A stretch of 64,000 bases of DNA from an uncultured Gammaproteobacteria bacterium. Its GTDB lineage: Bacteria > Pseudomonadota > Gammaproteobacteria > Thiohalobacterales > Thiohalobacteraceae. The notes below the pieces were generated by a model that saw nothing but the letters and a program-made list of their open reading frames with translations, had not been told where the DNA came from and did no database searches. The stretch covers positions 19,130 through 83,129 of the forward strand of contig CAYWKV010000001.1 of NCBI GenBank assembly GCA_964458835.1, read 5' to 3'. Each line of letters opens with the position of its first letter. The stretch's first letter is position 1. Made by a program: the position numbers and the translations under genes. Positions 1-64,000 of this stretch are shown piece after piece.

Positions 1-95
1 TTGCAGTCTCCACTACCAAGCCGTGGAGCGGGCATCGCAACCTGTGAACCTCGATCGACGGCATATTGCGGCGATCAGTCTCCAAACCCGTGGGC

Positions 96-1184
96 TTACA
101 GAAAATAGTGACAACTATCCTGCCGCGCGGGGTGATTGATGGCCTTCAAGTTCTTCGCCGCCTCGCGTACCGCCAATAACAGCGTCTTCAACGCCACGTC
201 GTCGTTTGGAAAATCGTGCCAGGTGCTGGCGTATTTGCGCATCACCATATTCAAAGACTTGATCGCGTTGGTGGTGTAGATCACCTCGCGGATTTCTGGA
301 AGGAACTGGAAGAACGGAATGATATTGACCCAGTGACCGCGCCACAGCCGCGCCACCGCGTTGTATTGCGCCCCCCAGGCCGACTCGAACGCCTCCAACT
401 CCCGCGCCGCGTCCTCGGCCGTGGCCGACTGGTAGATGCACTTCAAGGCCGCCACCACCGCCTTGCTGTCATTCGACGTCACATTACGCAGGCTGGCACG
501 CACCAGGTGTACCATGCAGAGCTGCGTCAGCGTCTTGGGGTACACGGCATTAACCGCCTCCACCGCCCCCTTCAAGCCGTCCATGCAGGCCACGTAGATA
601 TCCTGCACGCCGCGTTGGCACAGTTCGGTCAGCACCGCCAACCAGGGTTTGACGTCATCGTGCTCAGCCAACCACAGCCCCAGCACCTCCTTCTCGCCGC
701 GCAGGTTCACCCCCAACACCACATGCGCCGACTGATTCACCACCTGTTTGTCGTGGCGCACCTTGATGACAATCCCGCCCAACCACACAATCGGGTAGAC
801 TGCGGCCAGCGGCCGCGTCTTCCACGCCAGCGCCTCGTCCAGACCCGCGTCGGTGATATCGCAGATCAACGCCTGCGAGATCGTCACCCCGTACAGATCC
901 TGCAACGCCGACTCGATATCACGTGTGTACAGCCCCTTGGCATGCAGCATCAGGATCTTCTCCTCCATCTCCGCCAGGCGGACGTGCCGCTTATTTACAA
1001 GATGTGGATCACTCCCTTCGCAGTCGCGTGGTGTCTTAACCGAATGTTGTCCTACCACTCTCTGCACGGTCTTGCAGCCTTTGCCATTGCGCTGGGCACG
1101 GTTCTCCTTGCCGTATCGCTCACTCATACCTCTGCTCCCGTGGCAACAGCCACAACGTCCACCGATGTCAGTGATCGTGCCCAT
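96..1184 (-). pseudogene. IS256-family (Mutator-type) transposase remnant, 5'-truncated, with DDE residues substituted
   Basis: The 362-aa ORF carries family motifs (TPRDxEGxxxPxLVxK, ACMDGLKG, LCMVHLVRAS, YTTNAIKSLN). Only 48 nt lie between its 5' end and the next gene, so the usual N-terminal ~50 aa are missing. The first catalytic Asp position reads WLGGI (normally LDA/LDG). The TTNxIES glutamate reads Lys. Confidence 0.8.
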
Positions 1185-1232
1185 GATTTTGTGAACGATG
1201 CCTAGCGGAGGTAGCCCGAGTCTTCACTGACA

Positions 1233-1703
1233 TCATCCGTTGCCTGAAAACCTGGGGCGTTCTACCCGGCCTGACAAAGCAGACAGCGCCTGCTTCACCC
1301 GATCGATATACCGGGCGCGATTCGCTTGTGCCGCCGCAGTATCCTTCTGGCCGGCGTTATAGGCCCCAACTGCTTCCCAGCTCGGTCCGTAATGCGCGAC
1401 ATTCTGGACCAATACCCAAGCCCCTACGAACGTGCTCACACAGGCATCCCAAAGGTCGGTCTCGCTGATACCCATTCGGGATAATTTTGGCAGCCACAGC
1501 TCATTGATCTGCATCAGCCCAATATCGCGACTCCCATCACGGTTGACGTTCACCGCGCCTGGATCCAGATTGCTTTCCACCGTGGCGATCGCGCGCAAGA
1601 GGTCCGGTGAGACACCGTAGTAGTCGCCCGCTTGCTCAAAGCACATCGCTGAGACGACACCGGTCATTGCCAGATAAACCGTCACTAACCATACCAAGCG
1701 CAT
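1233..1703 (-). CDS. SLT-domain lytic transglycosylase (T4SS-associated)
   Basis: N-terminal signal peptide. Catalytic motif TVESNLDP...DIGLMQINELW is typical of family-1 lytic transglycosylases. Confidence 0.9.
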   Translation of the reverse strand: MRLVWLVTVYLAMTGVVSAMCFEQAGDYYGVSPDLLRAIATVESNLDPGAVNVNRDGSRDIGLMQINELWLPKLSRMGISETDLWDACVSTFVGAWVLVQNVAHYGPSWEAVGAYNAGQKDTAAAQANRARYIDRVKQALSALSGRVERPRFSGNG

Positions 1704-1708
1704 TGTCG

Positions 1709-1972
1709 CTATTTCCGAATGACGATGGTGACGCGTGTATCACCGCCGGTGACTTCGTCGACGTCGACCGTGTCGATGGCCCACCCCTGTGATTGGAGCT
1801 GATTCAGCTTTTCGTTGATGTTGGCAGCCAACGTCGGCGGGTGCCTCAGGGAATAAAACACCACAACCTGGACCTCGCCGCTCTGGCTTACTGGCGCCTC
1901 CAGCGCAAATCCTTGGCTTGCGAGCAATAGAATCGCTGCACCGATAAACCCCTTACACCAGCGATTCTGCAT
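1709..1972 (-). CDS. small exported hypothetical protein
   Basis: Signal-peptide-like FIGAAILLLASQGFA-LEAP. Start moved to the internal Met to reduce overlap with the upstream gene. No recognisable domain. Confidence 0.35.
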   Translation of the reverse strand: MQNRWCKGFIGAAILLLASQGFALEAPVSQSGEVQVVVFYSLRHPPTLAANINEKLNQLQSQGWAIDTVDVDEVTGGDTRVTIVIRK

Positions 1973-2744
1973 CGCCTGTCTCCTCCTCAGCAGTGTCGTC
2001 ATCGCCCTGGGCGTCCGTCGTGGCGCCCTCGTTCATCAGGTTCACCAGGGCACGCTGCTTGTGACTCTTACGCTTGAGCGCGCTGCGCACGCGGTTGGCT
2101 TCCCCGTCCACACGGTTGGCCAATCGCGTCATGATGGACTTCCATTCCTTGCGCTGCTTCTTCAGCTCATCCCGCTTGATACTGCCGGTCAGATGGAGGA
2201 GTTCGACCTTGATGAGCAAATTGTCGGCTTTCCGAAGAAGTGAAATGTATTCACCCACGCGAGGGGTCGTCTGACGCATCGTGAAAGCACGGGGTCGCGT
2301 GTATTTCGGCCACGCATCGATCCCAAGGCGCTCGATGAGCAGGTCCGCTGAGCGTTGCTCCTCGATCACGCGCTTCTCGACCGCCGAGAACATCGCGTCC
2401 AACTTGATTTGCATGATGTCCACCACGTCGTCCCAATCACGGGCGAGCGGCAACCCTTCCACCAGATAGGCATTCTGTGGCAGCCGACCAATGTTCCGGT
2501 TCAGTGCCTCCATGAGCACATCGTTGTAAAGTTCGAAACCAACCTCGAGGTAGGGGACGTTATCCCAGAACTCGAGTTCATCGGAACGGTTGCGCTTTAC
2601 CGGCTTGGTTGGAGACGGGCTGGGTTGCGACTCGGTGGCCGCCTGTCCGCGATCTACAGGAACCTCAATCGTCTGCTTCTGTGGCCCAATCCCCGGCGCG
2701 ATTTCAGTATGAGTCGCCGGCGCTGCCGCTTCTCTCTTAGCCAT
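1953..2744 (-). CDS. hypothetical conjugative-element protein with basic helical C-terminus
   Basis: 263-aa ORF in an operon with the SLT and S49 peptidase genes. Coding-like composition. I cannot assign a family from sequence alone. Confidence 0.5.
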   Translation of the reverse strand: MAKREAAAPATHTEIAPGIGPQKQTIEVPVDRGQAATESQPSPSPTKPVKRNRSDELEFWDNVPYLEVGFELYNDVLMEALNRNIGRLPQNAYLVEGLPLARDWDDVVDIMQIKLDAMFSAVEKRVIEEQRSADLLIERLGIDAWPKYTRPRAFTMRQTTPRVGEYISLLRKADNLLIKVELLHLTGSIKRDELKKQRKEWKSIMTRLANRVDGEANRVRSALKRKSHKQRALVNLMNEGATTDAQGDDDTAEEETGDAESLV

Positions 2745-2809
2745 GAACTTCCCTCACGTTCAACTGCCGGACACGGTCGCCCGTCCGGCCCGGGCGGCGC
2801 TGCCTGTAC

Positions 2810-3874
2810 TTAAAACCCAAGCATGAATACCGGGCCCTGATGCGCTGAAACGCCAATATCCATGGCAATCTGCGATACCGCAGTCTGTAGGCGTGCGAAG
2901 AGAGGTGTCACTGGCGTGTAGTCACGCACGACTTTGGCCTTGAAGTACTTCTCGACCACTTCCGTCGGTGCCGCGATACCGTCCGCGAGACCTAACGCCA
3001 CGGCTTCGTTACCGGTCCAGAAGTCGCCCGAGAACAGGGCCTTCTCATCGCCCTTAAGACGATCGCCGCGACCTGCCTTCACAGCGGAAATGAAGTTGCT
3101 GTGGAGTCCCGACAGGACCGTGGTGATCTTGTTGCGGTCTTCATCGGTCACCGGCATGAAATCGTCGATCCGCACTTTATGCTCGCCGGCGGTAAAGATG
3201 CGACGCTCGACACCCAGCTTGCGAGCGACGTCCACAAGGCCATAGCTCTCCATCTTGACGCCGATGGAACCCACGATGCTGTTCTCATTGACGTAGAACT
3301 CCTTGGCCGCGGCAGCAATGTAGTACGCACCCGATGCGGCTAGATCCTCAGCCACGGCAATGACCCGTTTCTTGGGGTACTGCTCTTGCAGAGAACGGAG
3401 CTCCTTGTAGATCAGGTCCGCCTGAGTCGGTGTGCCACCCGGTGAATTGATCAGTACCATCACGCCCTTGGCCTTCTCATCGGCGAAGGCATCATCCAGC
3501 GCCTCACTGATGGCGATTGCATTGGCCGGTTTCTCGGGTGCAATCATTCCTGAAATCTTGACCATGGCCACGTATTCTTCTGTCGGCACAGCCAGGGATC
3601 CGAATCCACTCAGCTTGGCAAATCCCAGCAGATTGACGATGGCCAACAGGGTGAAGCTGATCGCCACGGCGCCCCAGCGCACGTTCTTCCAGAACGTCTC
3701 GCTGCGCTGCTGCTTGAGCATGGAGTCCTGATGCCGAAGCATCAGATTGACCATCTTTCTCAGGACGGTGGTTTCGTTCTCTTTGCGACGCTCGACCGGC
3801 AGGCCATGGTGGTCCGCGGGCCGCGCATCCTGCGTCATTCGTTGCGTCCGTCCGTTATCGTCGTTTTGATGCAT
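2810..3874 (-). CDS. S49-family signal peptide peptidase (SppA-like)
   Basis: One TM segment, then VLINSPGGTP and AEDLAASGAYYIAAAA...SIVGSIGV, matching S49 peptidase signatures. The start codon is uncertain because several in-frame Met exist. Confidence 0.8.
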   Translation of the reverse strand: MHQNDDNGRTQRMTQDARPADHHGLPVERRKENETTVLRKMVNLMLRHQDSMLKQQRSETFWKNVRWGAVAISFTLLAIVNLLGFAKLSGFGSLAVPTEEYVAMVKISGMIAPEKPANAIAISEALDDAFADEKAKGVMVLINSPGGTPTQADLIYKELRSLQEQYPKKRVIAVAEDLAASGAYYIAAAAKEFYVNENSIVGSIGVKMESYGLVDVARKLGVERRIFTAGEHKVRIDDFMPVTDEDRNKITTVLSGLHSNFISAVKAGRGDRLKGDEKALFSGDFWTGNEAVALGLADGIAAPTEVVEKYFKAKVVRDYTPVTPLFARLQTAVSQIAMDIGVSAHQGPVFMLGF

Positions 3875-3892
3875 GGATACTCCCTCGGTGTA

Positions 3893-4027
3893 TTAGGTCA
3901 ACACGAACCACGCACCCGCCAGCGTGGCGACTGAAAGTACTACCAAGGCGCGCATGCGACGCCGTTTCTGAATGCGGTCCCAGGAGCCGATCGCCGAGGT
4001 GAGCTGAGCAGCCAGATCGTCAAACAT
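3893..4027 (-). CDS. 44-aa small membrane protein (not in ORF track, <60 aa)
   Basis: ATG preceded by AAGGGGAG at about 7 nt. Translation is MFDDLAAQLTSAIGSWDRIQKRRRMRALVVLSVATLAGAWFVLT, with one C-terminal TM helix. It sits directly upstream of the SppA-like gene. Confidence 0.4.
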   Translation of the reverse strand: MFDDLAAQLTSAIGSWDRIQKRRRMRALVVLSVATLAGAWFVLT

Positions 4028-4376
4028 TGCGGTCTCCCCTTCTGGTACGTGGTGCGCTCATGGTGGGCTGGGCTGTGGTCCCAAAAAAACGTTCCAGGGG
4101 ACCGAATTTGGCTACGTGGGATGTTTTTTTGGGCACCGCTGGATCCCTATCCTGTGCCCCATTGAGTTTTTCACCCGCCTGGAGGGGCAAATATCCAGGC
4201 GCCCAGCCGGCAGAGGTCTCGGGAGAGTCCTCCCGAGGCACCAGAAGGTGTCTTTGTGGTGGCGAATAACACCGGCTGTGGCACAGCGCCGCATGTCCTC
4301 ACAAACGGACGGATTTACCCTCCAGAGCGCGGGTGTCACCGGCTGGCCCACGCTAAGGGCCTACATCAAGGGGCAC

Positions 4377-5252
4377 ATGGGAACATCGATCACTGTCATC
4401 GCCGCACCGAAGGAGCGTGATGCTGCCCTGATCCAGTCGCTGCTGGATTTGGCACGGGTCATGACCATCGACAACGCATACGTCTGTACCGTGGCCCAGC
4501 ATGTCGCGCACTATAGAGAACGCCTGTCACAGCTGCAGTGTCGCGTCATACCTCCTGTTCAGGACACCCGCCATGGCGTGCTGATTCAGTTCGCAATGAC
4601 GGTGTTCGATGCCTGTAGCGATCTTCATCCTGGCTCGACGGTTGTGTTGGTCTCTCCCCATCCAAGTCTCGGTATCATCGGGGACTGGCTTCTTTGTCAC
4701 TCCAAACAAACACAGGTGCATGCTGTTCGGGCACTGACTCCCTCTACACTGAGTGTCATCTACGGCAATCTGTCGCTCCCGGACCTGGACGCCATCGCAA
4801 TTGACCTGGCAATGTCGCTCACCGCGTCACGACCACGGATTCGGGCCTGTAACTGGTCTGATCTGCTCATAGAACGTTTACCCACTCTTCAGGATCGAAC
4901 ACGGCGGCAGGCCTTGCTTGGTACAGGTCGATTCTTGACGTATGCGCGCATGCTGGGACTCACAGTAGATGGCGAAGATCTACTTGCCATGCCGCAGCGG
5001 CCACATGGGCGTCCTACTGGCGAGGCTCTGATAGCCCTGTTTCACTCGCTCCAGTCCCGTAACCGGCCTGTTCTCCTGTTGGTCTGGACGCGTACTGTCC
5101 TTGAAACCTACCCGGGCCTACAACACCCAGGCGTCCGTTCGTTGCTCTTTGGCGACGAGCGCTTCAAGAAAATTGCTCAGATCATCGGGCTTCGGGTTTC
5201 CGGTAACCGTATCTACGGTCTGACTGGACCCTGTACGTCGGCATTTGGATAG
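4377..5252 (+). CDS. hypothetical protein with degenerate NYN/LabA-like N-domain and two OST-HTH/LOTUS-like C-terminal repeats (tentative)
   Basis: The layout resembles NYN (ITVIAAPKE..., VVLVSPHPSLG in place of vvlvSgDsDF), but the acidic catalytic positions are substituted. I chose the ATG at 4377 because of the AAGGGG SD. The 4116-4376 extension does not look coding. Confidence 0.4.
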   Translation: MGTSITVIAAPKERDAALIQSLLDLARVMTIDNAYVCTVAQHVAHYRERLSQLQCRVIPPVQDTRHGVLIQFAMTVFDACSDLHPGSTVVLVSPHPSLGIIGDWLLCHSKQTQVHAVRALTPSTLSVIYGNLSLPDLDAIAIDLAMSLTASRPRIRACNWSDLLIERLPTLQDRTRRQALLGTGRFLTYARMLGLTVDGEDLLAMPQRPHGRPTGEALIALFHSLQSRNRPVLLLVWTRTVLETYPGLQHPGVRSLLFGDERFKKIAQIIGLRVSGNRIYGLTGPCTSAFG

Positions 5253-5260
5253 GAGGTTCT

Positions 5261-5626
5261 GTGGAACTATCGACGACTCACGTCCTACCGGGTTTTCGTC
5301 CCCATGCCACGCTGGGAATCGTCGCCGGCGAGGCCATCGTCACAACGGATGTCATCAAAGACACCTTCGCCAACCTCAAGAATCTATTCGGTGGGCGTGT
5401 CGGGGCCTATGAGCGGTGCTTCCGTAAGGCACGTGAAGACGCGATGGAGGCGCTGATCAAGCATGCCCGCGAGCTGGGAGCGCAAGGTGTGATTGGGATC
5501 AGCCTTGACTACGAGACGATCAGTCATAACAAGGGCGGCTTCCTGATCGTCGTCGCCACCGGCACGGCCGTGCTGGCAACAGCCGTAAAAGAAACGTCCC
5601 TGCCCTTCAACGAGCGCCCTATTTAG
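5261..5626 (+). CDS. YbjQ/UPF0145 (DUF74) family protein
   Basis: GTG start after TAGGAGG. Sequence ...GIVAGEAIVTTDVIKD...GGRVGAYE...AREDAMEALIKHARELGAQGVIGISLDYE... is typical of YbjQ-like proteins. Confidence 0.8.
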   Translation: MELSTTHVLPGFRPHATLGIVAGEAIVTTDVIKDTFANLKNLFGGRVGAYERCFRKAREDAMEALIKHARELGAQGVIGISLDYETISHNKGGFLIVVATGTAVLATAVKETSLPFNERPI

Positions 5627-5696
5627 CGCAGGCCTTGCATTTTGGACGCGGGCGTTATGCTGCTATCGATCCAGAAGAAAAGGAGTACGAGCTCGG

Positions 5697-6155
5697 ATGT
5701 CCATACTACTTCGCACATCTACAATCCTGTTACTGGGTGCATTGGCAATTGGGTGCGCAACACACCCTGACGACATCGCCGCGAAATCCAGGCCAGCAAA
5801 CACGCAGGACTACTCGCAGCTTGACTGCCAGGCACTGCACTTGCGGATTCAAGCGGTCGACCAGCAGTTGTCTGACATGTACCGTGAGCTTGCCTCGCAG
5901 GCCAACATCGATGCCCTCCAGCTGGCGGCCAGCGCGATCATTCCCGTCACACGTATCTTTCTGGATGGCACGCTGGGCCACAAAGTAGATGAGGAAGGAT
6001 TTGCCCGCCTCAAGGGGCGCGCGATCGCATTGCGCCGTACCGCAGCAGAGAAAGGATGTGATGGTGCCGCCCAGTACCAACGTGAAATCGCCGAGATAGA
6101 AAACGGCAAGTCACAGTTCAATCCACAATCCCGCGAGGCCAAGCCCAATGATTAG
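5697..6155 (+). CDS. lipoprotein, unknown function
   Basis: Lipobox LGALAIGC after a signal sequence. Helical, charged mature part. Confidence 0.6.
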   Translation: MSILLRTSTILLLGALAIGCATHPDDIAAKSRPANTQDYSQLDCQALHLRIQAVDQQLSDMYRELASQANIDALQLAASAIIPVTRIFLDGTLGHKVDEEGFARLKGRAIALRRTAAEKGCDGAAQYQREIAEIENGKSQFNPQSREAKPND

Positions 6156-6711
6156 TGTAAATCACAGTCGTACCGTCAATAGCGTCCTCCTGTCTGCTAC
6201 GTTGGCGTTCTCCTTCCTGCTGAGTGGCTGCGCCAGTGCACCTCGTAAAACCGAGTTCGTCTCGATGGACGATTTTTCCAGTACAGCAACGGCCAGCTCT
6301 GTGTCGGCCGGCACCGTCCGCATTGGTGGATCCGCTTATGACGTGGCTACTGTGCGTGGTCGTGACACATGTCCGCTGGTCGGACTTCAGGCCCGAGACG
6401 ATCGCCGCATCGAGCATTTCCGCCTATGTCCGGGCGGAGCTGAGAAGGTCGACATTACGGTGAATCAGTACCCGGCAACCCCAGAGGCGACAGTCGCATT
6501 GGAACGCATTATGGACGAGGTGCTCACGCGCACCATGGATGTTCATGGCATGCAGTGGAGCCAGTATTACCTCTTCGCCCGACGCCTGGATTTCAAGAAG
6601 GATGCCAACGGGTGTGCAAAGGTAAAGGTGCAGATATTCGAACGTAAGGACCCCGCCTCATCCCAGAATGACGCCCTGGTGGATGTTCGCGAGGAGTCGC
6701 GTTGCCTTTAA
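6148..6711 (+). CDS. lipoprotein, unknown function
   Basis: Its start overlaps the stop of the upstream gene. Lipobox FLLSGCAS. Confidence 0.6.
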   Translation: MISVNHSRTVNSVLLSATLAFSFLLSGCASAPRKTEFVSMDDFSSTATASSVSAGTVRIGGSAYDVATVRGRDTCPLVGLQARDDRRIEHFRLCPGGAEKVDITVNQYPATPEATVALERIMDEVLTRTMDVHGMQWSQYYLFARRLDFKKDANGCAKVKVQIFERKDPASSQNDALVDVREESRCL

Positions 6712-6728
6712 CCAGACCTTGAGGCCCA

Positions 6729-7538
6729 GTGGAGGGGCGCACAGTGATACCCCGAATCAGGCTCCCAGCGACGGCACGCGCGATGGTGCGAGTTATCACG
6801 TTATGTGAAATGACGGACATTTCGCCATCACAGCTTGCTATGGCGGTTCAGGGAGACCCTGGCTGTGTGGTTTCGCTGCTCGCCGCGTCTGGTTATCCAC
6901 GCCGATATGATCGTACGGATTACTCCGTACGATCATCCATAGAACGTCTAGGCGTCGGACGTGCGCTCCACACCTGCTTGACCAGTGACATCCTGCAAAG
7001 AGACATGGTCGGCAATGGCGACTGTATACGCCACTGGCGTTGCGCCTTACTCACGGCAGCCTACGCTCGCGCCGTGGCGACACGATTGCGCCGTACGGAT
7101 GTTGAAATCATCCAGACAGCAGCCGTACTCCGGAACGTACGTGAGTTGCTCACAGCGTGCCGATGTGTCCCGTATAACGACACAGGGGCTCATGGCATCG
7201 ATTGGCTACATACACTGGGTATTTCAAGTGCCATTTGTGACCTGATACACCGGAGCCTGACGACAACCGGTGATGAGGCGGCTGATTGCCTGACCCTAGG
7301 TTCGCGGATGGCGGAGGTCTGGCTATCTCGAGATTGGGAACGGTCGCTTACGGAAACCAGGGCCATAGCCCAGGATCTCTTCGGTGCCATCCCCGATTTA
7401 TGCGCATGGGTATTTGGTATTTCCGGACCACAGGCTCGTGATCTGGAGGATTTATTGAAATTGCGGTTCCCCTCCAGAAAACAGGCCGACGCATTACGTC
7501 TGAAGGCCCAGTTCATCGTTGCACGCTTAACCTTGTGA
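6729..7538 (+). CDS. HDOD-like domain protein (divergent)
   Basis: DISPSQLAMAVQGDPGCVVSLLAAS...VRSSIERLGVGRAL...WRCALLTAAYARAVA parallels the clear HDOD protein at 62650-63594 segment by segment. Confidence 0.45.
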   Translation: MEGRTVIPRIRLPATARAMVRVITLCEMTDISPSQLAMAVQGDPGCVVSLLAASGYPRRYDRTDYSVRSSIERLGVGRALHTCLTSDILQRDMVGNGDCIRHWRCALLTAAYARAVATRLRRTDVEIIQTAAVLRNVRELLTACRCVPYNDTGAHGIDWLHTLGISSAICDLIHRSLTTTGDEAADCLTLGSRMAEVWLSRDWERSLTETRAIAQDLFGAIPDLCAWVFGISGPQARDLEDLLKLRFPSRKQADALRLKAQFIVARLTL

Positions 7539-7642
7539 TACCTCCCCGGAACAAGCTCTGAGGCCCTTCGGCTCCAGTTGCTCAATCATCAACAAACCAT
7601 CGGAGTCCGCCCGTGACTGAGTCTCTGCTGTTTCATTCAGCA

Positions 7643-8005
7643 TCAACTCAGTTCGCTTGCAGTTCGCGCATCGCCGCAGGCCGTGGCACGGACGGTATGC
7701 ACCGCCGGCGCCACAGGATCTTTCCCGCTCCACGCGCTTTGGGCGTCATGCCCGCTTCCGGCGCTACTCGCCGTAGCTAAACTCAAAATATTCCGCGCCG
7801 CGTTGATGTCGCGGTCGTGGTCCGTTCCGCAGGCCGGACAGATCCAGCGACGGGTGCTCAGCGTCAGCGCATCCAGAACGTGGCCGCAGACGCTGCAGGT
7901 TTTGCTGGTCGGCGTGTACCGGCCCGCGAACAGCACCTGTTTTCCGTACCAAGCAGCCTTGTACTCGATCTTCTGGCGCAGCTCGCCGAGCGACGCGCGC
8001 GGCGT
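7643..8005 (-). pseudogene. TnpB (IS200/IS605 OrfB) C-terminal fragment
   Basis: The frame reads LGELRQKIEYKAAWYGKQVLFAGRYTPTSKTCSVCGHVLDALTLSTRRWICPACGTDHDRDINAARNI, which is the RuvC-III and zinc-ribbon end of TnpB. An in-frame TAG at 8006-8008 and the lack of any upstream TnpB sequence show only about 120 of about 400 aa remain. Confidence 0.75.
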
Positions 8006-8117
8006 CTATGCCCTCGAGGACGACTCTTAGGTTGGTTGGTTCAGCCAAAATGACTACCCGTTACACCGGCCAGCATATCCGAAACTCCAGGGACGTAGCT
8101 GAGTGCACCGCTGTACG

Positions 8118-9368
8118 TCAGACGCTGCTCATTTCGGGTACCCGCAACCCCGAACGACGATTTCTCAGTAATGCTTGTACCATGATCTCCATGCGCCGCA
8201 TGTTGAGAACTTGGCGATCCGGATCCAGACGGTAGTGCCCACAGATCGACACTTCATTCTTCCATCCCAGAATCGATAACCGCACCGTCGACGCCGCCTT
8301 CTCCACCGGGAATGCGTGCTCATCCAGCCAGCGCCCTCCAAACAATCGGCGTACATCGTCGAACTCAAAGACGAGCGGGTCATCTGCTTCTGTGAAGCCA
8401 TTGCTGCAGTCAGCCACCATTCTTTCAAATTCCGCCCCGTGGAGTGGGAACACACAGTGGCACTCGGCCGCCGCTGGCCGTCCACCCGCTGAGGGCGTCA
8501 GTGTCGAGTGCTGACAGCCCTGACAGCCTTGTGGAACGACAATCATGTCCCCGAGCAGATCATCCCAAGTATCCTCGGAACAATCATCAAGGTGCTTGGC
8601 CCCTATCACCTGCTCCTCTTCATCGGGCTCAAGGATCCCTTCTTGCAGGTAGAGTGGGACGTTGACGGCTATAGCGGCGCCCGAAGGCTTAGCCGGTCCC
8701 GTGATCGACGCGGCCTGCTCCGCAAACGCGAGCGGACATTGGTCCATGACGTCCTGTATCCAATATGTCTCCGTCACCGGGTCCAACGCGGCTGTGTCAT
8801 CCCAGCACCGGAGTTGATTCAGCAATCCCGCACGTGGGTCCGAGACCTCCTCCAACCGGTGCACAAGGTATTCGGCCAACACAGTTGGATGCGTGGCCAC
8901 CTGCGCGCCACAACACGGACAAGGGGGCGAAAGGAATCCCTTGAAGTGTGGCACTGGCTCTCGGCAGAAGTGGCACACAAGCCCATCGTTGTCCTTTCCC
9001 AAGCCGAATGCCGTGATGAGCAGGTCGACCGGCCGACCACTGAATCTCCTCGTACCGTAGTTCGTCACATACTCGACACGTAAGCATATCTGGGGATCGC
9101 CGTCCATCTCGTCCTGGCACACATCGAAGTCGTGCTCAACCGAGACCTCGTCCCGATCAAACTCCACGGTTCGGACCTCCTCAACGCCAGGTAACGTGAT
9201 GAGGGTATCGTGTACCAGAGACAGTAACCTCCGCCCGGCGAACGTTGCGCCGGGCTCAAAGGGCGGTTTCTTCGCTGCCTCGTAGCACATGGACGCAAGT
9301 TCATGCGCCACGGTCAGGACGGACATGTCGGGCGCTTCACGGCTCATCTCAGACAATGATGTCATCAC
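8118..9368 (-). CDS. acidic Cys-rich hypothetical protein, coupled to the recombinase
   Basis: 416-aa ORF whose ATG overlaps the stop of the upstream recombinase gene (ATGA). Contains CHFC...PPCPCC and CQGC clusters. No domain recognised. Confidence 0.55.
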   Translation of the reverse strand: MMTSLSEMSREAPDMSVLTVAHELASMCYEAAKKPPFEPGATFAGRRLLSLVHDTLITLPGVEEVRTVEFDRDEVSVEHDFDVCQDEMDGDPQICLRVEYVTNYGTRRFSGRPVDLLITAFGLGKDNDGLVCHFCREPVPHFKGFLSPPCPCCGAQVATHPTVLAEYLVHRLEEVSDPRAGLLNQLRCWDDTAALDPVTETYWIQDVMDQCPLAFAEQAASITGPAKPSGAAIAVNVPLYLQEGILEPDEEEQVIGAKHLDDCSEDTWDDLLGDMIVVPQGCQGCQHSTLTPSAGGRPAAAECHCVFPLHGAEFERMVADCSNGFTEADDPLVFEFDDVRRLFGGRWLDEHAFPVEKAASTVRLSILGWKNEVSICGHYRLDPDRQVLNMRRMEIMVQALLRNRRSGLRVPEMSSV

Positions 9369-10420
9369 ACTTTCTCCTCAGGGTCGTTGAGTCGTCTGTT
9401 CCAGGTGCTCATGTTCTCTTCTTGTGGACGGGATCGTGGTTTCCCGGCACGTGACCGCCGACGGTCCATGTCGAAGCCGACGTAATACGACACGACACTC
9501 GCGCGGCTATGCCCGGCCTCCTCGGCCAGCTCCCGACGCGCCGGCGCGATGTCGTCACACGCGTACCGATCCCGTAGACCATCCGCCTTCACCGGCGGCT
9601 CCATGCCGGTCAGCTCGACGTAGCGCCGCTGCAGGTGGCCATGACGCAGACCATGGGAGGTAATCCCGCGGCCCTTCCGGGTCACGCCGAACATCGCCAT
9701 GACGTGGTAGTAGTAGGACCGCCAGCGCTTCAACGGGTAGCTGCTGGGGACCATCGAGCCGCCGTTCTCCGTTGCGACCTTCACGGCCGCCTCGAGCACA
9801 CGGCGCTGGTGCTCGTTGACTACGGGCACCACGCGTGGCCGTCCACCCTTTGTGCCGCGCTCGACGTGCAGGGTGTCACCCTTCCAATCCCGCTTGGGCC
9901 GCAGCAACCAGGCTTCCTGCACGCGCAGCCCGAAGGCATCCATCAGCACCATCTGCAGGCCGACCAGGCTGTCGCGCTGACCGATCTCCGCAACGACCTC
10001 GACGGCATCCTGCCCCAGGTCCGACCACTCCTTGGACTCATTGCACTTCAGCGCCCGGTGATAGCGCGAGGCGTCGTTGAAGTACGTCTCCGGGCGATCC
10101 AGCATGCCCGCCTTGCCGATCGCGGTGCACAACGTCCGTAGCATCGAGACGTAGGTCTGCATCGTGCCTGCCGCCCTCCCCAGCCCCTCCCAGTATTGCA
10201 GCAGGGCCGCGATGTGGCGGCGATCCAGGTTCCGAATGTCCCGGAGCCCGAAGTTGAGTGAATCCAGGATATCGGGGAGCCGGAAATAGAAGCCCCAGCG
10301 GTCGGCGACCGTCTTGGAACTCAGTTTCTTACCGGACTGGCGCGTTTTCGAACTGCTCTTGTGTATGACCGGCCGCATCACCTGCTCAATGCTGTGCCGT
10401 AGTTGTCGCATTCTGGACAT
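9365..10420 (-). CDS. tyrosine recombinase / integrase-family protein
   Basis: C-terminal catalytic signatures: GTKGGRPRVVPV (Arg I), HGLRHGHLQRRY (H-x-x-R), GHSRASVVSYYV (His and Tyr). Confidence 0.8.
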   Translation of the reverse strand: MSRMRQLRHSIEQVMRPVIHKSSSKTRQSGKKLSSKTVADRWGFYFRLPDILDSLNFGLRDIRNLDRRHIAALLQYWEGLGRAAGTMQTYVSMLRTLCTAIGKAGMLDRPETYFNDASRYHRALKCNESKEWSDLGQDAVEVVAEIGQRDSLVGLQMVLMDAFGLRVQEAWLLRPKRDWKGDTLHVERGTKGGRPRVVPVVNEHQRRVLEAAVKVATENGGSMVPSSYPLKRWRSYYYHVMAMFGVTRKGRGITSHGLRHGHLQRRYVELTGMEPPVKADGLRDRYACDDIAPARRELAEEAGHSRASVVSYYVGFDMDRRRSRAGKPRSRPQEENMSTWNRRLNDPEEKV

Positions 10421-11445
10421 GACGCTGTTTCCTTCTGTTCGGTTGTCTCAAGAGGACCGTCCCTCGGCACGGGTCGCACCCTCGGACGCCTTCCTATCTG
10501 CGCCCCGTGCGGTCACGGACGATCCTGACGATGTTCGTTGCTGTGGTTCCTTTCGCGCCTGCGCGCGTGGCTTGCACTTTAGGGGTCTCACCGTGACATG
10601 GCGGCCCGATTAGGGCGCCCACGCCAGGCCATCTCCGTTCCTGTCCCACGGCTGAAACCGCGTCGAAACGGCGCTGGGCCTTGTCGTATTGCTTCGCAGG
10701 CCGGTGCCACCTGCTTTTCCGCGCTATTCGCAGTACCAAATCTTTCCCGCAAAGGAACCCCCACCTGCCACCGGTGGGCATTGCGTCCCATCCCCTCGCC
10801 GCCACCTGGACCACCCCCGGGTGTGAATAGGGTGTTAAAGGCGACCGCGACCGGCGTTGAGCCAGTCACGCAGAGCGTTCTCGGGATGGATAGACGGCGC
10901 ACACGGCGCCACGACGCGTACCCGGACTGGGTAGGCGACTCAGCGGTATATCCGCTGCAACGTTTTTGAGATCCGACCGCTGATTGCGGTCATCTGGCAC
11001 CTGAGTGCCCGGGGGAGTGAAAACCCGGTCCTGATAGGCCCCGGTAGTCCTCGATTCCGGTCCGTTCAATACGGGGGAATCTACCTGCTGCTCGTTTAGC
11101 GACCTCAGCTGGGTCGGCTTGGGCGTGCGCCCGAGGTGGCCACATACTGGCGCGACGACAACGCCTTGTCAACAACCCGGGTACCACACAGACATGGCTT
11201 AATCGACCGCTTAATTTCTGGGATCGCGCTAAGACTGTGTTTATGCGTTTTGTTGATTTTGCGTTCTCACACTCAATGTTTGGGCAAGGGGTGGGCGAAC
11301 GCAATGACAGCTACTTCCGCCGTGCACGCCGGCGTCGACAGCTCCATATTCAGGAAGGCCGCGGCATGTTTCGGCCGCTACCACCAGGCCTGACCTCGTT
11401 AATGAGTTGGCATGCGTTGTTCGCCAATCACCATCGAACAGCTCT

Positions 11446-11537
11446 TGAACTTCTTCTGGACTTCGTTTGGACTTCTGCGGCCATTATGACGTCATGTAGC
11501 GCGTGCGGACACCGAGCCGACTTCATTTGGACTTCTG
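11446..11537 (+). repeat. phased GRACTTC heptamers (5 copies) inside two 20-nt direct repeats; parC-like centromere/operator candidate
   Basis: GAACTTC 11446, GGACTTC 11458 and 11469 (11-12 bp phasing). CGACTTC 11518, GGACTTC 11529. The 20-mers at 11458-11477 and 11518-11537 differ at 2 positions and are 60 bp apart, upstream of the ParM-like gene. Confidence 0.5.
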
Positions 11538-11561
11538 TAGGTGTCTAGCACGAGTCACCTC

Positions 11562-11589
11562 TTGTATTAGAGCATTGCCCCGCTATATA
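11562..11589 (+). promoter_or_regulatory. sigma-70-like promoter (TTGTAT-16 nt-TATATA)
   Basis: -35 at 11562-11567, -10 at 11584-11589, about 200 nt upstream of the ParM-like start. Confidence 0.35.
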
Positions 11590-11730
11590 GTTAGCTCGTC
11601 CGCATGAGTGGGGTTTCAATCCTCACTTGTTTCTAGGCTGAGCCCAGATCAATCTGGTTTTGGCCCGTCTTAGGAGGCATTGCGCCTCCGGTTCACATAG
11701 AGAACCCGTACTTAAGCGTCCACGTGCATC

Positions 11731-11768
11731 CGCACGCGGCGTGTTTTCGCGTGCGCGTTTGTTTTTTC
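11731..11768 (+). terminator. intrinsic-terminator-like hairpin in the parM leader
   Basis: CGCACGCG-9 nt-CGCGTGCG stem followed by CGTTTGTTTTTTC. It ends 30 nt before the AAAGGAG SD of the ParM-like gene. Confidence 0.45.
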
Positions 11769-11797
11769 TACCACCACAATTTGTGAAAGGAGATCCC

Positions 11798-12802
11798 ATG
11801 AGTACAATCGCCGCCATCGACATCGGATATCGCAACACCAAATGCATGTTCAGTGCTGGGCCCAATCATCCCACTCACTCTTTGATATTCCCCTCACTTG
11901 CTCTCCCTGCGGCTGGTAATCAACCGGCTCGCCTGCTTGACAGGCGCAACACCAGGCTCGTGGAGGTTGATGGCGCCCAATATGAAATAGGTCCTGATGC
12001 GGATCTTCTGTCAGGTGCACATACAGCGCTTGTTCTGCACGAGAACTATATCCACACGCCCGAGCATCGGGCGCTTTTTCTCGGTGCACTGTCGTATATA
12101 GGATTCTCGGAAATAAATGTTCTCTCCGTTGGTTTGCCGGTCGAGTTCATGTCGCAACAAAGTGATGAGCTGAAGAAACGACTGACAGGAGTCCATACCG
12201 TACCTGGTCTTGGGCAGGTAAGAGTCAAGCACGTGGTGGTCCTGCCCCAACCGCTCGGCGGACTGATCGACCACCTGACACGGCTGGGGAGCAACCCTGG
12301 TGCAGCGTCGCGTACCACGCTGCTTATCGACCCAGGCTTCTTCACGGTTGATTGGACTGCCAGCCGCGGGCTGAAGTACCTCCCAGGGCTGACCGGGAGT
12401 TTCCCAGCAGGAATATCGCAGGTACTACAGTCGATGGCGCGAGGAATCTCAGATGATCTAGGTGTCCGATACGATAACCTGCAGGCGTTAGACCGTGCAC
12501 TTGTATCCGGTGAATTGCGCGTTGCAGGCCAGCCAGTTGACGCCAAGCATTACCTGGAGGACGCGCGGGAACGCCTCGTTCCTGCAATCCACGCGCTTTG
12601 TAACCAGGTTGGTTCAGGTCTCGATATCGATCACATCGTCATTGGTGGTGGAGGTGCTACTATCATCACACCGCTGATTCAGCAGACCTTCCCGAAGCAT
12701 CATGTGGAACAGATGCCGACGCCTGTGATGGCCAACGTGCGTGGTTTCTTCCTGATGGCACAGGGTGCACGCAATGCATCTAATAGCGAGGTTGCGGCAT
12801 GA
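11798..12802 (+). CDS. parM: ParM/StbA-type actin-fold plasmid segregation ATPase
   Basis: ATG after AAAGGAG. N-terminus MSTIAAIDIGYRNTKC is a phosphate-1 motif, and later ...LIDPGFFTVDW... and GGGA are actin-fold motifs. The track ORF start at 11660 is an upstream extension. Confidence 0.7.
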   Translation: MSTIAAIDIGYRNTKCMFSAGPNHPTHSLIFPSLALPAAGNQPARLLDRRNTRLVEVDGAQYEIGPDADLLSGAHTALVLHENYIHTPEHRALFLGALSYIGFSEINVLSVGLPVEFMSQQSDELKKRLTGVHTVPGLGQVRVKHVVVLPQPLGGLIDHLTRLGSNPGAASRTTLLIDPGFFTVDWTASRGLKYLPGLTGSFPAGISQVLQSMARGISDDLGVRYDNLQALDRALVSGELRVAGQPVDAKHYLEDARERLVPAIHALCNQVGSGLDIDHIVIGGGGATIITPLIQQTFPKHHVEQMPTPVMANVRGFFLMAQGARNASNSEVAA

Positions 12803-13047
12803 TAGAGGGAGGGGAAATCCGCATTAATCTCAAGATACAGGAATCGGTCACGCCTGAACTGTATGAAATGATCAACAGGGTTCCACGGAGCCTGCGTGCG
12901 GACTTTATAAGGCACAAGTTGTCCGTTCTGGCCTCAGCATTGACCTCACCTCCAACAGTACAGGCACAGGCTCCTATGTCGGCGGAGCTTCGTTCAGGAG
13001 ATAGCTTGCATATCGTGTCGGCTATCGGTGCCGATTTCCTTCGGTAA
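12799..13047 (+). CDS. small protein downstream of parM (possible ParR-like adaptor)
   Basis: ATGA overlap with the parM stop. 82 aa. The call rests on position only. Confidence 0.35.
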   Translation: MIEGGEIRINLKIQESVTPELYEMINRVPRSLRADFIRHKLSVLASALTSPPTVQAQAPMSAELRSGDSLHIVSAIGADFLR

Positions 13048-13057
13048 CTATGAAAAA

Positions 13058-13091
13058 GAAAAGCCCCAGGTGCATGCACTTGGGGCTTTTC
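13058..13091. terminator. bidirectional intrinsic terminator between convergent genes
   Basis: GAAAAGCCCCAGGTGCA/TGCACTTGGGGCTTTTC is a near-perfect palindrome flanked by A-run and T-run. Confidence 0.6.
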
Positions 13092-13098
13092 ATGTTAC

Positions 13099-13845
13099 TC
13101 ACGCCACCTGCAGCGTGGCATCGATGCTTTGGAGAGCATCGTGGTTTGCTGGATCGCTCATACGACCCAGTAACCACTTGACGTTCCGACCCGTCTTTTC
13201 ATCGTAGTCGATGACCTTCACGAACCGTTCGCCCTGTACGAGCGTATCGATCATCACCCGCACGACACCCGGATAATGATCGATCCTCGTCTTGCCTCCT
13301 CTGGGACGACTTGTAAAGCAAGCGCGCGTTCCCATTGGGGGCACCTCGAAACACTGAGCCACATCAGAGACCCGACCGAGTCTCCAGAGCAGATCCAGCG
13401 TCCACCCATTGCTGTCTACTTCCCGTATCTGCACCACCGGCTCCAATCCGAAGCGATAGCCTTGCAGAACGAGGCGCCGTCCGCTGACGCCGGTTTCCAG
13501 AACAACGGCATCACCGACAGGACGAACAAATTGCAGACATCGGGTAATGATCCGCCGTACCTGCAGGGCGAACCAACGCGAGGCAATCGCGATCTGACGC
13601 CAAACCGAACGCCAGTTGCCATCACCTAGTTCCTGCTTCATCACCACGACTTCCGTAAGGACAGGTGGTTGATACGCAGGTACCACAAGCGCAGTGGGCT
13701 TCACCAGACTTCGCTGTTCTTCGATCTGTGCCCGGGCCTGTGCCCAAGTACGGAGCGTGGAGAACAACTCACGAACGACGAATACCACCACACCTGCTGC
13801 CACCAGGACGGCGGCCAACCCAATTTGAAAATGGGTCATGGACAT
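13099..13845 (-). CDS. membrane-anchored hypothetical protein (box-A regulated)
   Basis: One N-terminal TM helix (IGLAAVLVAAGVVVFVV). GGAGGAG SD. Preceded by box-A copy D and leader hairpins. Confidence 0.55.
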   Translation of the reverse strand: MSMTHFQIGLAAVLVAAGVVVFVVRELFSTLRTWAQARAQIEEQRSLVKPTALVVPAYQPPVLTEVVVMKQELGDGNWRSVWRQIAIASRWFALQVRRIITRCLQFVRPVGDAVVLETGVSGRRLVLQGYRFGLEPVVQIREVDSNGWTLDLLWRLGRVSDVAQCFEVPPMGTRACFTSRPRGGKTRIDHYPGVVRVMIDTLVQGERFVKVIDYDEKTGRNVKWLLGRMSDPANHDALQSIDATLQVA

Positions 13846-13928
13846 CTCCTCCAGTAAACGGGCGGAGATACCCCGCGACCGTGCGGGGGAATCTCCCCCA
13901 CAGGGTCGCTTTACCAGGCTGAAGCCTG

Positions 13929-13954
13929 ATCCTGCTGCTCAACGGCCAGCTACC
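13929..13954 (-). promoter_or_regulatory. box A copy D (diverged)
   Basis: The minus strand reads GGTAGCTGGCCGTTGAGCAGCAGGAT. It is followed by hairpin CAGGCTTCAGCCTG and a second GC hairpin, then the SD. Confidence 0.5.
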
Positions 13955-14006
13955 GATCGTTGCGTCCGAGGGCGCATGGATACCATATATATATCCTGAA
14001 CAGAGT

Positions 14007-14180
14007 ATGTCGTCCATCGATCGAATGTTGGAGCAATTGACAACACCTGTAGGTGTTGGTATAAGGTCCAACATACGAGCTGAGCCGTTACTCAGTGAGT
14101 ACCAGGTCAGCCACAATTCACTGGTACACACGGGCACGAATACAATTTCACGTCGCCAGCTCAGCGGATCTTTGGAATGA
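14007..14180 (+). CDS. 57-aa small ORF coupled to the wHTH gene (not in ORF track)
   Basis: ATG...TGA with an ATGA overlap onto the 14177 start. Same low-GC codon usage (ATA, AGG) as the downstream gene. It could be a toxin remnant. Confidence 0.3.
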   Translation: MSSIDRMLEQLTTPVGVGIRSNIRAEPLLSEYQVSHNSLVHTGTNTISRRQLSGSLE

Positions 14181-14518
14181 AAACTGTCACGATATCTATA
14201 GCCTCGCGAGATGACGTGGATCGTCGTGCACTGTCCGCCTTCAATGGCCGGCAGCAGGACACGCATATATCGTTCACCTCTGTCGACCTGCTTTGGAAGA
14301 CGCTCACCGTGAAGCGTTGGGAGCTTCTTCAGGCAATGACGGGGCAAGGTGCAATGACGATCCGCGAGGCTGCTCGTAGAATCAATCGTGATGTAAAGGC
14401 GGTCCACGGAGATGTTAAAGCACTCTTAGCTGCTGGGATACTCGATAGCATCGATGGCCGCATAATTTTTCCGTTTGACGCCGTTCATGTTGATTTCACT
14501 CTATACAGAACTGCATGA
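14177..14518 (+). CDS. winged-helix (MarR-like) small DNA-binding protein, antitoxin-like
   Basis: ...FTSVDLLWKTLTVKRWELLQAMTGQGAMTIREAARRINRDVKAVHGDVKALLAAGIL...IIFPFDAVHVDF is a widespread small regulator family usually found in two-gene modules. Confidence 0.65.
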   Translation: MKTVTISIASRDDVDRRALSAFNGRQQDTHISFTSVDLLWKTLTVKRWELLQAMTGQGAMTIREAARRINRDVKAVHGDVKALLAAGILDSIDGRIIFPFDAVHVDFTLYRTA

Positions 14519-14553
14519 AGCATTGGTCCACATGCATATTGAGGACATGATAG

Positions 14554-14802
14554 ATGGCAATTCTGACTGTACGTGACTTGCCAGAGACTCTGCATCGGGC
14601 GCTTCTCGTAAGGGCCGCAGCACATGGCCGTAGTATTGAAGCCGAGGTGCGCGCCATACTGGAAGAAGCTGTCACCCCAGATACGCGTGTTATGTTAGGT
14701 TCCCTGCTGGCACACATTGGCCGGCAGGCCGCGCTGACCGACGAAGAGTTTGCGATTCTCGAACAGGCGCGCGACAGGCCCCCTACGCAAAAGGCGCCAT
14801 AG
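14554..14802 (+). CDS. FitA/VapB-type ribbon-helix-helix (Arc-like) antitoxin
   Basis: MAILTVRDLPETLHRALLVRAAAHGRSIEAEVRAILEEAV...LGSLLAHIGRQ is collinear with FitA-type antitoxins over the full length. Confidence 0.75.
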   Translation: MAILTVRDLPETLHRALLVRAAAHGRSIEAEVRAILEEAVTPDTRVMLGSLLAHIGRQAALTDEEFAILEQARDRPPTQKAP

Positions 14803-14816
14803 AAGGACACTCCGAC

Positions 14817-15185
14817 ATGCTACCTATCATACTGATCACATTCGCCGCCTTGATGCTCGGCGCCCTGAAGATCCTGCCCATGTCGAATTTCTACCTCGGC
14901 GTGACTCTCTTCATTTTTTGCGGAATGGTTGTTACTGCAGGCTTGAGAGCAATCCGCCGGTATTTATCGCACCGACCATATATCGGCACTCCGCCGTTGC
15001 CGGAGCACCTACGAGTTCTAAATAGGCCTTCTGCCCATAAACTATCAATGAGAGACCGCGAATGGCTTGACGGTGTTCATACAAACATGACTAACCCAGG
15101 CACCGGGCTTCCTATGAATGGCCTCTTCGATTCTGCCGGCTATGCGTACGGGGAAGGCCCCGATGAGGAACGAAAGCGCGAATAA
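14817..15185 (+). CDS. two-TM small membrane protein at the position normally held by a PIN toxin
   Basis: Two hydrophobic helices, then a hydrophilic tail. Starts 14 nt after the FitA-like gene. No PIN motifs. Confidence 0.5.
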   Translation: MLPIILITFAALMLGALKILPMSNFYLGVTLFIFCGMVVTAGLRAIRRYLSHRPYIGTPPLPEHLRVLNRPSAHKLSMRDREWLDGVHTNMTNPGTGLPMNGLFDSAGYAYGEGPDEERKRE

Positions 15186-15199
15186 TTATCCTGAGATGA

Positions 15200-18100
15200 T
15201 CATCTATCCGCCTGTCCTGCGCGCTCAATCATTGAGCCGACAGCCTCTACCTGGCTTGAGAAGCTTTCACCCGCATTCTGCATGAGCTCCCTGCCTTTCT
15301 GCCATGCTGCGTCTCCTCCATCCACGACATCAATGTCACCTTGCTGCTCTGCTGCTTGTCTCACCTGATCTGCATACGCACCAACATGACGCTCTGCATC
15401 ACGGGAGAACTGTAAGATCTCCCCTGTTACTGCAGCAATTGTTCGATCTCTGTCGCCTTGCCCGTACGTTTCTGCCGCTTCAGCAATCCTCTCAGCTTCT
15501 GCCTTCGTGAAATTAAGGAACCCAGAACCCGTACTTGTGACTGATTCAGTGCGGTTATCCTCACCGCTGTAACCCGCATTAACGCCACCGCCGAAAACAC
15601 CTTTACCCCCTGAAGCGCCGAGCTTAGCACCACCACTAGCGCCTCCGCCGCCTACTTCTCTCATCCCTGCGTTAACCTCAACACCTTGCTGTGCTGCCTC
15701 CATACTGACGACATTTTCCAGTAGTCCCTGTAGTGCCTCTCTATTTACACCTCCATCTGCACTGACTGCTCCTGGCGCGCGATTCGACACCCAATCATTA
15801 AACGCCGCCTGATTCGACGCAGTATTGGCTGCGACCATCCCATCGAAACTTGCGCCACCGCGCGCATTGAACCCACTATTGCGATTCGTGCTGGTATCGA
15901 CCGTATTGCTGGCATCCTGGCGTTGGCTCGCATCCATCACACCACTTGCGTTCACGGCCGCTGAGTTGTCTGCCCGGTAGGACATAGCTACAAGGTTCTC
16001 GGCGCCACCACTGGAGGATACCGACAAGGTCATAACACCACCGTGCTGCTCAGCATAAGCTTGCTGCGTAGCGGACATACCCTCTGGACGGCCGTTCGCA
16101 GCGAAGAATTGCCTCATCTCACCACCACTCATCGCGATCGACATATTGGCGCCGCGGGATGCGGTCGCGGCATCCAGTAGCGCTTGGCTCTGTTCGCCGC
16201 CCTTGATGCCGGCGACGACCTCCAAGGCCCTCGCACCACCCATTTCCATCGCAGCGCCGGCCTGTCCAACCGACAACCCCGCCCCTATTGCGTCACCAGT
16301 GCTGGCCGCCAACGCGCCAGATCCCGACTGCTGCGCTGTTCTGAAGGCACCCTGCTCTCGTAGACCATCAGCAACCCCCGGCCGGCGGACCGCCTCTCCA
16401 GCCCCCTGGCCGCCCAGGAGCATAGAGGACTGACTTCCAGCCGTACCGGATGCCCTGCCCACCATGCCGCCAACGGTGTCTGTCGCCTGGTTGGCACCAA
16501 TGGTGTTGCCAGCATTTGTCGACGAAGTGGCCTCGATCGACGAACTCACCCCTCCATGGGCGCCAATGACCTTCTGTGATGAAGCCGCCTGTGTACCGCG
16601 GTCATGGGAATACGATTCCGATAGGCGCTGCCATCCACCGACTGTGGCCGCCGCGAATTGTCCAGCATTCGCCTGAGCCATCGCCTCCCGGAACTGCGTT
16701 TCGCCCACTGGGTCCATAGTCTGCCTGGCGGCGGCCGCACCATACTGCCCGGTTTCCCCAGAGATGCGTTCCGACATCGCGGCCACCGCCATCCCGCCGA
16801 ACTTGAACACGACGTACATGAACGATGTGGCGAGCAAAACGCTCATAATCTTGAGTTTGCCAAATGCTGCGAGCGTCTTCACCGAGGCGGTCTGTGCAAG
16901 CGCTATCGCCTGTAGGCCAAGGTCATGATCGCGCACCTCCAACCACGCGCGATAGAGGTACTCCATACTGAATTGAAAGGTTATGGCGTCCATAATGGAC
17001 CACACGGTCAGCCAGACCAGGGTACCCAGGCAATACAGGAGTGCACGAAGCGCGACGCCGGTAAACGCCAGCGATACCACGAAGGGTAGAATGGCCAACG
17101 TCACACCATACATTGCGGCGCGAATATACGGCAGCCATTGGTCTGCCTGTGCCAGGCCACCCATGGTGTCCTGTATCTGGTAGTAATTCCCGAGCGCGGT
17201 GGTATCGCCTCGGTCCACCCATTCCTGTAGTCTGCTCGCTAAATACAGATGCTTCGCCAGATCTTGTGCGGGGGTACCCGATGTCCACGGCGGTGTCCCA
17301 TTCTCACCAACGAACAAATATACCGCCTCATCCAATGTCAACCTGCAGGCATACGAGGATGAGTTTGCGAACACTTGCAACTCTCCTGGCCCTGTATAGG
17401 TCTGGCTTGGCTCGATATCGTTGCCCACTGGCCATCCATGCGCATTGCATGCCCTCGCCATGAGGTTGGTCCATTGATTGTTAAACAGTGCGCCTACAGA
17501 TATCCTCGCCTCGATGTCGTCCCACGCCGCTCTGCAGGTTGCGGGCGTGCCCGCCTTACCCGCTTCTGAATTGGTATAAACAAGGGTCGTCTTCGCTTCC
17601 GTATTCGCAAGACCAAGATAGTCCTGGAATGCGATATTCCCACTACGTATCTCGTCAACACTAATGTTGCTACCCGGCCGTCCGATCTCCGTCATGAAGC
17701 AATTCCGGATATAGTCGTCGACCGTCATTGTGAGATAGCGGTCTTGGTGCTCCGGCGCGACCTTTATGAGGTTGTAGAGAATATCGATCGTGGATCCCGA
17801 CGGGTTTGCTCGATATGACCACAGTCTTTGCGATCCAGGCGGCGCCGTCATATCGATCATGTTGATGAAGGTCGTCTCGATCTGAGACAACCAGGTGAGT
17901 ACGGTACTCAGGCCTGCGGGGACGTCCGTCACGCGTGCAAAGCGCGATTGTGTCCAGTCGATAACATAGACATCGTCTTTCGGTATAACCGTCGCGGTGA
18001 ATACCACGCCTCCTACGATCAGTGGCACAAACATCGCGATTGGGTTGCCTACACGCCCTGTCACCGCGGAATGCATGAACACCGTGGCGCTGATGGTGAG

Positions 18101-18319
18101 GCCGTACAATCCGAAGTAGACGACTATTGATGTGTATTGATTGTCGCTGAATATCAGCGCGAGACGCTGCAACCCACTCACGATGGGGTCGATGTTGTCG
18201 TAGGTGTAGATAAACCCCGCCTGCGCCCCAAGCGGCAGTAAGCAAAGAAGAACGGTCAGGATTACCCCGACAATGCGTGAACCACGTGACGCTCCCATTA
18301 GACTCTGCCGCTTCGTCAT
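15200..18319 (-). CDS. traG: F-type T4SS TraG (mating-pair stabilisation/pilus assembly), with long Gly/Ala/Ser-rich C-terminal region
   Basis: 1039 aa. Multi-TM TraG_N-like N-half. Position after traH. Low-complexity C-half. Confidence 0.85.
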   Translation of the reverse strand: MTKRQSLMGASRGSRIVGVILTVLLCLLPLGAQAGFIYTYDNIDPIVSGLQRLALIFSDNQYTSIVVYFGLYGLTISATVFMHSAVTGRVGNPIAMFVPLIVGGVVFTATVIPKDDVYVIDWTQSRFARVTDVPAGLSTVLTWLSQIETTFINMIDMTAPPGSQRLWSYRANPSGSTIDILYNLIKVAPEHQDRYLTMTVDDYIRNCFMTEIGRPGSNISVDEIRSGNIAFQDYLGLANTEAKTTLVYTNSEAGKAGTPATCRAAWDDIEARISVGALFNNQWTNLMARACNAHGWPVGNDIEPSQTYTGPGELQVFANSSSYACRLTLDEAVYLFVGENGTPPWTSGTPAQDLAKHLYLASRLQEWVDRGDTTALGNYYQIQDTMGGLAQADQWLPYIRAAMYGVTLAILPFVVSLAFTGVALRALLYCLGTLVWLTVWSIMDAITFQFSMEYLYRAWLEVRDHDLGLQAIALAQTASVKTLAAFGKLKIMSVLLATSFMYVVFKFGGMAVAAMSERISGETGQYGAAAARQTMDPVGETQFREAMAQANAGQFAAATVGGWQRLSESYSHDRGTQAASSQKVIGAHGGVSSSIEATSSTNAGNTIGANQATDTVGGMVGRASGTAGSQSSMLLGGQGAGEAVRRPGVADGLREQGAFRTAQQSGSGALAASTGDAIGAGLSVGQAGAAMEMGGARALEVVAGIKGGEQSQALLDAATASRGANMSIAMSGGEMRQFFAANGRPEGMSATQQAYAEQHGGVMTLSVSSSGGAENLVAMSYRADNSAAVNASGVMDASQRQDASNTVDTSTNRNSGFNARGGASFDGMVAANTASNQAAFNDWVSNRAPGAVSADGGVNREALQGLLENVVSMEAAQQGVEVNAGMREVGGGGASGGAKLGASGGKGVFGGGVNAGYSGEDNRTESVTSTGSGFLNFTKAEAERIAEAAETYGQGDRDRTIAAVTGEILQFSRDAERHVGAYADQVRQAAEQQGDIDVVDGGDAAWQKGRELMQNAGESFSSQVEAVGSMIERAGQADR

Positions 18320-19725
18320 TGCGTGCCCGGCTGTTTGATGTAGGTGCGGACACGCCGGTCCACCATACCCTTTACCTCATAGGTATTCTGGGCTAGCTGT
18401 ACCGAGGCGTTGAATTCCCCAATCTTGGCTGCATAGAGTTTCCGCGCAAGACCGATCTTGTCATACAGTTCGCCTGTCCAGATGTTTAGCTGTGACAGGA
18501 GTGTATCTGCCGTTTGTATTTTGCAGGCCTCTAACTGCCTAGGGTTCGATGACGCCGCACGCAATTCTGCTGAGGCCTTAAGGACGAGTAGATATACATC
18601 CTCCAGGGCCTGGTATGCGAGCGATGTGGCGGTGAAGTCAGCCAGCATTTCCACCGACGCGTCTGCGGTTCCCGCAGTGGTCGTAATGAGCAGAGTCTGA
18701 TAAACAGCCCCCGGCAAGGCATTGATGAGGTTTTGCTGGTCAGTTGTGAGTGCGGAGGCGGTCAGCATGTTGCTGCGTATGCCATCGATCTGCTCGAATG
18801 CCCAGGCGCGTAAGCCGGTATGCGTCGGGTCTTCATCTACGCACTGGCTCCCTGGTGCCGCTGCTCGGCGCTGTACGGTGCCGTCGATCAAGTTCTCCCA
18901 GCTCACCGGCCGTTGGCTATAGCACGAAGGAACCTGGTTGCTGATATAGATGCCATTGTCCAGGCGGACGATGATATCCCCAACGATTCCACGCAGTGAG
19001 TCCTCAAGGCTCGAGAGCGACGACTCAGATGCTGCAGTACTTAGAAGCGATCCATCATTGAGAATGCTCTGTACTGCCGCAGGACATGAGACCTGTATGG
19101 TGTTCTCATTCACCGGTGGGGCATTGTTCGCCACCGCGTCATCTTTTGACGGGGCATACTCGCCTACCCCCTGCTCGTTGGCCACGCCCGCATTGTTGAT
19201 CGTGAAGAACTCGCCTACCGCGCTTGCAACGGCGACAGGCCCACCCTGATTAAGGGTGGTAAGTAGCTGGCGCGCTGAAGAGCACTCGTCGGCGGACCAT
19301 TTGTTGAGTACACCAAGCTTCTCCTCAATCGCATCCATAGCGCCTTCCAGCTCGGCCGACAACGAGCGCAGCGCCATATCGAAAGCCAGCGCCGCGGCAT
19401 TTTGGATAATCGCCTGAAACTTTGCGATGAGGTACCGCGGGTCAGCGAATGCCATACCGCCCATGGCGATGTCGATGCCGCCGCAACCCGCCTTCAATTC
19501 AGGGCGTTCGAATGTGACCAGAGGCGCCGGTGGCGTTCCCCGGTTGAAGCGAACATTCATATTGCCGAAAGACACATAACCGCGGTTCTGAACATTGAGA
19601 TATCCCGGCCCACCCATTGTCTTCTGCTGGATCCACTCATTCACCCAGCCACCGTAGACGACCGGTGCCATTCCGAGGGTCAGCACAAATGAAACCGCAA
19701 CAACAGAGTGTTTAAGGCGCATCAT
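18316..19725 (-). CDS. traH: F-type T4SS TraH
   Basis: Signal peptide and the hallmark ...KAGCGGIDIAMGGMAF... Confidence 0.9.
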   Translation of the reverse strand: MMRLKHSVVAVSFVLTLGMAPVVYGGWVNEWIQQKTMGGPGYLNVQNRGYVSFGNMNVRFNRGTPPAPLVTFERPELKAGCGGIDIAMGGMAFADPRYLIAKFQAIIQNAAALAFDMALRSLSAELEGAMDAIEEKLGVLNKWSADECSSARQLLTTLNQGGPVAVASAVGEFFTINNAGVANEQGVGEYAPSKDDAVANNAPPVNENTIQVSCPAAVQSILNDGSLLSTAASESSLSSLEDSLRGIVGDIIVRLDNGIYISNQVPSCYSQRPVSWENLIDGTVQRRAAAPGSQCVDEDPTHTGLRAWAFEQIDGIRSNMLTASALTTDQQNLINALPGAVYQTLLITTTAGTADASVEMLADFTATSLAYQALEDVYLLVLKASAELRAASSNPRQLEACKIQTADTLLSQLNIWTGELYDKIGLARKLYAAKIGEFNASVQLAQNTYEVKGMVDRRVRTYIKQPGTQ

Positions 19726-20599
19726 TATTGACCCTCAAGTACTGAGTCGGATCGGCATCCGGGTCCAAAGTCCCGCCCCGCTCGAATTCCCACATGAAGA
19801 ACTGACTCGGTGTGATTTCGCCTTTCAGGAAACGCATGGCCCGGTAAATATTGTCCTCGAGATCATTGGCCGTCGTTGGCCCGACACCGACTGGCATGTA
19901 GTCCTTCGAGTTCCGGTAGATCAGATAGAGCGTCGGTGTCACACGTACACCGAACGTCTCTGCTGCCGCGGCGTCCCTGTCAACATCTATGGTTTTTATC
20001 TCCCAGCCTGTGTTCGCTTGGAAATACTTCAGGACATTGTCCTGCGCTTGGCAGTAGATACAGGTCTCGGACCGGAAATACAGCAAGGCGAACATCCGCT
20101 GATTATTCACCAGCATCGTGCGACGTTCTTCGGTCATCTGTCTGACTTTGACCGGGCGCGCAAAATCGTCCATCGGCTGATCTGGTGCGATATTCATCTC
20201 CGGATTGCGCAGCAGCATGAACTGCGACACCTGGGTAAACGCCAACGCCTTGCGCCGCGCGACATCCTTGACCAACATCCAGTTGTAGACATTCTGCGGC
20301 GTTGGTCTCCACACCGCTTCGTCCATGCGGTCCTTGAACACCTTGCGAAATTCCTCCGGGTGCATATCCATGATCTGGCTGTATGACGGCAAGGGTCCGA
20401 GTGGCTCGCGCTCTGACGAGTGTGTGGGTTCTTTCTTATCTTGCTTCTCCGCCGGCGGCGGGTCCCTGTACCACCAGTACCCACGCTTCGCATCATCCGT
20501 CTGCTGGGACGCTTCCTGATCTCGTTCAGGCGCAACCGGGGCGGCTATCACCAGTGACTGTATGAGCGTCAGCAGTATGAGCGTGATTGCTGCCTTCAT
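19712..20599 (-). CDS. traF: TraF-like thioredoxin-fold protein with CxxC
   Basis: Signal peptide MKAAITLILLTLIQSLVIA, GYWWY motif, CIYC redox motif, position upstream of traH. Confidence 0.8.
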   Translation of the reverse strand: MKAAITLILLTLIQSLVIAAPVAPERDQEASQQTDDAKRGYWWYRDPPPAEKQDKKEPTHSSEREPLGPLPSYSQIMDMHPEEFRKVFKDRMDEAVWRPTPQNVYNWMLVKDVARRKALAFTQVSQFMLLRNPEMNIAPDQPMDDFARPVKVRQMTEERRTMLVNNQRMFALLYFRSETCIYCQAQDNVLKYFQANTGWEIKTIDVDRDAAAAETFGVRVTPTLYLIYRNSKDYMPVGVGPTTANDLEDNIYRAMRFLKGEITPSQFFMWEFERGGTLDPDADPTQYLRVNNDAP

Positions 20600-20621
20600 A
20601 GGTAGAGTCCTGACCTGCTCC

Positions 20622-21140
20622 TCAAAGAAGCGGCACCACGCGCGAGACGACCTGTGCATCAATGAACCCAACATACCTCGAATCGAAACTGTCTCTATGC
20701 GTGCCCATCACGAACACTTTCCCCTTGGGTACCGGGCCATTCCAGACGAATGGCTCCATTGGCCTGCCATCTTTCGTCTCCGGTTTGCTTATGCCCAGGA
20801 ACTCGCCGTCGCAGTAGACCCACCCCGTCTTTTCTTCGAGTACGTGCCCCTCCGTGCATACCACACGCTTCACGACGGTCGCTGGTCTTGGCATGAGCTT
20901 ATGGTCCATCCAGAAAGTGACATAGTCGCCCTGCTCGACCACGCCGCCTGTCTTCCAGAAGAACGTCTGGGGCAAAGAAACCCCGCTATTGATGACCAGA
21001 TGCTGCACCGCCCACTGGCCCAAAAAAAGCGCCCCGAGCCCCCAAAACAGGCCCATGGTGAGCTTTTTCCATCCCGGTCTTGTCTTTCCAAAGACGAACC
21101 AGCGCAGTGCATTACTGGCCTTTGCTGTTATGCCACTCAA
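20622..21140 (-). CDS. S26-family signal-peptidase-like conjugative peptidase (TrhF/TraF-peptidase type)
   Basis: NSGVSLPQT (Ser), VVKRV (Lys), GTHRDSFDSRYVGFI box. Confidence 0.8.
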   Translation of the reverse strand: MSGITAKASNALRWFVFGKTRPGWKKLTMGLFWGLGALFLGQWAVQHLVINSGVSLPQTFFWKTGGVVEQGDYVTFWMDHKLMPRPATVVKRVVCTEGHVLEEKTGWVYCDGEFLGISKPETKDGRPMEPFVWNGPVPKGKVFVMGTHRDSFDSRYVGFIDAQVVSRVVPLL

Positions 21141-21411
21141 TTTTTTCTCCTCCGATCAAGACTGAATTGGACGTGAACACAAGCACATTGTCGGGTCGTT
21201 GTTTCAGCCACAAGGCATAGTCCCGAAGGCGCCCCTCAAGCTCGCCAAGCTTGATTTCCCCGGCTTGGTATTGGCGCTGCATCTCGCTCACGAAGGCCTC
21301 GTAGTCGATATACTGCACCCGTGGTGTATACCGCTCATGGTAGTAAGCCAGCCCGCCAGCAGTCACTGCCGCACTGACCACGATATTCACTGCCAATTGT
21401 CGCCACATCAC
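21112..21411 (-). CDS. small bitopic protein, TrbI-like by layout
   Basis: One N-terminal TM helix followed by a helical domain. Position between trbC and the peptidase gene. Confidence 0.4.
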   Translation of the reverse strand: MMWRQLAVNIVVSAAVTAGGLAYYHERYTPRVQYIDYEAFVSEMQRQYQAGEIKLGELEGRLRDYALWLKQRPDNVLVFTSNSVLIGGEKIEWHNSKGQ

Positions 21412-22169
21412 CCCTTACCCCCGTAGAATCCACGTTTCTCGAAATACGTCCGGTACCGCGCCACCGCCCCGACACTTGCCGGATCTAGCTGCTCCAGCAA
21501 TGTCCCAACTGGCGCATCGCCATAGACCACTTGGTGGGCGGTCACCGTCACCACATCCGTATTGCCTTCTGAACAGGAACCATCAGTCACCAGACCCTCA
21601 ACGACGGCCACTGCGGGTGCTTCCTGGATGCCATATCGCCTGAACAGCACGGGGTCGACCTGCACCGCGACCCGTCTCATTTCACAATCTGCTCCCGTGC
21701 AGTTCACATCCTTCCGGAGGATCGAGGCTATGAACTCCAAGGTGGGCCTGATCCGGGTGCCACCATCAACGAATCCCCTCACCAGCATGACCGCGCCCGG
21801 CGTTTCCTCGAGCGCCTCGGCATAGCGCCGGAGCGTTGTGAGCGGCACGGACCGGGACACAAACAGGTACAATCGGTCGCCAGCTTTGATGCCTGTCTCT
21901 GCTTCCTCATCTGTTGCCGCGCTGTTCTGTGGGAACACAGCTTCGATGGCCGCGTTCATCCTTTGCCGATAGGCCTCGGTCTGTGTCGATTGATAGGCCC
22001 GCTGTGCCTGCTCGCGAATGGCAGGGTCAATGCGGAATTCACCCTTTGCCGCTTCGACTTGAGCCCGAATGGCCGGTGGAACAGTGTCTGGCAGCGCAAC
22101 AGGCTCCTGAGCGCTAGCAGTTAACGCAGCCCCCATGAACACCACGGGGATCACCAGCCGATGCAACAT
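21408..22169 (-). CDS. trbC: F-type TrbC
   Basis: Signal peptide. ...VMLVRGFVDGG...VAVQVDPVLFRRYGIQEAPAVAVV resembles the TrbC family. Confidence 0.7.
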   Translation of the reverse strand: MLHRLVIPVVFMGAALTASAQEPVALPDTVPPAIRAQVEAAKGEFRIDPAIREQAQRAYQSTQTEAYRQRMNAAIEAVFPQNSAATDEEAETGIKAGDRLYLFVSRSVPLTTLRRYAEALEETPGAVMLVRGFVDGGTRIRPTLEFIASILRKDVNCTGADCEMRRVAVQVDPVLFRRYGIQEAPAVAVVEGLVTDGSCSEGNTDVVTVTAHQVVYGDAPVGTLLEQLDPASVGAVARYRTYFEKRGFYGGKG

Positions 22170-23155
22170 TTCACCCTCCGGAACAGGACCCAGCTGAAGT
22201 TGTCACCATTCAAGGGCGTGTTCTTATATCGCTCCCAAAGCACCCCTGGCTTACCGAAGGTCTGGCACCCGCTGTCCCTGACGGGGTACGCAGACTGGAT
22301 TCGGTAGTTACGTTTCTTCCAGATCGTGGTCCGGACCGACCCACAAGCGTCGAGCCCGTGATCCAATACAGCACCATTACGCGCCATCATGAACAGGGAG
22401 CGGCCTGCCGCGGCGGCATTTCCCACGATGTAGTTGTCCGTAGGGAGCGTGCCCGACATGGGATAGGTCGTTGGCCATGAGCCCATACACCAGAACAGCT
22501 CATTGAGCGGCATACCCGTCGTTGCCGCGGCGGCATCGGCCATGCAGGCTAGCGCTGCCGCCGGATTGGCGAATAACAGCGCCTCTGGGCTGATCAACAG
22601 GGCCATCAGATCGTTGTTCCAGGTCGGCAGGATCTCGGTGATCATTGCGAGGTCGAACTCGTTTCCTCCCCCATCAACTCGGTTACCGGCCAGGCAAGGT
22701 ACGTCCACGAACATGTTGAGGAGTGCCCACGCCGGGAAGATGTAGTAATGCGACTGCGTCGCGGTCGTCTTCCCGTCCCGCGCCCCCGTACCACGTAGCG
22801 ATCCAGGACGCGGGTTGGGGAGGCTGGTACCGAGCGACGGGAAGCACCAGGGATCTTTGACGGTCTCGATCAGTCGGGCAGGTTCCCAGAAACTGACTTC
22901 CAGCCCGATGATCGTGCTCCCGCCCGATTGCAGGCATGAGCAGATCGGATGGCGGATGTTTGAATCAGTGCCGGCAGTCCCGCCCGATTCGCCAAAACTG
23001 ATCACACCACCAATATTCATGGGAAAGGCACAGCGCCAGTTAACACTCGTGATGGGATTCAGGAATGTTCCGGAACAGTTGGCTTCCGCAGTGAGACTGC
23101 AGATCCCCAAGACGAAGCAGGCAATGAGCCTCGCAATAGACTTAGTCATCATCAT
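22151..23155 (-). CDS. traU: F-type TraU
   Basis: Signal peptide, then CSGTFLNPITSVNWRCAFPMNIGG, the TraU hallmark. Start set at the MMMTK cluster. Confidence 0.9.
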   Translation of the reverse strand: MMMTKSIARLIACFVLGICSLTAEANCSGTFLNPITSVNWRCAFPMNIGGVISFGESGGTAGTDSNIRHPICSCLQSGGSTIIGLEVSFWEPARLIETVKDPWCFPSLGTSLPNPRPGSLRGTGARDGKTTATQSHYYIFPAWALLNMFVDVPCLAGNRVDGGGNEFDLAMITEILPTWNNDLMALLISPEALLFANPAAALACMADAAAATTGMPLNELFWCMGSWPTTYPMSGTLPTDNYIVGNAAAAGRSLFMMARNGAVLDHGLDACGSVRTTIWKKRNYRIQSAYPVRDSGCQTFGKPGVLWERYKNTPLNGDNFSWVLFRRVKCCIGW

Positions 23156-23741
23156 TGTCCTTTTGCGCTGTCTCCTGGGCCCATAGTTCCGATCCCTGCT
23201 GTTCCAGAATGGCAGGGACTGCCTGGACCTTGAGCCGCTTCGCCACCTCAGGGGTATACAGATAGACCGGCTGCCCCAGCTCCGTTGCCAACGCCCAGGG
23301 GTCTGCATCGGATGCCAACCAGAGAACGCCTTCACCTTGTTTACGAGCCCACTCCAGCTGCGCCTTCCCGTCTCCGATCACCCCGATTCGGTAAGGAAGC
23401 TGCATATACTCAAGAGGATTGAAGGTGTAGCCCCTTGGATAAACGATCTCCCCTTGCGCGTTTGGCACATCGGTCTCAAGGGTATACGACATATCAATGC
23501 GGTATCGTCGGTCTACCGTGGCGTTCTCGAGGTGGACCGATTGACTCAGGGCCCACTGTTTGACCTCGTCGCGGCCCTTGGCCTGCAGATCAACAGACGC
23601 CGCACGCCGCTCGATTTCCACGAGGGCATCTTCCTCCTGTATCACATACGTTTTGCCGATACGGGCCGGTTCCGCGACCGCGGCCTGGATCACCAATAAC
23701 AGGCTAGCGAACGTTGTTATAGAAGTTCTGCACTGCATCAT
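23142..23741 (-). CDS. traW: F-type TraW
   Basis: Signal peptide. IGKTYVIQEEDALVEIERRA motif. Confidence 0.8.
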   Translation of the reverse strand: MMQCRTSITTFASLLLVIQAAVAEPARIGKTYVIQEEDALVEIERRAASVDLQAKGRDEVKQWALSQSVHLENATVDRRYRIDMSYTLETDVPNAQGEIVYPRGYTFNPLEYMQLPYRIGVIGDGKAQLEWARKQGEGVLWLASDADPWALATELGQPVYLYTPEVAKRLKVQAVPAILEQQGSELWAQETAQKDNDDD

Positions 23742-25539
23742 TCATATTCGACTGGATAACTCCCGCCGCCTCTGTCCTCAACACACCGAAATATTCGGTA
23801 AGGTCAATCTGCCCAAAATCGAGCTGCTGGAATTCCTCCGGTGTGAACCCGCGGCAGTTCGGTGCTTCGGGAGCCCCCCATCCGCCGAAGCTGGTGAGCT
23901 GCGGACGGCCTTGCTCATGCAGAATCCGTCCCAGCATTGAATTGAAACAACAGTGTGTCTCTCTCCGTTGTACGCAACCGACGAGTGGCCACTCGTCAGA
24001 GCAATAAGTGCCAATGTAGTGGCACATATCCGACTCCTTCATGACAGCCGTTTCCAGATCGATCTGCTCACACTGTCCAAGCAGGTAGTTTTGGATAATG
24101 AAGATCGCTGCAGATATGTAGAATGTCGTTGGGTTAAACCATGTTCCATTGATGACGTTATTTGTAGCGAAAGTCGCCGCGTTACTGGCGGCCTCTGAGG
24201 CGATTTGACCAGCAGCTAGGTTTGCCGCGAAGTTCGCGACCGCTTGGCCTGCAATCGTCGCGACTGCGGATATGCCCTGTTGTGTGACAAACGATCCGAC
24301 ATCCGTGCCCATATTGTCCGCGATGACGTTATCGCCACCCTGATCACAGCAGTCTACGAAGCCGGTCTGCACACCCGACTTCCCACAGGTCATTGGGCGG
24401 CCAGTGAACAGCAACAACTGGTCAAGGCAGTTACCCGAGGTGTCTCGAGCTCCATCGTCCTGCGGCATCGGTGTAGACACATCAGTCGGGATGGGTGGCG
24501 TTGCGTCCAGATCGACACAGGTATTAGGTGAACAGCGGTAATTACCTGCTGAGGCCTCCATGCACGGTAATGTAGGATCTATTGGGCAGGTTGGCTGGGT
24601 CGTAGTACAGGTAGCCGTTTGCGAACAGCTTGCAGTACAAAGAGCATTCGTTGCATAGTTCTGTCCATCCGATGAACACCGGTATGCAGTGACATCGAAC
24701 ACAATACGTCCTTCAGAAAGGCAGGAGCTTGCGCCACTCAGGCAGTTATTTGGTGTTTGTACATTAATTTGATTTCCTTGCATCTGGTACGCGGGTGATA
24801 TATTCCATAAGTATGCGCCCGCGGTTCCTCGTGCATCATAGGTAGTAACACGCGCACCAGTTACCGTAATCGATCCGCGCGAACGAATACAGGCGTCGAA
24901 TTGATAGGCCGGCTGGCTTGCATTAGCCATCCATACAGGCTGTAGCGCAAACCCGGATGGACAGACACCGCCGCTGCCAGGGTATAACGCCTGGTAGAAT
25001 GTTATTGTGTTTGTTCCGGTTGCTCGAACGATACCAAGTCCATAATTAAAATACCCTGAGACTGCCGCGCCCGTTGTCACGGTACCGGTGAACGTGAGGC
25101 CACTCGCCCGTATCTGGAAGGACGGCTGTGGCGTCCCATCTAATGCCACCTTGGACACCGTGATAGTATTGCCTGATGACGCGAATGACGTGTTGTATGT
25201 GAGCAATAACGTCGTCTGCGATGTAAAGTATCCAGCGGGTGCAATTGAAAGCGTGGTACTGCCCGTCACCGCAGCACATGTCCCTCCGACGGTACAACTG
25301 CCATTCACACATGATTGATTAGCGTCCAGGGGACACGTGAAGTTCGTCTGGCATGCCTGGGAGCTCACTGAGCAGTATTGCCCCTGTGGCGTTGTGCGAC
25401 ATGACGTCGTCTCTGTGATCGCATCCGTGTACCCATCCAGATTCAAATCCTGCCCACAAACCCAGTTCTCAGCATGGCCGCTTATAGGCTTTGCCAATAC
25501 GATCACGAGGACGAAGAGTCGCCACATCACTGCGTACAT
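23704..25539 (-). CDS. traN: TraN (conserved C-terminal Cys-rich domain present)
   Basis: Signal peptide. C-terminus ...CCDQGG...YCSDEWPLVGCVQRRETHCCFNSMLGRILHEQGRPQL...NCRGFTPEEFQQLDFGQIDLTEYF matches the TraN C-domain. Confidence 0.85.
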   Translation of the reverse strand: MYAVMWRLFVLVIVLAKPISGHAENWVCGQDLNLDGYTDAITETTSCRTTPQGQYCSVSSQACQTNFTCPLDANQSCVNGSCTVGGTCAAVTGSTTLSIAPAGYFTSQTTLLLTYNTSFASSGNTITVSKVALDGTPQPSFQIRASGLTFTGTVTTGAAVSGYFNYGLGIVRATGTNTITFYQALYPGSGGVCPSGFALQPVWMANASQPAYQFDACIRSRGSITVTGARVTTYDARGTAGAYLWNISPAYQMQGNQINVQTPNNCLSGASSCLSEGRIVFDVTAYRCSSDGQNYATNALCTASCSQTATCTTTQPTCPIDPTLPCMEASAGNYRCSPNTCVDLDATPPIPTDVSTPMPQDDGARDTSGNCLDQLLLFTGRPMTCGKSGVQTGFVDCCDQGGDNVIADNMGTDVGSFVTQQGISAVATIAGQAVANFAANLAAGQIASEAASNAATFATNNVINGTWFNPTTFYISAAIFIIQNYLLGQCEQIDLETAVMKESDMCHYIGTYCSDEWPLVGCVQRRETHCCFNSMLGRILHEQGRPQLTSFGGWGAPEAPNCRGFTPEEFQQLDFGQIDLTEYFGVLRTEAAGVIQSNMNDAVQNFYNNVR

Positions 25540-27551
25540 AACAGGTCCTGCCCTGCCTGACGCATGATTTGCATAATGGTGGCGGCCTCCGCGAACTCGT
25601 TGAGGCACTGACAGGCCTTGATGACTGTTTCACCGGCCTGTGTTGGACACACGTTATCGGTGCATGTGTAATATCCATATTCATACCGCGTCGCCGGCGT
25701 CGGTTGGCGATTCTCTGAGGTCACACCGGTCGATGCCACACGGTCATCCATAATGGTCTTCCGCACCTTGCAGGCCCGTTCACACGGCTCGACCGTCGGC
25801 AGTATCGAGGGCTCGCCGAACTCCTCCATCCTTGACACCCAGTTCCCCGCCTGATTACGGGTAACATCCCGATAGCCGGTGCCAATATTGGCCGTGCGCG
25901 TGACGACATCGGCGCGGTGCAAGGCGTCTGTGAAGTCATACTGACTGGGTGCAGCGTTGCAGGTGTAGGTGCGGTCTTTACGCCACCAATCTCGCGTCAG
26001 TGACTCCGACATGCCGCCGCCGGTCCAGGTGCGCGTCGATGGTAATGGGACAAGATTCGTCGGCTGATAATTCTGATAAGTACGCACCCCGTCGACTGTC
26101 TCGTTTCTCAGCCTACAAAGTTCGCTTGAGTCATAGCCCTGACAGGTATCGCTGATTGTTTCCGTAAGCTGTAGGTCTTGCAATAAAGGGAACGTAAATG
26201 TGTGCGTCCTATCCACATTGGCATAGTACGAGTCGTCGCCGACATACTCATCGATAAGTCGAATGCCTAGCGTACACTGGGTGTCAGAGCAGCTTCCGCT
26301 CTGTAGAATGACTGCGCATCCACGACGTGAGTAGGTCGACGCTAGGAAGCGCCCTGGATCCGCCTGATAGGCGTCGTATATGACATGCGTTGGCGCGTTC
26401 GGGACATTAATAATGCCCTGATTAGACACTGTCACAGGCTGGTTTGCCCGCAACGTCAATCCCGCCGAGGTGTTTGTGGTCGCATAATTCGGGTTGCACC
26501 ATGGTCCTGTGTAGACCCGGACAGCTGCTGCCGTAGGTCCCGCCGCCTCCACCAGGATCTCGATTTGGTTATACCCAAGCAACGGCATAACACTCGCAGC
26601 GGTGCCCAGGTCGGTGCCGATAGGAGTTGTGAGCAGCTGGGAAGTGACATTCCGCTGAATCGTGCACGAATTCGACGTCGTCGACTCGCTGGTCGCGAGT
26701 CCAGAATTTGTTACGAGCGAATAAACGCTGTTGGGGTCCGCCGACTGGGTGGCGACTTCGGCCGCTACACGCGTACTCATAGTCGCCGGCGCCGACGCGA
26801 TCGACTGTAGATTGGAGTTGCCCGTGCCGCAGGATGCGGTCGACATCCCATAGACTCGCATGCTGGTATTGGTCACTTCATTGCGCGAGACGACATAGCG
26901 TGCATCCAGCGCCAGCACAGGCTGCAAGACACCACTGCTCAGGTCGCCAAGGAGCGTCGGGAGGTTGTTCCAGGCAAGATTGGAGTTGCAGCTGTTATTG
27001 ATGCAGTAACAACCGGAGAGTTGATCCAATGCCACGGAATCGTATCCGATAGCACCCGTCGTGGCATTCCAACGCCAATACCCGCAATTGTTCCAGGTAC
27101 CGACATTACATGTGATAAACCCATTGCCGCAGACACCCGATACCGGCGCTGGCGCCGTCACACTTGAGTCGAAGGTCCCATCAAGATCGAGGTCCGCCGC
27201 GGCAACAACGCTGCTCAGATCGCCGGTAGCCCCTGGCGCGGCAAAAATCTCCAAGAGCACGCCTTCATCAGGACAGTTGACGTGTCCATCAAAGATTTGC
27301 GAGCCGTTTGTCGTGGTCATCTGGGTATTCCCCTGGATGGGGCGCACGGCATTGTTCATCAGTGCGTTCGGGCTGTCATACCGACCACCCAAAGCTGCCG
27401 TGCCTGTGTTCTGGGCATCCGTGATCGGGTTGTAGGTGCCCCAGCTCGCGGGGGGCACTGCCCAGGTCCCCTGCGCCGCCAGTAGCATACCCACGCATAG
27501 GGCAGCTGCCTCACGCAGCTTCTGACGCCAGCGCACGGATGGCCTCCACAT
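25527..27551 (-). CDS. secreted Cys-rich TraN-N-terminal-like protein (second TraN-type gene)
   Basis: Signal peptide. 674 aa with many Cys pairs. It ends ...CQCLNEFAEAATIMQIMRQAGQDLLC. Its stop overlaps a possible traN ATG by 1 nt. Confidence 0.55.
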   Translation of the reverse strand: MWRPSVRWRQKLREAAALCVGMLLAAQGTWAVPPASWGTYNPITDAQNTGTAALGGRYDSPNALMNNAVRPIQGNTQMTTTNGSQIFDGHVNCPDEGVLLEIFAAPGATGDLSSVVAAADLDLDGTFDSSVTAPAPVSGVCGNGFITCNVGTWNNCGYWRWNATTGAIGYDSVALDQLSGCYCINNSCNSNLAWNNLPTLLGDLSSGVLQPVLALDARYVVSRNEVTNTSMRVYGMSTASCGTGNSNLQSIASAPATMSTRVAAEVATQSADPNSVYSLVTNSGLATSESTTSNSCTIQRNVTSQLLTTPIGTDLGTAASVMPLLGYNQIEILVEAAGPTAAAVRVYTGPWCNPNYATTNTSAGLTLRANQPVTVSNQGIINVPNAPTHVIYDAYQADPGRFLASTYSRRGCAVILQSGSCSDTQCTLGIRLIDEYVGDDSYYANVDRTHTFTFPLLQDLQLTETISDTCQGYDSSELCRLRNETVDGVRTYQNYQPTNLVPLPSTRTWTGGGMSESLTRDWWRKDRTYTCNAAPSQYDFTDALHRADVVTRTANIGTGYRDVTRNQAGNWVSRMEEFGEPSILPTVEPCERACKVRKTIMDDRVASTGVTSENRQPTPATRYEYGYYTCTDNVCPTQAGETVIKACQCLNEFAEAATIMQIMRQAGQDLLCTQ

Positions 27552-29964
27552 AGGTCATCCCAGATGCAACCTTGCGTTGGATCGCCAGGTTGTCTGTCGC
27601 ATCCGAGGTAAACAGCCAATAGCTATAGGGATCAAGAGACAGTCGGCCTACGCCCAGGCCGAAGGGTGTATCGAGCATGATCTCGCTGTACTTGGGCCGG
27701 TTGAGTTTGACCGACTGGATCAGCCGCATGGCAAAGTCGTCATATTCCAACATGCCCTCCGCCCTCGCCTGGCCATAGTCCGAGGATTCCAGGAGGAACT
27801 TGAACGCCGAGTTGTTGCGAATGACCTCGCCGACCGCCCCGAACCGACGGGTGTCTACCAGAGACTGTGTCACGATCGAAAATGACCCCTTGTACTTGCG
27901 GGCACGGCGATAGCCTTCCTCAATGACGGCCTGCACCGGCGAGTCCTTGGCCCCGGCCGTGGCCGATAGGAACTTCCAGGCCTCATCGAACAGGATGAAG
28001 CGGGGGTGCTCGCGGGATTCCTTGCTTCCCAGGTAGAGGTCGGCAGTCACCTTATGGATGATCATCAGGGTGACCACCGCGAACAACGCCTCATCGCTCA
28101 TCAGATGTTCCAGCTCCAACACCACCCACTCGTCATGACTGATGTCTACACTGGATCTCCCGGAAACATAACGCGCCAAGCGCCCTCCCGGCATGAAGTC
28201 GCGCATGTTGTAGGCCAAGGTGTGCGCAGCCCTGATGACGTGGTCCATGCTCTCGGAAATGTCATCTGCAGAATGTTTGGGGAATGTCTTTAGGAACTCA
28301 CCGGCCAATTCAACGCCCCGTTCCGGGTCTCCCTTCGCGATAGCCCATTCTGTCGCGGCACCGATCAAGGTCCATTCGGTCTCGGTCGGGATCCCGGCCC
28401 GGTGGGAGTAAGCCATTTGTGCGATGACGGCCCGGGCCATCACGGCATCGCTTTCATTGGTGACACCGTCGAAAGGGTTAAGGACAAAGGCCTCATCCCC
28501 GAGATCGATATAGCGTCCCTTCAAGAGGGCGGTAAGCTTTTGGTAGGAGTAGCCGATGTCGATCACACGGCACATGGCGCCGGTGCGGTAATGGTTAGTC
28601 AGCAGGTTCTGCATGAACACACTCTTACCGCCACCGCTCTGCGCGGCCACGAGGATGTTGTGATTCGAGGCGCCTCGGTCGAAGATATCGAGGCCAATCA
28701 ACTGCCCTTTACGTCCGACATAGGCCAGAACCGGATCGCCGCCACCACGAAAATCGGCCTGGGCCGGAATCATTCTGGCGACGGTTTCCAAGGGCACAAT
28801 GAAGTGGCGATCCAGGAGATCCACGTTCTTCTTGACGTTGTACAAGCCCATCGGAAGGCTCGCGACCAGCAGGACGGACTGCAGCCAGCGCTCCTCCTGC
28901 ATGACGAACCCGCGGGACTCCCACATACGGCGAACGCGCGCCGACGAGTTTCTCAGCCGTTCTTCGGTATCAGCGAAGACCCACAGCGTCGGCACGATCC
29001 GCATGAACGTGGTTTTGTCCATCTCGCCCAGTGCCCAGGCGTACTCATCCAACCGCCGGCGTAACTGAGCCACGAAACCACCCGCGGCCTTCTGTGCGGA
29101 CATGAGTTCCGCTTTCGCGGTGATATTGGTGGATACCGGCTCCGGGAGAACCGTCAGGCAATACAGAAAGGGCGTGCTCACTTGCTCGGTGTCTTGCGAC
29201 ATCCCCATGACACCGCCGAACAACTGGTTCATCTTCAGCAGGTCGATTTCACTGGGCATGACCTTCGGTGTCAGGCACTTCGCATAGCGCGCGCCGATCT
29301 TCACCGATTCCTTTCCTATGCTGATCTCGTCCTCCGCACGAATCACCTGACGGCGGATGGGCCGTGCAGGATCATAGACTACACTGGCTGCATCCTCTCC
29401 GCCGACGACGCAGCGTAGAAACCTTAGCAACCCTTGAGGCGCAAGCGGCTCAGCGTGCAGACCAGCGCCCCGCAGGAACTCTTGCACACCGTTAACGGTA
29501 TCCTGTGTCAATCCATCTGCGGCTTTGATCGACACAAGCAGACGGAACATGCGTGTCGGTATGCCCGACATCCGGTCGAGTCCCATGGCGCCCTTACGCA
29601 GGAATTCGGCATATTGCGCGGCCCAGTCATTGAGAAGTGGATCGGGTCGATGGGTCTTGCGTTCGAACAGATCCGTAAAGGGCTTCACGTCGGGATCGGC
29701 GAAGAGAATGAACTGGATCACCGTATCCGGTGGCATGGCCAACCGCAGAATGCCGCCCAGAATATCAGCGGTTTTCTCCGTCATAAACGGAAGCGGCATG
29801 CATTCCCAGATGCTGCCCTGCGCGCCTTCCTGCGAGAGGTAAGTCTTGCGTTCATGATCGTAGGCAACCCACGGGAGGTAGTCGGATAGGCGCTCACGGG
29901 CCACATCGCGAGTCATACGCTGCTCGCTGATTCCTCCACGCTCCCCCAACAGCAGCTTCAGCAT
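27511..29964 (-). CDS. traC: F-type TraC (VirB4-class ATPase)
   Basis: 817 aa. Walker A AAQSGGGKS, Walker B ILFDEAW. Confidence 0.95.
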   Translation of the reverse strand: MLKLLLGERGGISEQRMTRDVARERLSDYLPWVAYDHERKTYLSQEGAQGSIWECMPLPFMTEKTADILGGILRLAMPPDTVIQFILFADPDVKPFTDLFERKTHRPDPLLNDWAAQYAEFLRKGAMGLDRMSGIPTRMFRLLVSIKAADGLTQDTVNGVQEFLRGAGLHAEPLAPQGLLRFLRCVVGGEDAASVVYDPARPIRRQVIRAEDEISIGKESVKIGARYAKCLTPKVMPSEIDLLKMNQLFGGVMGMSQDTEQVSTPFLYCLTVLPEPVSTNITAKAELMSAQKAAGGFVAQLRRRLDEYAWALGEMDKTTFMRIVPTLWVFADTEERLRNSSARVRRMWESRGFVMQEERWLQSVLLVASLPMGLYNVKKNVDLLDRHFIVPLETVARMIPAQADFRGGGDPVLAYVGRKGQLIGLDIFDRGASNHNILVAAQSGGGKSVFMQNLLTNHYRTGAMCRVIDIGYSYQKLTALLKGRYIDLGDEAFVLNPFDGVTNESDAVMARAVIAQMAYSHRAGIPTETEWTLIGAATEWAIAKGDPERGVELAGEFLKTFPKHSADDISESMDHVIRAAHTLAYNMRDFMPGGRLARYVSGRSSVDISHDEWVVLELEHLMSDEALFAVVTLMIIHKVTADLYLGSKESREHPRFILFDEAWKFLSATAGAKDSPVQAVIEEGYRRARKYKGSFSIVTQSLVDTRRFGAVGEVIRNNSAFKFLLESSDYGQARAEGMLEYDDFAMRLIQSVKLNRPKYSEIMLDTPFGLGVGRLSLDPYSYWLFTSDATDNLAIQRKVASGMTYVEAIRALASEAA

Positions 29965-29972
29965 ATGGCCCC

Positions 29973-30479
29973 CTATTTACCTTGCATGAACAGCTCAACG
30001 GGGCGTGACTCGCCAGTGTCACCGGCGGTCTCATCGAGCATCCACTGCGGCTTCTCCAACATGAGGTAGGCATACCGAGGCATATACAGTGCGCCATCCT
30101 CATAAGTGAGGATCAGTGCGCGCCGTACTTTCGGTGGCTTGACCATCGGGGTGTGCGGATCCTGCAGGATGCTCGCCATCTCACGGTAGAGCTGGGTGCG
30201 GTAATCGGCCTGGGGTGTTTTCGGTGCGGCCTTTGGCGTTGACTCAGCCTTGTTACCCCCTTTCGCAGTTTCAAGGCCCGCATTCGCATCGTAATTGGCT
30301 GGTTGTGGTTCCTGGCCATCATCCTGGAGGGAATGGTCATAGGCCTGCTTCATGCTGACGCATTCTCCATAGTCGTTCAGCGCAGGACACATCGATGTCT
30401 CATTGTAGGGGTTGAGTGCCGAACATCCGGAGACAAGACACACCATGGCCGCCCACAGCCCGTTACGATACGCATTCAT
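29973..30479 (-). CDS. traV: TraV lipoprotein
   Basis: Lipobox LVSGCS followed by conserved Cys residues. Position between traB and traC. Confidence 0.75.
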   Translation of the reverse strand: MNAYRNGLWAAMVCLVSGCSALNPYNETSMCPALNDYGECVSMKQAYDHSLQDDGQEPQPANYDANAGLETAKGGNKAESTPKAAPKTPQADYRTQLYREMASILQDPHTPMVKPPKVRRALILTYEDGALYMPRYAYLMLEKPQWMLDETAGDTGESRPVELFMQGK

Positions 30480-31686
30480 CGGCTTCCTCCAAACACTGAT
30501 ACTTGATCTCAAGATCCACGCCTTCCTGGATCACGAGTGTGACCTTCTTCTTCGGCCCGACTTCGATCACAGGGAGCGTTTCTTTGGCGAGGTCCATGTA
30601 AAACCGCTGCAGCTCACCCGAACCTTGGGCGATACCGCCCCCGATCGCCGCGTTGGCAATCTCATCTGTGTTGAGGGATTGGGTAACACCGATGCCACTG
30701 GTCGAGGTAACGGTGCTGGATGATTCAACTGCCCGTCCTGCGCCTTCTGCAACGCCGGCGAGGAACGTCAGCCCGAGCACCCGTCCGGCGCGCATAACAA
30801 CGCGTCCGCGTAGGCCGACCTTTCCGTCGGCATCGACGACATACCCAGCAACCTTCTGTTCAATGACTGCCTGATTGTCCTTCCCCACGCAGTTGAGGCT
30901 GACCAAGCGAAGATTCACTCGTTCTTCCGCTAAGCTCCCGTAGCCATGCGCTATCACGAAGCAATCCTTCAGGTTGGCCTTGACCCGGTTCGGCAGAATC
31001 GCCGGCGCTGCGACTCGGATCATGACGGGCTTGGGGTTCTTCTGCGCTTCGCCCCCGATGGGCGCGTCCAGGCCCGATAACAGTGTTGCCTCCATAAAAG
31101 AGGGTGGCAAATGGATCGCGGTTTTTTTTTGAGCCGTGACTGTTGTCTCTGCTTCCTTACCCTCGACCCGTCCGATTCCTCCGATGACCTCGATGGCCTG
31201 AGCCTGTTGAGGCCCATTGGGCATACCCGTTGCGGCACTTGTTCGAACCATCGACCCAGCCGTCGACATCTGAGGCGGTGGCGGTGGCGGTGGGATCTGC
31301 ACGGCACCTTCCTGAAGGTTGGGCATGAGTGACGCCGGGTTATTCGGATCCGGCGCCTTTTTGTTTTCTACCATCGACAGGGCTTTCTTCAGATCCTCGG
31401 CGACCTGCTTCATCTCCTTGCGTGATTCCGTCAGCTCATTGGACTTGCTTTCCAGCTCTGCCTGTAGCCTGTCATAGAGATCCCGTTCGAGGGTGTCGCT
31501 GTCGAGTAACAGGGAGTCTGTATCCTTTTTCTCAGCGACTTCTGCCCGTCGTGCCCTTGCCTCATCGGCCTTGCCGCCCACTGCCAGGTACCCGCCCAGC
31601 AGAATGCCTGCCACGATCAGCGCAACGACGATACCGCGGCGCTCATTCGCGCTGCGCGTCTCCCAGTAGTCCTTAAGCTTCTGCAT
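30463..31686 (-). CDS. traB: TraB (VirB10-like)
   Basis: N-terminal TM helix, coiled coil, Pro-rich linker (PPPPPPQ), conserved C-domain. Confidence 0.85.
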   Translation of the reverse strand: MQKLKDYWETRSANERRGIVVALIVAGILLGGYLAVGGKADEARARRAEVAEKKDTDSLLLDSDTLERDLYDRLQAELESKSNELTESRKEMKQVAEDLKKALSMVENKKAPDPNNPASLMPNLQEGAVQIPPPPPPPQMSTAGSMVRTSAATGMPNGPQQAQAIEVIGGIGRVEGKEAETTVTAQKKTAIHLPPSFMEATLLSGLDAPIGGEAQKNPKPVMIRVAAPAILPNRVKANLKDCFVIAHGYGSLAEERVNLRLVSLNCVGKDNQAVIEQKVAGYVVDADGKVGLRGRVVMRAGRVLGLTFLAGVAEGAGRAVESSSTVTSTSGIGVTQSLNTDEIANAAIGGGIAQGSGELQRFYMDLAKETLPVIEVGPKKKVTLVIQEGVDLEIKYQCLEEADECVS

Positions 31687-31698
31687 TTGAGTTGCTCC

Positions 31699-32436
31699 TC
31701 ACTGCGCCCGGCGCTCGACCACAAACACGCGTACACGATCACCGGCGCGTATTTCGCCGTTTTCACTGTCTACTGACACACCGGCAATATGCTCACCGAA
31801 AACCGGTTGTAAGAAATCGGCCTCTGCAATGCGCGTGACTGCATTAGCAGTGAACTGGTATACCTTCAGGCGCAGACCGACACCTTCAATCTCCACTTCC
31901 TTGATTTCATCGACAAACCCATGCCCCAGGGCACCGACTGGCTCAGCCTTCTCATGGACCGTGAACGACTCTGGGTAGTCGTCTCTATAGGCGTGCTCCA
32001 ACACATAGAGCACCTTCTTCTCGAACGGCATGCCTGTCATCAGGGCCAGGTTCTTCTTGGCGTCGCCAGCACCCGTCTTCAGACGGACACTCTGCGAGGG
32101 TACGGGCTTCAATTCGCCAATCATGGAGAAGACCTCGCCATTGCATACCACGAACAGATCGACGTCTTCCTGGGCGAGAAGCACGGCATCGTCTCCGGGA
32201 CGCTTCTGCCTTTGCAGCTTCACGAATACATTGGCTCCGACCGTCTCGGCTACCACGCCCTTCTCGGACGAGAAGAAGACATCGTCGACCCGGCCGGCTT
32301 CGCACACGACACGGTTGACGTCGCGATTACTCAACAGCACCTTCGTGCTCCGTTCAGGCGTAATGGTGGTATCTGCTACGGCTCCGCCGGATGCAATCAG
32401 CATCGCTATGCCGAGTGTGAGGATTGCCCTATTCAT
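31699..32436 (-). CDS. traK: TraK (secretin-like/VirB9-like)
   Basis: Signal peptide MNRAILTLGIAMLIASGGAVA. Size and position match. Confidence 0.8.
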   Translation of the reverse strand: MNRAILTLGIAMLIASGGAVADTTITPERSTKVLLSNRDVNRVVCEAGRVDDVFFSSEKGVVAETVGANVFVKLQRQKRPGDDAVLLAQEDVDLFVVCNGEVFSMIGELKPVPSQSVRLKTGAGDAKKNLALMTGMPFEKKVLYVLEHAYRDDYPESFTVHEKAEPVGALGHGFVDEIKEVEIEGVGLRLKVYQFTANAVTRIAEADFLQPVFGEHIAGVSVDSENGEIRAGDRVRVFVVERRAQ

Positions 32437-33043
32437 CCATCTGCTCCTCGATGATGGTGAGATCCGTTGTCGTGCCCTTTTCCTGTTGGTTGGGTCGTTC
32501 GGTCTCAATTTTTTCAATCCAGAACCTTCCATGGGTAATTCTGTAGCCCAAGCGGATGGTCGCGCGGGTCTGTTCCAGCTGGGTTCCCAAGCGTCGGACC
32601 GTGAACCCCTTGACTTCTATCAGTCCGGCTTTTGGCGTCTGGATATCCTCGATGAAATAGGTACGGCTGATTCGCTTGATCTTCTCGATGCGCTCTGCGA
32701 TTTCGAGCCAGCGGCGCCTTTCACCTTCAATAGCCTCCGGCGCGAAGAGGAACATGAGCTCCTCGAACTGCGGGCGGGCGTTTTGCGCTGTGTACGTGAA
32801 CCCTAAATTGGTGATGTACCTTGCCATGGCGCGCAGATACTCAGGCGACGCCGTGTGGTCTCCGACCTCCATTGGCCCGGTGACGGTGAGAGGTACGAGC
32901 GTCGTCATGCGCGAGTCGCGCTCTTTGGCAAGCTGATACGACAACAGGCCGGCTGCCAATACCAAAGCGCCGACGGTTACCAACAGGAGGCGATTCGCCA
33001 CATAGACATTGGACGATGCCGCAAGAAAGCGTTCGAAAAGCAT
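32429..33043 (-). CDS. traE: TraE
   Basis: One TM helix. Position between traL and traK. Confidence 0.8.
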   Translation of the reverse strand: MLFERFLAASSNVYVANRLLLVTVGALVLAAGLLSYQLAKERDSRMTTLVPLTVTGPMEVGDHTASPEYLRAMARYITNLGFTYTAQNARPQFEELMFLFAPEAIEGERRRWLEIAERIEKIKRISRTYFIEDIQTPKAGLIEVKGFTVRRLGTQLEQTRATIRLGYRITHGRFWIEKIETERPNQQEKGTTTDLTIIEEQMDE

Positions 33044-33047
33044 GCGA

Positions 33048-33314
33048 CTACTCCCGGAACCGTGTGCAGAAGGCGTGGGGATAGCCGTGGAATCCAAAAA
33101 AACCGGCTCGGTACTGGCTGTGCAGCATGTAACCGCGCGCGCGGGATCTCTTGAGGCGTATGTACAGATATGGCACGACGAACAATGCCAACCAGAACCA
33201 CCCGCTGAGGATCATGCCGATTGCATAACCGATCGCGGCTGCGACCCATTCGTCCTGCTCGAACCAGAGCAGCTGCAGCGGTCGATGCAAGTAGTTGGGG
33301 ACCTTGTAGATCAT
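33048..33314 (-). CDS. traL: TraL
   Basis: MIYKVPNYLHRPLQLLWFEQDEWV... is the typical TraL N-terminus, followed by a TM helix. Confidence 0.8.
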   Translation of the reverse strand: MIYKVPNYLHRPLQLLWFEQDEWVAAAIGYAIGMILSGWFWLALFVVPYLYIRLKRSRARGYMLHSQYRAGFFGFHGYPHAFCTRFRE

Positions 33315-33388
33315 GTCTTACCCCTGTCACGGACGCCCTTCCCACTGAGTCCTCGGCGCGTGGGGCGTTGACGCGCGCCGTTGGGTCG

Positions 33389-33412
33389 GTAGCCCCGGTA
33401 ACCCGGGGCTAC
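33389..33412 (-). other. perfect 10-bp stem / 4-nt loop hairpin 32 nt downstream of the pilin gene
   Basis: GTAGCCCCGG-TAAC-CCGGGGCTAC. No U-tract follows on the transcribed strand. Confidence 0.6.
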
Positions 33413-33443
33413 TTACCCTCACCAGAGCCCGAGTACCGGGCGA

Positions 33444-33737
33444 TTACAGAACGTAGCCGATGGCGTTGAGAATGTTCTCCGCATTCCAGAACACGATCGC
33501 CGCCGCGAGCGAAAGGACGCCCATCGCCGCCGAACGGAACAGGAAGAAGATGCCCATTGCCACGAGACCGATGGAAATCACGTAACCGATTTCGCCGTTC
33601 AGCACGTTGGTGACCAGGCCGGTATACAGTGCGTTGCCCGCACCGGTGGCGAACGTCACCGCAGAGGCGGCGCCGGCAAACAACATCATCATGAATGCCG
33701 TCAAGGCGCCAGTACCCATCTTCAGAAGGTTCTTCAT
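33444..33737 (-). CDS. pilin-like protein (TraA position)
   Basis: 97 aa with a leader ending AGAASA-V and two hydrophobic helices. Sits immediately upstream of traL. Confidence 0.6.
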   Translation of the reverse strand: MKNLLKMGTGALTAFMMMLFAGAASAVTFATGAGNALYTGLVTNVLNGEIGYVISIGLVAMGIFFLFRSAAMGVLSLAAAIVFWNAENILNAIGYVL

Positions 33738-34501
33738 TGCTTCGACTCCTTTGCTTGATTGAGCAGATTGTTGATCCGGGCGGGTTGAAATCCGGCCACA
33801 ACTTGTCCGTTGATGACCAGTGATGGGGTGCCCGATAGCCCCAACCTCTGTGCGTACTGACGGTGGTGTGTCAGACGGGTGTGTCCCGTCTCACACCCCA
33901 CGAGCTTGTCAGTCGCATCCGCTCGCTCATACATACCTTCCAGAGTCTTGATCGGGTCCTTGGCACACAGTACGTGTTCCGCTTTTTTCGCGGCCAGCGG
34001 ATGCAATGCATCCTGAGGCACGAAGAACACATACCGCGTGAGGTCCGACCGGGTTTTTGCCAATTCATGCCATTGGCGGCAATACGGACAATCTGGATCC
34101 ACGAACTCGATCACCTTGATCGGCCCATCGCCCACCTTGACCGCCTCATCCAGGACAAGTGCATCGACCCGCCCTTTCATCAATTCGCCCAGGCGTTCAG
34201 CAGAGATGCTGCGTCCTGTCGCGTCGTAGATTTCTCCGAAGAAGAGCCATTTCTTATCCGGCCAGAAGTACAGGAGTCGGCCGCCGGTCAGTACTTCGTA
34301 CATCCCAGGTACTTCCGAAGGCCCAAGGAACTCCGGCACAGTGTTGGTGAAAGTCAGTTTGAACTGCGCCTCGGCCGCGGCACGCATCTCGTCTGCTCTC
34401 GACAGCGCGTCTCCGGATACAGGTACACCATTGTCTGCTCCCAGACTGATGTGCGAGATCAGCGCCGCTAGACATGTCACTGCTACCGCTATCGCCTTCA
34501 T
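33734..34501 (-). CDS. dsbC: DsbC-like thiol:disulfide interchange protein
   Basis: Signal peptide. DPDCPYCRQ active site. Start set at MKAIAV after GAGGGAG. Confidence 0.85.
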   Translation of the reverse strand: MKAIAVAVTCLAALISHISLGADNGVPVSGDALSRADEMRAAAEAQFKLTFTNTVPEFLGPSEVPGMYEVLTGGRLLYFWPDKKWLFFGEIYDATGRSISAERLGELMKGRVDALVLDEAVKVGDGPIKVIEFVDPDCPYCRQWHELAKTRSDLTRYVFFVPQDALHPLAAKKAEHVLCAKDPIKTLEGMYERADATDKLVGCETGHTRLTHHRQYAQRLGLSGTPSLVINGQVVAGFQPARINNLLNQAKESKQ

Positions 34502-34508
34502 TACTCCC

Positions 34509-35036
34509 TCACTGTGCCTTGATGACGACGCGACGGTTACGCTGGTGGCACTCCGGTGCCTGTTCGCGACACAGCGGGTATCGTTCCCCGCCGACCCATA
34601 CCGTAACCACACTGGCGGGAGATGCCGCGCGCGCCAGTTCTGCGACCACATCCGCACGTGCGGCTGCCAGGCGATTGTTTGCCTCCGCACTCCCCTGGAT
34701 GTCGGTGTGACCCTCGATGGTTATCGCCGGGTAAGCGCGGGCGAGCGCCTCGATCGCTTGCCGGTCTTTATCCGTGACCGCGACACCGCTCAGGGGGTAC
34801 TGGATCACCAGGCGAACCGGTAGTTCAGGCCGGTCCGTCTGCGTGGACGCCACGTGAACCCCGCGCAAGACTTCAACTGTCGCCTCTGCTCGCATCGCAG
34901 ATACGCCTGTTGTGTCCAGCGGATGTAGTTCAGCGGTTTGCTGCGTATCCCGAGGTACGATGTACCAACCCTGTGGCTCCTGGACCACGGTCTGGGTACC
35001 GACAAGCAGGGTGGCTAGTACGAGCAATTCGTTCAT
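34509..35036 (-). CDS. OmpA-family peptidoglycan-binding protein
   Basis: GHTDIQGSAEANNRLAAARADVVAELA motif and a signal peptide. Confidence 0.8.
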   Translation of the reverse strand: MNELLVLATLLVGTQTVVQEPQGWYIVPRDTQQTAELHPLDTTGVSAMRAEATVEVLRGVHVASTQTDRPELPVRLVIQYPLSGVAVTDKDRQAIEALARAYPAITIEGHTDIQGSAEANNRLAAARADVVAELARAASPASVVTVWVGGERYPLCREQAPECHQRNRRVVIKAQ

Positions 35037-35155
35037 GGGAACGAAGCGTACTGGCCGTGTGGTGGCTTAAAAAAGGTGCCGAACAGCCTGATTGTGGTTC
35101 TTTGCGGGATATTTTCGCGGTATCGGGTGGGACGCTACGACATCGTATCGACGAC

Positions 35156-35737
35156 CTAAATCCGGTAGTGCAGATTGGCCGCAATTGTCCGAATGGCTAG
35201 TGCCATGGCCGATACCCACAAGAATATGATCCAGGGGTGCACTGGAAGCGGGACGACAACATAGATCAGTGGAAATAAGAAGATCGCATGTGCAAGATGA
35301 AATCCCAAATTGAAGCGTACCGGGTTGACGTATTCGTCACCACATTTGCGCTTTTGGCGGACAACAAACCCGTCTACCAGCGACGCCAGCAACAATGGTC
35401 CCAGCAGAAACAGCCAAACAACAAGCAGTGACACTCTTTGGAAGAATTGAAACAACAACCATCGCCCTGTTTCACCTCGGTCCTGCATCCAGCGACTCGG
35501 TTGTGCTGCAGTGGATTTCCGCTTGAGGAGATATCGGTCGGTCAATGCCACCCAGCTCTGTGCGCGACTCGTGACTTCGGCAGTCAGACTCGTCCCAATG
35601 GCTCTCACAATCATATCGTTCTCGCCCTTGACCGTTCTTGCTATCCATTGTGGCGATGCCAACAGCCAAAGCAACAGCGCACCACTTACTGATAACAGCA
35701 ACACGGTCGATAGCCAGCTTTCGCTCTTGGATTCCAT
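35156..35737 (-). CDS. polytopic inner-membrane protein (position of the S043/DUF4400-type gene next to traD in MOBH elements)
   Basis: Four hydrophobic helices. Family assignment is by position only. Confidence 0.45.
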   Translation of the reverse strand: MESKSESWLSTVLLLSVSGALLLWLLASPQWIARTVKGENDMIVRAIGTSLTAEVTSRAQSWVALTDRYLLKRKSTAAQPSRWMQDRGETGRWLLFQFFQRVSLLVVWLFLLGPLLLASLVDGFVVRQKRKCGDEYVNPVRFNLGFHLAHAIFLFPLIYVVVPLPVHPWIIFLWVSAMALAIRTIAANLHYRI

Positions 35738-35740
35738 GAT

Positions 35741-36340
35741 CTAACGGCCGATTACGAAGTCCATTCTGTCCCATAGCGGATACAGTGCCTCACGGGTGAG
35801 GGCAAGGTGACGCACGAGAACAAGCATGCGGTAGTCGATTGGCAGAATGTGTCCCATCCGGCCTGGTGCATGTCTCTGATGCAGTCGTGGCCGTTGATGA
35901 GTACGTGCCCACCATGTCGAGATCCCCTCCCAGCAGGGATCCCAGATTGACGTTCCTGAGGTGCCCTGCTCCACGTAAACCGTGCTGCGCAGACACAATG
36001 GCAGGTCCGCAATCAGACCGCGCACGAAAAACGCAAGCCGGTACGCAGGATCTGCTGTTTGTCCTGTCCCATACTCCCATTCGGCCAACGCCCTTATCAG
36101 GCAGCTCCCTAAAAGGGGCCGTCCGCAAAGCGGATCAGGCACGAAGTCCGTAAGATAGCTCGCTATCTGCATGGCCACAGAGCGTGCTTGTGGATGTTCC
36201 TCAACGAGATATCCCCATGTATGACCGAGACCCCAGTGATTTAGCTGTCGAGTCAGGACTCGTTCTATGGACGGTGGTGTCTCAGTAGGACCAATAAGAA
36301 TGACGCTCGTCGTTTCGGTCATATGTCGATGCATTCCCAC
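35741..36340 (-). CDS. hypothetical protein
   Basis: 199-aa ORF tightly packed between traD and the membrane protein. No motif recognised. Confidence 0.45.
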   Translation of the reverse strand: MGMHRHMTETTSVILIGPTETPPSIERVLTRQLNHWGLGHTWGYLVEEHPQARSVAMQIASYLTDFVPDPLCGRPLLGSCLIRALAEWEYGTGQTADPAYRLAFFVRGLIADLPLCLRSTVYVEQGTSGTSIWDPCWEGISTWWARTHQRPRLHQRHAPGRMGHILPIDYRMLVLVRHLALTREALYPLWDRMDFVIGR

Positions 36341-36346
36341 GAGCTT

Positions 36347-38200
36347 TTACGACTCCATCATGACGACCGGAATACGGCCTTTGACTGCTGGCCGGCCTGG
36401 GAAACGTGCGATGTATTCCAGATCCGGCATCATTCCCAGCATTTTGGGCGGCACCAAGTATTCCTGCAGATCAGTATGCTTTATTCCGTAAGAGGCATGA
36501 TAGTTCGTGACGTCCCGGTCTCCAGCGACCGGATTCACCGAGAACTGTTCCTGCGCGGACTGGAGTATCGTCTTGTCGAACTTCTCAACAATGTATTCAA
36601 TCGTCACATCGTCTGTAGACCGTCCCGCGATCAAACTGTTGGCATTACCAAGGAGTTGTCGGGCCGGCGCTTCCGAACCGTATTTTGCAATAAAGTCCGG
36701 TACAGTCTGCGTGAAGAAGAAACAGAGCAGGCCCGCGCCACGTCCTTTATTGAGAATCGACACCAGCGGTGGATTGACCACCTCATTGGCTTCGTCCAGC
36801 AATAGAATGACCTTTGGTTCGAGCTCATTACGGACAAACCGTTCGCCGAGCACCGCAGCCAGATCTGCAAGCAGAAGGCTGCCGATTGCGGCACTGACGG
36901 TCGCGTCTGGCATGGAGTGTAAGCCGACATACAGAACCTGGCCGGTGCGGACAATTCGACCAAGATCCAGGATAGGCCGCTCGTCTGACGCATCGTTATA
37001 GTCCGGTGACAGCAATGCGCCAAGCTCGTCGGATGTCAGCATTGATAGGATCGGTAGCAGAGTTGATATCATCTTGGTGAAATGCGCAGAATCATGCTCA
37101 TACATAGTGAGAAGACCATCGACCGCGAGGGATGGTGTCGTCTCTTGGAACTCACGCTTGTAGCAGAGGATCGCCGCGACCGTTTCAATCGGTGTGGTTG
37201 CTGCGCGCCCGCGGACCTTCTTTGCATCGGCGTGATGACGCTGTATCTGCGCATGCGCATCATGGCCTTTGGATTCAAGGAAAGCCTCGATAACACGACG
37301 GATCAGCGAGTCAGGCCCACCCTCGAGATAGCGACGGATCGAGATCAACTGCGGCCGCGCACCGACCTCAAGCATGCCCTGGATGATGTTGTTGATGGCC
37401 TGCCAGCCAAAGGCCTTGAAAGGCGCGCTCTCCGCCGATCCACCCATCATCTCAGCAACGCGGCTTGCCCCCTCCGTAGTCGTGGACCAGTTCTTCAGCA
37501 GATCCAGCCTGACCGAACGCTTCGCAAACGCCGGATGAAGATAGTTGAACTCATTCTCGCGTCCAGCGGCCTTGCACGCCCATTTCAATATCTGTAATAG
37601 CTCTGGGTCACCCTTCGGATCTAGCACAATGACGCACTGCTTGGGGTCACGTAGCACAGCCTGAAGGGCGAGCAATGATAGTAGACGGGTCTTTATCGCA
37701 CCGGTTGTGGCCGGTATAAAGGCGTGACCGGCCATGTCGCTCGTCTTTATGTATACGTCGTGCTCCTCAGGTTCCACACCGTGCACCAGCGGCGATCCCT
37801 TCGAGGGACCTTTACGGCGAAGCCACCGCATCCACGGCGAAATCAACCTCTCAGTTCCGATTTTCTCGAGATCGTAGAGCCGTTGTCTGTGCGACGTGGA
37901 CCAATCGAACCCGTACCCAAGCCAGAACTCATCCGGGTGTCCGCGCATCTTGGACTGCACCACTGCCGGAGTCACGACGCTGACCGGTTCTCCAAGCAGG
38001 GCAAGGCGTGCTTTCCAGATATCAAGTGCCTGGAAACCACGGTATATCCCATAGCCTGCCGTCGCGGCTGTGAGCAATGCACTCAGACTCGCAAGGAATG
38101 CGGAACCACCCAAGTGCAATGTCCACCCGGCAGCTGCAAGCCATGCCGCAGATGAATACGCCTCGTAGGCGTTGCGCCACTTTCGGTCATTGGCCATCAT
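36347..38200 (-). CDS. traD: type IV coupling protein TraD (SXT/IncA/C-like subfamily) with atypical Walker A
   Basis: N-terminal TM helices. P-loop region reads PATTGAIKTRL. Walker B ILLLDEANE. Typical size and position. Confidence 0.8.
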   Translation of the reverse strand: MMANDRKWRNAYEAYSSAAWLAAAGWTLHLGGSAFLASLSALLTAATAGYGIYRGFQALDIWKARLALLGEPVSVVTPAVVQSKMRGHPDEFWLGYGFDWSTSHRQRLYDLEKIGTERLISPWMRWLRRKGPSKGSPLVHGVEPEEHDVYIKTSDMAGHAFIPATTGAIKTRLLSLLALQAVLRDPKQCVIVLDPKGDPELLQILKWACKAAGRENEFNYLHPAFAKRSVRLDLLKNWSTTTEGASRVAEMMGGSAESAPFKAFGWQAINNIIQGMLEVGARPQLISIRRYLEGGPDSLIRRVIEAFLESKGHDAHAQIQRHHADAKKVRGRAATTPIETVAAILCYKREFQETTPSLAVDGLLTMYEHDSAHFTKMISTLLPILSMLTSDELGALLSPDYNDASDERPILDLGRIVRTGQVLYVGLHSMPDATVSAAIGSLLLADLAAVLGERFVRNELEPKVILLLDEANEVVNPPLVSILNKGRGAGLLCFFFTQTVPDFIAKYGSEAPARQLLGNANSLIAGRSTDDVTIEYIVEKFDKTILQSAQEQFSVNPVAGDRDVTNYHASYGIKHTDLQEYLVPPKMLGMMPDLEYIARFPGRPAVKGRIPVVMMES

Positions 38201-39818
38201 CGGCCTCTCTGAGGAGCTGCCGCGGTATCACCAAGGCCGTCACGTACCGACCTTCATAGGCCAGTTCATGTAACCAGGGGACATCCTTTTCTGATCCTTC
38301 TACCAAGCCTCCGACGTCCTTGAGAGCGCGCATGAACCCTTGAGGTGACGCACCTACGGCCCGTGCTGCATCCGGATATTTGAGTGCGCGTCCCTGTCCA
38401 CACCACCATGATAGCTGCGGGTCATTCAGGTCGAGAATTCGTTTCAGCGTCTCCCCTGCCTCACGCAACAAGGCTGGGGCCCTCAAAGCGAGGCGCGTCG
38501 CGGGTTTGTGTATCGCAGGCACACCCTGTGTCTCCTGCATCTGACGAGCCGCATGGGCGTCTTGTTCTCCTGAGAGGCTGACATCGGAGCAGGTACTTAC
38601 CGCATTGTCTTCCGTCGCTGGCACATCTGACAGAATGTCCCGGTCTATCTCCATCGTGTTGTCTTCTGTGGTTCCATGATTACCTTCCTCTGCGTAATAC
38701 ACTGCGTCCACCGGTGTACAGGTGTAGTAGAGTCCCAGACTTCGCACATCGATCAGCCGGAGGGCGGGTTGCACCACACCCGATATACCCCTCATATCGA
38801 TTACCAGCTCGTGCACGACGTCACCCTTTTCAGTGGGCACGATGATCTCTGCCTCCAAGAGCAAACGCGCGATCAACGCCGGATCTTCGGGTATTCCCAT
38901 CATCCGCTGCGTTGATGCCCATGTAAGGATGCTACGCACTGCCGTCGGCCAAACGATAAATACCCCGAGATTGGTTATCCGCAGTGGCGAGTCGGATACG
39001 TTGGGCCTCCAGTTAGCTGCGGCACCCCGGAGCGCATCGATCACATGCTGGGTGAGGTTGTCAGCGGCTTGGCCTCTCACCGTACCGACCACATTCGTCA
39101 CATCCTCCTGTATCGCTGTTGAGAATGCCCAATGTACGACGTCATAGAGCCGGTCACCCGCCGATGAAACACCCGCCAGAACACTGGTCCATTCATCGAC
39201 GACTTCCGGATAGTGGGCTGCGATGAAGGTCAACGCTTCTTCGGGTACCAGGCGGGATGCCATGCATAGACGAACGGCGTCTTCCGTGACAGCCGTCTCT
39301 GATACGGCCCGGAATCGAACTTGATATTCTTGTGAACCCTGACTATCGAGCCAGAATCCTAACGAGGCGACTTGCGGGCGCCAACACCGCCCCTGAATGT
39401 GCACCTCGGCGCGTGCAAGCGCACCCAGCGGATATACGAGACCTGCCAAAAGCGCCGCATATCGCCATGCCCGTTCGGCCAATGACCGGTCCTCTGCATG
39501 AAGATGTGCTGATACAACAAACCCGTGGGCTTTTCGTTGGGAGAGATAGGCCACCCGTAGAGCGAATGCCAGCATCCCACCCGGCTGTCTGTAGTGACCA
39601 TACAGGCTTGCCGGAAGAGCCTGAACATAGTCAGCGAGCATTTCGATAACGTTATCGAACATCTCCGGCTGATGTGCCGGGCCGAAATCGATCTCGCGGC
39701 GGAGTTGATTGACGAAGGGTTTGAATGCTTCCAGCAAGCAGGTACCGGGCACGCGAAACCAGCGTCCGTCAACAAAGAAGGCCTTCTTGTTTGCGGAGGG
39801 CATGAGTCGCTTGAACAT
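38187..39818 (-). CDS. traI: MOBH-type relaxase-like TraI
   Basis: ADYVQALPASLYGHYRQPGGMLAFALRVA is collinear with the LPASxxHH...GGLxxHxLEV block of MOBH/TraI proteins. The C-terminal TraI_2_C-like tail is present. Start set at MFKRL. Confidence 0.7.
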   Translation of the reverse strand: MFKRLMPSANKKAFFVDGRWFRVPGTCLLEAFKPFVNQLRREIDFGPAHQPEMFDNVIEMLADYVQALPASLYGHYRQPGGMLAFALRVAYLSQRKAHGFVVSAHLHAEDRSLAERAWRYAALLAGLVYPLGALARAEVHIQGRCWRPQVASLGFWLDSQGSQEYQVRFRAVSETAVTEDAVRLCMASRLVPEEALTFIAAHYPEVVDEWTSVLAGVSSAGDRLYDVVHWAFSTAIQEDVTNVVGTVRGQAADNLTQHVIDALRGAAANWRPNVSDSPLRITNLGVFIVWPTAVRSILTWASTQRMMGIPEDPALIARLLLEAEIIVPTEKGDVVHELVIDMRGISGVVQPALRLIDVRSLGLYYTCTPVDAVYYAEEGNHGTTEDNTMEIDRDILSDVPATEDNAVSTCSDVSLSGEQDAHAARQMQETQGVPAIHKPATRLALRAPALLREAGETLKRILDLNDPQLSWWCGQGRALKYPDAARAVGASPQGFMRALKDVGGLVEGSEKDVPWLHELAYEGRYVTALVIPRQLLREADDGQ

Positions 39819-39920
39819 ACAGCCCAATCTACGGGGCGATAGAGACACAAAAAAGCGCCAGTTGACTATTTTTGGCACCGCGCGATTGTATTTTTTTGGT
39901 ACAGGGGCCAACTTCCGAGG

Positions 39921-40532
39921 CTAGAACAGTGAACCGCTTTGTGTTCGCTTCCGCTGGGCCTTTCTTATCCTTTTTGCTCTACGGCTGGCCTGTTCTCGGC
40001 AGGTATCTGAGCAGTAAGCGCGTGGTCGGCCCCGACCCTCCTGTGGTGGCAACGGCCCGCCACACTCAGCACAGCGACATATAGTTGCCTGACGGCATAA
40101 TGGGCAAAGCCGTTCACGATTCAGTGCGCGGAATAATGTGGTGCATTCTGTACAACGTTCGAGATGTGTCGATCCCAACCGGTAGAGTTTGATGGCCGCA
40201 TAACAGGCATCCCAACTTAAGACGGGAGTCTCTGACTGCCGTTGATAGACGGAGATCGCCCTGACAACCCGCTCGATTCCGCGATAATCAACGAGGCGAT
40301 TGTATATCTCGATTACTGCTGCAACGGCAGCGATGTTCTCCCGCTGCTCAAGGCGTTCAGCCCAGTTTTCGTCATTCCAGCGTTGAAGTGTGGACGGGAT
40401 TGTAATGTGGAGCTTGGTGCACCAGACCTGCAGTGTTTTCCTGTATGGGAGCCCGAAAAGGTCCTGAACCGCGATGCTGGTCCCGCCCCAGAGTGCGATT
40501 TCGCGTAGTAGGTCTGCATGCCGTGGATCCAT
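39921..40532 (-). CDS. zinc-ribbon protein, possibly an FlhC/SetC/AcaC-like transcriptional activator
   Basis: Helical N-domain, then CTEC-12 aa-CPLC (FlhC has CxxC-16 aa-CxxC), extra CRCAEC and a basic tail. Located directly upstream of traI. Confidence 0.35.
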   Translation of the reverse strand: MDPRHADLLREIALWGGTSIAVQDLFGLPYRKTLQVWCTKLHITIPSTLQRWNDENWAERLEQRENIAAVAAVIEIYNRLVDYRGIERVVRAISVYQRQSETPVLSWDACYAAIKLYRLGSTHLERCTECTTLFRALNRERLCPLCRQATICRCAECGGPLPPQEGRGRPRAYCSDTCREQASRRAKRIRKAQRKRTQSGSLF

Positions 40533-40541
40533 AGTCCATAC

Positions 40542-41129
40542 CTACCCTTCGAGTGTGCTCAGCCACAGCGAAGGTCCAAGACGGGTCTCTACATTGGGCA
40601 CCACGGATTCGATGCGGCTGCGCCACCATTCAACCTGGTTTGCTCGCTGGAAGACGACCGGCACTCGGCTGGCCCACGCCTCAACCACGTCACGAGTCAC
40701 CAACTGAAGTGAATTCATGCGAACGTACGAAAGCCCTGTAATCAGGGTCGCGATATCCGCGTCCAGTGCGTGCACATAGAGAATCGTCTGCGCAAGATGT
40801 TCGACGTGACTGCACAACCGCCGTGCTCTGGTAGCGTCCTGCTTTGGCAGCTTATCGGGACTGTCCAGACAGTCCCAATGTTCTGGCAGAATTTTCAGTA
40901 TCGGCTGGAGCGACGATGCCAAGGCGTCGTTGAAGTCCTGGGAACTGTGTGCGATGAGCTGGCTGAGAACGGTTGACCCACTGACATCGCCGGCGACGAT
41001 GGCCCCCTCTCGCAGGTCATCCAATACCGCGTGGTTCCACTCAGCTAACCGGAGACGGCAGGTCGCCGCCCGATTACGGGCTTCCTCCTTCCACCGGACG
41101 AGATCGAGATTTGGTCTCATTGTTATCAC
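40542..41129 (-). CDS. hypothetical protein, first gene of the activator-traI transcription unit
   Basis: 195-aa helical protein. It occupies the partner (FlhD-like) position, but sequence similarity is not evident. Confidence 0.45.
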   Translation of the reverse strand: MITMRPNLDLVRWKEEARNRAATCRLRLAEWNHAVLDDLREGAIVAGDVSGSTVLSQLIAHSSQDFNDALASSLQPILKILPEHWDCLDSPDKLPKQDATRARRLCSHVEHLAQTILYVHALDADIATLITGLSYVRMNSLQLVTRDVVEAWASRVPVVFQRANQVEWWRSRIESVVPNVETRLGPSLWLSTLEG

Positions 41130-41146
41130 CCCGATTGAGCATATGT

Positions 41147-41284
41147 CAGGGACTATTCTTTCCGGTGAATAGGGATGCTGTCAATATCTAGACGGGGACT
41201 AAGTCCCTATCTAGTTGCAGGTGAGAGATCTCAACGAGTAGGGATAAGTTCCATGTTGGATATGTGATATTCTCTTACATATCC
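41147..41284. promoter_or_regulatory. operator-rich AT-rich divergent promoter region
   Basis: Five TAGGGAYW half-sites (41147, 41169, 41194, 41200-41210 inverted, 41238). These include the imperfect 13-bp inverted repeat CTAGACGGGGACT-A-AGTCCCTATCTAG (41188-41214). There is also the inverted repeat GGATATGT-11 nt-ACATATCC (41258-41284). Confidence 0.55.
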
Positions 41285-41387
41285 GGGAGTTCGGTCGATT
41301 ATGATCTGGACAGTACCACGCCGAGCAGGCCACAACATATTGTTTGTATTAATTATTTAGTCTACTGCCTGCCATTCTTACCAGTGA

Positions 41388-42086
41388 ATGCCGAATACAC
41401 GTCGTCCAATTGACTTTCTGAGCCCTATGACCGACCCATCGACATCCCGGCCAAGAGTCTTCCTCTGCGATGACCATGTCATCATCCGCAAGGGTCTACG
41501 GGATCTTCTGGCACAACAGGATATCCAGGTTGTCGGCGAGGCGGACTCACTGGCAATGGCCTTTGAGCAATGCGAGGACGCAGCCCCAGATGTCGTAATT
41601 CTTGACCTCAACATGGACGAAGATTATGGCATTCACACGTTAGATCGATTCATTGAACGCTTCCCTCGGCTGAGCGTGGTGGTTTTCAGCATGCGCGAGT
41701 CGATCTACACCATCGCCGCGGCATATGATGCCGGCGCGAAGGGGTATGTGACCAAGGCTGCGAGTCCACACGTCCTGCTAACAGCAATACGGGAAGTCGC
41801 TGCAGGCAACACCTTCTTCATGCCTGGGATGGCGGAAAAGATCCTTGTCTACAAGGCCAATGAGCAGAAAGACGTCGACCCGACCAAGGCACTGACCAAA
41901 TCGCAACTCAACGTATTCCGTATGATGGCGGAAGGCAAGTCCTATGATGAAATCGGCGCTATCTTGGGGCAATCAGGCAAGGCGATCGAGAACCGAGCCG
42001 TGCGGATCCGCAAGCGGCTCAATATCGGGCAAGGCGACCTCAAGCTGCTTGCGGTCAAATTCGGCATAATTCGACTCGATTTGTAA
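41388..42086 (+). CDS. NarL/FixJ-type response regulator (REC + LuxR HTH)
   Basis: DD...ILDLNM (Asp)...VFSM...YVTKA receiver residues. C-terminal LTKSQLNVFRMMAEGKSYDEIGAILGQSGKAIENRAVRIRKRL. Confidence 0.85.
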   Translation: MPNTRRPIDFLSPMTDPSTSRPRVFLCDDHVIIRKGLRDLLAQQDIQVVGEADSLAMAFEQCEDAAPDVVILDLNMDEDYGIHTLDRFIERFPRLSVVVFSMRESIYTIAAAYDAGAKGYVTKAASPHVLLTAIREVAAGNTFFMPGMAEKILVYKANEQKDVDPTKALTKSQLNVFRMMAEGKSYDEIGAILGQSGKAIENRAVRIRKRLNIGQGDLKLLAVKFGIIRLDL

Positions 42087-42087
42087 C

Positions 42088-43167
42088 GTGCAACTCACTC
42101 TCCCTAATGTCCCTCATACCAACGCGCACCTCCTTGTCATCGACGACGACATCGGGTTCCGAAGCGTACTGAGTGAGATACTAAAGAATCAGGGATATCA
42201 TGTTGTCACCGCCAAGGACTGTAGTGAGGCCAAGTCGCTTGCGCGCACCCAGCGCTTTGATCTTGCGCTGATGGATATCAACCTGCCTGATGGCTCGGGG
42301 CTCGATCTCTCAAGAGAGCTCTCTACGCTACCAGTGCTTTTCATAACCCAACACGATGAACAGGCTGCCATCGACAAAGCGATCGCTACAGGTAATGCCC
42401 GGCACAACATCATTGCGTATTTAACTAAGCCGCTGGATTTTGCCACTATCGAACCTACGATCCGTGTGAGTGTCGCGCTCGGTCGTGCACTGACGGAGCG
42501 CCTCAATCTGCATAAGACCGCTGCGCATGTCGTAGAACAACAAAAGCGACGCCTTGCCCGAGAAATCCATGACGAGCTTGGCCAGACGCTGGTCGGCGTA
42601 CGCTGGGAGGCAGCGGCCATACAACAGGCATTATCAGGCGATAACGCCCACGCCGATCTGGCCCGTCGTGCCGCCAGTATCCTTGAGTTTGTCAGCGCGT
42701 TGCAGTTAGGTGTCCAGCGCATCATTGAGGATCTGCACCCAGAAGTACTGGAAACACGCGGCTTGGTGGAGGCGCTCACAGCCCTGGTTGACGGTTGGAA
42801 CCAACGGATCCCCGATTGCCAGTTCATGTTCCAGTATGCTGACAAAGCGGCGCTGAACCAATTCGATATCGATTATGCCAGTATCGTTTACCGCATCATT
42901 CAAGAAGGCCTGACGAATATCGTCAAGCATGCGAATGCAAACACCGTAGAGGTCGTTCTTGATGTTATCCCGGGGCACATAACGTCAGTCAGAGGATCCA
43001 TCGTGGATAATGGTGTTGGCTTTGATACGGATGCGGTAAGCCCGCAACGGCATGGTCTGATCGGAATGCGTGAGCGTGTCGCTGCTCTAGCTGGCACGCT
43101 GCACGTCGAGAGTCACCCAGGTCACGGTACCCGGATTGTTTTCACGATACCGGTGCAACCGCAGTGA
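42088..43167 (+). CDS. soluble REC-HisKA_3-HATPase hybrid histidine kinase
   Basis: N-terminal receiver (LALMDINLPDG, YLTKPLD). H-box REIHDELGQ. N-box EGLTNIVKHANA. DNGVGF and GLIGMRERV. No TM or sensor domain. Confidence 0.85.
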   Translation: MQLTLPNVPHTNAHLLVIDDDIGFRSVLSEILKNQGYHVVTAKDCSEAKSLARTQRFDLALMDINLPDGSGLDLSRELSTLPVLFITQHDEQAAIDKAIATGNARHNIIAYLTKPLDFATIEPTIRVSVALGRALTERLNLHKTAAHVVEQQKRRLAREIHDELGQTLVGVRWEAAAIQQALSGDNAHADLARRAASILEFVSALQLGVQRIIEDLHPEVLETRGLVEALTALVDGWNQRIPDCQFMFQYADKAALNQFDIDYASIVYRIIQEGLTNIVKHANANTVEVVLDVIPGHITSVRGSIVDNGVGFDTDAVSPQRHGLIGMRERVAALAGTLHVESHPGHGTRIVFTIPVQPQ

Positions 43168-43180
43168 TTTGCGCGAGTAA

Positions 43181-43558
43181 TCAGCGCTGACTATCTGTGC
43201 CGCTCTCCCCGAGCTCGACCAGTATCCCCCGGATTTCTGTGTCAGTGCGCCTAAAGTTCTCCTGAAGACGCTTACACTGGTCTTCCGCATCCTCGGCAAC
43301 AATCCAACCCGATTCCTTGCAAGCATCGGCAACAATGATCGCACCGTAGGTGTCCATGGAGCCCTTGATCCGGTGAAGGATGTCCCGCCCACTGGCCTGA
43401 TCCCTGTCTGAGACGGACTGTGAAAGAGCCCGTAACAGGTCCTCGACCTGTGCGACCACCTCATCCCATGTAGTGAGTAACATGGCTGGGCTGCACCCCA
43501 TCGAGACCAATGCCTGTAGCTGCGCGCGATTGATCAGAGAGCCATTATGCTCGCCCAT
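43181..43558 (-). CDS. Hpt (histidine phosphotransfer) domain protein
   Basis: ILHRIKGSMDTYGA matches HxxKGSxxxxGA. Confidence 0.75.
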   Translation of the reverse strand: MGEHNGSLINRAQLQALVSMGCSPAMLLTTWDEVVAQVEDLLRALSQSVSDRDQASGRDILHRIKGSMDTYGAIIVADACKESGWIVAEDAEDQCKRLQENFRRTDTEIRGILVELGESGTDSQR

Positions 43559-43573
43559 ATACCGACCATTCCG

Positions 43574-43834
43574 CTATTTGCGCTTGAAGGGGATGACTGT
43601 GCCGCGCTGTTGTGAGGCGGTATCAGCGCCTACGCGTCGTGCCACCTTCACCTGTGCGGGCAACAAAGGGCGAAATCCCTGTGCAATCGACCGCAAAGCA
43701 GCTTCTTGGCCGTAATGTTCTAGCCAAAGCCAGGGCGCTTCGAGGAATTTATCCAGCGCCAGACCCTCCTGCTCCAAGCGGCACGCTTGGTAGACGCTCG
43801 TCCAGCGGTCTTGGTGAGACTGTGTTTGTGCCAT
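43574..43834 (-). CDS. hypothetical small protein
   Basis: ATG (MAQTQSH) after AAAGGAGG. Has its own sigma-70-like promoter. Confidence 0.45.
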   Translation of the reverse strand: MAQTQSHQDRWTSVYQACRLEQEGLALDKFLEAPWLWLEHYGQEAALRSIAQGFRPLLPAQVKVARRVGADTASQQRGTVIPFKRK

Positions 43835-43865
43835 TGCTGCCTCCTTTTTGTATGAGTTCACTGCC

Positions 43866-43894
43866 AGTATAGGCATCAAAATTGCGGTTCCCAA
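43866..43894 (-). promoter_or_regulatory. sigma-70-like promoter TTGGGA-17 nt-TATACT
   Basis: Read on the minus strand, the -35 is at 43894-43889 and the -10 at 43871-43866. Confidence 0.45.
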
Positions 43895-43923
43895 GGGCTC
43901 CCCAAAAAACTGCGTGCCGAGGT

Positions 43924-43952
43924 AAAAAAATCCCTCGCCATGCGGCGAGGGA
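43924..43952 (-). terminator. Rho-independent terminator ending the vWA operon
   Basis: The minus strand reads TCCCTCGCC-GCAT-GGCGAGGGA followed by TTTTTTT. It lies 17 nt after the stop at 43969. Confidence 0.7.
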
Positions 43953-43968
43953 TAAGATTTAGCGAGTA

Positions 43969-44403
43969 CTACGCTGCGGATGCCATGACCTCGGTCAGCA
44001 TAACGTCCGCAACATCCAGCCCTTCCGGTGTGGCCAATACCCGTTCAGAGAGCGCGCGTATGGCGTACCTAAGTGTCGCTGCATCGATTGCTGGATCTAT
44101 CGCAGTGACACAAACCCGGAATGAAAACGGCGACTTCTCATCGCGTTCAATCCAACGCCATATTTCTTCGCGAGTCCGCTTGGACGTCCTGTTGTCACAT
44201 ATATCGCGGAATGACGCATAGAGTAATGACTCACGCAAAGTCGCAATCGCGCTATCCGACCACGTATACAGCGCCTCGTGATCAGGATGCGCGATGGGAA
44301 GCTGTGGCTGGATTTGCCACGCCTCCTCTTCTACCCGCTGCCGAGATCGTCTCTCGGCAACTGCCGGCCCAGCCGGCATTTGAAACATCGCCAACTGTTC
44401 CAT
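43969..44403 (-). CDS. hypothetical protein
   Basis: Start set at MEQLAMF after AGAGGGG. Last gene of the vWA operon. Confidence 0.45.
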   Translation of the reverse strand: MEQLAMFQMPAGPAVAERRSRQRVEEEAWQIQPQLPIAHPDHEALYTWSDSAIATLRESLLYASFRDICDNRTSKRTREEIWRWIERDEKSPFSFRVCVTAIDPAIDAATLRYAIRALSERVLATPEGLDVADVMLTEVMASAA

Positions 44404-44490
44404 GAAGTACCCCTCTAAGTTCGAGGGGCGCCTCTGCCCCGCAGGGGCCAGAGACGCACCCCTGCGAGACAACACAAGGACTCTGCGCGA

Positions 44491-46152
44491 TTAGACTGCG
44501 CGGAGAATCCGTGTATGGAGGGCATCCAATACAGCCCTCCCGATATCTTCCGCCCGATGGATCACCTCCCATCCGGGACAGAAACGGCTTACGGCATCGC
44601 ACGCTATGCCAATGCCGTACAGCTCGATCCCGCTTGCCGTGATCATCCTTGAGACCTGGCCTGCGCCGGCGAGGTCGTTCGGATGCCCGTCGGTCAGGAG
44701 CAGGATCAACTTCCGCTCCTCCTTGCGGGCTACGATGCGGTTTCCAGCCTCCCACAGCGCCTCTGCCGTTGGCGTGCCACCGGCGGCTATCAGACTCCCG
44801 ATAGCCCCACGCCGGCCGTTCAGGTCATCGTCGAACGACTTGATGACTTCGACACCACCACCCTCAAAAGCGATCAACTCGGTCTTTACTGTAAGACTCG
44901 CGTTGACCTCGGAAATGGCCACCAGCGCCTGCTTAGCCAGTTCGATCTCCACGCCCTCCATCGATCCTGAGCAATCCAGAACGATGGAGACCGCGGGATA
45001 CGGCAGAGGCCTGCGTACACGCTCACGATAGATCCTATGCTCGCCAGCGAGAGCCCTTGCCAACCTACGGCCATCAATACGCCCCGACTCTGAGACAACG
45101 GATTTCCGACGAGTCCGCGTTTGATATTCGGATACGATCCTGCGTTGCAGCTGCCGAATCTCCCCGGAGACAGACGCCTTCAGGCGCGCATACTCGGCGT
45201 CATCGTCAGCAGCACGGCTGATCCGATCGCTTGAGCGCCCACCAACAAAGCTCGAGGTGTTCGCGCGCTCGGTCGCATCGTGCGCCACCTGGGAACGATC
45301 AAAGATCGGTGTTTGATCAAATCCCGTATCCGCCAGGATCGCAGCAGCACCGGCCGAGACCGATCCCGCCCCCGTCGATTCCGAAGTCCCTTGGGATTCC
45401 GGACCCGTACTCGACTGCGTCGCGGGTGAATCGGTACCACTACCCTGGCTGGCCTCTTGCTGCACAGGCGATTCCGGTTCTGCCGCGTCGTCGTCTGGCT
45501 CGTCATCCTCGTCTTCGAGGGACTCAACCAACGTGACGACAGCTTGTGCCAGACGCCAGGCATCCTGGGTTTTGCTCGCTGAGTACAGATGCGTTGATAA
45601 CAATGCATCGAGCCGCAACAGGCCCTTATCCGTTATCAGGTCACGTAGCGCTGTGCGTGCCGCCTCAAAGGTGTTCTTCACATCCTGATTCAGCACATTC
45701 ATCCGCCCCCATGAATCGACGTACCCCGTGAGAATGCGAGCCGGCGTCAGGCCAGTAAATTCCGCTGTGCCTTGACGCTGTTCCACCAATTCAACCGAGC
45801 GGGCCAGCGTTTCGCGACAGCCGAGATAGTCATCGCCCTCGCGACGCTCGACGACCGTATCCTCAACGGCGTTCCAGATCCCTTGGGTCAGCGGCCTGAG
45901 CGCATCCGGCACTTTGTGCAGCATCTGCCGGTGATACTCGAAATCCGAGTACAGGATATGTGCACATTCGTGGTCGATATCGCCAACAATGATATCCACA
46001 TCATCGTCATCGGCATCGATTGCCAACGGGTTTGAGTAGATGGTCATCCCATCCGTCCTCGGGGGACCCTGGAATACCAGTTCAATACCCTTCTGGCGCG
46101 TCACAGCCCGGCATATCGCAGGGAGTGAACTCTTGAGATTTCTCGCGCGCAT
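44491..46152 (-). CDS. CobT-like vWA protein with N-terminal HExxH motif and acidic linker
   Basis: DIDHECAHILYSD (HExxH). Long D/E/S/T-rich linker. MIDAS VLDCSGSM...LLTDGHPND. Start at MRARNLK after GGGAG. Confidence 0.8.
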   Translation of the reverse strand: MRARNLKSSLPAICRAVTRQKGIELVFQGPPRTDGMTIYSNPLAIDADDDDVDIIVGDIDHECAHILYSDFEYHRQMLHKVPDALRPLTQGIWNAVEDTVVERREGDDYLGCRETLARSVELVEQRQGTAEFTGLTPARILTGYVDSWGRMNVLNQDVKNTFEAARTALRDLITDKGLLRLDALLSTHLYSASKTQDAWRLAQAVVTLVESLEDEDDEPDDDAAEPESPVQQEASQGSGTDSPATQSSTGPESQGTSESTGAGSVSAGAAAILADTGFDQTPIFDRSQVAHDATERANTSSFVGGRSSDRISRAADDDAEYARLKASVSGEIRQLQRRIVSEYQTRTRRKSVVSESGRIDGRRLARALAGEHRIYRERVRRPLPYPAVSIVLDCSGSMEGVEIELAKQALVAISEVNASLTVKTELIAFEGGGVEVIKSFDDDLNGRRGAIGSLIAAGGTPTAEALWEAGNRIVARKEERKLILLLTDGHPNDLAGAGQVSRMITASGIELYGIGIACDAVSRFCPGWEVIHRAEDIGRAVLDALHTRILRAV

Positions 46153-46209
46153 GTATACTCCCACGCACGCCCCCCGTTCGGAGGCGTGCTTGATTACAAG
46201 ACACCCTGA

Positions 46210-46245
46210 ACGGCGGGATTCCTGCTGCTTAAAGGCCAGCTACCT
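46210..46245 (-). promoter_or_regulatory. box A copy A
   Basis: The minus strand reads AGGTAGCTGGCCTTTAAGCAGCAGGAATCCCGCCGT, 58 nt upstream of the vWA start. Confidence 0.6.
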
Positions 46246-46341
46246 ATCTGCCCTATAAGGGCGTGAAGCCTTTTCGCACAACCCTATTGGATTGTCTGAA
46301 AAGGCGCCTCCCTGAGGAGGCGCAAAAATCAGCCAGTCACG

Positions 46342-46716
46342 TCACCAGGCGTATGCACTCTGTGATCGATATTCGACCACCAAAGGTCTGCGCTGCACGT
46401 GCGACCAAAACACCTCGCGACTCATCGTCCGAGGTGCCTGGTCCATTCGCTGGTCCGCGAATTTCTTCCGAAGTTGCAGCCATGCCCGCCCTGCACTACC
46501 ACCTGAGGCATCCAGCAACTCAATCCACGATGCTTTGGTTACACCGTCATACCCATAGGCAAAGCTACCAGACCTCGGTAATACCCAGAGCGTAGTTGCT
46601 CCGTTAGCACTGCCTATACCTGCAACCGCATCTACTGCACTTGATGCCGGATACCGGGCTACCTCACCATCCATAGAAGACTTCGGGCGTCGACTCGTAC
46701 TGGGAGTCGTTGCCAC
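46342..46716 (-). CDS. hypothetical protein ending ...AYAW
   Basis: 124-aa ORF. Start uncertain (GTG 46716 or ATG 46674). Overlaps the end of the upstream gene. Confidence 0.4.
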   Translation of the reverse strand: MATTPSTSRRPKSSMDGEVARYPASSAVDAVAGIGSANGATTLWVLPRSGSFAYGYDGVTKASWIELLDASGGSAGRAWLQLRKKFADQRMDQAPRTMSREVFWSHVQRRPLVVEYRSQSAYAW

Positions 46717-47659
46717 CGGGATAACTTTCTTCCACGGTACTGTTGACCACAGTCTCCTGGATCACTTCCCTCGGCAACAACTCTGCCTGGGGTTCGTCGA
46801 CGGCGAGGGATGCCTCGGGCTGCGGAAAGAGACCATCACCCTGGGCGACCTTAGCCGAGAGCTGAATCTCATTCGCGAGCACGCCGAATACACCGTCCAG
46901 CGCCATGATCTGCGCCGGCGTGTAATCATCGTTACGGATCCCTTGTGGTATATCCGTGAGTACTGCGGCAAGTTCCGCAGCGATTCTGGACAGCCGTGGT
47001 TCAACGTAGGCCAACCCAACCAGCTTGCCCCGGATCTCTTCTGCAACGCGACGTTTCGCTGTCATGCGCTGACACGTAAGTCCACCTTCAGCACGCTGTG
47101 ACACCTCGTGCAGCGCCTGCGCATAGACCCCTTCACGAACAATTTCGAGTTCGTCGGGTTCCAGCTCGACCAGTCGCGGGCGGAGATAGGAAAACTGGAT
47201 TTGTGTATCCAGATAATCCCTCGCCGGCTGAGCATCTCGGATCGCGTTGATAAATGCCTCGCAATTGTCGACGCCCTCCTCCTCACAGGTTTTCCGCAGC
47301 GTCGCGATGTGTGTCTCACAGGCTGTCGCATACCCCTCGAGGAAGGCCTGTTTGGCCTCATAAAACTCCGTACGGGCCTTCTCGATCTGTTCGAGGATCG
47401 CGTCCTTCTTTGACGGATCGATGATCCAGCCAAAGAAGTTGTCACGTGTCGCATGACGCAACAGATAGTCCCTGACCCGCTTCTTATACATCGCCAGGGG
47501 GTTGAGGCTCTCCGTCGAGATCACCGCCTGGCGCAGCAGCGGCTTCATGGCCGCAGGCAGCTTATCCAGTCCAAGGATCTCCTTGATCTTCCCTTCGCCG
47601 GCGAGACGGGTTGCCGATACGAGAGATACATGTGGATTAAACACATAGATCTTGCTCAT
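46664..47659 (-). CDS. hypothetical protein (DUF3150-like by recollection), ending ...FYGW
   Basis: Start at MSKIYVF after GGAG. Long helical protein of the kind found next to CobS/CobT-like pairs on mobile elements. Family name not verified. Confidence 0.5.
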   Translation of the reverse strand: MSKIYVFNPHVSLVSATRLAGEGKIKEILGLDKLPAAMKPLLRQAVISTESLNPLAMYKKRVRDYLLRHATRDNFFGWIIDPSKKDAILEQIEKARTEFYEAKQAFLEGYATACETHIATLRKTCEEEGVDNCEAFINAIRDAQPARDYLDTQIQFSYLRPRLVELEPDELEIVREGVYAQALHEVSQRAEGGLTCQRMTAKRRVAEEIRGKLVGLAYVEPRLSRIAAELAAVLTDIPQGIRNDDYTPAQIMALDGVFGVLANEIQLSAKVAQGDGLFPQPEASLAVDEPQAELLPREVIQETVVNSTVEESYPGGNDSQYESTPEVFYGW

Positions 47660-47777
47660 GTTGCATCTCCAGCCCCTTCCCGAGGGGGCACATTGATTGC
47701 ACACCTCAGCAGGCGGGATTGCATACATGCCCCAGGCGGGACATGTATGCCCCGCTGGGGTGAACGGATGCGTTACG

Positions 47778-48407
47778 CTACCAGGCGTAGTGCGTATCCG
47801 TGCTGGTGACCCTGGCCGCTTGGCCTTCGACCACCCAGTGTGTTTCCACAGCTTGTTTCAGCCTGGTCTCCCATAGCGGAAACCAGGCAAATTGCTCAAC
47901 ATCAAGAGGCAGAGAAACACGCCCCGTCAGATCGAGCTCGTCGGAATCAGTCACCATCAAACGGCTCTGACTCTTTCCCGCGAGGATGGAGAGAAACAGT
48001 CGAACAGGGAAGTCCACTGTTTCTTTCCCGGTCACCATAACGCCTTGACCCGTGCCCTTTGCAGACAGCCAACCATCGCGGCTTGCGCCCTGCTCGAGAA
48101 CAGCAATACGTTCCCGAGCGTTCAGGGAGTCCAGGAACGACCGTGGCGGATATCCGAACCAGGCAAATGTGTCGGCCGAACGTAGTTCGACATGGCCGCC
48201 CAACTCCCCTTCCACCCAGTGGATCTCCATGTAGGCGGGATTACCCGCGTCCACCAAGATCTGTTGGGCCAGGTCAGCTGCCGCACAGAGATCGGCGGTA
48301 CTGACCGGCTGAGTTGCCTGCCACGCGAGATAATAGGGCGTCGCCGGCACTGCATCGGACGTGACATCGTCCGGCTTGTCATCCGTCTCCATGAGCTCAT
48401 CACTCAT
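47778..48407 (-). CDS. acidic hypothetical protein ending ...HYAW
   Basis: 209-aa ORF starting 4 nt after the AAA+ gene stop. Confidence 0.5.
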   Translation of the reverse strand: MSDELMETDDKPDDVTSDAVPATPYYLAWQATQPVSTADLCAAADLAQQILVDAGNPAYMEIHWVEGELGGHVELRSADTFAWFGYPPRSFLDSLNARERIAVLEQGASRDGWLSAKGTGQGVMVTGKETVDFPVRLFLSILAGKSQSRLMVTDSDELDLTGRVSLPLDVEQFAWFPLWETRLKQAVETHWVVEGQAARVTSTDTHYAW

Positions 48408-48410
48408 GGA

Positions 48411-49400
48411 TCATTCACCGAGTCGTACGCCGAACAGCTTGTGGAAAACCTCGCCCACAGGCACTGCCTCCGCCGGAGCCAGCAAGTCGTAGTACGCATC
48501 GGCGAACGCTTCACGGATATCCTTCAGAAGCAGGGTCGATTTCGCCCACTCTTTCAGATTACGTACCGTAAACGGCAGCGATACATTCCCCTCATCGACC
48601 AGGGTACGGCACGCCATCCCCAATTCGACCATAAGCCTCGACGCCGGCCTGTTAGCTTCGGTGAGCGTGACCGCACCGTTCAGTTGAGGGAACGCGAGCG
48701 TGAGCAGCTTCTCCTCAAGGTCAGGTGGCAGGTACCGCATCTTAAGACCGGCGAAGCGGGACCGTGTGGCTCCGTTCATCACCTGGGAGCCCACGTAAAT
48801 ACCGCTCTCGTCCATCGAACCTGGCGTATTGGCCGTTGCCACGAAGGTGACGTGATCAGCCGCGCAGATTCGTTCACCTGTTTCGGGAATGATGAGTTCC
48901 CGTACTTCCAACAGGCGGTTGAATTGCGCGGCTATGCCCGCAGGTGCCATGTTGAACTCGTCGAGCACAACAATCGCCATGGGGTCCCGCATGGCGCGGA
49001 CCAAATGGCCATACCGGAACCGGGTTCTAAGGCCTGAAGCATCGTGCTGGGCTGCTACGCCCTCCTCGCGGGTTTCTCCAACCAGCTCGAAGGTGCCCAG
49101 CAACTCACGCAGTGATGTCTCTTCACCAAAGGACACCACGTGACAGGACCGCCGCAGACGTGCAGCAATCTGCACGAAATACTCGGTCTTGCCACAGCCA
49201 GACGGCCCCCAACACCAGATTGGTTTCTGCTCGCCGATGTTTTTGAGCGCACGCCGCAAGGGCGTGTACTCGAACACGAACACTGGATCGGGAGCAACAG
49301 CGGTGTTGTTCCCGACCGGAACCACCTTGTCCAGGGGCACCTTCCGCGTGTCGGTCTTGGGGGACTCAACACCAAATGCATCGAACAGGCTCGTCGCCAT
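48411..49400 (-). CDS. CobS/MoxR-like AAA+ ATPase
   Basis: Walker A WGPSGCGKTEY, Walker B IVVLDEFN. Start at MATSLF after GGAGG. Confidence 0.85.
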   Translation of the reverse strand: MATSLFDAFGVESPKTDTRKVPLDKVVPVGNNTAVAPDPVFVFEYTPLRRALKNIGEQKPIWCWGPSGCGKTEYFVQIAARLRRSCHVVSFGEETSLRELLGTFELVGETREEGVAAQHDASGLRTRFRYGHLVRAMRDPMAIVVLDEFNMAPAGIAAQFNRLLEVRELIIPETGERICAADHVTFVATANTPGSMDESGIYVGSQVMNGATRSRFAGLKMRYLPPDLEEKLLTLAFPQLNGAVTLTEANRPASRLMVELGMACRTLVDEGNVSLPFTVRNLKEWAKSTLLLKDIREAFADAYYDLLAPAEAVPVGEVFHKLFGVRLGE

Positions 49401-49469
49401 GTTGCGCCTCCAAATTAGGCGCACACTCCCCCCGTATGGGAAGTGTGCAAGTACCACACACATCCCGAT

Positions 49470-49505
49470 ACGGCGGGAATCCTGCTGCTTAAAGGCCAGC
49501 TACCT
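49470..49505 (-). promoter_or_regulatory. box A copy B
   Basis: The minus strand reads AGGTAGCTGGCCTTTAAGCAGCAGGATTCCCGCCGT, 35/36 identical to copy A and 70 nt upstream of the AAA+ start. Confidence 0.6.
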
Positions 49506-49619
49506 GTCAGCCCGGTGGGGCAGGAATTGCGCTCTAGACCGTCTTGCGACGCGGTCCACCGCAGGGCACGGCATGCATACCCTGTGGTGGGCCGCCAACC
49601 GAAGTTGGGGCCCGGACGT

Positions 49620-50675
49620 CTACCAGTTGTAGACGCCTTCTTTGGGAAGCGGCTCTGCCTCCCGTGCAGTGGCTGCGAACAGGTCGTTACGCGCTTCCTG
49701 CTCACGCTCGGCCACACGTCCCGATGCGCTGGATTCATAGATACGAATCTGCTCGTCACCCGGTGGCCGCCTATACCGCTCAATGGTCTCCTGGTCCAGC
49801 GTAGGCAGTCGTTCGCCTACCAGCGCTTTCCAGTCAACACTGCCTTGCCGCGTGAATCGCACGACGCGCAGGTCGCAGGCCTCAGCGTGGAGAAAATCGC
49901 CCATCAGGGCAACCAACCCTTGGTCCTTCTCCTGCAGGCGCCGTTCGATGTTTGCCACTTGCGACTTCGCATTCTCGAGGAACACCGCAAGACGCTTGCG
50001 CTCATCCGCGACAGCTTGCCACTGCGCAAGGATGTCGCCCTCAGGGACGTAAATATCCCGTTCGGGATCCTTCTTGGGTTCCTTACCCGTTTGGATCGAC
50101 ACCCAAAAGGCTTCCGATTCGGGAATCAATTGCGAACGGATGAACTCCTCATCGCGTTCGATCTTGAACTCCACGTAGATCGGTTCGCCTTCATCCACAT
50201 CGAGGCATAGAAAGCAGAGGTACCCCTGCTCTGACCCCGTGACGTAGATTTGATGCTGCACCTGAGGCCAGTACAGCTGGTAGGCCTCAGAAGCACGCAG
50301 GTTCGCCAGCACATCACGGTACGTGTTGACATGTGGCGCCTTCATTTCGACGGGTTCTCCACCTGTCGTTATGCCGTCCAGCGAGGCCCGAAACAGCGGG
50401 TTCTCGCTCGATTCGCAACAGACCGGCAGAAGTATGTCGTTATGCCGTTGTTCGACTCGCTGCCGTACCCAGTCTTCGAGTCGCACGCCCCGCCTGACAT
50501 TGGGGTTGCGCGACAGGTCATCCGGTACGGCCTTGCCCATCTTCTCCGCCCATAACCGCCAACGCGTCTTGTGCGGGCACCGTCCCAGGATCGTTGCGAC
50601 TTCGCTCGCCGAGATCCCATTACGGCGCCACGCATACCACGCCGCCGATCGCTGAGAAAGATCAACGATGCGCAT
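49620..50675 (-). CDS. YqaJ-type (lambda Exo-like) recombination exonuclease with C-terminal extension ending ...VYNW
   Basis: MRIVDLSQRSAAWYAWRRNGISASEVATILG is the YqaJ N-terminus. Start after AAAGGAGAGG. Confidence 0.8.
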   Translation of the reverse strand: MRIVDLSQRSAAWYAWRRNGISASEVATILGRCPHKTRWRLWAEKMGKAVPDDLSRNPNVRRGVRLEDWVRQRVEQRHNDILLPVCCESSENPLFRASLDGITTGGEPVEMKAPHVNTYRDVLANLRASEAYQLYWPQVQHQIYVTGSEQGYLCFLCLDVDEGEPIYVEFKIERDEEFIRSQLIPESEAFWVSIQTGKEPKKDPERDIYVPEGDILAQWQAVADERKRLAVFLENAKSQVANIERRLQEKDQGLVALMGDFLHAEACDLRVVRFTRQGSVDWKALVGERLPTLDQETIERYRRPPGDEQIRIYESSASGRVAEREQEARNDLFAATAREAEPLPKEGVYNW

Positions 50676-50733
50676 AGCCCTCTCCTTTGACCTCCGATGA
50701 GGGACATACCCCGAAGGGTACGCCCCTTCCGGG

Positions 50734-51657
50734 TTAGTCGGTGGCTGCTTTCGCCGCCCCACGGATCTTTTCGTGCGCCCAGACCAGCTCGCTACCCTGA
50801 AGCCGTTCGTTCACGTAATCACGTGCGGCATTCCAGGCGCCGGTTTGGGACGCACGGACAAGGACCTTGTCCATCCATTCGCTGACGAACGGGTGGATGG
50901 CAGTGTCCGGGGGGATCACCTCACCGCTTTCGATCGAGGCCTCCACGTCTCCGCGATCTCGCAGGCCTTCACCGGCGTCTTCGTTGAGATATTGGATGGC
51001 CCGATGTAAACGGACATCGGTTTTCGGCCAGGTCTTCGAGGCACGTTTGATGACCGTCTTCTTAACCATCTCCTCGAACCAGTCGATCCAGGGGCCTTTC
51101 TCATTCTCGAAGGCCTTGGACTTATCTCTGACTTTGTGAATCTCCTGCAGGGACATCGCCTCGACGAGAATTTCGCCATCCACGGTCTTGGCCTTGCAGT
51201 ACGCGCCCAAGAGATCACCGCGGTTAGGATCGAACGGGTCGTAGTGATGAACCGGCTCCTGGGTGGTACCCCGCCATTCGAACTTGTCTGCCTTGTAGAC
51301 GAGTTCGGCCTTTGCCCACAACACCGAGCCGGTGTCAGTTGCGATTCGGATCAGGCCACGGTAGCTGATGTCCACGATGACCTTGTTATCCCGTGGCACC
51401 AAAAACGCGTACTGCGTTGCCGGATTCAGGCTCAGCCCGATTGCCGCGACATTGACCATCGCCGTTCGCATTGAGAACGGATTACCGTTCGCTACCTTTG
51501 TCAGGTAGTCATTCGACGCACAGGCCTGCATGGCAAACATTGCCTCGGCCTGCCAGTCGAGCCCGGTGCGTTCGGCTGCGCGTACGAACTCAACCTTGGC
51601 TTGGTTGATTGCTTGTTCGTACGCCGTCGACACCGGTTGACGCGCTTGCTGACTCAT
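50734..51657 (-). CDS. recT: RecT/Bet-type single-strand annealing protein
   Basis: ...NVAAIGLSLNPATQYAFLVPRDNKVIVDISYRGLIRIA... Start at MSQQARQ after TAGGAGG. Confidence 0.85.
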   Translation of the reverse strand: MSQQARQPVSTAYEQAINQAKVEFVRAAERTGLDWQAEAMFAMQACASNDYLTKVANGNPFSMRTAMVNVAAIGLSLNPATQYAFLVPRDNKVIVDISYRGLIRIATDTGSVLWAKAELVYKADKFEWRGTTQEPVHHYDPFDPNRGDLLGAYCKAKTVDGEILVEAMSLQEIHKVRDKSKAFENEKGPWIDWFEEMVKKTVIKRASKTWPKTDVRLHRAIQYLNEDAGEGLRDRGDVEASIESGEVIPPDTAIHPFVSEWMDKVLVRASQTGAWNAARDYVNERLQGSELVWAHEKIRGAAKAATD

Positions 51658-51784
51658 TGCGCCTCCTATAAGGGGAGGCACGATAGTCCCCCAGTGGGGT
51701 CACTATCGCACCCCCATCTGGGTTGAAATGCTTCTGATCGTCACTGTGCTACCACATCAAAATGGCACTCACGAGCGCAGTGAC

Positions 51785-52228
51785 TCAATCAAAAGGGATG
51801 TCGTCGTCGAACCCTTCATCGAAAGCGGAATGATCGCCTGTCGGTAAACTGCCATCGGCCGCGGGTCGTGCCGCCTGCGATGTTGCCGACTGCGGCCGCC
51901 CGCCCAGCATCTGCATATCGGTCGCCACGATCTCCGTGGTATACCGATCTTGCCCCTGCTTGTCCTGCCATTTCCGGGTTCGGAGACTGCCCTCGATGTA
52001 GACCTGTGCGCCCTTCTTCAGGTACTCACCGACGATCTCGGCCAGTCGCTGGTAGAAGACAACGCTGTGCCACTCCGTACGCTCCTTGGGTGCGCCACTT
52101 TGCTTGTCCTTCCACTGATCGCTGGTCGCGAGCGTGACATTCGCTACCGCGCCACCGCTGGGCATGTAGCGTACCTCAGGGTCTTTACCCAGGTGCCCCA
52201 CAAGAATGACCTTGTTTACACCACGCAT
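51785..52228 (-). CDS. ssb: single-stranded DNA-binding protein
   Basis: [36 protein letters not shown]...TEWHSVVFY is an OB fold. The acidic tail ends DDDIPFD. Confidence 0.95.
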
Positions 52229-52238
52229 GTTGTTCTCC

Positions 52239-52658
52239 TCATGCTTCAATGACCGCCGGCAGATCGGCGGAACCATTCATGGCTTCGAGAAAAGGAAACA
52301 ATTCCTCTTCGTCGGGCCGCTCCATAAACTCCACGACAGGCACCGTGTCTTCCACATCAAGGTGAGACAGCGCTGCCCTCGAATCCACGTCAGGTGAAGT
52401 CGCCTGCAGGGATGCTTCGACACGTGAGAGTTTTTCCCGCTGATCACCCAGGCCACGGGTCTGGAAATCCACCCAGTTGGCATAGCGTTCCGGTGTCAGC
52501 GGGATACATTTCGGCATTCGACTTCGCCGATGGACATCGGATGTGAAAACCAGCATCCGATCGATGTGGGTGCCTGGTTCCTCTGTCTTGCGGACATACA
52601 GATCCAGGCGCAGAGATCGACCTCGTATCGAGATGATCCGGCGTGCGACAACATCCAT
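52239..52658 (-). CDS. hypothetical protein with acidic C-terminus, first gene of the ssb-recT-exo operon
   Basis: Start set at MDVVARR after GGAG, downstream of box A copy C. The longer track ORF (to 52934) would contain the box. Confidence 0.45.
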
Positions 52659-52713
52659 GCGATGCTCCACACACGCCCCTCCGACACGGGGCGTTATGAG
52701 TAAACGCCCGTGT

Positions 52714-52747
52714 ACGGCGGGTCCTGCTGCTTGAAGGCCAGCTACCT
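52714..52747 (-). promoter_or_regulatory. box A copy C
   Basis: The minus strand reads AGGTAGCTGGCCTTCAAGCAGCAGGACCCGCCGT, 56 nt upstream of the 52658 start. Confidence 0.55.
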
Positions 52748-53030
52748 CTCGGACACACGATGATCGCGTGCCAATGAAAAGCGAAGATCCGGGAATTGTG
52801 CGTGATGACGCACGTGGCAATGAGCGATGACGCTCCGAGGAGTCCGGGTCGGGCTCCTGACCTGAGTAGGCCCCAGGCAATCGACGGTGGCCGTCGAACA
52901 GCAGATCACAGATAGACCTGCTCTTACCAGCCATTGCTGGTTTGGGGCAGAATAGTCCTTTCAGTCTGGCAGTTCAAGCCGCCGGCGCCACCAGTCACCA
53001 CCGCTGTCCGCCTAAGCGGATGAGTCAGTG

Positions 53031-53933
53031 CTAATCCTGGAACTCTTCCTGGCCAATCCCCAGCCGTGCCACCAGACCCTCGAATTCCTCCAGAGACGTG
53101 AACGAAAAAATAGCAGCGCCTCGGCGAGCGTCCGGGTCCCATTGAATCTCGGTCACCAGACCGGTTGATTCACCAATCTGCCCCTCCAACCGGGCAATGT
53201 TGGGATCCGGGTGTGGTGCCTGCCTCAGAATAATTGAGCGCCGATTGGCAGAAGACACAGATGCCAGGCTCGCGGTCTTGGTGTCCTGTCGGGCAAGGGA
53301 CCGGCCTCCCCGCTTTTCGGCCGCGGCCGCACGTTCGATCTCACGCGTCGACATCCGCCCCCCAACGAACTCGCGAGCAAAGTAGCGCTGACGCGCGACG
53401 GGTAACCCGACGAGTGCACGGGCGGGGCCTGTCTTTAATGTGCCTGTGCCCAACAACGCCTGGACCTCTGGAGCTAATTTGAGCAGTCTGACCAGGTGAG
53501 CGACCTGAGTGCGGCTGAGATTCATCGCAGCCGCGACATCTTCTTGCGTTCGGCCTGTCGCCAACAACTCCGCACACCGTCTGGCACGATCAAGTGGGCT
53601 GCCCTCCCCTCTCCCTTTGTTCGCATCCCGGAGCAGTGCCAGGACCTCATCGTTCGAAAGGTCATCACGGATTTCGATTTCGATTCGGTGCAACCCTGCC
53701 TGTTGGGCTGCAAGCCACCAGCGCTCACCCAGAATGATCTCGTATCGCGAAGGGTTCGATCCAAGGAGGGTACGTGCGACGATGGGTTGGACCGAGCGTC
53801 CGGACGCGCGTAGTACTTCAACCTCTGCAGCACTCGGCTGGTCGAGCGCAGACTTTGGCCTCAACTTGCTGAATTCTAATAGATCTATGTCGACTGATTT
53901 ATACATAGGCGGCGAAATTGTGTCATGTGACAC
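53031..53933 (-). CDS. parB: Spo0J-type ParB-family protein
   Basis: GTG start. SVQPIVAR...YEIILGERWWLAAQQAGL N-domain. HTH RTQEDVAAAMNLSRTQVAHLVRLLKL. Confidence 0.8.
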   Translation of the reverse strand: MSHDTISPPMYKSVDIDLLEFSKLRPKSALDQPSAAEVEVLRASGRSVQPIVARTLLGSNPSRYEIILGERWWLAAQQAGLHRIEIEIRDDLSNDEVLALLRDANKGRGEGSPLDRARRCAELLATGRTQEDVAAAMNLSRTQVAHLVRLLKLAPEVQALLGTGTLKTGPARALVGLPVARQRYFAREFVGGRMSTREIERAAAAEKRGGRSLARQDTKTASLASVSSANRRSIILRQAPHPDPNIARLEGQIGESTGLVTEIQWDPDARRGAAIFSFTSLEEFEGLVARLGIGQEEFQD

Positions 53934-53934
53934 A
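53919..53934. promoter_or_regulatory. parS-like palindrome TGTGTCA-TG-TGACACA overlapping the parB start codon
   Basis: 7-bp perfect arms. 12 of 15 defined positions match the canonical TGTTNCACGTGAAACA. Confidence 0.45.
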
Positions 53935-54017
53935 CATTATAGCGGTGTCTCTGGATGGTACAAATCCGGCCTGCAGCTATCCGTGGAGTTCGGGGGATCG
54001 GTCGCCGTGTTACAACC

Positions 54018-54032
54018 GGGACAAATTTGGGG
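54018..54032 (+). repeat. isolated Rep-iteron copy GGGACAAATTTGGGG
   Basis: Matches the oriV iteron consensus GGGACAGATNTGGGG at 14/15 positions (N excluded, 13 of 14 defined), in the same orientation. It lies 2.7 kb from oriV, in the promoter region of the 53933 parB gene. Confidence 0.55.
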
Positions 54033-54112
54033 AGTGTGTTGCCGGGGAATTATTTTGATAATTCAAAACGACATATTTCGTTTTATAGACAGTATGTTGC
54101 GCGTATTTTTCG

Positions 54113-54137
54113 GGCGAGTGCACTCAGTGCACTCGCC
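54113..54137. promoter_or_regulatory. perfect 25-bp palindrome GGCGAGTGCACT-C-AGTGCACTCGCC
   Basis: 12-bp arms. Located 5 nt downstream of the 54143 stop, in an AT-rich intergenic region. Confidence 0.5.
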
Positions 54138-54142
54138 GACAC

Positions 54143-54634
54143 TCAAAAAGCGAACTCACCAGCCACTTTCAGGTCCGGCATTCGAAGATTGAACAACCTC
54201 CAAATGATCGCAGCCCGCATAACGGCGGCCTGTGTGACCACGAGCGTGTCCAGATTCTCTAGGCGCCGACCCTGCGCGCGCATCTCTGCGGCATACGCCA
54301 CGACCTGGCGCGTTGCAGCCAGAACCGCATCTTTAATGTCGGCGTCCACAAACACGACGTCCTTCTCGTCGTTGCCTTTCACCATGTCCACGTCGAGCAC
54401 CTGATCGCGCCACGAACGGTCCTGCAGGAAATCCACGACGGCTTCCGCGACCCAGCGTGATTTGCCCTTGAGTCCATAGCCGTCACGGACTACTGCGGCG
54501 TGCAGCGCCGACTTCATGCGCATGGGCAATCGGTAGGTGACGGGCTTCTTCTTGGGTGCGCGGACCATCTTTTTCGCGGCTTTTGGGGCAGCCATACGCC
54601 GGCCAACCCCGGGCGCTGAGAGTTTCTTGGGCAT
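54143..54634 (-). CDS. basic small protein, possible RHH-type DNA-binding protein
   Basis: Its ATG overlaps the upstream parB stop by 1 nt. Lys-rich N-terminus, then VTYRLPMRMKSALHAAV (strand-helix). Confidence 0.4.
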   Translation of the reverse strand: MPKKLSAPGVGRRMAAPKAAKKMVRAPKKKPVTYRLPMRMKSALHAAVVRDGYGLKGKSRWVAEAVVDFLQDRSWRDQVLDVDMVKGNDEKDVVFVDADIKDAVLAATRQVVAYAAEMRAQGRRLENLDTLVVTQAAVMRAAIIWRLFNLRMPDLKVAGEFAF

Positions 54635-55626
54635 CAACCTTCTGCCTCTTCCACGACCTTGAGGAACTCGCTCCAGGCCTGCGTCACCGCCTTGAGATCC
54701 GACCACTCCACGCTCTTGAATAGCGCGTTGAAACGCGTCTCGCCCAAATAGCTTTTCGCCAACGCCTGGATCACTGCTGGATGCGTGGTACTTCCAAGGG
54801 ACACTTTAACGGTGGGCCTGCCGCGTGAGGCCGGTGCACTGGTGGTGCGTGGCGCTGCCGAAGCGTCGCTGGCTTTTGAGGCGAGTTTTGCCTTGATAGC
54901 CTCAGCGTCCAATCCCGCCAGCTCCGCGGCCTGGCTCAAGGTAGTCACCCAGCCAGTCTCGATCGCGTGATGGAGTGGTGCTCCACCTCGAACGACTGCA
55001 AGGTACTTGAAGGCCTGCCGACGGTTCACACCCACCAAGGTGCTGACTTCCTCCGCCGATAGTCCTTCACCCTCCCCCGCCTCCTCGCGGTGTAGCTGAT
55101 CGAGCTTGGTGAGTGCCATGACGCGTTCGGAAAGACTCAGGTCTTCACGGGCGAGGTTCTCGGCGAGTTGGGCGGCGTAGATCCGTTTGCGGGACTTCGA
55201 ACGTGGCCGTACCGAGGCGCGGATGTCACTGCGCATCAGTAGGAGATGCGCCAATACGCGTCGTTCCCCTTGGGCGATCACATACCGGTCACCGGCCGGA
55301 TACACGGTTATCGGCTGCAGTAGACCATGCTCCTCGATCGATGCCGCCAACCCTTGCAAGTCATCGAAGGCTTCCTGGGCTTCCGGATTATCGGCGATGA
55401 CATCGAGCTCGCCGGCCGCGTGCGCGCGTATCCGCTCGACGGTCAGCCCAAGCGCAGCCAGGCGTGTCCGGGGCTGCTCCGGATCGGCATCGATGAGGTT
55501 CAGGCTCAGCGTTTGTAAGCGGCCTTCGTGTACCTGATGCCCTTCCTGGGCGACTTTGACGGTTGCCTTGAACGCCGGCGACCGAGGGAGTTGTCGCAGC
55601 TGCTCTCGTTTTCCAAGCTTACCCAT
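54634..55626 (-). CDS. parB: ParB/KorB-like partition protein
   Basis: GLLQPITVYPAGDRYVIAQGERRVLA ParB N-domain, followed by an HTH. Confidence 0.8.
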   Translation of the reverse strand: MGKLGKREQLRQLPRSPAFKATVKVAQEGHQVHEGRLQTLSLNLIDADPEQPRTRLAALGLTVERIRAHAAGELDVIADNPEAQEAFDDLQGLAASIEEHGLLQPITVYPAGDRYVIAQGERRVLAHLLLMRSDIRASVRPRSKSRKRIYAAQLAENLAREDLSLSERVMALTKLDQLHREEAGEGEGLSAEEVSTLVGVNRRQAFKYLAVVRGGAPLHHAIETGWVTTLSQAAELAGLDAEAIKAKLASKASDASAAPRTTSAPASRGRPTVKVSLGSTTHPAVIQALAKSYLGETRFNALFKSVEWSDLKAVTQAWSEFLKVVEEAEG

Positions 55627-56476
55627 ACATGCGCTCCTCGATCAGATGGCAGATCTGCTCCGCTTCTTGGCGGGCCTTGTCACTGGGGGCGAGTTCAAAA
55701 ATGGATTTGGTGCCGTGCATGGTCGACTCACGGTAACCATTCCACGAATGCATTTGTTGGGGCAGCATGTACCGGCCAACGGTGGGATCGCTGCACAGCA
55801 ACTCGTAAAAATGCTGGTGAATGGTCACACGCGACTGAAATTTGTTGGCCAGGATGCCGACGAGGCGAACCGGGGTTTCGGCTGGGCGTTGCAAGTTGGC
55901 CATGTTCCAGTACGCCAACATGCCGTAGAGGCCTTCGACCGCCATTTCCTCCATTTCCGCGGGGATCAGAATGTCCGTAGCCGCATAGATCGCAGCCGTG
56001 GTCAGTGGTCCCTTTGACGGGCCAGTGTCGATCACTACGACATCGTATTCCTCTTCGAGGCCGGTCTGGTTAATCCACTGCGACAGGATCTCATGGACTG
56101 CGTTGGCCACTTCCTCCTCAGTTACCCGCTCCACCCGCAATAGATCCTTGGAATGCCCGGGGAGAATCTCGATGTTGTCGAACTGGGTCGAATAACTGAC
56201 GGTGGCCCCGTGAACAAAGATGTCTGCGCTCGATGCACGTCCGTTCCACTCGGGTTCTTCTGCAGAATCGATGTAGGGATTGACGGGGGGGCGGATGATC
56301 TCCGGATCCTCATCGTCAAATTCCATTTCCAGGAACCGTTGAGAAAAGTTGCACTGGGGATCCAAATCGACGGCCAGAACTCGTTTCCCCTGCAGTGCGA
56401 GATATTGCGAGAGTAGGACGGAGAGGGTGGTTTTACCCTGGCCCCCTTTGTTGTTTGCAATAACGAGTACTTTCAA
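55619..56476 (-). CDS. parA: ParA partition ATPase
   Basis: TTG start after GGAGGG. Deviant Walker A VIANNKGGQGKTT. Confidence 0.9.
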   Translation of the reverse strand: MKVLVIANNKGGQGKTTLSVLLSQYLALQGKRVLAVDLDPQCNFSQRFLEMEFDDEDPEIIRPPVNPYIDSAEEPEWNGRASSADIFVHGATVSYSTQFDNIEILPGHSKDLLRVERVTEEEVANAVHEILSQWINQTGLEEEYDVVVIDTGPSKGPLTTAAIYAATDILIPAEMEEMAVEGLYGMLAYWNMANLQRPAETPVRLVGILANKFQSRVTIHQHFYELLCSDPTVGRYMLPQQMHSWNGYRESTMHGTKSIFELAPSDKARQEAEQICHLIEERMYG

Positions 56477-56515
56477 TCTGTTACCCTCCGATCTGGCTTG
56501 ACCTTGTCTTCGGCC

Positions 56516-56628
56516 TGTACTAGCCTTGTGCGCAATCTAGTACATGGCCAGATATTTTCCTTGTCATGTACTAGATTTGGGCGTGTACTAGATTTGGCTG
56601 TGTTTTGGATTGTAGGCCAGATTTTCCC
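56516..56628. repeat. parA-upstream repeat cluster (centromere/operator candidate)
   Basis: TGTACTAG at 56516, 56537 (inverted), 56567 and 56584. The last two are 14-nt direct repeats TGTACTAGATTTGG. They are flanked by GGCCAGAT(AT)TTTCC at 56546 and 56615. Confidence 0.6.
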
Positions 56629-56720
56629 GCTCGCACAACGGGCTAGTGAGCTCGAGCGGGAGTGGGCAGATGGTTACTGCGGCTAGGGTGTTCAGCGATC
56701 TTCGCGGGAAAGATTTATCC

Positions 56721-57000
56721 GGGACAGATTTGGGGAGTCTGTATGTGCCTAGTCGTTTTTCAAGTGGGACAGATGTGGGGAACCCATGTTGTTTGTTTTG
56801 AAATAGAAAACAAGACATTGAAACATATTTGAAGGGATTGTTAGTTGTTGTTTTAGAATGAGTTTTCCTAACCTTCCGGGACGGATGTGGGGAATTTCCG
56901 GACAGGTTTGGGGCCCCACGGGACAGATATGGGGAGTCTTCTGGGACAAGTTTGGGGTATACGGGACAGATATGGGGAGCTAAGCGGGACAGATATAGGG
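56721..57000 (+). repeat. oriV: eight 15-bp iterons (GGGACAGATNTGGGG) around an AT-rich segment
   Basis: Iteron starts at 56721, 56766, then the AT-rich segment 56781-56875, then 56878, 56899, 56920, 56943, 56963 and 56986 with 20-23 bp phasing. All are in one orientation, directly upstream of rep. Confidence 0.85.
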
Positions 57001-57289
57001 CGGATCGGGGACGGGCATTTGTGAGAAAAACGATAGCAAGCAAGCACTTTTATGAGATTGAACGCCTACGACTGGCCAGAGACGTGGCAGGAACGCACTT
57101 TCAGCCGGCAAAACGATCAACTGTCTCACACATGGTGTACCCCGAAAAAAATCGCCCTGCATGCGCATTTCATCGCCAAGAGCGGTTTTTTTCGTCCCTA
57201 ACCTTGACGGACCATTTTGGGCATAAACAACCCCCTGGCTCTTTGCCCAATCCGGGATGGTTAGGCGGTGCGGGTAGGGGAGAACAACA

Positions 57290-58558
57290 ATGATGCCGGC
57301 ACGTGTAGAAAATCAGGAGTCCGCCACGCTCATAAAGCATTCAGCGGCCATCCATATCTCCAACAGCCTGACCCTCATCCAGCGGAAACTCTTCAATCTC
57401 CTGTTGCAGAACGCTTACCCGGACCTGCTTACCCAGGAGACACACCAGATCCCGATCCCCGAAATCAAAGCGCGCATGCGTTACGACTCGAAGAATGACG
57501 ATCCGTTGAAAGACGCGTTGCGTGTACTGAACCAGACGCAGCTGGAATGGAATCTACTGCAGAAGGATCGGGAAGAACGCTGGGGCATCGGTAGCTGCCT
57601 CGCTGACGCTGAAATCGCAAATGGCATCTGCGAGTATTCATACTCGCCCAAGATGCGCAAACTGCTCGGATCACCGACGGTCTACGCGCGATTGAACCTC
57701 GAGGTACAAAACACTTTCCGATCCAAGCATGCGCTGGCATTGTGGGAGTTCTTGGAAGATGCGCTCGGTGCGCGTCGCAGTTCAGCCGCGTATACGATCA
57801 GCGTGCCTGATTTCCGCAAACTCATGGCGATCGAGACTACTCAGTATCCTGAGTTCAAGGATCTGAGTAAACGCGTTGTGCAACCAGCGATCCATGAGAT
57901 CAATGCGAGCGACATATGCACGATCTCCGTGGATGTCAAAGTCACGCGGCGCGGTCGTACGCCATCCACTTTGATATTCACGGTCAATCGAAAAGCACCC
58001 TGTGGGCAGCTTTTCGCGGGAAGCCTGAACACTGATGATCTGCCGAAAGAACTATACCCGCCTACTGAACAGAGGCTGGTCCAGCAATTGGTGGAGGAGT
58101 TCGGCGTAGCGAACGAGCGCGCGGAATATCTGGTCAGCGTTTACTCCTCGCATCGAGTCAAGGCCAATCTGGAACATGTCCGCGTACGGCATGGGCAGGG
58201 CGGGATTGCGAATCTGGCCGGCTATGCCTGTGCCGCGATCGAAGCTGACTACGCCAAGGCCGGTGATACCAAACCCGTGCTCCAACCCGTTCCGTCGACA
58301 CTCTCGGAGCAACAACGCGAGGCAGAAGATAACGAGACCAAGGCGTTCCATAGCAAACGGCGTGAACAGGCAGAATCGGTCTTTGCAAACCTGTCGGAAA
58401 TTGAGCAACAGGCACTCCGTGAACGCTTCACTGCAAGCCCCGCCTGTCTTCCGAGCCTCAGGCGAGAGTTCGCGGCGTGTGCGGGGGAGGTGAGTCAGAT
58501 GCCCAACCGGCTGAAGTATGTCTTTTTGGAGTATGTTGCGGACGATTTAAGTATCTGA
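57290..58558 (+). CDS. repA: iteron-type plasmid replication initiator (RepB/Rep_3-like)
   Basis: ATG after GGGGAG. IHISNSLTLIQRKLFNLLLQNA is the typical initiator N-terminal motif. Adjacent to the iterons. Confidence 0.85.
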   Translation: MMPARVENQESATLIKHSAAIHISNSLTLIQRKLFNLLLQNAYPDLLTQETHQIPIPEIKARMRYDSKNDDPLKDALRVLNQTQLEWNLLQKDREERWGIGSCLADAEIANGICEYSYSPKMRKLLGSPTVYARLNLEVQNTFRSKHALALWEFLEDALGARRSSAAYTISVPDFRKLMAIETTQYPEFKDLSKRVVQPAIHEINASDICTISVDVKVTRRGRTPSTLIFTVNRKAPCGQLFAGSLNTDDLPKELYPPTEQRLVQQLVEEFGVANERAEYLVSVYSSHRVKANLEHVRVRHGQGGIANLAGYACAAIEADYAKAGDTKPVLQPVPSTLSEQQREAEDNETKAFHSKRREQAESVFANLSEIEQQALRERFTASPACLPSLRREFAACAGEVSQMPNRLKYVFLEYVADDLSI

Positions 58559-58634
58559 CAGATATGGAACTAATTATCTATTTCCTCAGTCTTCACCCTT
58601 GCTGCCTCAAAACTCGCCCCTTGCTAGCCGATAA

Positions 58635-58668
58635 TTGCATGTGAAATATATTCGGCATATAATTTCAC
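58635..58668 (+). promoter_or_regulatory. TA promoter TTGCAT-17 nt-TATAAT with overlapping inverted repeat GTGAAAT-14 nt-ATTTCAC
   Basis: -35 at 58635-58640, -10 at 58658-58663, inverted-repeat arms at 58641-58647 and 58662-58668. Confidence 0.6.
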
Positions 58669-58692
58669 TTGAAATTTATAGGAGGGTGGACG

Positions 58693-59067
58693 ATGGCGCA
58701 GCAATCCCTGAACAAGGCTAAGTCCGAGGCGGTGCTGTCCAAGGCAGTCCTGAGGGCCGGCGACATGCTGGGCCTCAATGGTAAACAGTTGGCTGAGGTG
58801 CTCGGCGTGAGCACATCGTCGATTACAAGGATGTCCAGTGGCGACTATGTCCTGGCTGAAAAAAGCAAAGAGTGGGAGTTAGGGTTGCTGTTTGTTCGCC
58901 TGTATCGGAGCATCGATGCCATGGTCGCCGGCGATGAACACTCACGCCTGGCTTGGATGAGCAATCCGAATACGGATTTGCACGGTGTACCCAGTACATT
59001 GATCAACACGGTACAAGGGCTGGTACAGACGGTTGAGTATGTGGACGCCTACCGCGCTCGCGTCTGA
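58693..59067 (+). CDS. Xre/MbcA/ParS-type antitoxin (HTH + DUF2384-like C-domain)
   Basis: ATG after GGAGGG. LNGKQLAEVLGVSTSSITRM HTH. C-terminal ...WMSNPNTDLHGVPSTLINTVQGLVQTVEYVDA. Confidence 0.8.
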   Translation: MAQQSLNKAKSEAVLSKAVLRAGDMLGLNGKQLAEVLGVSTSSITRMSSGDYVLAEKSKEWELGLLFVRLYRSIDAMVAGDEHSRLAWMSNPNTDLHGVPSTLINTVQGLVQTVEYVDAYRARV

Positions 59068-59773
59068 AGCCCGGCGCCTTGGCGGCATCGTTTGGCGGGT
59101 CGTGGAATATCAGTACACGGCATCCACGCGTAAGCTCGTGGATACCGCCGACGAACAAGCGGTATTAGAAGAGCTGCTGGAAGTAGCCAAACCCCCATAC
59201 CCGGCTGGCACGGAACACCTGCATTACCTACTCAAGACGCCGTTCCGCTATTACCCGCCACGTACGCACGGGTCGCGTTTTCGTAGGCCGATGGCAGGGG
59301 AGGGCGTGTATTACGCGTCTGAGCATGTTCGAACCGCACTCGCCGAAATTGCGTACTACAGGATCCGGTTCTTCCAGGCATCGCCCGGTACGCCTTTACC
59401 AAAGAATGAAGAACGGCTGAGTGTGTTCAGCGTCGAGTACGGTACAGAGCGTGGACTGGATCTCACCGAGCCTCTGCTCAATCGAGACCGCGCTTCGTGG
59501 ACACATCCCATCGACTACACGGCAACCCAGCAACTGGCCGACGCGGCACGCGCGGCCGGCGTTGACGCGCTGCGGTATGAATCAGTCCGCGACGTGGAGC
59601 AGGGCGCTAACGTGGCCTTACTCGAACCACGAGGCTTTACGCTTCCGCAGCCAGTATCTATGCAGACCTGGTACCTCTATCTGGGTGAGGCCGAAATAAA
59701 CTGCACGCGATCACACGCGACCGCAGCAGAAGATCGCTGGACATTTCCGCGGGAGCATTTCATAACACCCTAA
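59039..59773 (+). CDS. RES-domain toxin
   Basis: GSRFRRP (R), VYYASEHVRTALAE (E), ALRYESVRD (S). Overlaps the antitoxin gene. Confidence 0.85.
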   Translation: MWTPTALASEARRLGGIVWRVVEYQYTASTRKLVDTADEQAVLEELLEVAKPPYPAGTEHLHYLLKTPFRYYPPRTHGSRFRRPMAGEGVYYASEHVRTALAEIAYYRIRFFQASPGTPLPKNEERLSVFSVEYGTERGLDLTEPLLNRDRASWTHPIDYTATQQLADAARAAGVDALRYESVRDVEQGANVALLEPRGFTLPQPVSMQTWYLYLGEAEINCTRSHATAAEDRWTFPREHFITP

Positions 59774-59958
59774 GCAGAATCGCTGTATTCGCTGGCGAAC
59801 GCAGGCCAAAAACCCAACATACTTGCACACAAGAAGTACCCCGAAAAAGATCCTAGGTGGACTCATTTGAGGCCGCCGCGTAGTTTTTTTGTGCCCCGAT
59901 GCGGGCCCACCATGGTGCGGACCGGTCCTATACCAGGACTTTGCATCGAGTTCCGTCC

Positions 59959-61176
59959 ATGGATACCGCCAAGGTCGAAATCCTCTTCAGTGACGGTGAA
60001 CGTTTCAAGCGTGAATGGCTTGAAAGCCATCCTGAGCGCGCCAATGAGATTTTGAGGCGATATAAGGGGAGTTACCCTTTGTGTCTATGCCAGCAAGACG
60101 GCATCCCTCTGCACATCCGCGAATTGTCCTCAACCGGTACGCTTTATCTGGCACGCATGCCCAATACAGGCATCGCCCACGCGGCATTCTGCCCGAGCTA
60201 CGAACCGTCGCACGGGGAGGGTGAAAAGCGGGCTGTTGAAGGACGCGCCATCGAATACCTTCCAGACGGGCGCATCGTATTCAACCTCGATAGTTCGTTG
60301 GACCCTAGGGGATCAACACAAACCCCACCCGAGCTGGACCCGGGCAAGATGCCTCAAGGTGCCAAGCTACACAAAAGTCGGCTTGGGCTTGTTGCACTGT
60401 TGCAGGTGCTATGGGAGCAATCTGAACTTCATCATTGGCGTCCTGGCATGTTGGGCCGTCGACGATATCGACAGGTGTACAACCTGCTTACGGCCGCATC
60501 GCAAAACGTGATTGTGAAAGGCCGGCCATTGTACGAACGATTGTTTATTCCTGAACCCTTCATCGCCGAAAAGTCTGAAGGCATTTCCTATGACCGCCAG
60601 GAGCGCATCGCACAGCTGTCGCGCGGCTCCGACGGAAAGCCGCGTCGGTTTTTCGTGTCTGGTCGCGTACGCGACGTGGTACTCAGTTCGGATGCAGTCG
60701 ATGTGCACCTTGCACACCTGCCCGGCACAGCTGCTGTCTCGGTACCACGCAAAGTATGGCGCTCACTGACACGCCGGTTGCGCCTCGAGGAATCAATCGG
60801 CTCCGAAGGTGAGTCGGTACTGTGGGGAATATTCGTGGTTGACCGGTTCTCAGACGGACGATTCAGAGCCAACGAGGCGGCGCTCCAACTGCTCACTGAA
60901 CACTTTATCCCGGTTTACAGAACGCAAGAAATCGCAATCACCTACGCACTGGTCGATTCCGGACGATCATTTGTGAAGCTGTTGCCGTTCGATGTTAATC
61001 CGGACTCTGGACACGCCGCATTCCACCTGACAGATACAGGGCATACGCCGGTGAAACTGTTTCTTGTGAACGGCGATACACCCGTTGATGGCGCGGAAGG
61101 GGAGTGGTACTGGAATTTTGAACGTGACGAATGTTGGCCTGCGCTTCCACGGCCAAGGGCACTGCGTGCACTGTAA
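59959..61176 (+). CDS. DUF1173-like hypothetical protein
   Basis: YPLCLCQQDGIPLHIR...HAAFCPSYEP N-terminal Cys/His cluster and overall size recall DUF1173 proteins. Not verified. Start set at MDTAKV. Confidence 0.5.
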   Translation: MDTAKVEILFSDGERFKREWLESHPERANEILRRYKGSYPLCLCQQDGIPLHIRELSSTGTLYLARMPNTGIAHAAFCPSYEPSHGEGEKRAVEGRAIEYLPDGRIVFNLDSSLDPRGSTQTPPELDPGKMPQGAKLHKSRLGLVALLQVLWEQSELHHWRPGMLGRRRYRQVYNLLTAASQNVIVKGRPLYERLFIPEPFIAEKSEGISYDRQERIAQLSRGSDGKPRRFFVSGRVRDVVLSSDAVDVHLAHLPGTAAVSVPRKVWRSLTRRLRLEESIGSEGESVLWGIFVVDRFSDGRFRANEAALQLLTEHFIPVYRTQEIAITYALVDSGRSFVKLLPFDVNPDSGHAAFHLTDTGHTPVKLFLVNGDTPVDGAEGEWYWNFERDECWPALPRPRALRAL

Positions 61177-61189
61177 TTCTACGTGATCA

Positions 61190-61396
61190 GTGGAGGATCA
61201 TACCGTGGTCAAGAACGAAGATGAGACGAGGACGCCTGAGTCGGAAGAAGTCGGTGATAAGACGGTAACGCCCTGTGCGACTCGTATTGGTCTCGCGTAT
61301 ATCGTGTCGAACTCACAGGACGTCGATGCAGATGAGCTAGTAAATCGCCTATGCGGGTATCTCGAATTATGCGGCATCCCAGTGCTCTACGACTAA
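61190..61396 (+). CDS. small acidic ORF (doubtful)
   Basis: 68 aa with a GTG start. No motif. Confidence 0.2.
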   Translation: MEDHTVVKNEDETRTPESEEVGDKTVTPCATRIGLAYIVSNSQDVDADELVNRLCGYLELCGIPVLYD

Positions 61397-61437
61397 GTGC
61401 GGCGTCTAGACCATCCCGTACAGCGACGCGCGTGTCT

Positions 61438-62649
61438 ATGAGCACATCAGACGCCTACACGCTTTACATCAATCGTGTGAGCAGTTCACCGGCTCCTGAT
61501 CCTACAGAGCAGCTGCGTCATGCAAGGCGCATGGACAGACATCTGCTGCGTGTCAGCCGTAGCTTGACGCTATCGCCGTCGGTTTTATCAATTATTGCCC
61601 AGGATATCGAGTCCTGCACCACTGGCGGTCATGTCAAGCGCGTCATATCACGTGTGTGTGTCCCGGCCGATCTTGCGGGCAATGAGCGTGAGAGCGACGA
61701 GAAGCAGGTAATTGCGCAGTGTACGACGCGCTTATTGAGTCTAATTCGGGAAAATGGCAACCCATCGCCTAATGAGGTACGAGCCCACCTGTCATGGATA
61801 CGATTCAGTCGTGATTATCTTTACTCGTTGGTCGAGCGTCTATCGGTGGGAGCGACCGGCGATGCGGTGGTGACAGGCATGATGCGCAGAATTGGGTCAT
61901 TTATTCGGCATGCACTGAGCCGTATTGACGATGAGATCGACCATCTTGTGCAGGCCAACCAGCGTTTGGTTGTTACTACGGCGCGTCAATATCAGTACGG
62001 CCCCATCCCATTCATGGACTTGGTCCAGGAAGGTAATCTTGGCATTCTGCGGGCTGCAGAGCGCTTCGATCCTTACCGGGATACTCGCTTCTCCACGTAT
62101 GCCTCCTGGTGGATTAGACGCGCCATGGTCTATGCGATAGCACGCCAAGGGCATGTCGTACAACCGTCAGTGTCCAGATTTTGGGAGACAAAAAAGCTTG
62201 TCAGGGATCTTGATAAGCTGGAGATGGTGCTCGGCCGCAAACCCAGTCAGTCAGAGGCATCAGTGGAGCTCCAGCGGACTACCCTCGAGCTCGCAGGTGT
62301 ACGCGAGACGTTGGCGCAGGCCATATCACTTGATGGGCCGGTGTCAGCCGAATCAGACATACCCCTGATCGACAGAGTGCCAGCCGATGAAGGCGACATT
62401 CATGATGTGATGGCGCATGGTGATGCTGTGCGGATAGTTGCGAGCCTGCTCGATCAGCTTCCGAAACGCCATGCAGGGATTCTGAGAATGCGATTCGGAA
62501 TCGGTGTACATGAGTCATGCACACTGGAGCAAATAGCGCAGCAACAGGGCGTAACCCGTGAGCGCATTCGACAGCTGGAAGCCCAGGCGCTCGGTATGAT
62601 TCGAAATAATATCACGTTAGAAATGATCGCCGATTATTTGATGGACTGA
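61438..62649 (+). CDS. sigma-70 family sigma factor (RpoD/RpoS-like regions 1.2, 2, 3, 4) with a long insertion after region 1.2
   Basis: YINRVSS... (region 1.2), LVQANQRLVVTTARQY...DLVQEGNLGILRAAERFDP...FSTYASWWIRRAM (region 2), TLEQIAQQQGVTRERIRQLEAQAL (region 4.2). Confidence 0.85.
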   Translation: MSTSDAYTLYINRVSSSPAPDPTEQLRHARRMDRHLLRVSRSLTLSPSVLSIIAQDIESCTTGGHVKRVISRVCVPADLAGNERESDEKQVIAQCTTRLLSLIRENGNPSPNEVRAHLSWIRFSRDYLYSLVERLSVGATGDAVVTGMMRRIGSFIRHALSRIDDEIDHLVQANQRLVVTTARQYQYGPIPFMDLVQEGNLGILRAAERFDPYRDTRFSTYASWWIRRAMVYAIARQGHVVQPSVSRFWETKKLVRDLDKLEMVLGRKPSQSEASVELQRTTLELAGVRETLAQAISLDGPVSAESDIPLIDRVPADEGDIHDVMAHGDAVRIVASLLDQLPKRHAGILRMRFGIGVHESCTLEQIAQQQGVTRERIRQLEAQALGMIRNNITLEMIADYLMD

Positions 62650-63594
62650 GTGCCAATTATGAACCAGGAACTGTTGCGTAGGTTGACCCAATGTACGGAC
62701 TTACCGAGCCCGCCACATATCGCGTTGCGCGTGCTGGATGCAACCCAGGACGCTAGCCTTTCGACCAAGGATGTTGTGGCGCTCATCGAGAAGGATCCGG
62801 CATTGGCGACGCGGCTTATTCGGATAGTGAACTCGCCATATTACGGCCAGACACGATTGCACAAATCTGTACAGGATGCCGTGATGATGCTCGGGGTACG
62901 AAAAACACTCAATGTCGCCCTGACGTTTTCACTGATGGCTTCTCTGACCACTCGACGCAGCGAGGGTCTGGATTATGGTGTGTTCTGGAAACGTGCATTA
63001 CTTTCTGCCAGCTATGCGCGCGCGATATGCGCTCACCTAGGGCACCCAGACGCGGAAGAGGCCTATCTGGCCGCTTTGCTACAAGACGTCGGAATGTTGG
63101 CACTAGACCAGGTTCAGCGTAATCTATACGTAAAAACAACACCCAAATCGGGCTTCCATCGGTTGGCACGCCAAAGAGAAGAAGCCCTCGCGGAAGCTGA
63201 CCATGCCACTGTCGGGTCATGGCTCCTGGCGAGGTGGGGTTTCCCACATCGAATAATCCAGGCTGTCGCCGACAGCCACCGTGGTATTGGCGACCCAAAT
63301 CCTGGTGTTGAACAGGATCCTTTTAACGCATGTGTTGGGCTGTCTGGCGTCTTCGCCGATGTATGGCTTGAGAGCCCCTGGGGCGAGCAATTGACACACG
63401 CGTTCGACGCCGCGTTTGAGCTTCTCCGGCTCACGGGGGATACGGTCGTGAAGCTCCTATCGCCCATGGGGAAGGACGTGGCGATGCTGGAGGAATTGTT
63501 TGGAAGTGCCGTGATTAAGGAATCAGACGCGGCAGAACTTGAAGCACTTGCGAGACGGGTTTTGCGCGAACGCGAGCCAGACCCAAAACCATAA
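62650..63594 (+). CDS. HDOD domain protein
   Basis: LPSPPHIALRVLDATQD...LIEKDPALATRLIRIVNSPYYG...AVMMLGVRKTLNVAL...AALLQDVGMLAL...HATVGSWLLARWGFP. Confidence 0.85.
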   Translation: MPIMNQELLRRLTQCTDLPSPPHIALRVLDATQDASLSTKDVVALIEKDPALATRLIRIVNSPYYGQTRLHKSVQDAVMMLGVRKTLNVALTFSLMASLTTRRSEGLDYGVFWKRALLSASYARAICAHLGHPDAEEAYLAALLQDVGMLALDQVQRNLYVKTTPKSGFHRLARQREEALAEADHATVGSWLLARWGFPHRIIQAVADSHRGIGDPNPGVEQDPFNACVGLSGVFADVWLESPWGEQLTHAFDAAFELLRLTGDTVVKLLSPMGKDVAMLEELFGSAVIKESDAAELEALARRVLREREPDPKP

Positions 63595-63671
63595 GGTGAT
63601 CGCTGGCTGCAGGATCCACGGTGCCGTAGGTGACGGCGTCAGGAACGCAGCCCATGCTGATTAGAAGAATA

Positions 63672-64000
63672 ATGAAACAAAAGACAATAAATCAACCCAG
63701 GAACGGGTGCCGCGTGCCTCCTACACGCATGTGTAACAGCCGATTACTTTGTGTAGCAGCATTGGTGTTACAAGCTCAGGCAGTCGATATTCGGGCGGAT
63801 ACCGCGGGAGGAATAGGTGACACAGGCCGTCTCAAATCCGAGCAGCAACGAGTGACGCCGTCGCCCCTTCCATCCGCAGATGAGGACCGGGATTTCGTTC
63901 TCCCACCTATCGATGAACCTAGTAGAACGGGCGCAGTGGGCAGCGGAGTAAAGTTTCATTTACGGGCTATTCACGTCAAAGGCGCAACCGCGATAGACGC
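63672..64000 (+). CDS. 5' part of a ShlB/FhaC-type (TpsB) two-partner-secretion transporter, runs off the window
   Basis: Open frame to the window edge. Signal peptide ...RLLCVAALVLQAQA, then ...EQQRV...FVLPPID...VKFHLRAIHVKGATAID, typical of the TpsB N-terminus and POTRA start. Confidence 0.5.
   Translation, partial: MKQKTINQPRNGCRVPPTRMCNSRLLCVAALVLQAQAVDIRADTAGGIGDTGRLKSEQQRVTPSPLPSADEDRDFVLPPIDEPSRTGAVGSGVKFHLRAIHVKGATAID

Follow-up and report, generated by a model that had tools for sequence, protein, structure and literature searches.

The six minus-strand genes at positions 43969-49400 make up a diverged version of a module that SXT/R391, IncC-type conjugative elements and many phages have in common, and we put the probability at roughly 0.6 that they represent this plasmid's version of the MOBH-type host-defence-evasion locus (IncC vcrx087-095, SXT/R391 s089-s073) and not a cobalt chelatase. 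The set corresponds to IncC vcrx089-095 and SXT/R391 s070-s073, though at only 24-29% identity, and its products would form a CobS/CobT-like remodelling hub, possibly proteolytic, tethering tail-bearing proteins during host-defence evasion.

The window (the whole stretch of DNA analysed, 64 kb) contains Rep3 and ParA/ParB, a MOBH TraI, TraD and F-type T4SS genes; the replicon is a conjugative plasmid (Rep3/ParAB, MOBH, F-type), and no plasmid in PLSDB matched it at the nucleotide level. All six open reading frames of the preliminary description are present on the minus strand, and each motif named there could be located. Start codons were adjusted using gene calls on relatives of 96% and 82% identity; the genes of the upstream operon are also backed by gene calls on the relative L086. 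The genes and motifs are as follows:

52239-52658, minus strand, orf139, upstream operon
51785-52228, minus strand, ssb (Pfam SSB)
50734-51657, minus strand, bet/RecT (Pfam RecT)
49620-50675, minus strand, exo/YqaJ (Pfam YqaJ), Exo C-terminus ...GVYNW
48411-49400, minus strand, CobS-like (MoxR/dynein-type AAA_5) ATPase, 329 aa (Pfam AAA_5, E = 2.8e-18)
49185-49208, minus strand, Walker A GPSGCGKT of the ATPase
48954-48971, minus strand, Walker B VVLDEF of the ATPase
47778-48407, minus strand, acidic 209-aa protein, C-terminus ...THYAW (assigned by BLASTP and hhalign)
46664-47659, minus strand, DUF3150 protein, 331 aa (Pfam DUF3150, E = 3.3e-18)
46342-46674, minus strand, small ORF of 110 aa ending ...SAYAW, its ATG overlapping the DUF3150 stop
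44491-46152, minus strand, CobT-like protein, 553 aa (Pfam CobT, VWA_2, CobT_C)
45958-45972, minus strand, HECAH (in DIDHECAH), N-domain of the CobT-like protein
45847-45873, minus strand, NAVEDTVVE, same N-domain
44959-44976, minus strand, MIDAS DCSGSM of the CobT-like vWA domain
44767-44781, minus strand, MIDAS GGTPT of the same domain
44683-44697, minus strand, MIDAS (L)TDG of the same domain
43969-44403, minus strand, 144-aa protein (p144), conserved unannotated family with the core W-S-D...PFSF..C...DP..LR

The six genes form two operons, each downstream of the same 25-nt box (GGTAGCTGGCCTTTAAGCAGCAGGA). The 'box-A' operons described earlier are thus borne out: four copies of the box occur at up to two mismatches, all on the minus strand, where none is expected by chance, and the strong terminator claimed after the 144-aa gene was found as well. 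The copy before the cobT-like operon is conserved in L086, L087 and L157. A further hairpin, read directly from the sequence after the 110-aa gene, is absent from the terminator-scan list, is conserved in L086 and L157, and probably closes the first operon. The signals are:

52722-52746, minus strand, box-A copy upstream of orf139-ssb-bet-exo, one mismatch, followed by a structured leader
49480-49504, minus strand, box-A copy upstream of the cobS-like operon, exact match, leader hairpin z = -6.0
46299-46323, minus strand, GC-rich hairpin and T-run after the 110-aa gene
46220-46244, minus strand, box-A copy upstream of the cobT-like operon, exact match, leader hairpin z = -3.7
43930-43953, minus strand, intrinsic terminator closing the second operon (10-bp stem with 7 GC pairs, then TTTTTTT)
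13930-13954, minus strand, box-A copy, up to two mismatches

Because three consecutive operons share the box and the structured leaders, orf139-ssb-bet-exo, cobS-like-209aa-DUF3150-110aa and cobT-like-144aa are probably switched on together.

The ATPase and the CobT-like protein belong to the same two families, with the same domain order, as aerobic CobS-CobT of CobNST (PDB 9ujv/9uka). PDB sequence matches of the ATPase were CobS 9ujv, Midasin and NorQ; it is colinear with genuine CobS across its full length (24% identity), and its identity is 29% to IncC Vcrx089 (E = 3e-23) and 28% to the SXT-type protein. The CobT-like protein matches the CobT 9uka profile (E = 1.4e-31) and, like CobT, consists of an N-domain (Pfam CobT, E = 4.7e-12), an acidic linker (17 D/E versus 2 K/R across ~85 residues), a conserved basic region aligning to the CobT 'shaft' segment and a vWA/MIDAS domain; the best Foldseek matches of this C-terminal domain were the Midasin MIDAS and NorD vWA domains (E ~1e-8). 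The linker is predicted to be disordered, with pLDDT <50 at residues 218-266 in 553-aa numbering (222-270 in the AF2 model, which used the 557-aa ORF translation).

Such family membership also suits the idea that a mobile-element CobS/CobT plugs into host CobN and boosts cobalamin synthesis, as proposed for viral cobST and stated as a hijack of the host for archaeal and bacterial viruses (PMC8651126). We consider this highly improbable: the NCBIfam equivalog scores are far under their cut-offs, about one-tenth or less (CobS 51 bits versus 559, CobT 48 bits versus 759), and the obligatory partners are DUF3150, a third component foreign to CobNST, and recombination genes, not cob genes. No CobN or other cobalamin genes were seen in the window, where the largest ORF (1039 aa) is TraG and none is of the size expected of CobN, about 1,200 aa or more; the earlier judgement that a chelatase role is unlikely therefore holds. 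To our knowledge, Vibrio, E. coli and Proteus, in which SXT and IncC elements thrive, all lack the aerobic CobN pathway. The anti-restriction phenotype of the IncC ATPase (PMC7498323) points away from a chelatase, too.

A further argument comes from the N-domain. The one genuine chelatase CobT examined (Rhizobium) carries S-M-A-L-R at the position of HExxH, whereas the catalytic-looking motif is intact here and kept in the mobile-element forms: 19 homologues, the SXT and IncC proteins among them, have the H, E, H, E, D and E residues of the putative site without exception, and in a motif-blind phmmer search with the N-domain HExxH occurred in 145 of the 150 top cluster representatives (HExxxH in the other five), with [ND]xxEDxxxE about 25 residues downstream in 134 of the 150. 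The preliminary description had allowed for an ordinary CobT fold in which HExxH varies among orthologues; the motif turned out to be kept, even in an N-domain that is itself of the CobT family. The predicted structure of this domain has one helix, a small sheet and a bundle of helices, similar to what is described for CobT_N, and chelatase CobT_N has been reported to resemble the M48C peptidase domain (bioRxiv 10.64898/2026.07.21.739949). Foldseek with the N-domain model (pLDDT 89) matched many viral CobT/VWFA proteins (TM 0.55-0.71, E down to 1e-7) and gave no significant PDB or peptidase match (best E = 1.4), so that a peptidase fold rests on the motifs and on the preprint's statement about a homologue, and the effector protease proposed earlier for the vWA subunit stays conjectural. 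The pairing of metallopeptidase and vWA has precedent: phage MoxR-vWA pairs in which the vWA protein bears an N-terminal metallopeptidase have already been described (PMC7824862).

As for the partners, the ATPase is followed in relatives by WGR-domain proteins, and the 209-aa protein is a homologue of their C-terminal domain (BLASTP 40% identity, E = 2e-38; 29%, E = 1e-19). Pfam detects the WGR domain in those proteins but not in the 209-aa protein, from which it is absent. By hhalign (probability 91-96%) and pairwise BLAST to Vcrx090 (E = 0.43), it is a remote relative of the SXT/IncC Vcrx090 family. The DUF3150 protein, with no relative in a PDB sequence search, consists of a ~280-aa folded domain, a variable acidic linker and the C-terminus ...EVFYGW. 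The ORF given earlier as 124 aa exists (46342-46716), but its product is more likely 110 aa long; it is intact in L086, and in L157 it aligns gaplessly at 63% identity with the tail retained, where neighbouring genes are ~82% identical. With one other homologue cluster only among 5.8 billion proteins, it is a lineage-specific orphan. The p144 family, with no Pfam or PDB match for the protein here, follows the cobT-like gene in many loci.

Synteny supports a host-defence-evasion locus. The IncC and SXT/R391 counterparts likewise adjoin ssb-bet-exo, as the preliminary description had correctly stated. Loci of the SXT type, of Methylomonas, of Acidiferrobacteraceae and others have the same order, ssb-bet-exo-AAA-X-DUF3150-CobT-like-p144, with the order in IncC permuted. 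In 86 searched sequences, fetched with patterns that included the HExxH peptide and therefore biased (the N-domain phmmer search was not), CobT-like genes were present in 83, DUF3150 in 80, AAA+ in 75, exo in 62, bet in 60, ssb in 56 and p144 in 54; the genes co-occur widely, DUF3150 accompanying 80 and AAA+ 75 of the 83 loci bearing a CobT-like gene. With the IncC 'hde' locus (vcrx087-vcrx095, pVCR94/pKAZ3) and SXT/R391, the set here shares the MOBH, F-type conjugative backbone, the single gene orientation, the transfer-linked promoter, structured leaders ahead of the ATPase gene, the AAA_5 ATPase with a tail-bearing partner directly after it, ssb-bet-exo, DUF3150 and the HExxH-vWA CobT-like protein, and with the SXT type also p144. 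It differs in having three separate box-A operons where IncC has one long operon, in a partner of the WGR-associated family without the WGR domain, and in the additional tail-bearing 110-aa orphan.

The label 'uncharacterised' is consequently only half true, as the IncC AAA+ homologue vcrx089 and its neighbour vcrx090 are published anti-restriction factors acting in the recipient (PMC7498323, PMC11602122), catalogued in AntiDefenseFinder (PMC11724313); deletion of vcrx089-90 raised restriction by EcoBI 424-fold and by EcoKI 906-fold (PMC11602122). The SXT operon beginning at s089 is SetCD-activated (PMC4344509). Against the reading, deletions in this region of SXT changed transfer no more than 10-fold (PMC2791158), and IncC TnSeq reported depletion for vcrx089-093 only, with no mention of vcrx094/095. 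That the module might instead be a plasmid-borne conflict or defence system of the vWA-MoxR type (anti-phage or anti-competitor, for example), a type predicted by comparative genomics, was suggested in the preliminary description, and NTP-dependent systems of this type have been described (PMC7159879). We hold it to be very unlikely, as the module is a backbone feature tied to ssb-bet-exo and the common box and not variable hotspot cargo, its homologues serve the incoming element in the recipient (PMC7498323), and it is common in lytic-type viral contigs; PADLOC models matched none of the six proteins.

MoxR AAA+/vWA pairs (NorQ-NorD, CbbQ-CbbO, RavA-ViaA; Rea1/Midasin) share with the set here the AAA_5 ring and the MIDAS-bearing vWA adaptor, but they mature specific host enzymes or ribosomes and have no link to recombination genes or conjugation; we know of no description of a conserved HExxH domain on their vWA subunits. 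A dedicated machine for chaperoning or maturation that folds, assembles or proteolytically processes Exo and partners among the element's recombination or transfer proteins, with the restriction effect secondary, would fit the general role of such pairs, the NorQ-NorD and Midasin matches, the shared tail on Exo itself and the predicted processing of virion proteins by a jumbo-phage MoxR-vWA-peptidase pair (PMC7824862). It seems possible but rather doubtful, since a minimal AAA-DUF3150-CobT triad lacking exo, bet and ssb is present in several genomes (Desulfovibrio, Mailhella, Lentisphaera) and viral contigs, and since deleting IncC ssb through exo left transfer to a restricting recipient unaffected (CRISPR target absent), while deleting vcrx089-90 affected it. 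As for the phage and archaeal-virus cobS-cobT clusters, proteins here hit PHROG 249 and 1576, and 66 of 73 CobT-like segments on viral contigs, a set retrieved with a motif-containing pattern, have HExxH; some contigs hold the same triad with an F-ending DUF3150, whereas most viral loci have the adjacent pair without DUF3150, for which virion processing or B12 boosting have been proposed.

The new observation is an aromatic-x-aromatic C-terminus common to Exo, the 209-aa protein, DUF3150 and the 110-aa orphan, the flavour of which changes together within a locus. [YFW]x[WFY] endings occur in 57 of 63 Exo and 60 of 80 DUF3150 proteins (in the DUF3150 exceptions listed, the last residue is still W or F) and in none of the SSB, Bet, CobS-like, CobT-like and p144 proteins. 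The tails might be signals for other readers: as translocation signals for the T4SS coupling protein, since the element encodes a T4SS; as mimics of the SSB tip (D-I-P-F), which an acidic linker with hydrophobic-x-Phe-COOH resembles, recruiting host SSB-interacting enzymes; or as sliding-clamp-binding motifs, given endings such as S-L-G-L-W that look like QLGLF. We think this unlikely, as the DUF3150 tail is retained in loci with the triad alone and in viral contigs without ssb or visible T4SS genes, and as co-variation across one element's proteins is easier to reconcile with a receptor encoded by the element than with a conserved one of the host.

On the host-defence-evasion reading, the CobS-like ATPase, probably co-induced, would form a ring and engage the CobT-like adaptor in the way known from the CobS-CobT structure, as homology including the shaft-aligned region suggests. 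This adaptor, unlike chelatase CobT, keeps a gluzincin-type HExxH...NxxEDxxxE beside the intact MIDAS vWA domain, and the pair may act as a remodelling machine that is powered by ATP and possibly proteolytic. The tails of Exo, the 209-aa protein, DUF3150 and the 110-aa protein, some of them on a flexible acidic linker, may tether to one putative hub site encoded by the element, with their bearers as adaptors or clients, comparable to SspB docking on ClpX. The likeness to AAA+ proteases (FtsH; ClpX-SspB) is one of working principle only, without homology: FtsH-type proteases likewise combine an AAA+ ring with a zinc HExxH peptidase, and in tethered adaptors, too, a flexible linker connects a folded domain to a short docking or degron peptide at the C-terminus, but in the set here the peptidase-like domain is part of a separate vWA adaptor, the shaft of which is expected to fill the ring pore. 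The output would be the shielding of DNA that has just entered the cell against restriction by type I (and some type II) systems, shown for the IncC homologues only, and would work alongside double-strand-break repair by Bet/Exo/SSB.

Across 29 CobT clusters, tail flavour is mostly uniform among the different proteins of a locus (YxW, FYF/YYF, xWF or AWF), a concordance owed in part to shared ancestry; in IncC, W and F endings are mixed, in SXT the tails end in F, and here all are Y-x-W.

The six genes studied here are real, belong together and represent a divergent member of a known, partly understood locus, being neither a new kind of system nor a chelatase. All lie on the minus strand, and the sizes and motifs given beforehand from the sequence were borne out in the window; start codons were adjusted with the help of genes called in relatives of 96% and 82% identity. 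The gene set comprises:

48411-49400, minus strand: CobS-like AAA+ ATPase, 329 aa
47778-48407, minus strand: acidic protein, 209 aa
46664-47659, minus strand: DUF3150 protein, 331 aa
46342-46716, minus strand: small ORF of 124 aa, more likely 46342-46674 (110 aa)
44491-46152, minus strand: CobT-like protein, 553 aa
43969-44403, minus strand: small protein p144, 144 aa
46299-46323: hairpin with T-run between the two module operons
43930-43953, minus strand: intrinsic terminator closing the gene set (10-bp GC-rich hairpin with T-run), strong as had been claimed

The features of a MoxR-vWA pair are complete, with Walker A (GPSGCGKT) and Walker B (VVLDEF) in the ATPase and the MIDAS (DCSGSM, GGTPT, TDG) in the CobT-like protein, which also contains DIDHECAH and whose low-complexity linker is indeed acidic by sequence and disordered by prediction. 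The protein announced with 124 aa is a real gene, more likely of 110 aa. This small ORF is restricted to the present lineage; it is open in the close relative L086, and in the more diverged L157, where its neighbours are ~82% identical, it is 63% identical, gapless and retains its C-terminal tail, so that a chance ORF was rejected.

Pfam assigns the ATPase to AAA_5, the 331-aa protein to DUF3150, and the 553-aa protein to CobT (N-domain, E = 4.7e-12), VWA and CobT_C (E = 3.1e-10). Among PDB sequences, the CobT-like protein matches CobT (9uka, profile search, E = 1.4e-31) and the ATPase CobS (9ujv, E = 1.9e-15), and in BLASTP the ATPase is also similar to Rhizobium CobS (E = 3e-19). The similarity to CobS, and to CobT in its N- and C-domains, is significant over the full length and shows homology to both superfamilies, and in PHROGs the pair falls in phage 'porphyrin biosynthesis/CobT' families. 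A chelatase function, regarded as unlikely already in the preliminary description, was rejected: equivalog scores reach about one-tenth or less of the NCBIfam cut-offs (CobS TIGR01650, 50.6 vs 558.55 bits; CobT TIGR01651, 47.6 vs 759.05), neither CobN nor cobalamin genes are present in the window, where the largest ORF (1039 aa) is TraG and the module lies among ssb, bet, exo, par and tra genes, and HExxH is retained. In a survey of archaeal viruses, viral CobST was proposed to hijack the host CobN, and cyanophage cobT was described as 'mistakenly annotated as a peptidase' (PMC8651126). Thousands of plasmids and phages therefore probably carry a misleading label where 'cobS/cobT, porphyrin or cobalamin biosynthesis' is annotated.

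The weight given to the HExxH motif had been made dependent on its conservation among orthologues, and conserved it is. Across 19 homologues collected free of motif bias, among them the SXT and IncC proteins with 24-26% identity, the residues H65, E66, H69, N98, E101, D102 and E106 of the 557-aa ORF translation are invariant (H65, E66, H69, E101, D102 and E106 being H61, E62, H65, E97, D98 and E102 of the 553-aa protein), as are the MIDAS residues, which do not vary across the alignments. A phmmer search restricted to the N-domain yielded 705 relatives at E <= 1e-3 among 1.84 billion cluster representatives; in the best 150 of these, HExxH occurs in 145 and HExxxH in the other 5, followed ~25 residues downstream by [ND]xxEDxxxE (134/150), and DxSxS is found in 131. 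HExxH with a downstream glutamate, both motifs lying in predicted helices, constitutes a gluzincin-type (M48-like) signature, and the conserved HExxH...NxxEDxxxE site is strong evidence of function, with a peptidase fold as the candidate. The only genuine chelatase CobT examined, encoded next to cobS in Rhizobium (L003:2762-4663), carries S-M-A-L-R where the window protein carries HECAH, and keeps the downstream motif only partly; judged from this one protein, chelatase CobT has the look of the mobile-element protein in pseudo-peptidase form. Chelatase CobT_N is reported to resemble an M48C peptidase domain in a 2026 preprint on CobSTN (bioRxiv 10.64898/2026.07.21.739949).

Our model of the N-domain (pLDDT 89, pTM 0.86) consists of a helix, a small sheet and a helical bundle, the layout also described for CobT_N. 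Foldseek with this model retrieved nothing significant from PDB (best E 1.4, CobT structures being absent among the matches) and matched many CobT/VWFA proteins of phages and haloarchaeal viruses. A MoxR-vWA pair with an N-terminal metallopeptidase was reported from jumbo phages, where a role in virion processing was guessed (PMC7824862). No paper came up in literature searches that paired CobS/CobT with anti-restriction or with metallopeptidase. For the C-terminal domain, the structural matches are the MIDAS domains of Midasin and the NorD vWA domain in NorQ-NorD complexes; Foldseek of the full-length model returned vWA matches only. Just before the vWA domain lies a basic segment whose counterpart in CobT, by alignment, is the part described as a shaft that enters the CobS ring (bioRxiv 10.64898/2026.07.21.739949), and the ATPase is colinear with CobS. 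Considering these matches, the shaft-aligned segment and the colinearity, a CobS-CobT-like complex of ring and adaptor is the most economical inference.

The genes co-occur outside this replicon as well. For this analysis, 80 genomic and 69 viral loci were fetched with peptide patterns that include HExxH, dissected into stop-to-stop segments and searched with iterated profiles built from the window proteins. Of 86 sequences, namely the 80 genomic loci, five loci obtained earlier and the window, 83 have the CobT-like gene; the corresponding counts are 80 for DUF3150, 75 for the ATPase, 62 for exo, 60 for bet, 56 for ssb and 54 for p144. The usual order is ssb-bet-exo-AAA-X-DUF3150-CobT-p144, where X denotes the gene after the ATPase. 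In Desulfovibrio, Mailhella and Lentisphaera, and in two viral lineages, the module consists of just the triad AAA-DUF3150-CobT, and most viral loci contain the adjacent ATPase-CobT-like pair alone.

In related loci, position X is occupied by proteins with an N-terminal WGR domain (L004:6022-6879, L005:7810-8709), a DNA-break or nucleic-acid-binding module of PARP-type proteins. The 209-aa protein, encoded directly downstream of the ATPase, corresponds to their C-terminal domain and has itself lost the WGR domain. Pairwise BLAST of this protein against Vcrx090, which follows the ATPase in IncC, is not significant (E = 0.43); hhalign of the 209-aa/WGR family with the SXT/IncC X family gives a probability of 91-96% (E 1e-6 to 4e-9), and both families end in an aromatic tail. 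The 209-aa protein therefore seems to be a remote relative, at profile level, of the SXT/IncC Vcrx090 family. The p144 protein belongs to a conserved family without annotation (54 sources), whose members, both in SXT-type loci and elsewhere, are regularly encoded 3' of the CobT-like gene and which is characterised by the motif W-S-D...L-R-E...D-x-R...W-I...P-F-S-F..C...D-P..L-R. It has no Pfam match, and profile searches against PDB sequences returned nothing for p144 or for DUF3150.

To the best of our reading, the C-terminal tails shared by several proteins of this locus are a new observation. Four neighbouring window proteins end in Tyr-x-Trp, an ending found in just one other of the 538 open segments of the window. 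The respective codons are:

49620-49631: Exo, VYNW
47778-47789: 209-aa protein, HYAW
46664-46675: DUF3150 protein, FYGW
46342-46353: 110-aa small ORF, AYAW

Across the loci compared (window, L001, L002 and L004-L085), the ending [YFW]x[WFY] is present in 57 of 63 Exo and 60 of 80 DUF3150 proteins, the listed DUF3150 exceptions ending in W or F all the same (GLW, AWF, WFF), and in none of the SSB, Bet, ATPase, CobT-like and p144 proteins. It is also found on products of the gene after the ATPase: NYYF (SXT), DFYF, GWFF, PYAW and EDHFF (IncC Vcrx090). In 29 CobT clusters, the flavour of the tail (YxW; FYF/YYF; FWF/CWF/YWF; AWF; AYF/SYF/CYF; GLW) is mostly common within a locus and different between lineages, the tail as such being kept even where loci have diverged very far. 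Shared ancestry accounts for part of this concordance; the co-variation within elements points to a putative receptor encoded by the element itself, and the triad-only loci narrow the candidates to the ATPase, the adaptor or DUF3150 itself. In DUF3150, a variable, gap-rich acidic linker precedes the tail, and the succession of linker and tail is built as a tethering peptide would be. A small protein encoded between the two ParB-like genes (54143-54706) ends in ...GEFAF, either by coincidence or as another tail of the aromatic type.

The linkage of CobS/CobT-annotated genes to ssb-bet-exo in SXT/R391 and IncA/C elements, mentioned in the preliminary description, holds; that they lack an assigned function does not hold for vcrx089-090. 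The IncC operon vcrx089-093 was named 'hde', host defence evasion; vcrx089 (AAA_5) and vcrx090, expressed in the recipient, confer resistance to type I restriction by a mechanism called novel and under study, and ssb, bet and exo repair CRISPR-Cas3 breaks (Roy et al. 2020, PMC7498323). Deletion of vcrx089-90 increased restriction 424-fold (EcoBI) and 906-fold (EcoKI) (Dimitriu and colleagues, PMC11602122), and vcrx089_090 has been entered as a two-gene system in AntiDefenseFinder (PMC11724313). This protection of incoming DNA is known for pVCR94 and pKAZ3 only (PMC7498323, PMC11602122). The SXT counterpart operon is activated by SetCD (PMC4344509), and deletion of bet, exo, s067, s068 or s070 lowered SXT transfer <=10-fold in the laboratory (PMC2791158). 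Our module shares with the IncC/SXT locus the linkage to ssb-bet-exo, DUF3150, the vWA gene and the MOBH conjugative backbone. The window ATPase is 29% identical to Vcrx089 (E = 3e-23) and 28% to the SXT-type protein (E = 3e-22), and almost as close to genuine CobS, so that orthology to Vcrx089/Orf70 rests mainly on synteny. None of the six proteins matches a PADLOC defence model, and the set is thus not a catalogued defence system. 'Uncharacterised', as the set had been termed, remains appropriate for DUF3150, mentioned by a single paper in the literature searched, and for the CobT-like genes, no published role having been found for either; it is not appropriate for the locus, which is of a known kind.

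Based on homology, synteny, motif conservation and tails on our side, and on a phenotype known from the IncC homologues only, the best-supported reading is a CobS/CobT-like AAA+/vWA remodelling hub, possibly proteolytic, serving host-defence evasion on entry into a new cell. The proteins would form a complex, may cleave, and would receive partners by tail docking, a conceivable target being type I restriction complexes. A more far-reaching proposal, to which we give roughly three chances in ten, would regard mobile-element CobS/CobT-like pairs in general as split AAA+ metalloprotease/remodelling hubs, to which an element-co-evolving aromatic-x-aromatic C-terminal 'plug' tethers otherwise unrelated proteins (Exo, the Vcrx090/WGR-family protein, DUF3150 and lineage-specific orphans); type I restriction complexes on the entering DNA would be disarmed by this hub and not just by the ATPase, and chelatase CobT would descend from such a machine as a pseudo-peptidase. 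[quoted passage not shown]

The window derives from a conjugative plasmid with Rep3 initiator, ParA, two ParB-like genes, MOBH TraI, TraD and an F-type T4SS (TraC, E, K, B, U, N, F, H, G and TrbC). In PLSDB, searched by megablast with the 5.6-kb region, there is no DNA-level match; no close sequenced plasmid is available, and close relatives exist in raw-read assemblies only. With the vWA protein, tblastn finds relatives in ~3,000 plasmids, largely IncC and phage-plasmids, and a full-length one in a Proteus SXT/R391-type element; in IncC, the genes are annotated in the succession AAA, hypothetical, ssb, bet, exo, DUF3150, VWA.

The box-A postulated upstream of the operons is real, the 25-nt sequence being present in four copies with none expected by chance, each followed by a leader with strong predicted hairpins:

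52722-52746, minus strand: box-A of orf139-ssb-bet-exo; leader 52655-52727
49480-49504, minus strand: box-A of the cobS-like operon; leader 49398-49485
46220-46244, minus strand: box-A of the cobT-like operon; leader 46150-46225
13930-13954, minus strand, 2 mismatches: box-A of an orphan gene (13099-13845); leader 13850-13935

The fourth copy, far from the module and 5' of a gene for a 248-aa protein without Pfam match, suggests that a small regulon extends past the three neighbouring operons. The core of the box, CTGGCC-N5-GCAGCA, is invariant among the copies and spaced like a sigma-54 -24/-12 promoter (GG-N10-GC). Neither a sigma-54 activator among the window ORFs scanned nor an FlhDC/AcaCD/SetCD-like gene among 20 further window ORFs was detected. 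Box-A is confined to the close relatives L086, L087 and L157 and absent from distant loci. All four leaders between box and start fold strongly (z -2.4 to -6.0), with G-rich runs close to the start codon, and are, like box-A, outside known RNA families, as the whole window gave no Rfam match at gathering thresholds. A similar RBS-sequestering structure has been reported 5' of vcrx089 (Roy et al., PMC7498323).

Between the module and the traI operon (41388-43558) lie genes for a LuxR-type response regulator, a hybrid receiver-histidine kinase and a small Hpt-like protein, which are kept in L086 and could provide regulatory input to transfer. A 674-aa ORF without Pfam match (25527-27551) is situated within the F-type T4SS cluster. 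The plasmid SSB (51785-52228) ends in ...DDDIPFD, one residue past the canonical DDDIPF tip, whose free Phe carboxylate normally is required for partner binding; SXT-type SSBs end in ...PEPDF.

Follow-up and report, generated by a model that had tools for sequence, protein, structure and literature searches.

Plasmids of the IncA/C (IncC) group rank among the principal vehicles of multidrug resistance in Enterobacteria and Vibrio, and their regulation has so far been described in terms of one master activator, AcaCD, which acts on about 19 promoters. The boxes bound by AcaCD and SetCD (TGCCCAAAWAGGGCA; ...TTGTCACCTTTCTGCCC...) are duplex operators situated just 5' of the -35 element, with the transcription start site (TSS) 34-37 nt downstream. 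Long operons of mobile or accessory genes can also carry structured RNAs near their start or in their interior, as is the case for HK022 put and for the Bacillus EAR element, which contains a pseudoknot; these RNAs occur once or twice per replicon. JUMPStart/ops is a short conserved leader element of long operons, plasmid transfer operons included, and the leading regions of F and IncI plasmids harbor recurrent strand-specific intergenic elements (Frpo/ssi) 5' of ssb and other establishment genes, Frpo being a stem-loop of ~200-300 nt that rebuilds a -35 and a -10 hexamer.

In the 64,000-nt stretch of DNA analyzed here (the window), a 25-nt box, GGTAGCTGGCCnTnnAGCAGCAGGA, occurs four times, always on the minus strand, at 46244-46220 (copy A), 49504-49480 (copy B), 52746-52722 (copy C) and 13954-13930 (copy D), against 0 matches across 100 shuffles. 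These four copies had been picked out in a sequence-only reading of the window, and its description of them was borne out: copies A and B are identical at 35 of 36 positions of a 36-nt block, and the distances from the end of the box to the ATG, 67, 79, 63 and 84 nt for copies A to D, are consistent with the 55-90 nt that it gave. A weight matrix run over the window scored the four copies at 39-43 bits and the next best site at 11.8. The four do not exhaust the replicon, which has at least seven copies, namely A to D, a variant copy E, and two that lie on the same strand just outside the window start (L046 13981 and 14913). Beyond the window, ~1.2 kb of replicon sequence was recovered, on one side. 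Copy E had been listed as a weaker look-alike at 11084-11113 and turned out to be a genuine variant with counterparts in relatives, while the other look-alike, at 35057-35080, is without the core and is not a member. All seven copies are oriented with the gene strand. The proposal that a shared cis module marks several operon leaders is supported, and since the module heads several operons it defines a co-regulated set.

We consider it reasonably likely that the repeated box corresponds to the conserved part (loop and 3' half) of a small H-type RNA pseudoknot, not a promoter or operator. The signature YAGCUGR corresponds to a 7-nt hairpin loop (Y-A-G-C-U-S-R), and the sequence of the stem around it co-varies freely among relatives. 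Stem 1 has 3-6 bp of unconstrained sequence, and in stem 2 the loop nucleotides GCUS pair with SAGC located 3' of an A-rich linker, usually as GCUG:CAGC and in one lineage as GCUC:GAGC. The length distribution of stem 1 is bimodal, a stem of 3-4 bp going with a linker of 4-5 nt (window copies A-D) and a stem of 4-5 bp with a linker of 9-10 nt.

The predicted pseudoknot of copy A (46224..46245, minus strand) lies in the leader of the CobT/vWA operon (ATG 46152) and is made up of S1 AGG (46245-46243), loop UAGCUGG (46242-46236), S1' CCU (46235-46233), linker UUAAG (46232-46228) and S2' CAGC (46227-46224). Copy B (49484..49505, minus strand) has the same parts, AGG / UAGCUGG (49502-49496) / CCU / UUAAG / CAGC, in an intercistronic position with exo on one side and the gene for a CobS-like ATPase (ATG 49400) on the other. 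In the leader of the operon encoding a 139-aa protein, ssb, recT and exo (ATG 52658), copy C (52726..52748, minus strand) reads GAGG / UAGCUGG (52744-52738) / CCUU / CAAG / CAGC, and copy D (13934..13955, minus strand), in the leader of a gene for a 248-aa membrane protein (ATG 13845), reads CGG / UAGCUGG (13952-13946) / CCG / UUGAG / CAGC, so that the third S1 pair is C-G in D and A-U in A-C. Copy E (11087..11116, minus strand) is of the long-stem subtype, CGACC / CAGCUGA / GGUCG / CUAAACGAG / CAGC, upstream of an integrase-like gene block (10420-8118).

Across 23 distinct copies, standard pairs fill 94.7% of the pair cells versus 75.9% in shuffles (0/500), and the covariation score is 0.459 versus 0.095 (again 0/500). 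Compensatory changes are present in all five stem-1 pairs and in one of the four stem-2 pairs, where a G-C to C-G exchange has a single element (L051) as its sole source and the other pairs are invariant. When the pairing partner was slid along the sequence, pairing dropped to 18-49%; as a control for ascertainment, both stems were present in 33 of 177 bare 7-mers versus ~0.4 expected; and the motif count was 41 versus 2-9 in shuffles. The order S1-L1-S2-L2-S1'-L3-S2', combined with covariation, is that of an H-type pseudoknot and held up under the shuffle, slide and ascertainment controls. With a stem 1 of only 3-4 bp, the pseudoknot is thermodynamically marginal in the window copies.

The topology is shared with preQ1-I aptamers, the phage T4 gene 32 leader and viral frameshift pseudoknots, as are the stem 1 of 4-5 bp, the first loop of 2 nt, the short stem 2 formed by loop nucleotides and a 3' tail, and the A-rich linker of 9-10 nt. 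The T4 leader also has the context of a single-stranded DNA (ssDNA)-binding protein in common with the motif. The motif, however, matches neither the preQ1 families nor any other family in Rfam, and because only 1 nt separates stem 2 from stem 1' there is no preQ1-type pocket; its position outside coding regions means that it is not a frameshift signal. Searches of the window and of four related elements (L039, L043, L051 and L052) against Rfam 15, including preQ1, EAR, pistol and twister, gave no match at the motif even at E <= 5, and a literature search found no description of it.

The motif is part of a larger module, in the order terminator-like hairpin, CUUUYC...GRAAAG stem, short hairpin, pseudoknot, long GC-rich stem, hairpin presenting the Shine-Dalgarno (SD) sequence, and start codon. 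The upstream part of module A (46250..46323, minus strand) is a series of hairpins conserved in L043, L044, pAQU1 and IncC; it comprises a terminator-like hairpin at 46323-46298 (GCGCCUCC-UCAG-GGAGGCGC plus CUUUUC), a CUUUUC...GAAAAG stem around a variable hairpin and, nearest the pseudoknot, the hairpin GCCC-UUAUA-GGGC at 46262-46250. On the downstream side, two hairpins had been proposed for each copy. GC-rich hairpins do follow every window copy A-D, but in A-C a single long, imperfect, co-varying stem describes them better. The long stem of copy A (46170..46217, minus strand) pairs the 5' arm CCCGCCGUUC with the 3' arm GAACGGGGGG and competes with the second hairpin of the earlier proposal (GCACGCCUCC/GGGGGGCGUGC). 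That of copy B (49480-49425, minus strand) has ~27 bp and z = -5.0, with an SD-containing hairpin 3' of it at 49423-49403, and that of copy C spans 52677..52721 (minus strand; CCC.GCC.GUACACGGGCGUU ... AACG.CCCCGUGUC.GG.AGGG). This stem is the minimum free energy fold in 6 of 7 homologues and contains compensatory pairs, as counted by script across the leaders. Copy D is followed by hairpins at 13930-13913, 13909-13874 and 13870-13843 (minus strand) whose sequences are unrelated to those of A-C. Every copy has hairpins on both sides that are unrelated in sequence (Stouffer z -4.1 and -3.4). In a close relative (L033), the box and the entire B leader are invariant, and 7 of the ~38 nt directly upstream are changed. 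The -10-like hexamers noted earlier in these leaders find no support: their distance from the box varies between 17 and 27 nt, TGTAAT reads TGTAAA in L033, and they lie inside the co-varying stem. A promoter reading of the box is likewise unsupported, no sigma-70 promoter being detectable.

The motif is present in 870 PLSDB plasmids, at 4,902 places. pAQU1 has at least 10 copies, an IncC plasmid 7-8, and IncA/C-type resistance plasmids 5-10 each, with all copies on the gene strand in IncC (7/7), pAQU1 (10/10) and L052 (5/5). Most copies have a start codon ~85-125 nt 3' of the pseudoknot, and the module stands at the head of successive DNA-processing and establishment gene blocks of MOBH/F-type conjugative plasmids, which include ssb-recT-exo, CobS-like, CobT/vWA, integrase, methylase, nucleotidase and primase genes. 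The motif outlasts the neighboring proteins, which are down to 25-39% identity, across alpha- and gammaproteobacterial elements. An exact-pattern scan gave 19 matches in genome contigs, 18 of them chance matches in coding DNA and one a true relative (L004), where the motif lies in a 710-nt gap adjoining the relaxase gene; the same scan gave 10 matches in metagenome contigs, none convincing, and 0 in viral contigs. Because stems and linkers differ in length between copies, gapless patterns and matrices failed to detect most relatives. No recognizable motif was seen in pTmrp1, L044, L045 and L050, related plasmids or contigs with the same genes.

Like put and EAR, the motif is a structured element that lies within long operons of mobile or accessory genes or close to where they begin, and it is found in one orientation only. 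Each copy follows a terminator-like hairpin and precedes the next gene block, copies and terminator-like hairpins alternating. Unlike them, it recurs 5-10 times per replicon, has a much smaller core of ~30 nt, and has no similarity to them in sequence or in Rfam.

Evidence that the motif is transcribed comes from IncC, where the AcaCD box of vcrx087 is followed, 71 nt further on, by a copy (L053 10297). The TSSs of AcaCD-dependent promoters were mapped by 5'-RACE to 34-37 nt after the AcaCD motifs (Table S3, PMC4207636), and vcrx087 was induced from 5 to 3445 (PMC4207636). The box spacing and this TSS geometry place the motif at about +25 to +55, i.e., ~25 nt 3' of an AcaCD-dependent TSS, which makes it part of the transcript. 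Copies are found downstream of the IncC vcrx098 and vcrx114 promoters too, and five further IncC copies are intergenic and have no AcaCD box. The elements bearing AcaCD/SetCD boxes resemble those bearing the motif in their MOBH relaxase, F-type T4SS, FlhDC-like activator and downstream gene sets, and the IncC motif, like the AcaCD boxes, belongs to AcaCD-dependent transcription units. Unlike these boxes, however, it lies 3' of the TSS, has another sequence and co-varying stems, and is present also where the activator box is absent. Taken with the co-oriented gene context, the IncC data put the motif of that plasmid inside transcripts, on the sense strand and 5' of coding regions. A transcribed RNA element was one of the alternatives offered by the sequence-only reading, and it fits both the co-varying stems and the IncC copy 3' of a mapped TSS. 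We therefore hold it to be probable that the motif is a transcribed structured RNA element, and our best reading is that it may well be a new cis-acting leader or intercistronic RNA element.

One alternative is that the signal works as ssDNA on the transferred strand, the same folds in the incoming DNA serving as an early-expression or priming signal for establishment genes in the manner of Frpo/ssi. The downstream genes are indeed of early or leading-region types (ssb, recT/exo, an orphan methylase, primase), every copy is on one strand, and the L004 copy adjoins the relaxase gene. Folding is also symmetric between sense and antisense (6/12), so that sequence alone neither singles out the functional strand nor speaks against an ssDNA form. 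Known ssDNA promoters, however, are large stem-loops that rebuild -35/-10 duplexes, whereas the module here is a chain of short hairpins plus the pseudoknot, its stems of 3-27 bp contain no promoter hexamers and are too short for a promoter, and no sequence complementary to the box was found that could act as its partner. The near-constant distance to the start codon and the SD-presenting hairpins point instead to a function in mRNA, and in IncC the transcripts that contain the motif were measured in donor cells and are strongly induced by AcaCD. We regard an ssDNA signal as unlikely.

The second alternative is a duplex operator or core promoter for the plasmid's FlhDC-like master activator (39921-41129), comparable to the SetCD and AcaCD regulons. 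Its appeal is that SetCD or AcaCD activates the same gene sets (ssb-bet-exo, cobS-type, int) in SXT and IncC, that no sigma-70 promoter is visible near the copies, and that copy A (GCCCTTATAGGGCAGATAGGTAG) can be set beside the AcaCD box of SGI1 xis (GCCCTAAAAGGGCAGATCCAGAG). Against it, the tra gene array of the window has no box copy in or near any tra gene or gap, whereas an activator box would be expected at transfer-gene promoters (traI, traL, traV, traN, traF), and the motif resembles neither the AcaCD palindrome TGCCCAAAWAGGGCA nor the Ps003 SetCD box. Plasmids whose activators have no detectable similarity to the window's protein carry it in identical form; in IncC and pAQU1 it occurs alongside genuine AcaCD boxes; and in IncC it lies 3' of the AcaCD-dependent TSS. 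The spacing of its conserved halves varies by 6 bp and its stems co-vary, neither of which is expected of a site bound as duplex. The FlhC-like protein has homologues in only two clusters, at 96% and 75% identity, which are either too similar or too short to bear on the question. A GCCC-N-GGGC palindrome adjoins the motif in copies A and B, and if this were an AcaCD-type operator the TSS would fall 3' of the motif; as a second regulon motif, such palindromes are too few in the window to bear a conclusion. An activator operator, put forward earlier, seems to us quite improbable.

A third alternative is that the motif resembles ops/JUMPStart and is read, in a paused elongation complex, from the non-template strand, where it would recruit a NusG-family antiterminator. 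The window subtype and the 5' half of JUMPStart, whose sequence we verified in all 5,426 E. coli genomes, share GGTAGCTG..TTAAG..CAG, the transfer operons of F and IncX use ops-type control, and the motif likewise heads long, terminator-punctuated arrays. Yet the ops core GGCGGTAGnnTG is absent, with only GGTAGC in common and in one subtype; C3, which pairs with G8 in ops, is missing; the TG pause dinucleotide (ops positions 11-12) sits one position out of register; the flipped T6 is replaced by C in family members, and the preceding GG is unconserved. Such an element would also leave the stem covariation unexplained, and phmmer and Pfam searches found no NusG/RfaH-like ORF in the sampled parts of the box-bearing replicons. 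We give it very little weight.

Finally, a sigma-54 (-24/-12) promoter or a target of the plasmid-encoded sigma factor (61351-62649) can practically be set aside: the GG-N10-GC geometry noted earlier does hold in the window subtype (TGGC-N9-GCA, with the correct GG/GC spacing) but is lost in true homologues, which read CUGAGC or CUGACC (GG lost) and whose spacer is longer by 6 nt, every copy has CAGCA instead of TTGCW in the -12 region, no Sigma54_activat domain was found among the ~70 ORFs scanned, in agreement with the earlier remark that no enhancer-binding protein is visible in the window, the plasmid does carry a sigma-70-family gene but its product is RpoD/RpoS-like with no homologue seen among box-bearing Vibrionaceae plasmids, and for either promoter the IncC motif is on the wrong side of the TSS. 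A resemblance to the lambda/rrn boxA (9/13) falls on the variable linker and was therefore rejected by inspection, and CsrA (GGA), LexA (CTG-N10-CAG), Chi-like (GCTGG), sigma-32 and RNase E consensus sequences were discarded by eye for wrong spacing or non-conserved positions.

Returning to the RNA pseudoknot, we suggest that it would act in cis and after initiation, providing a recognition or structural signal, and that it might tie the expression of each gene block to transcription coming in from an activator-dependent promoter. Two roles are conceivable, about equally likely and both tentative. In the first, anti-polarity, RNA polymerase and ribosomes would be kept moving through the terminator-punctuated array, as with put and EAR RNAs; in the second, the pseudoknot would delimit processed, stabilized and translatable mRNA segments. 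More speculatively, the YAGCUGR pseudoknot could represent a new class of cis-RNA that exerts post-initiation control over the entire array of establishment and DNA-processing genes in IncA/C plasmids, pAQU1-type plasmids and their MOBH relatives. It might do so through a terminator-resistant transcription complex, or as a sensor of some factor or ligand indicative of transfer or of entry into a new host.

Through the motif, the expression of long, terminator-punctuated arrays of establishment genes becomes open to direct testing. The motif also provides a signature in sequence and structure for locating such arrays, and sites that would otherwise be annotated as promoters are reinterpreted. 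If the proposed class is real, it would add a second layer of control below the AcaCD/SetCD master activators, one that has been overlooked in major antibiotic-resistance plasmids.

Copies of the 25-nt box GGTAGCTGGCCnTnnAGCAGCAGGA lie at 46244-46220, 49504-49480, 52746-52722 and 13954-13930 (A to D), the four minus-strand sites reported for it by the sequence-only reading, and the distance from box end to ATG measures 63-84 nt, in agreement with the 55-90 nt proposed. These four matches compare with none in 100 dinucleotide-preserving shuffles of the window, and in a weight-matrix scan they reach 39-43 bits, with the next best window site at 11.8. The operons they head encode CobT/vWA, a CobS-like ATPase with DUF3150, a 139-aa protein with ssb, recT and exo, and a 248-aa membrane protein. 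Two weaker look-alikes had also been listed, of which the one at about 11111 (minus strand) proved to be a genuine variant copy, whereas 35057-35080 (minus strand), located 30 nt ahead of an OmpA-like gene, has neither the AGCUG core nor the stems and was rejected as a family member. Just past the window start, contig L046 adds copies of the same replicon at 13981 and 14913, with a Mutator/IS256-family transposase gene (window 96-1184, minus strand) lying between these and the window copies.

The window is a piece of a plasmid of the SXT/R391 and IncA/C style, encoding a Rep3 initiator, ParA, ParB, an F-type T4SS, a MOBH (TraI_2) relaxase, TraD, DUF4400 and, immediately upstream of traI, a cysteine-rich FlhC-like protein with a partner ORF. 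The FlhC-like locus (39921-41129, minus strand) comprises a 203-aa protein (Pfam FlhC only at E = 0.57) and a 195-aa partner, divergent from genes for a NarL-type response regulator, a hybrid kinase and an Hpt protein at 41388-43558, and the FlhC-like/traI/regulator arrangement is kept in all relatives found (contigs L030, L033, L036, L043 and L051). L036, whose FlhC-like locus is 75% identical, has a Gabija-like pair of an AAA_21/AAA_15 ATPase and a UvrD-like helicase (446-3578) where the window has the Hpt-cobT region. Adjoining the Rep3 gene is an Xre-like antitoxin and RES-domain toxin pair (58669-59773, plus strand); RES genes also occur on pPGC22 and the related plasmid pAQU1. The stretch 61351-63594 (plus strand) holds two genes, one for a 432-aa RpoD/RpoS-like sigma factor with a long N-terminal extension, best matched in NCBIfam, well under cut-off, by MzaA of the MZA anti-phage system, and after it one for an HDOD protein; a second HDOD gene is found at 6729-7538.

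Sequence comparison identifies the box as the predicted loop-stem core of an H-type pseudoknot. YAGCUGR forms a 7-nt hairpin loop on a stem that is free in sequence yet paired in the five L052 copies as well as in those of L041, L043 and L051; the stems observed are GGCGA/UCGCC, AGCGG/UCGCU, GGAGG/CCUCC, CCAGG/CCUGG, CGUGG/CCACG, CGCGC/GCGCG, CGACC/GGUCG and CUUCG/CGAAG, and copies A to D use only AGG/CCU, GAGG/CCUU or CGG/CCG. An A-rich linker follows, and then CAGC, complementary to the loop GCUG; in L051 the loop reads GCUC and the downstream tetramer GAGC. The linker is 4-5 nt long with a stem 1 of 3-4 bp and 9-10 nt with one of 4-5 bp, and this tracking is the third-loop behaviour expected of an H-type pseudoknot.

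Among 23 distinct 30-mers, 94.7% of pair cells were paired, compared to 75.9% in 500 shuffles, and the covariation score was 0.459, compared to 0.095 (0/500 in both cases). Both-sided changes occur in all five stem 1 pairs, one stem 2 pair switches from G-C to C-G, and pairing falls to 18-49% when the partners are slid. Because the motif scan itself required pairing, we ran an ascertainment control on the 177 occurrences of the bare 7-mers in the sequences collected: 33 had both stems, against a chance expectation of about 0.4, and stem 1 length was bimodal (0-2 versus 3-6). The structured motif was counted 41 times, versus 2-9 in shuffles.

An exact-pattern genome scan returned one true relative, the alphaproteobacterial MAG contig L004, with a box 24/25 identical and a relaxase and TraD only 25% and 32% identical to those of the window. 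In the close relative L033, boxes A and B are unchanged; upstream of box B 7 of about 38 nt differ, while the box and the following 110-nt leader are invariant. For a graded series of relatives, gathered via the box-adjacent CobS-like ATPase (72-52% identity), a gapless matrix gave no match, and inspection of the equivalent intergenic regions revealed box-like sequences with indels. A BLAST search with a short query placed the box core in 27 plasmids of Vibrio and Photobacterium. One of these, pAQU1, has at least ten motif copies, all on the gene strand. A 42-nt pAQU1-type query matched 4,902 places in 870 PLSDB plasmids, typically 5-6 per plasmid, with 100% identity in Klebsiella, Escherichia, Salmonella, Citrobacter, Proteus, Vibrio and Aeromonas. 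The IncC plasmid L053 carries seven long-stem copies within 25 kb and none on the opposite strand, each with the next start codon 95-123 nt downstream. A further L053 copy, ahead of the yfbR block, is of the short-stem subtype seen in the window. Rfam holds no family matching the motif, and we found no description of it in the searchable literature; it is apparently an RNA motif not described before, widespread on MOBH conjugative plasmids, IncA/C among them. Two of the related contigs have repeats of other kinds. L044, an Acidihalobacter prosperus contig with a cobS/cobT block, has five 28-nt repeats with a period of about 60 nt (283-551) adjoining a CRISPR_assoc gene, which resembles a small CRISPR array carried by a plasmid-like element, and four 22-nt direct repeats (GCGCGACCAAACCATCGTTGAA) adjoining the RepA_C gene of L043 (9954-10063) are probably iterons.

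The IncC plasmids place the motif inside activator-dependent transcripts. For pVCR94, Table S3 of the published study lists AcaCD motifs from ChIP-exo and start sites from 5'-RACE, the latter 34-37 nt beyond the motif end; at the vcrx087 promoter, just after traN, the motif spans 65019-65047, transcription starts at 65081-65083, and induction goes from 5 to 3445 (PMC4207636). In L053, the counterpart AcaCD box at 10209, matched by gene order and spacing rather than by alignment, has a TATATT hexamer behind it, and the first motif copy lies 71 nt past the palindrome. The start-site geometry and this spacing together put the pseudoknot at about +25 to +55 of the vcrx087 transcript. Copies also follow the two AcaCD promoters that come next in the array, those of vcrx098 and vcrx114, and the five remaining IncC copies lie between co-oriented genes with no AcaCD box. 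By homology, the motif is probably transcribed in the window's plasmid as well. A transcribed RNA element had been among the alternatives first offered, and the co-varying, sense-strand pseudoknot within IncC transcripts bears it out.

Every copy has hairpins on either side whose sequences are unrelated (Stouffer z -4.1 upstream and -3.4 downstream; in AT-rich pAQU1 both sides reach about -5). The two hairpins first proposed to follow the box compete, in the leaders of cobS, cobT and ssb, with one long imperfect stem, the minimum-energy fold in six of seven homologues, where it is preferred to the two hairpins by 1.4-13.7 kcal/mol. This stem shows compensatory changes at consecutive pairs, e.g., U-A/A-U/C-G and then U-A/C-G. 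Upstream, a terminator-like hairpin, a CUUUYC...GRAAAG stem around a variable hairpin and a short hairpin occur in that order, a set kept from the window to L043, L044, pAQU1 and IncC, and several stems of the module have UUCG or GNRA loops. In the exo-to-cobS gap upstream of copy B (49510-49640, minus strand) there is a stable hairpin chain with UUCG and GNRA tetraloops, one of which changes from GCAA to GUAA in L033, retaining the GNRA form. At 46271-46323 (minus strand), the U-tract CUUUUC of a terminator-like hairpin pairs, over an intervening variable hairpin, with GAAAAG further downstream; the same arrangement occurs at L043 3153 and 6204 and L044 16708 and is kept in Acidihalobacter-type contigs, pAQU1 and IncC, sometimes with no pseudoknot after it (L044).

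Less probably, the motif may instead be a single-strand DNA signal of a non-Frpo kind, since its folding is strand-symmetric. Several grounds speak against a duplex operator for the FlhDC-like activator: the tra genes and tra-array gaps have no box-like sequence, the box resembles neither the published AcaCD palindromes (TGCCCAAAWAGGGCA-type) nor the Ps003 SetCD box recovered from cloning primers (...TTGTCACCTTTCTGCCC...), the motif is conserved where the activators are unrelated and is found together with true AcaCD boxes, and variable spacing with co-varying stems would not arise from a duplex-binding protein. The FlhC-like protein itself was without a tblastn match in 72,556 plasmids, and a collection of 5.8 billion proteins contained just two clusters of homologues. 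An ops/JUMPStart-like element has real similarity to the motif, and all 5,426 E. coli genomes were confirmed to contain the JUMPStart sequence; this reading nevertheless fails on the defining ops bases (PMC5995543) and is contradicted by the variant loops of the family, and a search of the available box-bearing sequences for a NusG-like ORF found none. Promoter-type readings are not supported, with no sigma-70 promoter detectable near the box copies, the motif downstream of the IncC start sites, and the suggested -10 hexamer TGTAAT reading TGTAAA in L033. As a target of the plasmid sigma factor the box fares no better, that protein being RpoD/RpoS-like and its homologues not seen among box-bearing Vibrionaceae plasmids. 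Homologues in which the GG is lost and the spacing altered refute sigma-54, and Frpo-type promoters, large stem-loops rebuilding -35/-10 (PMC11541004, PMC12672017), are structures of a kind that the motif is not.

The conserved pseudoknot and its flanking hairpins thus lie on the sense strand, mostly with little variation in their distance to the start codon, and recur ahead of successive gene blocks separated by terminator-like hairpins. We infer that the element acts in cis, after initiation. It may have an anti-polarity role, to which put and EAR RNAs offer analogues, with each copy rendering or keeping the transcription and translation machinery able to pass the next terminator-like hairpin; about equally likely, it would be a processing, stability or translation module that delimits the mRNA segment of each block.
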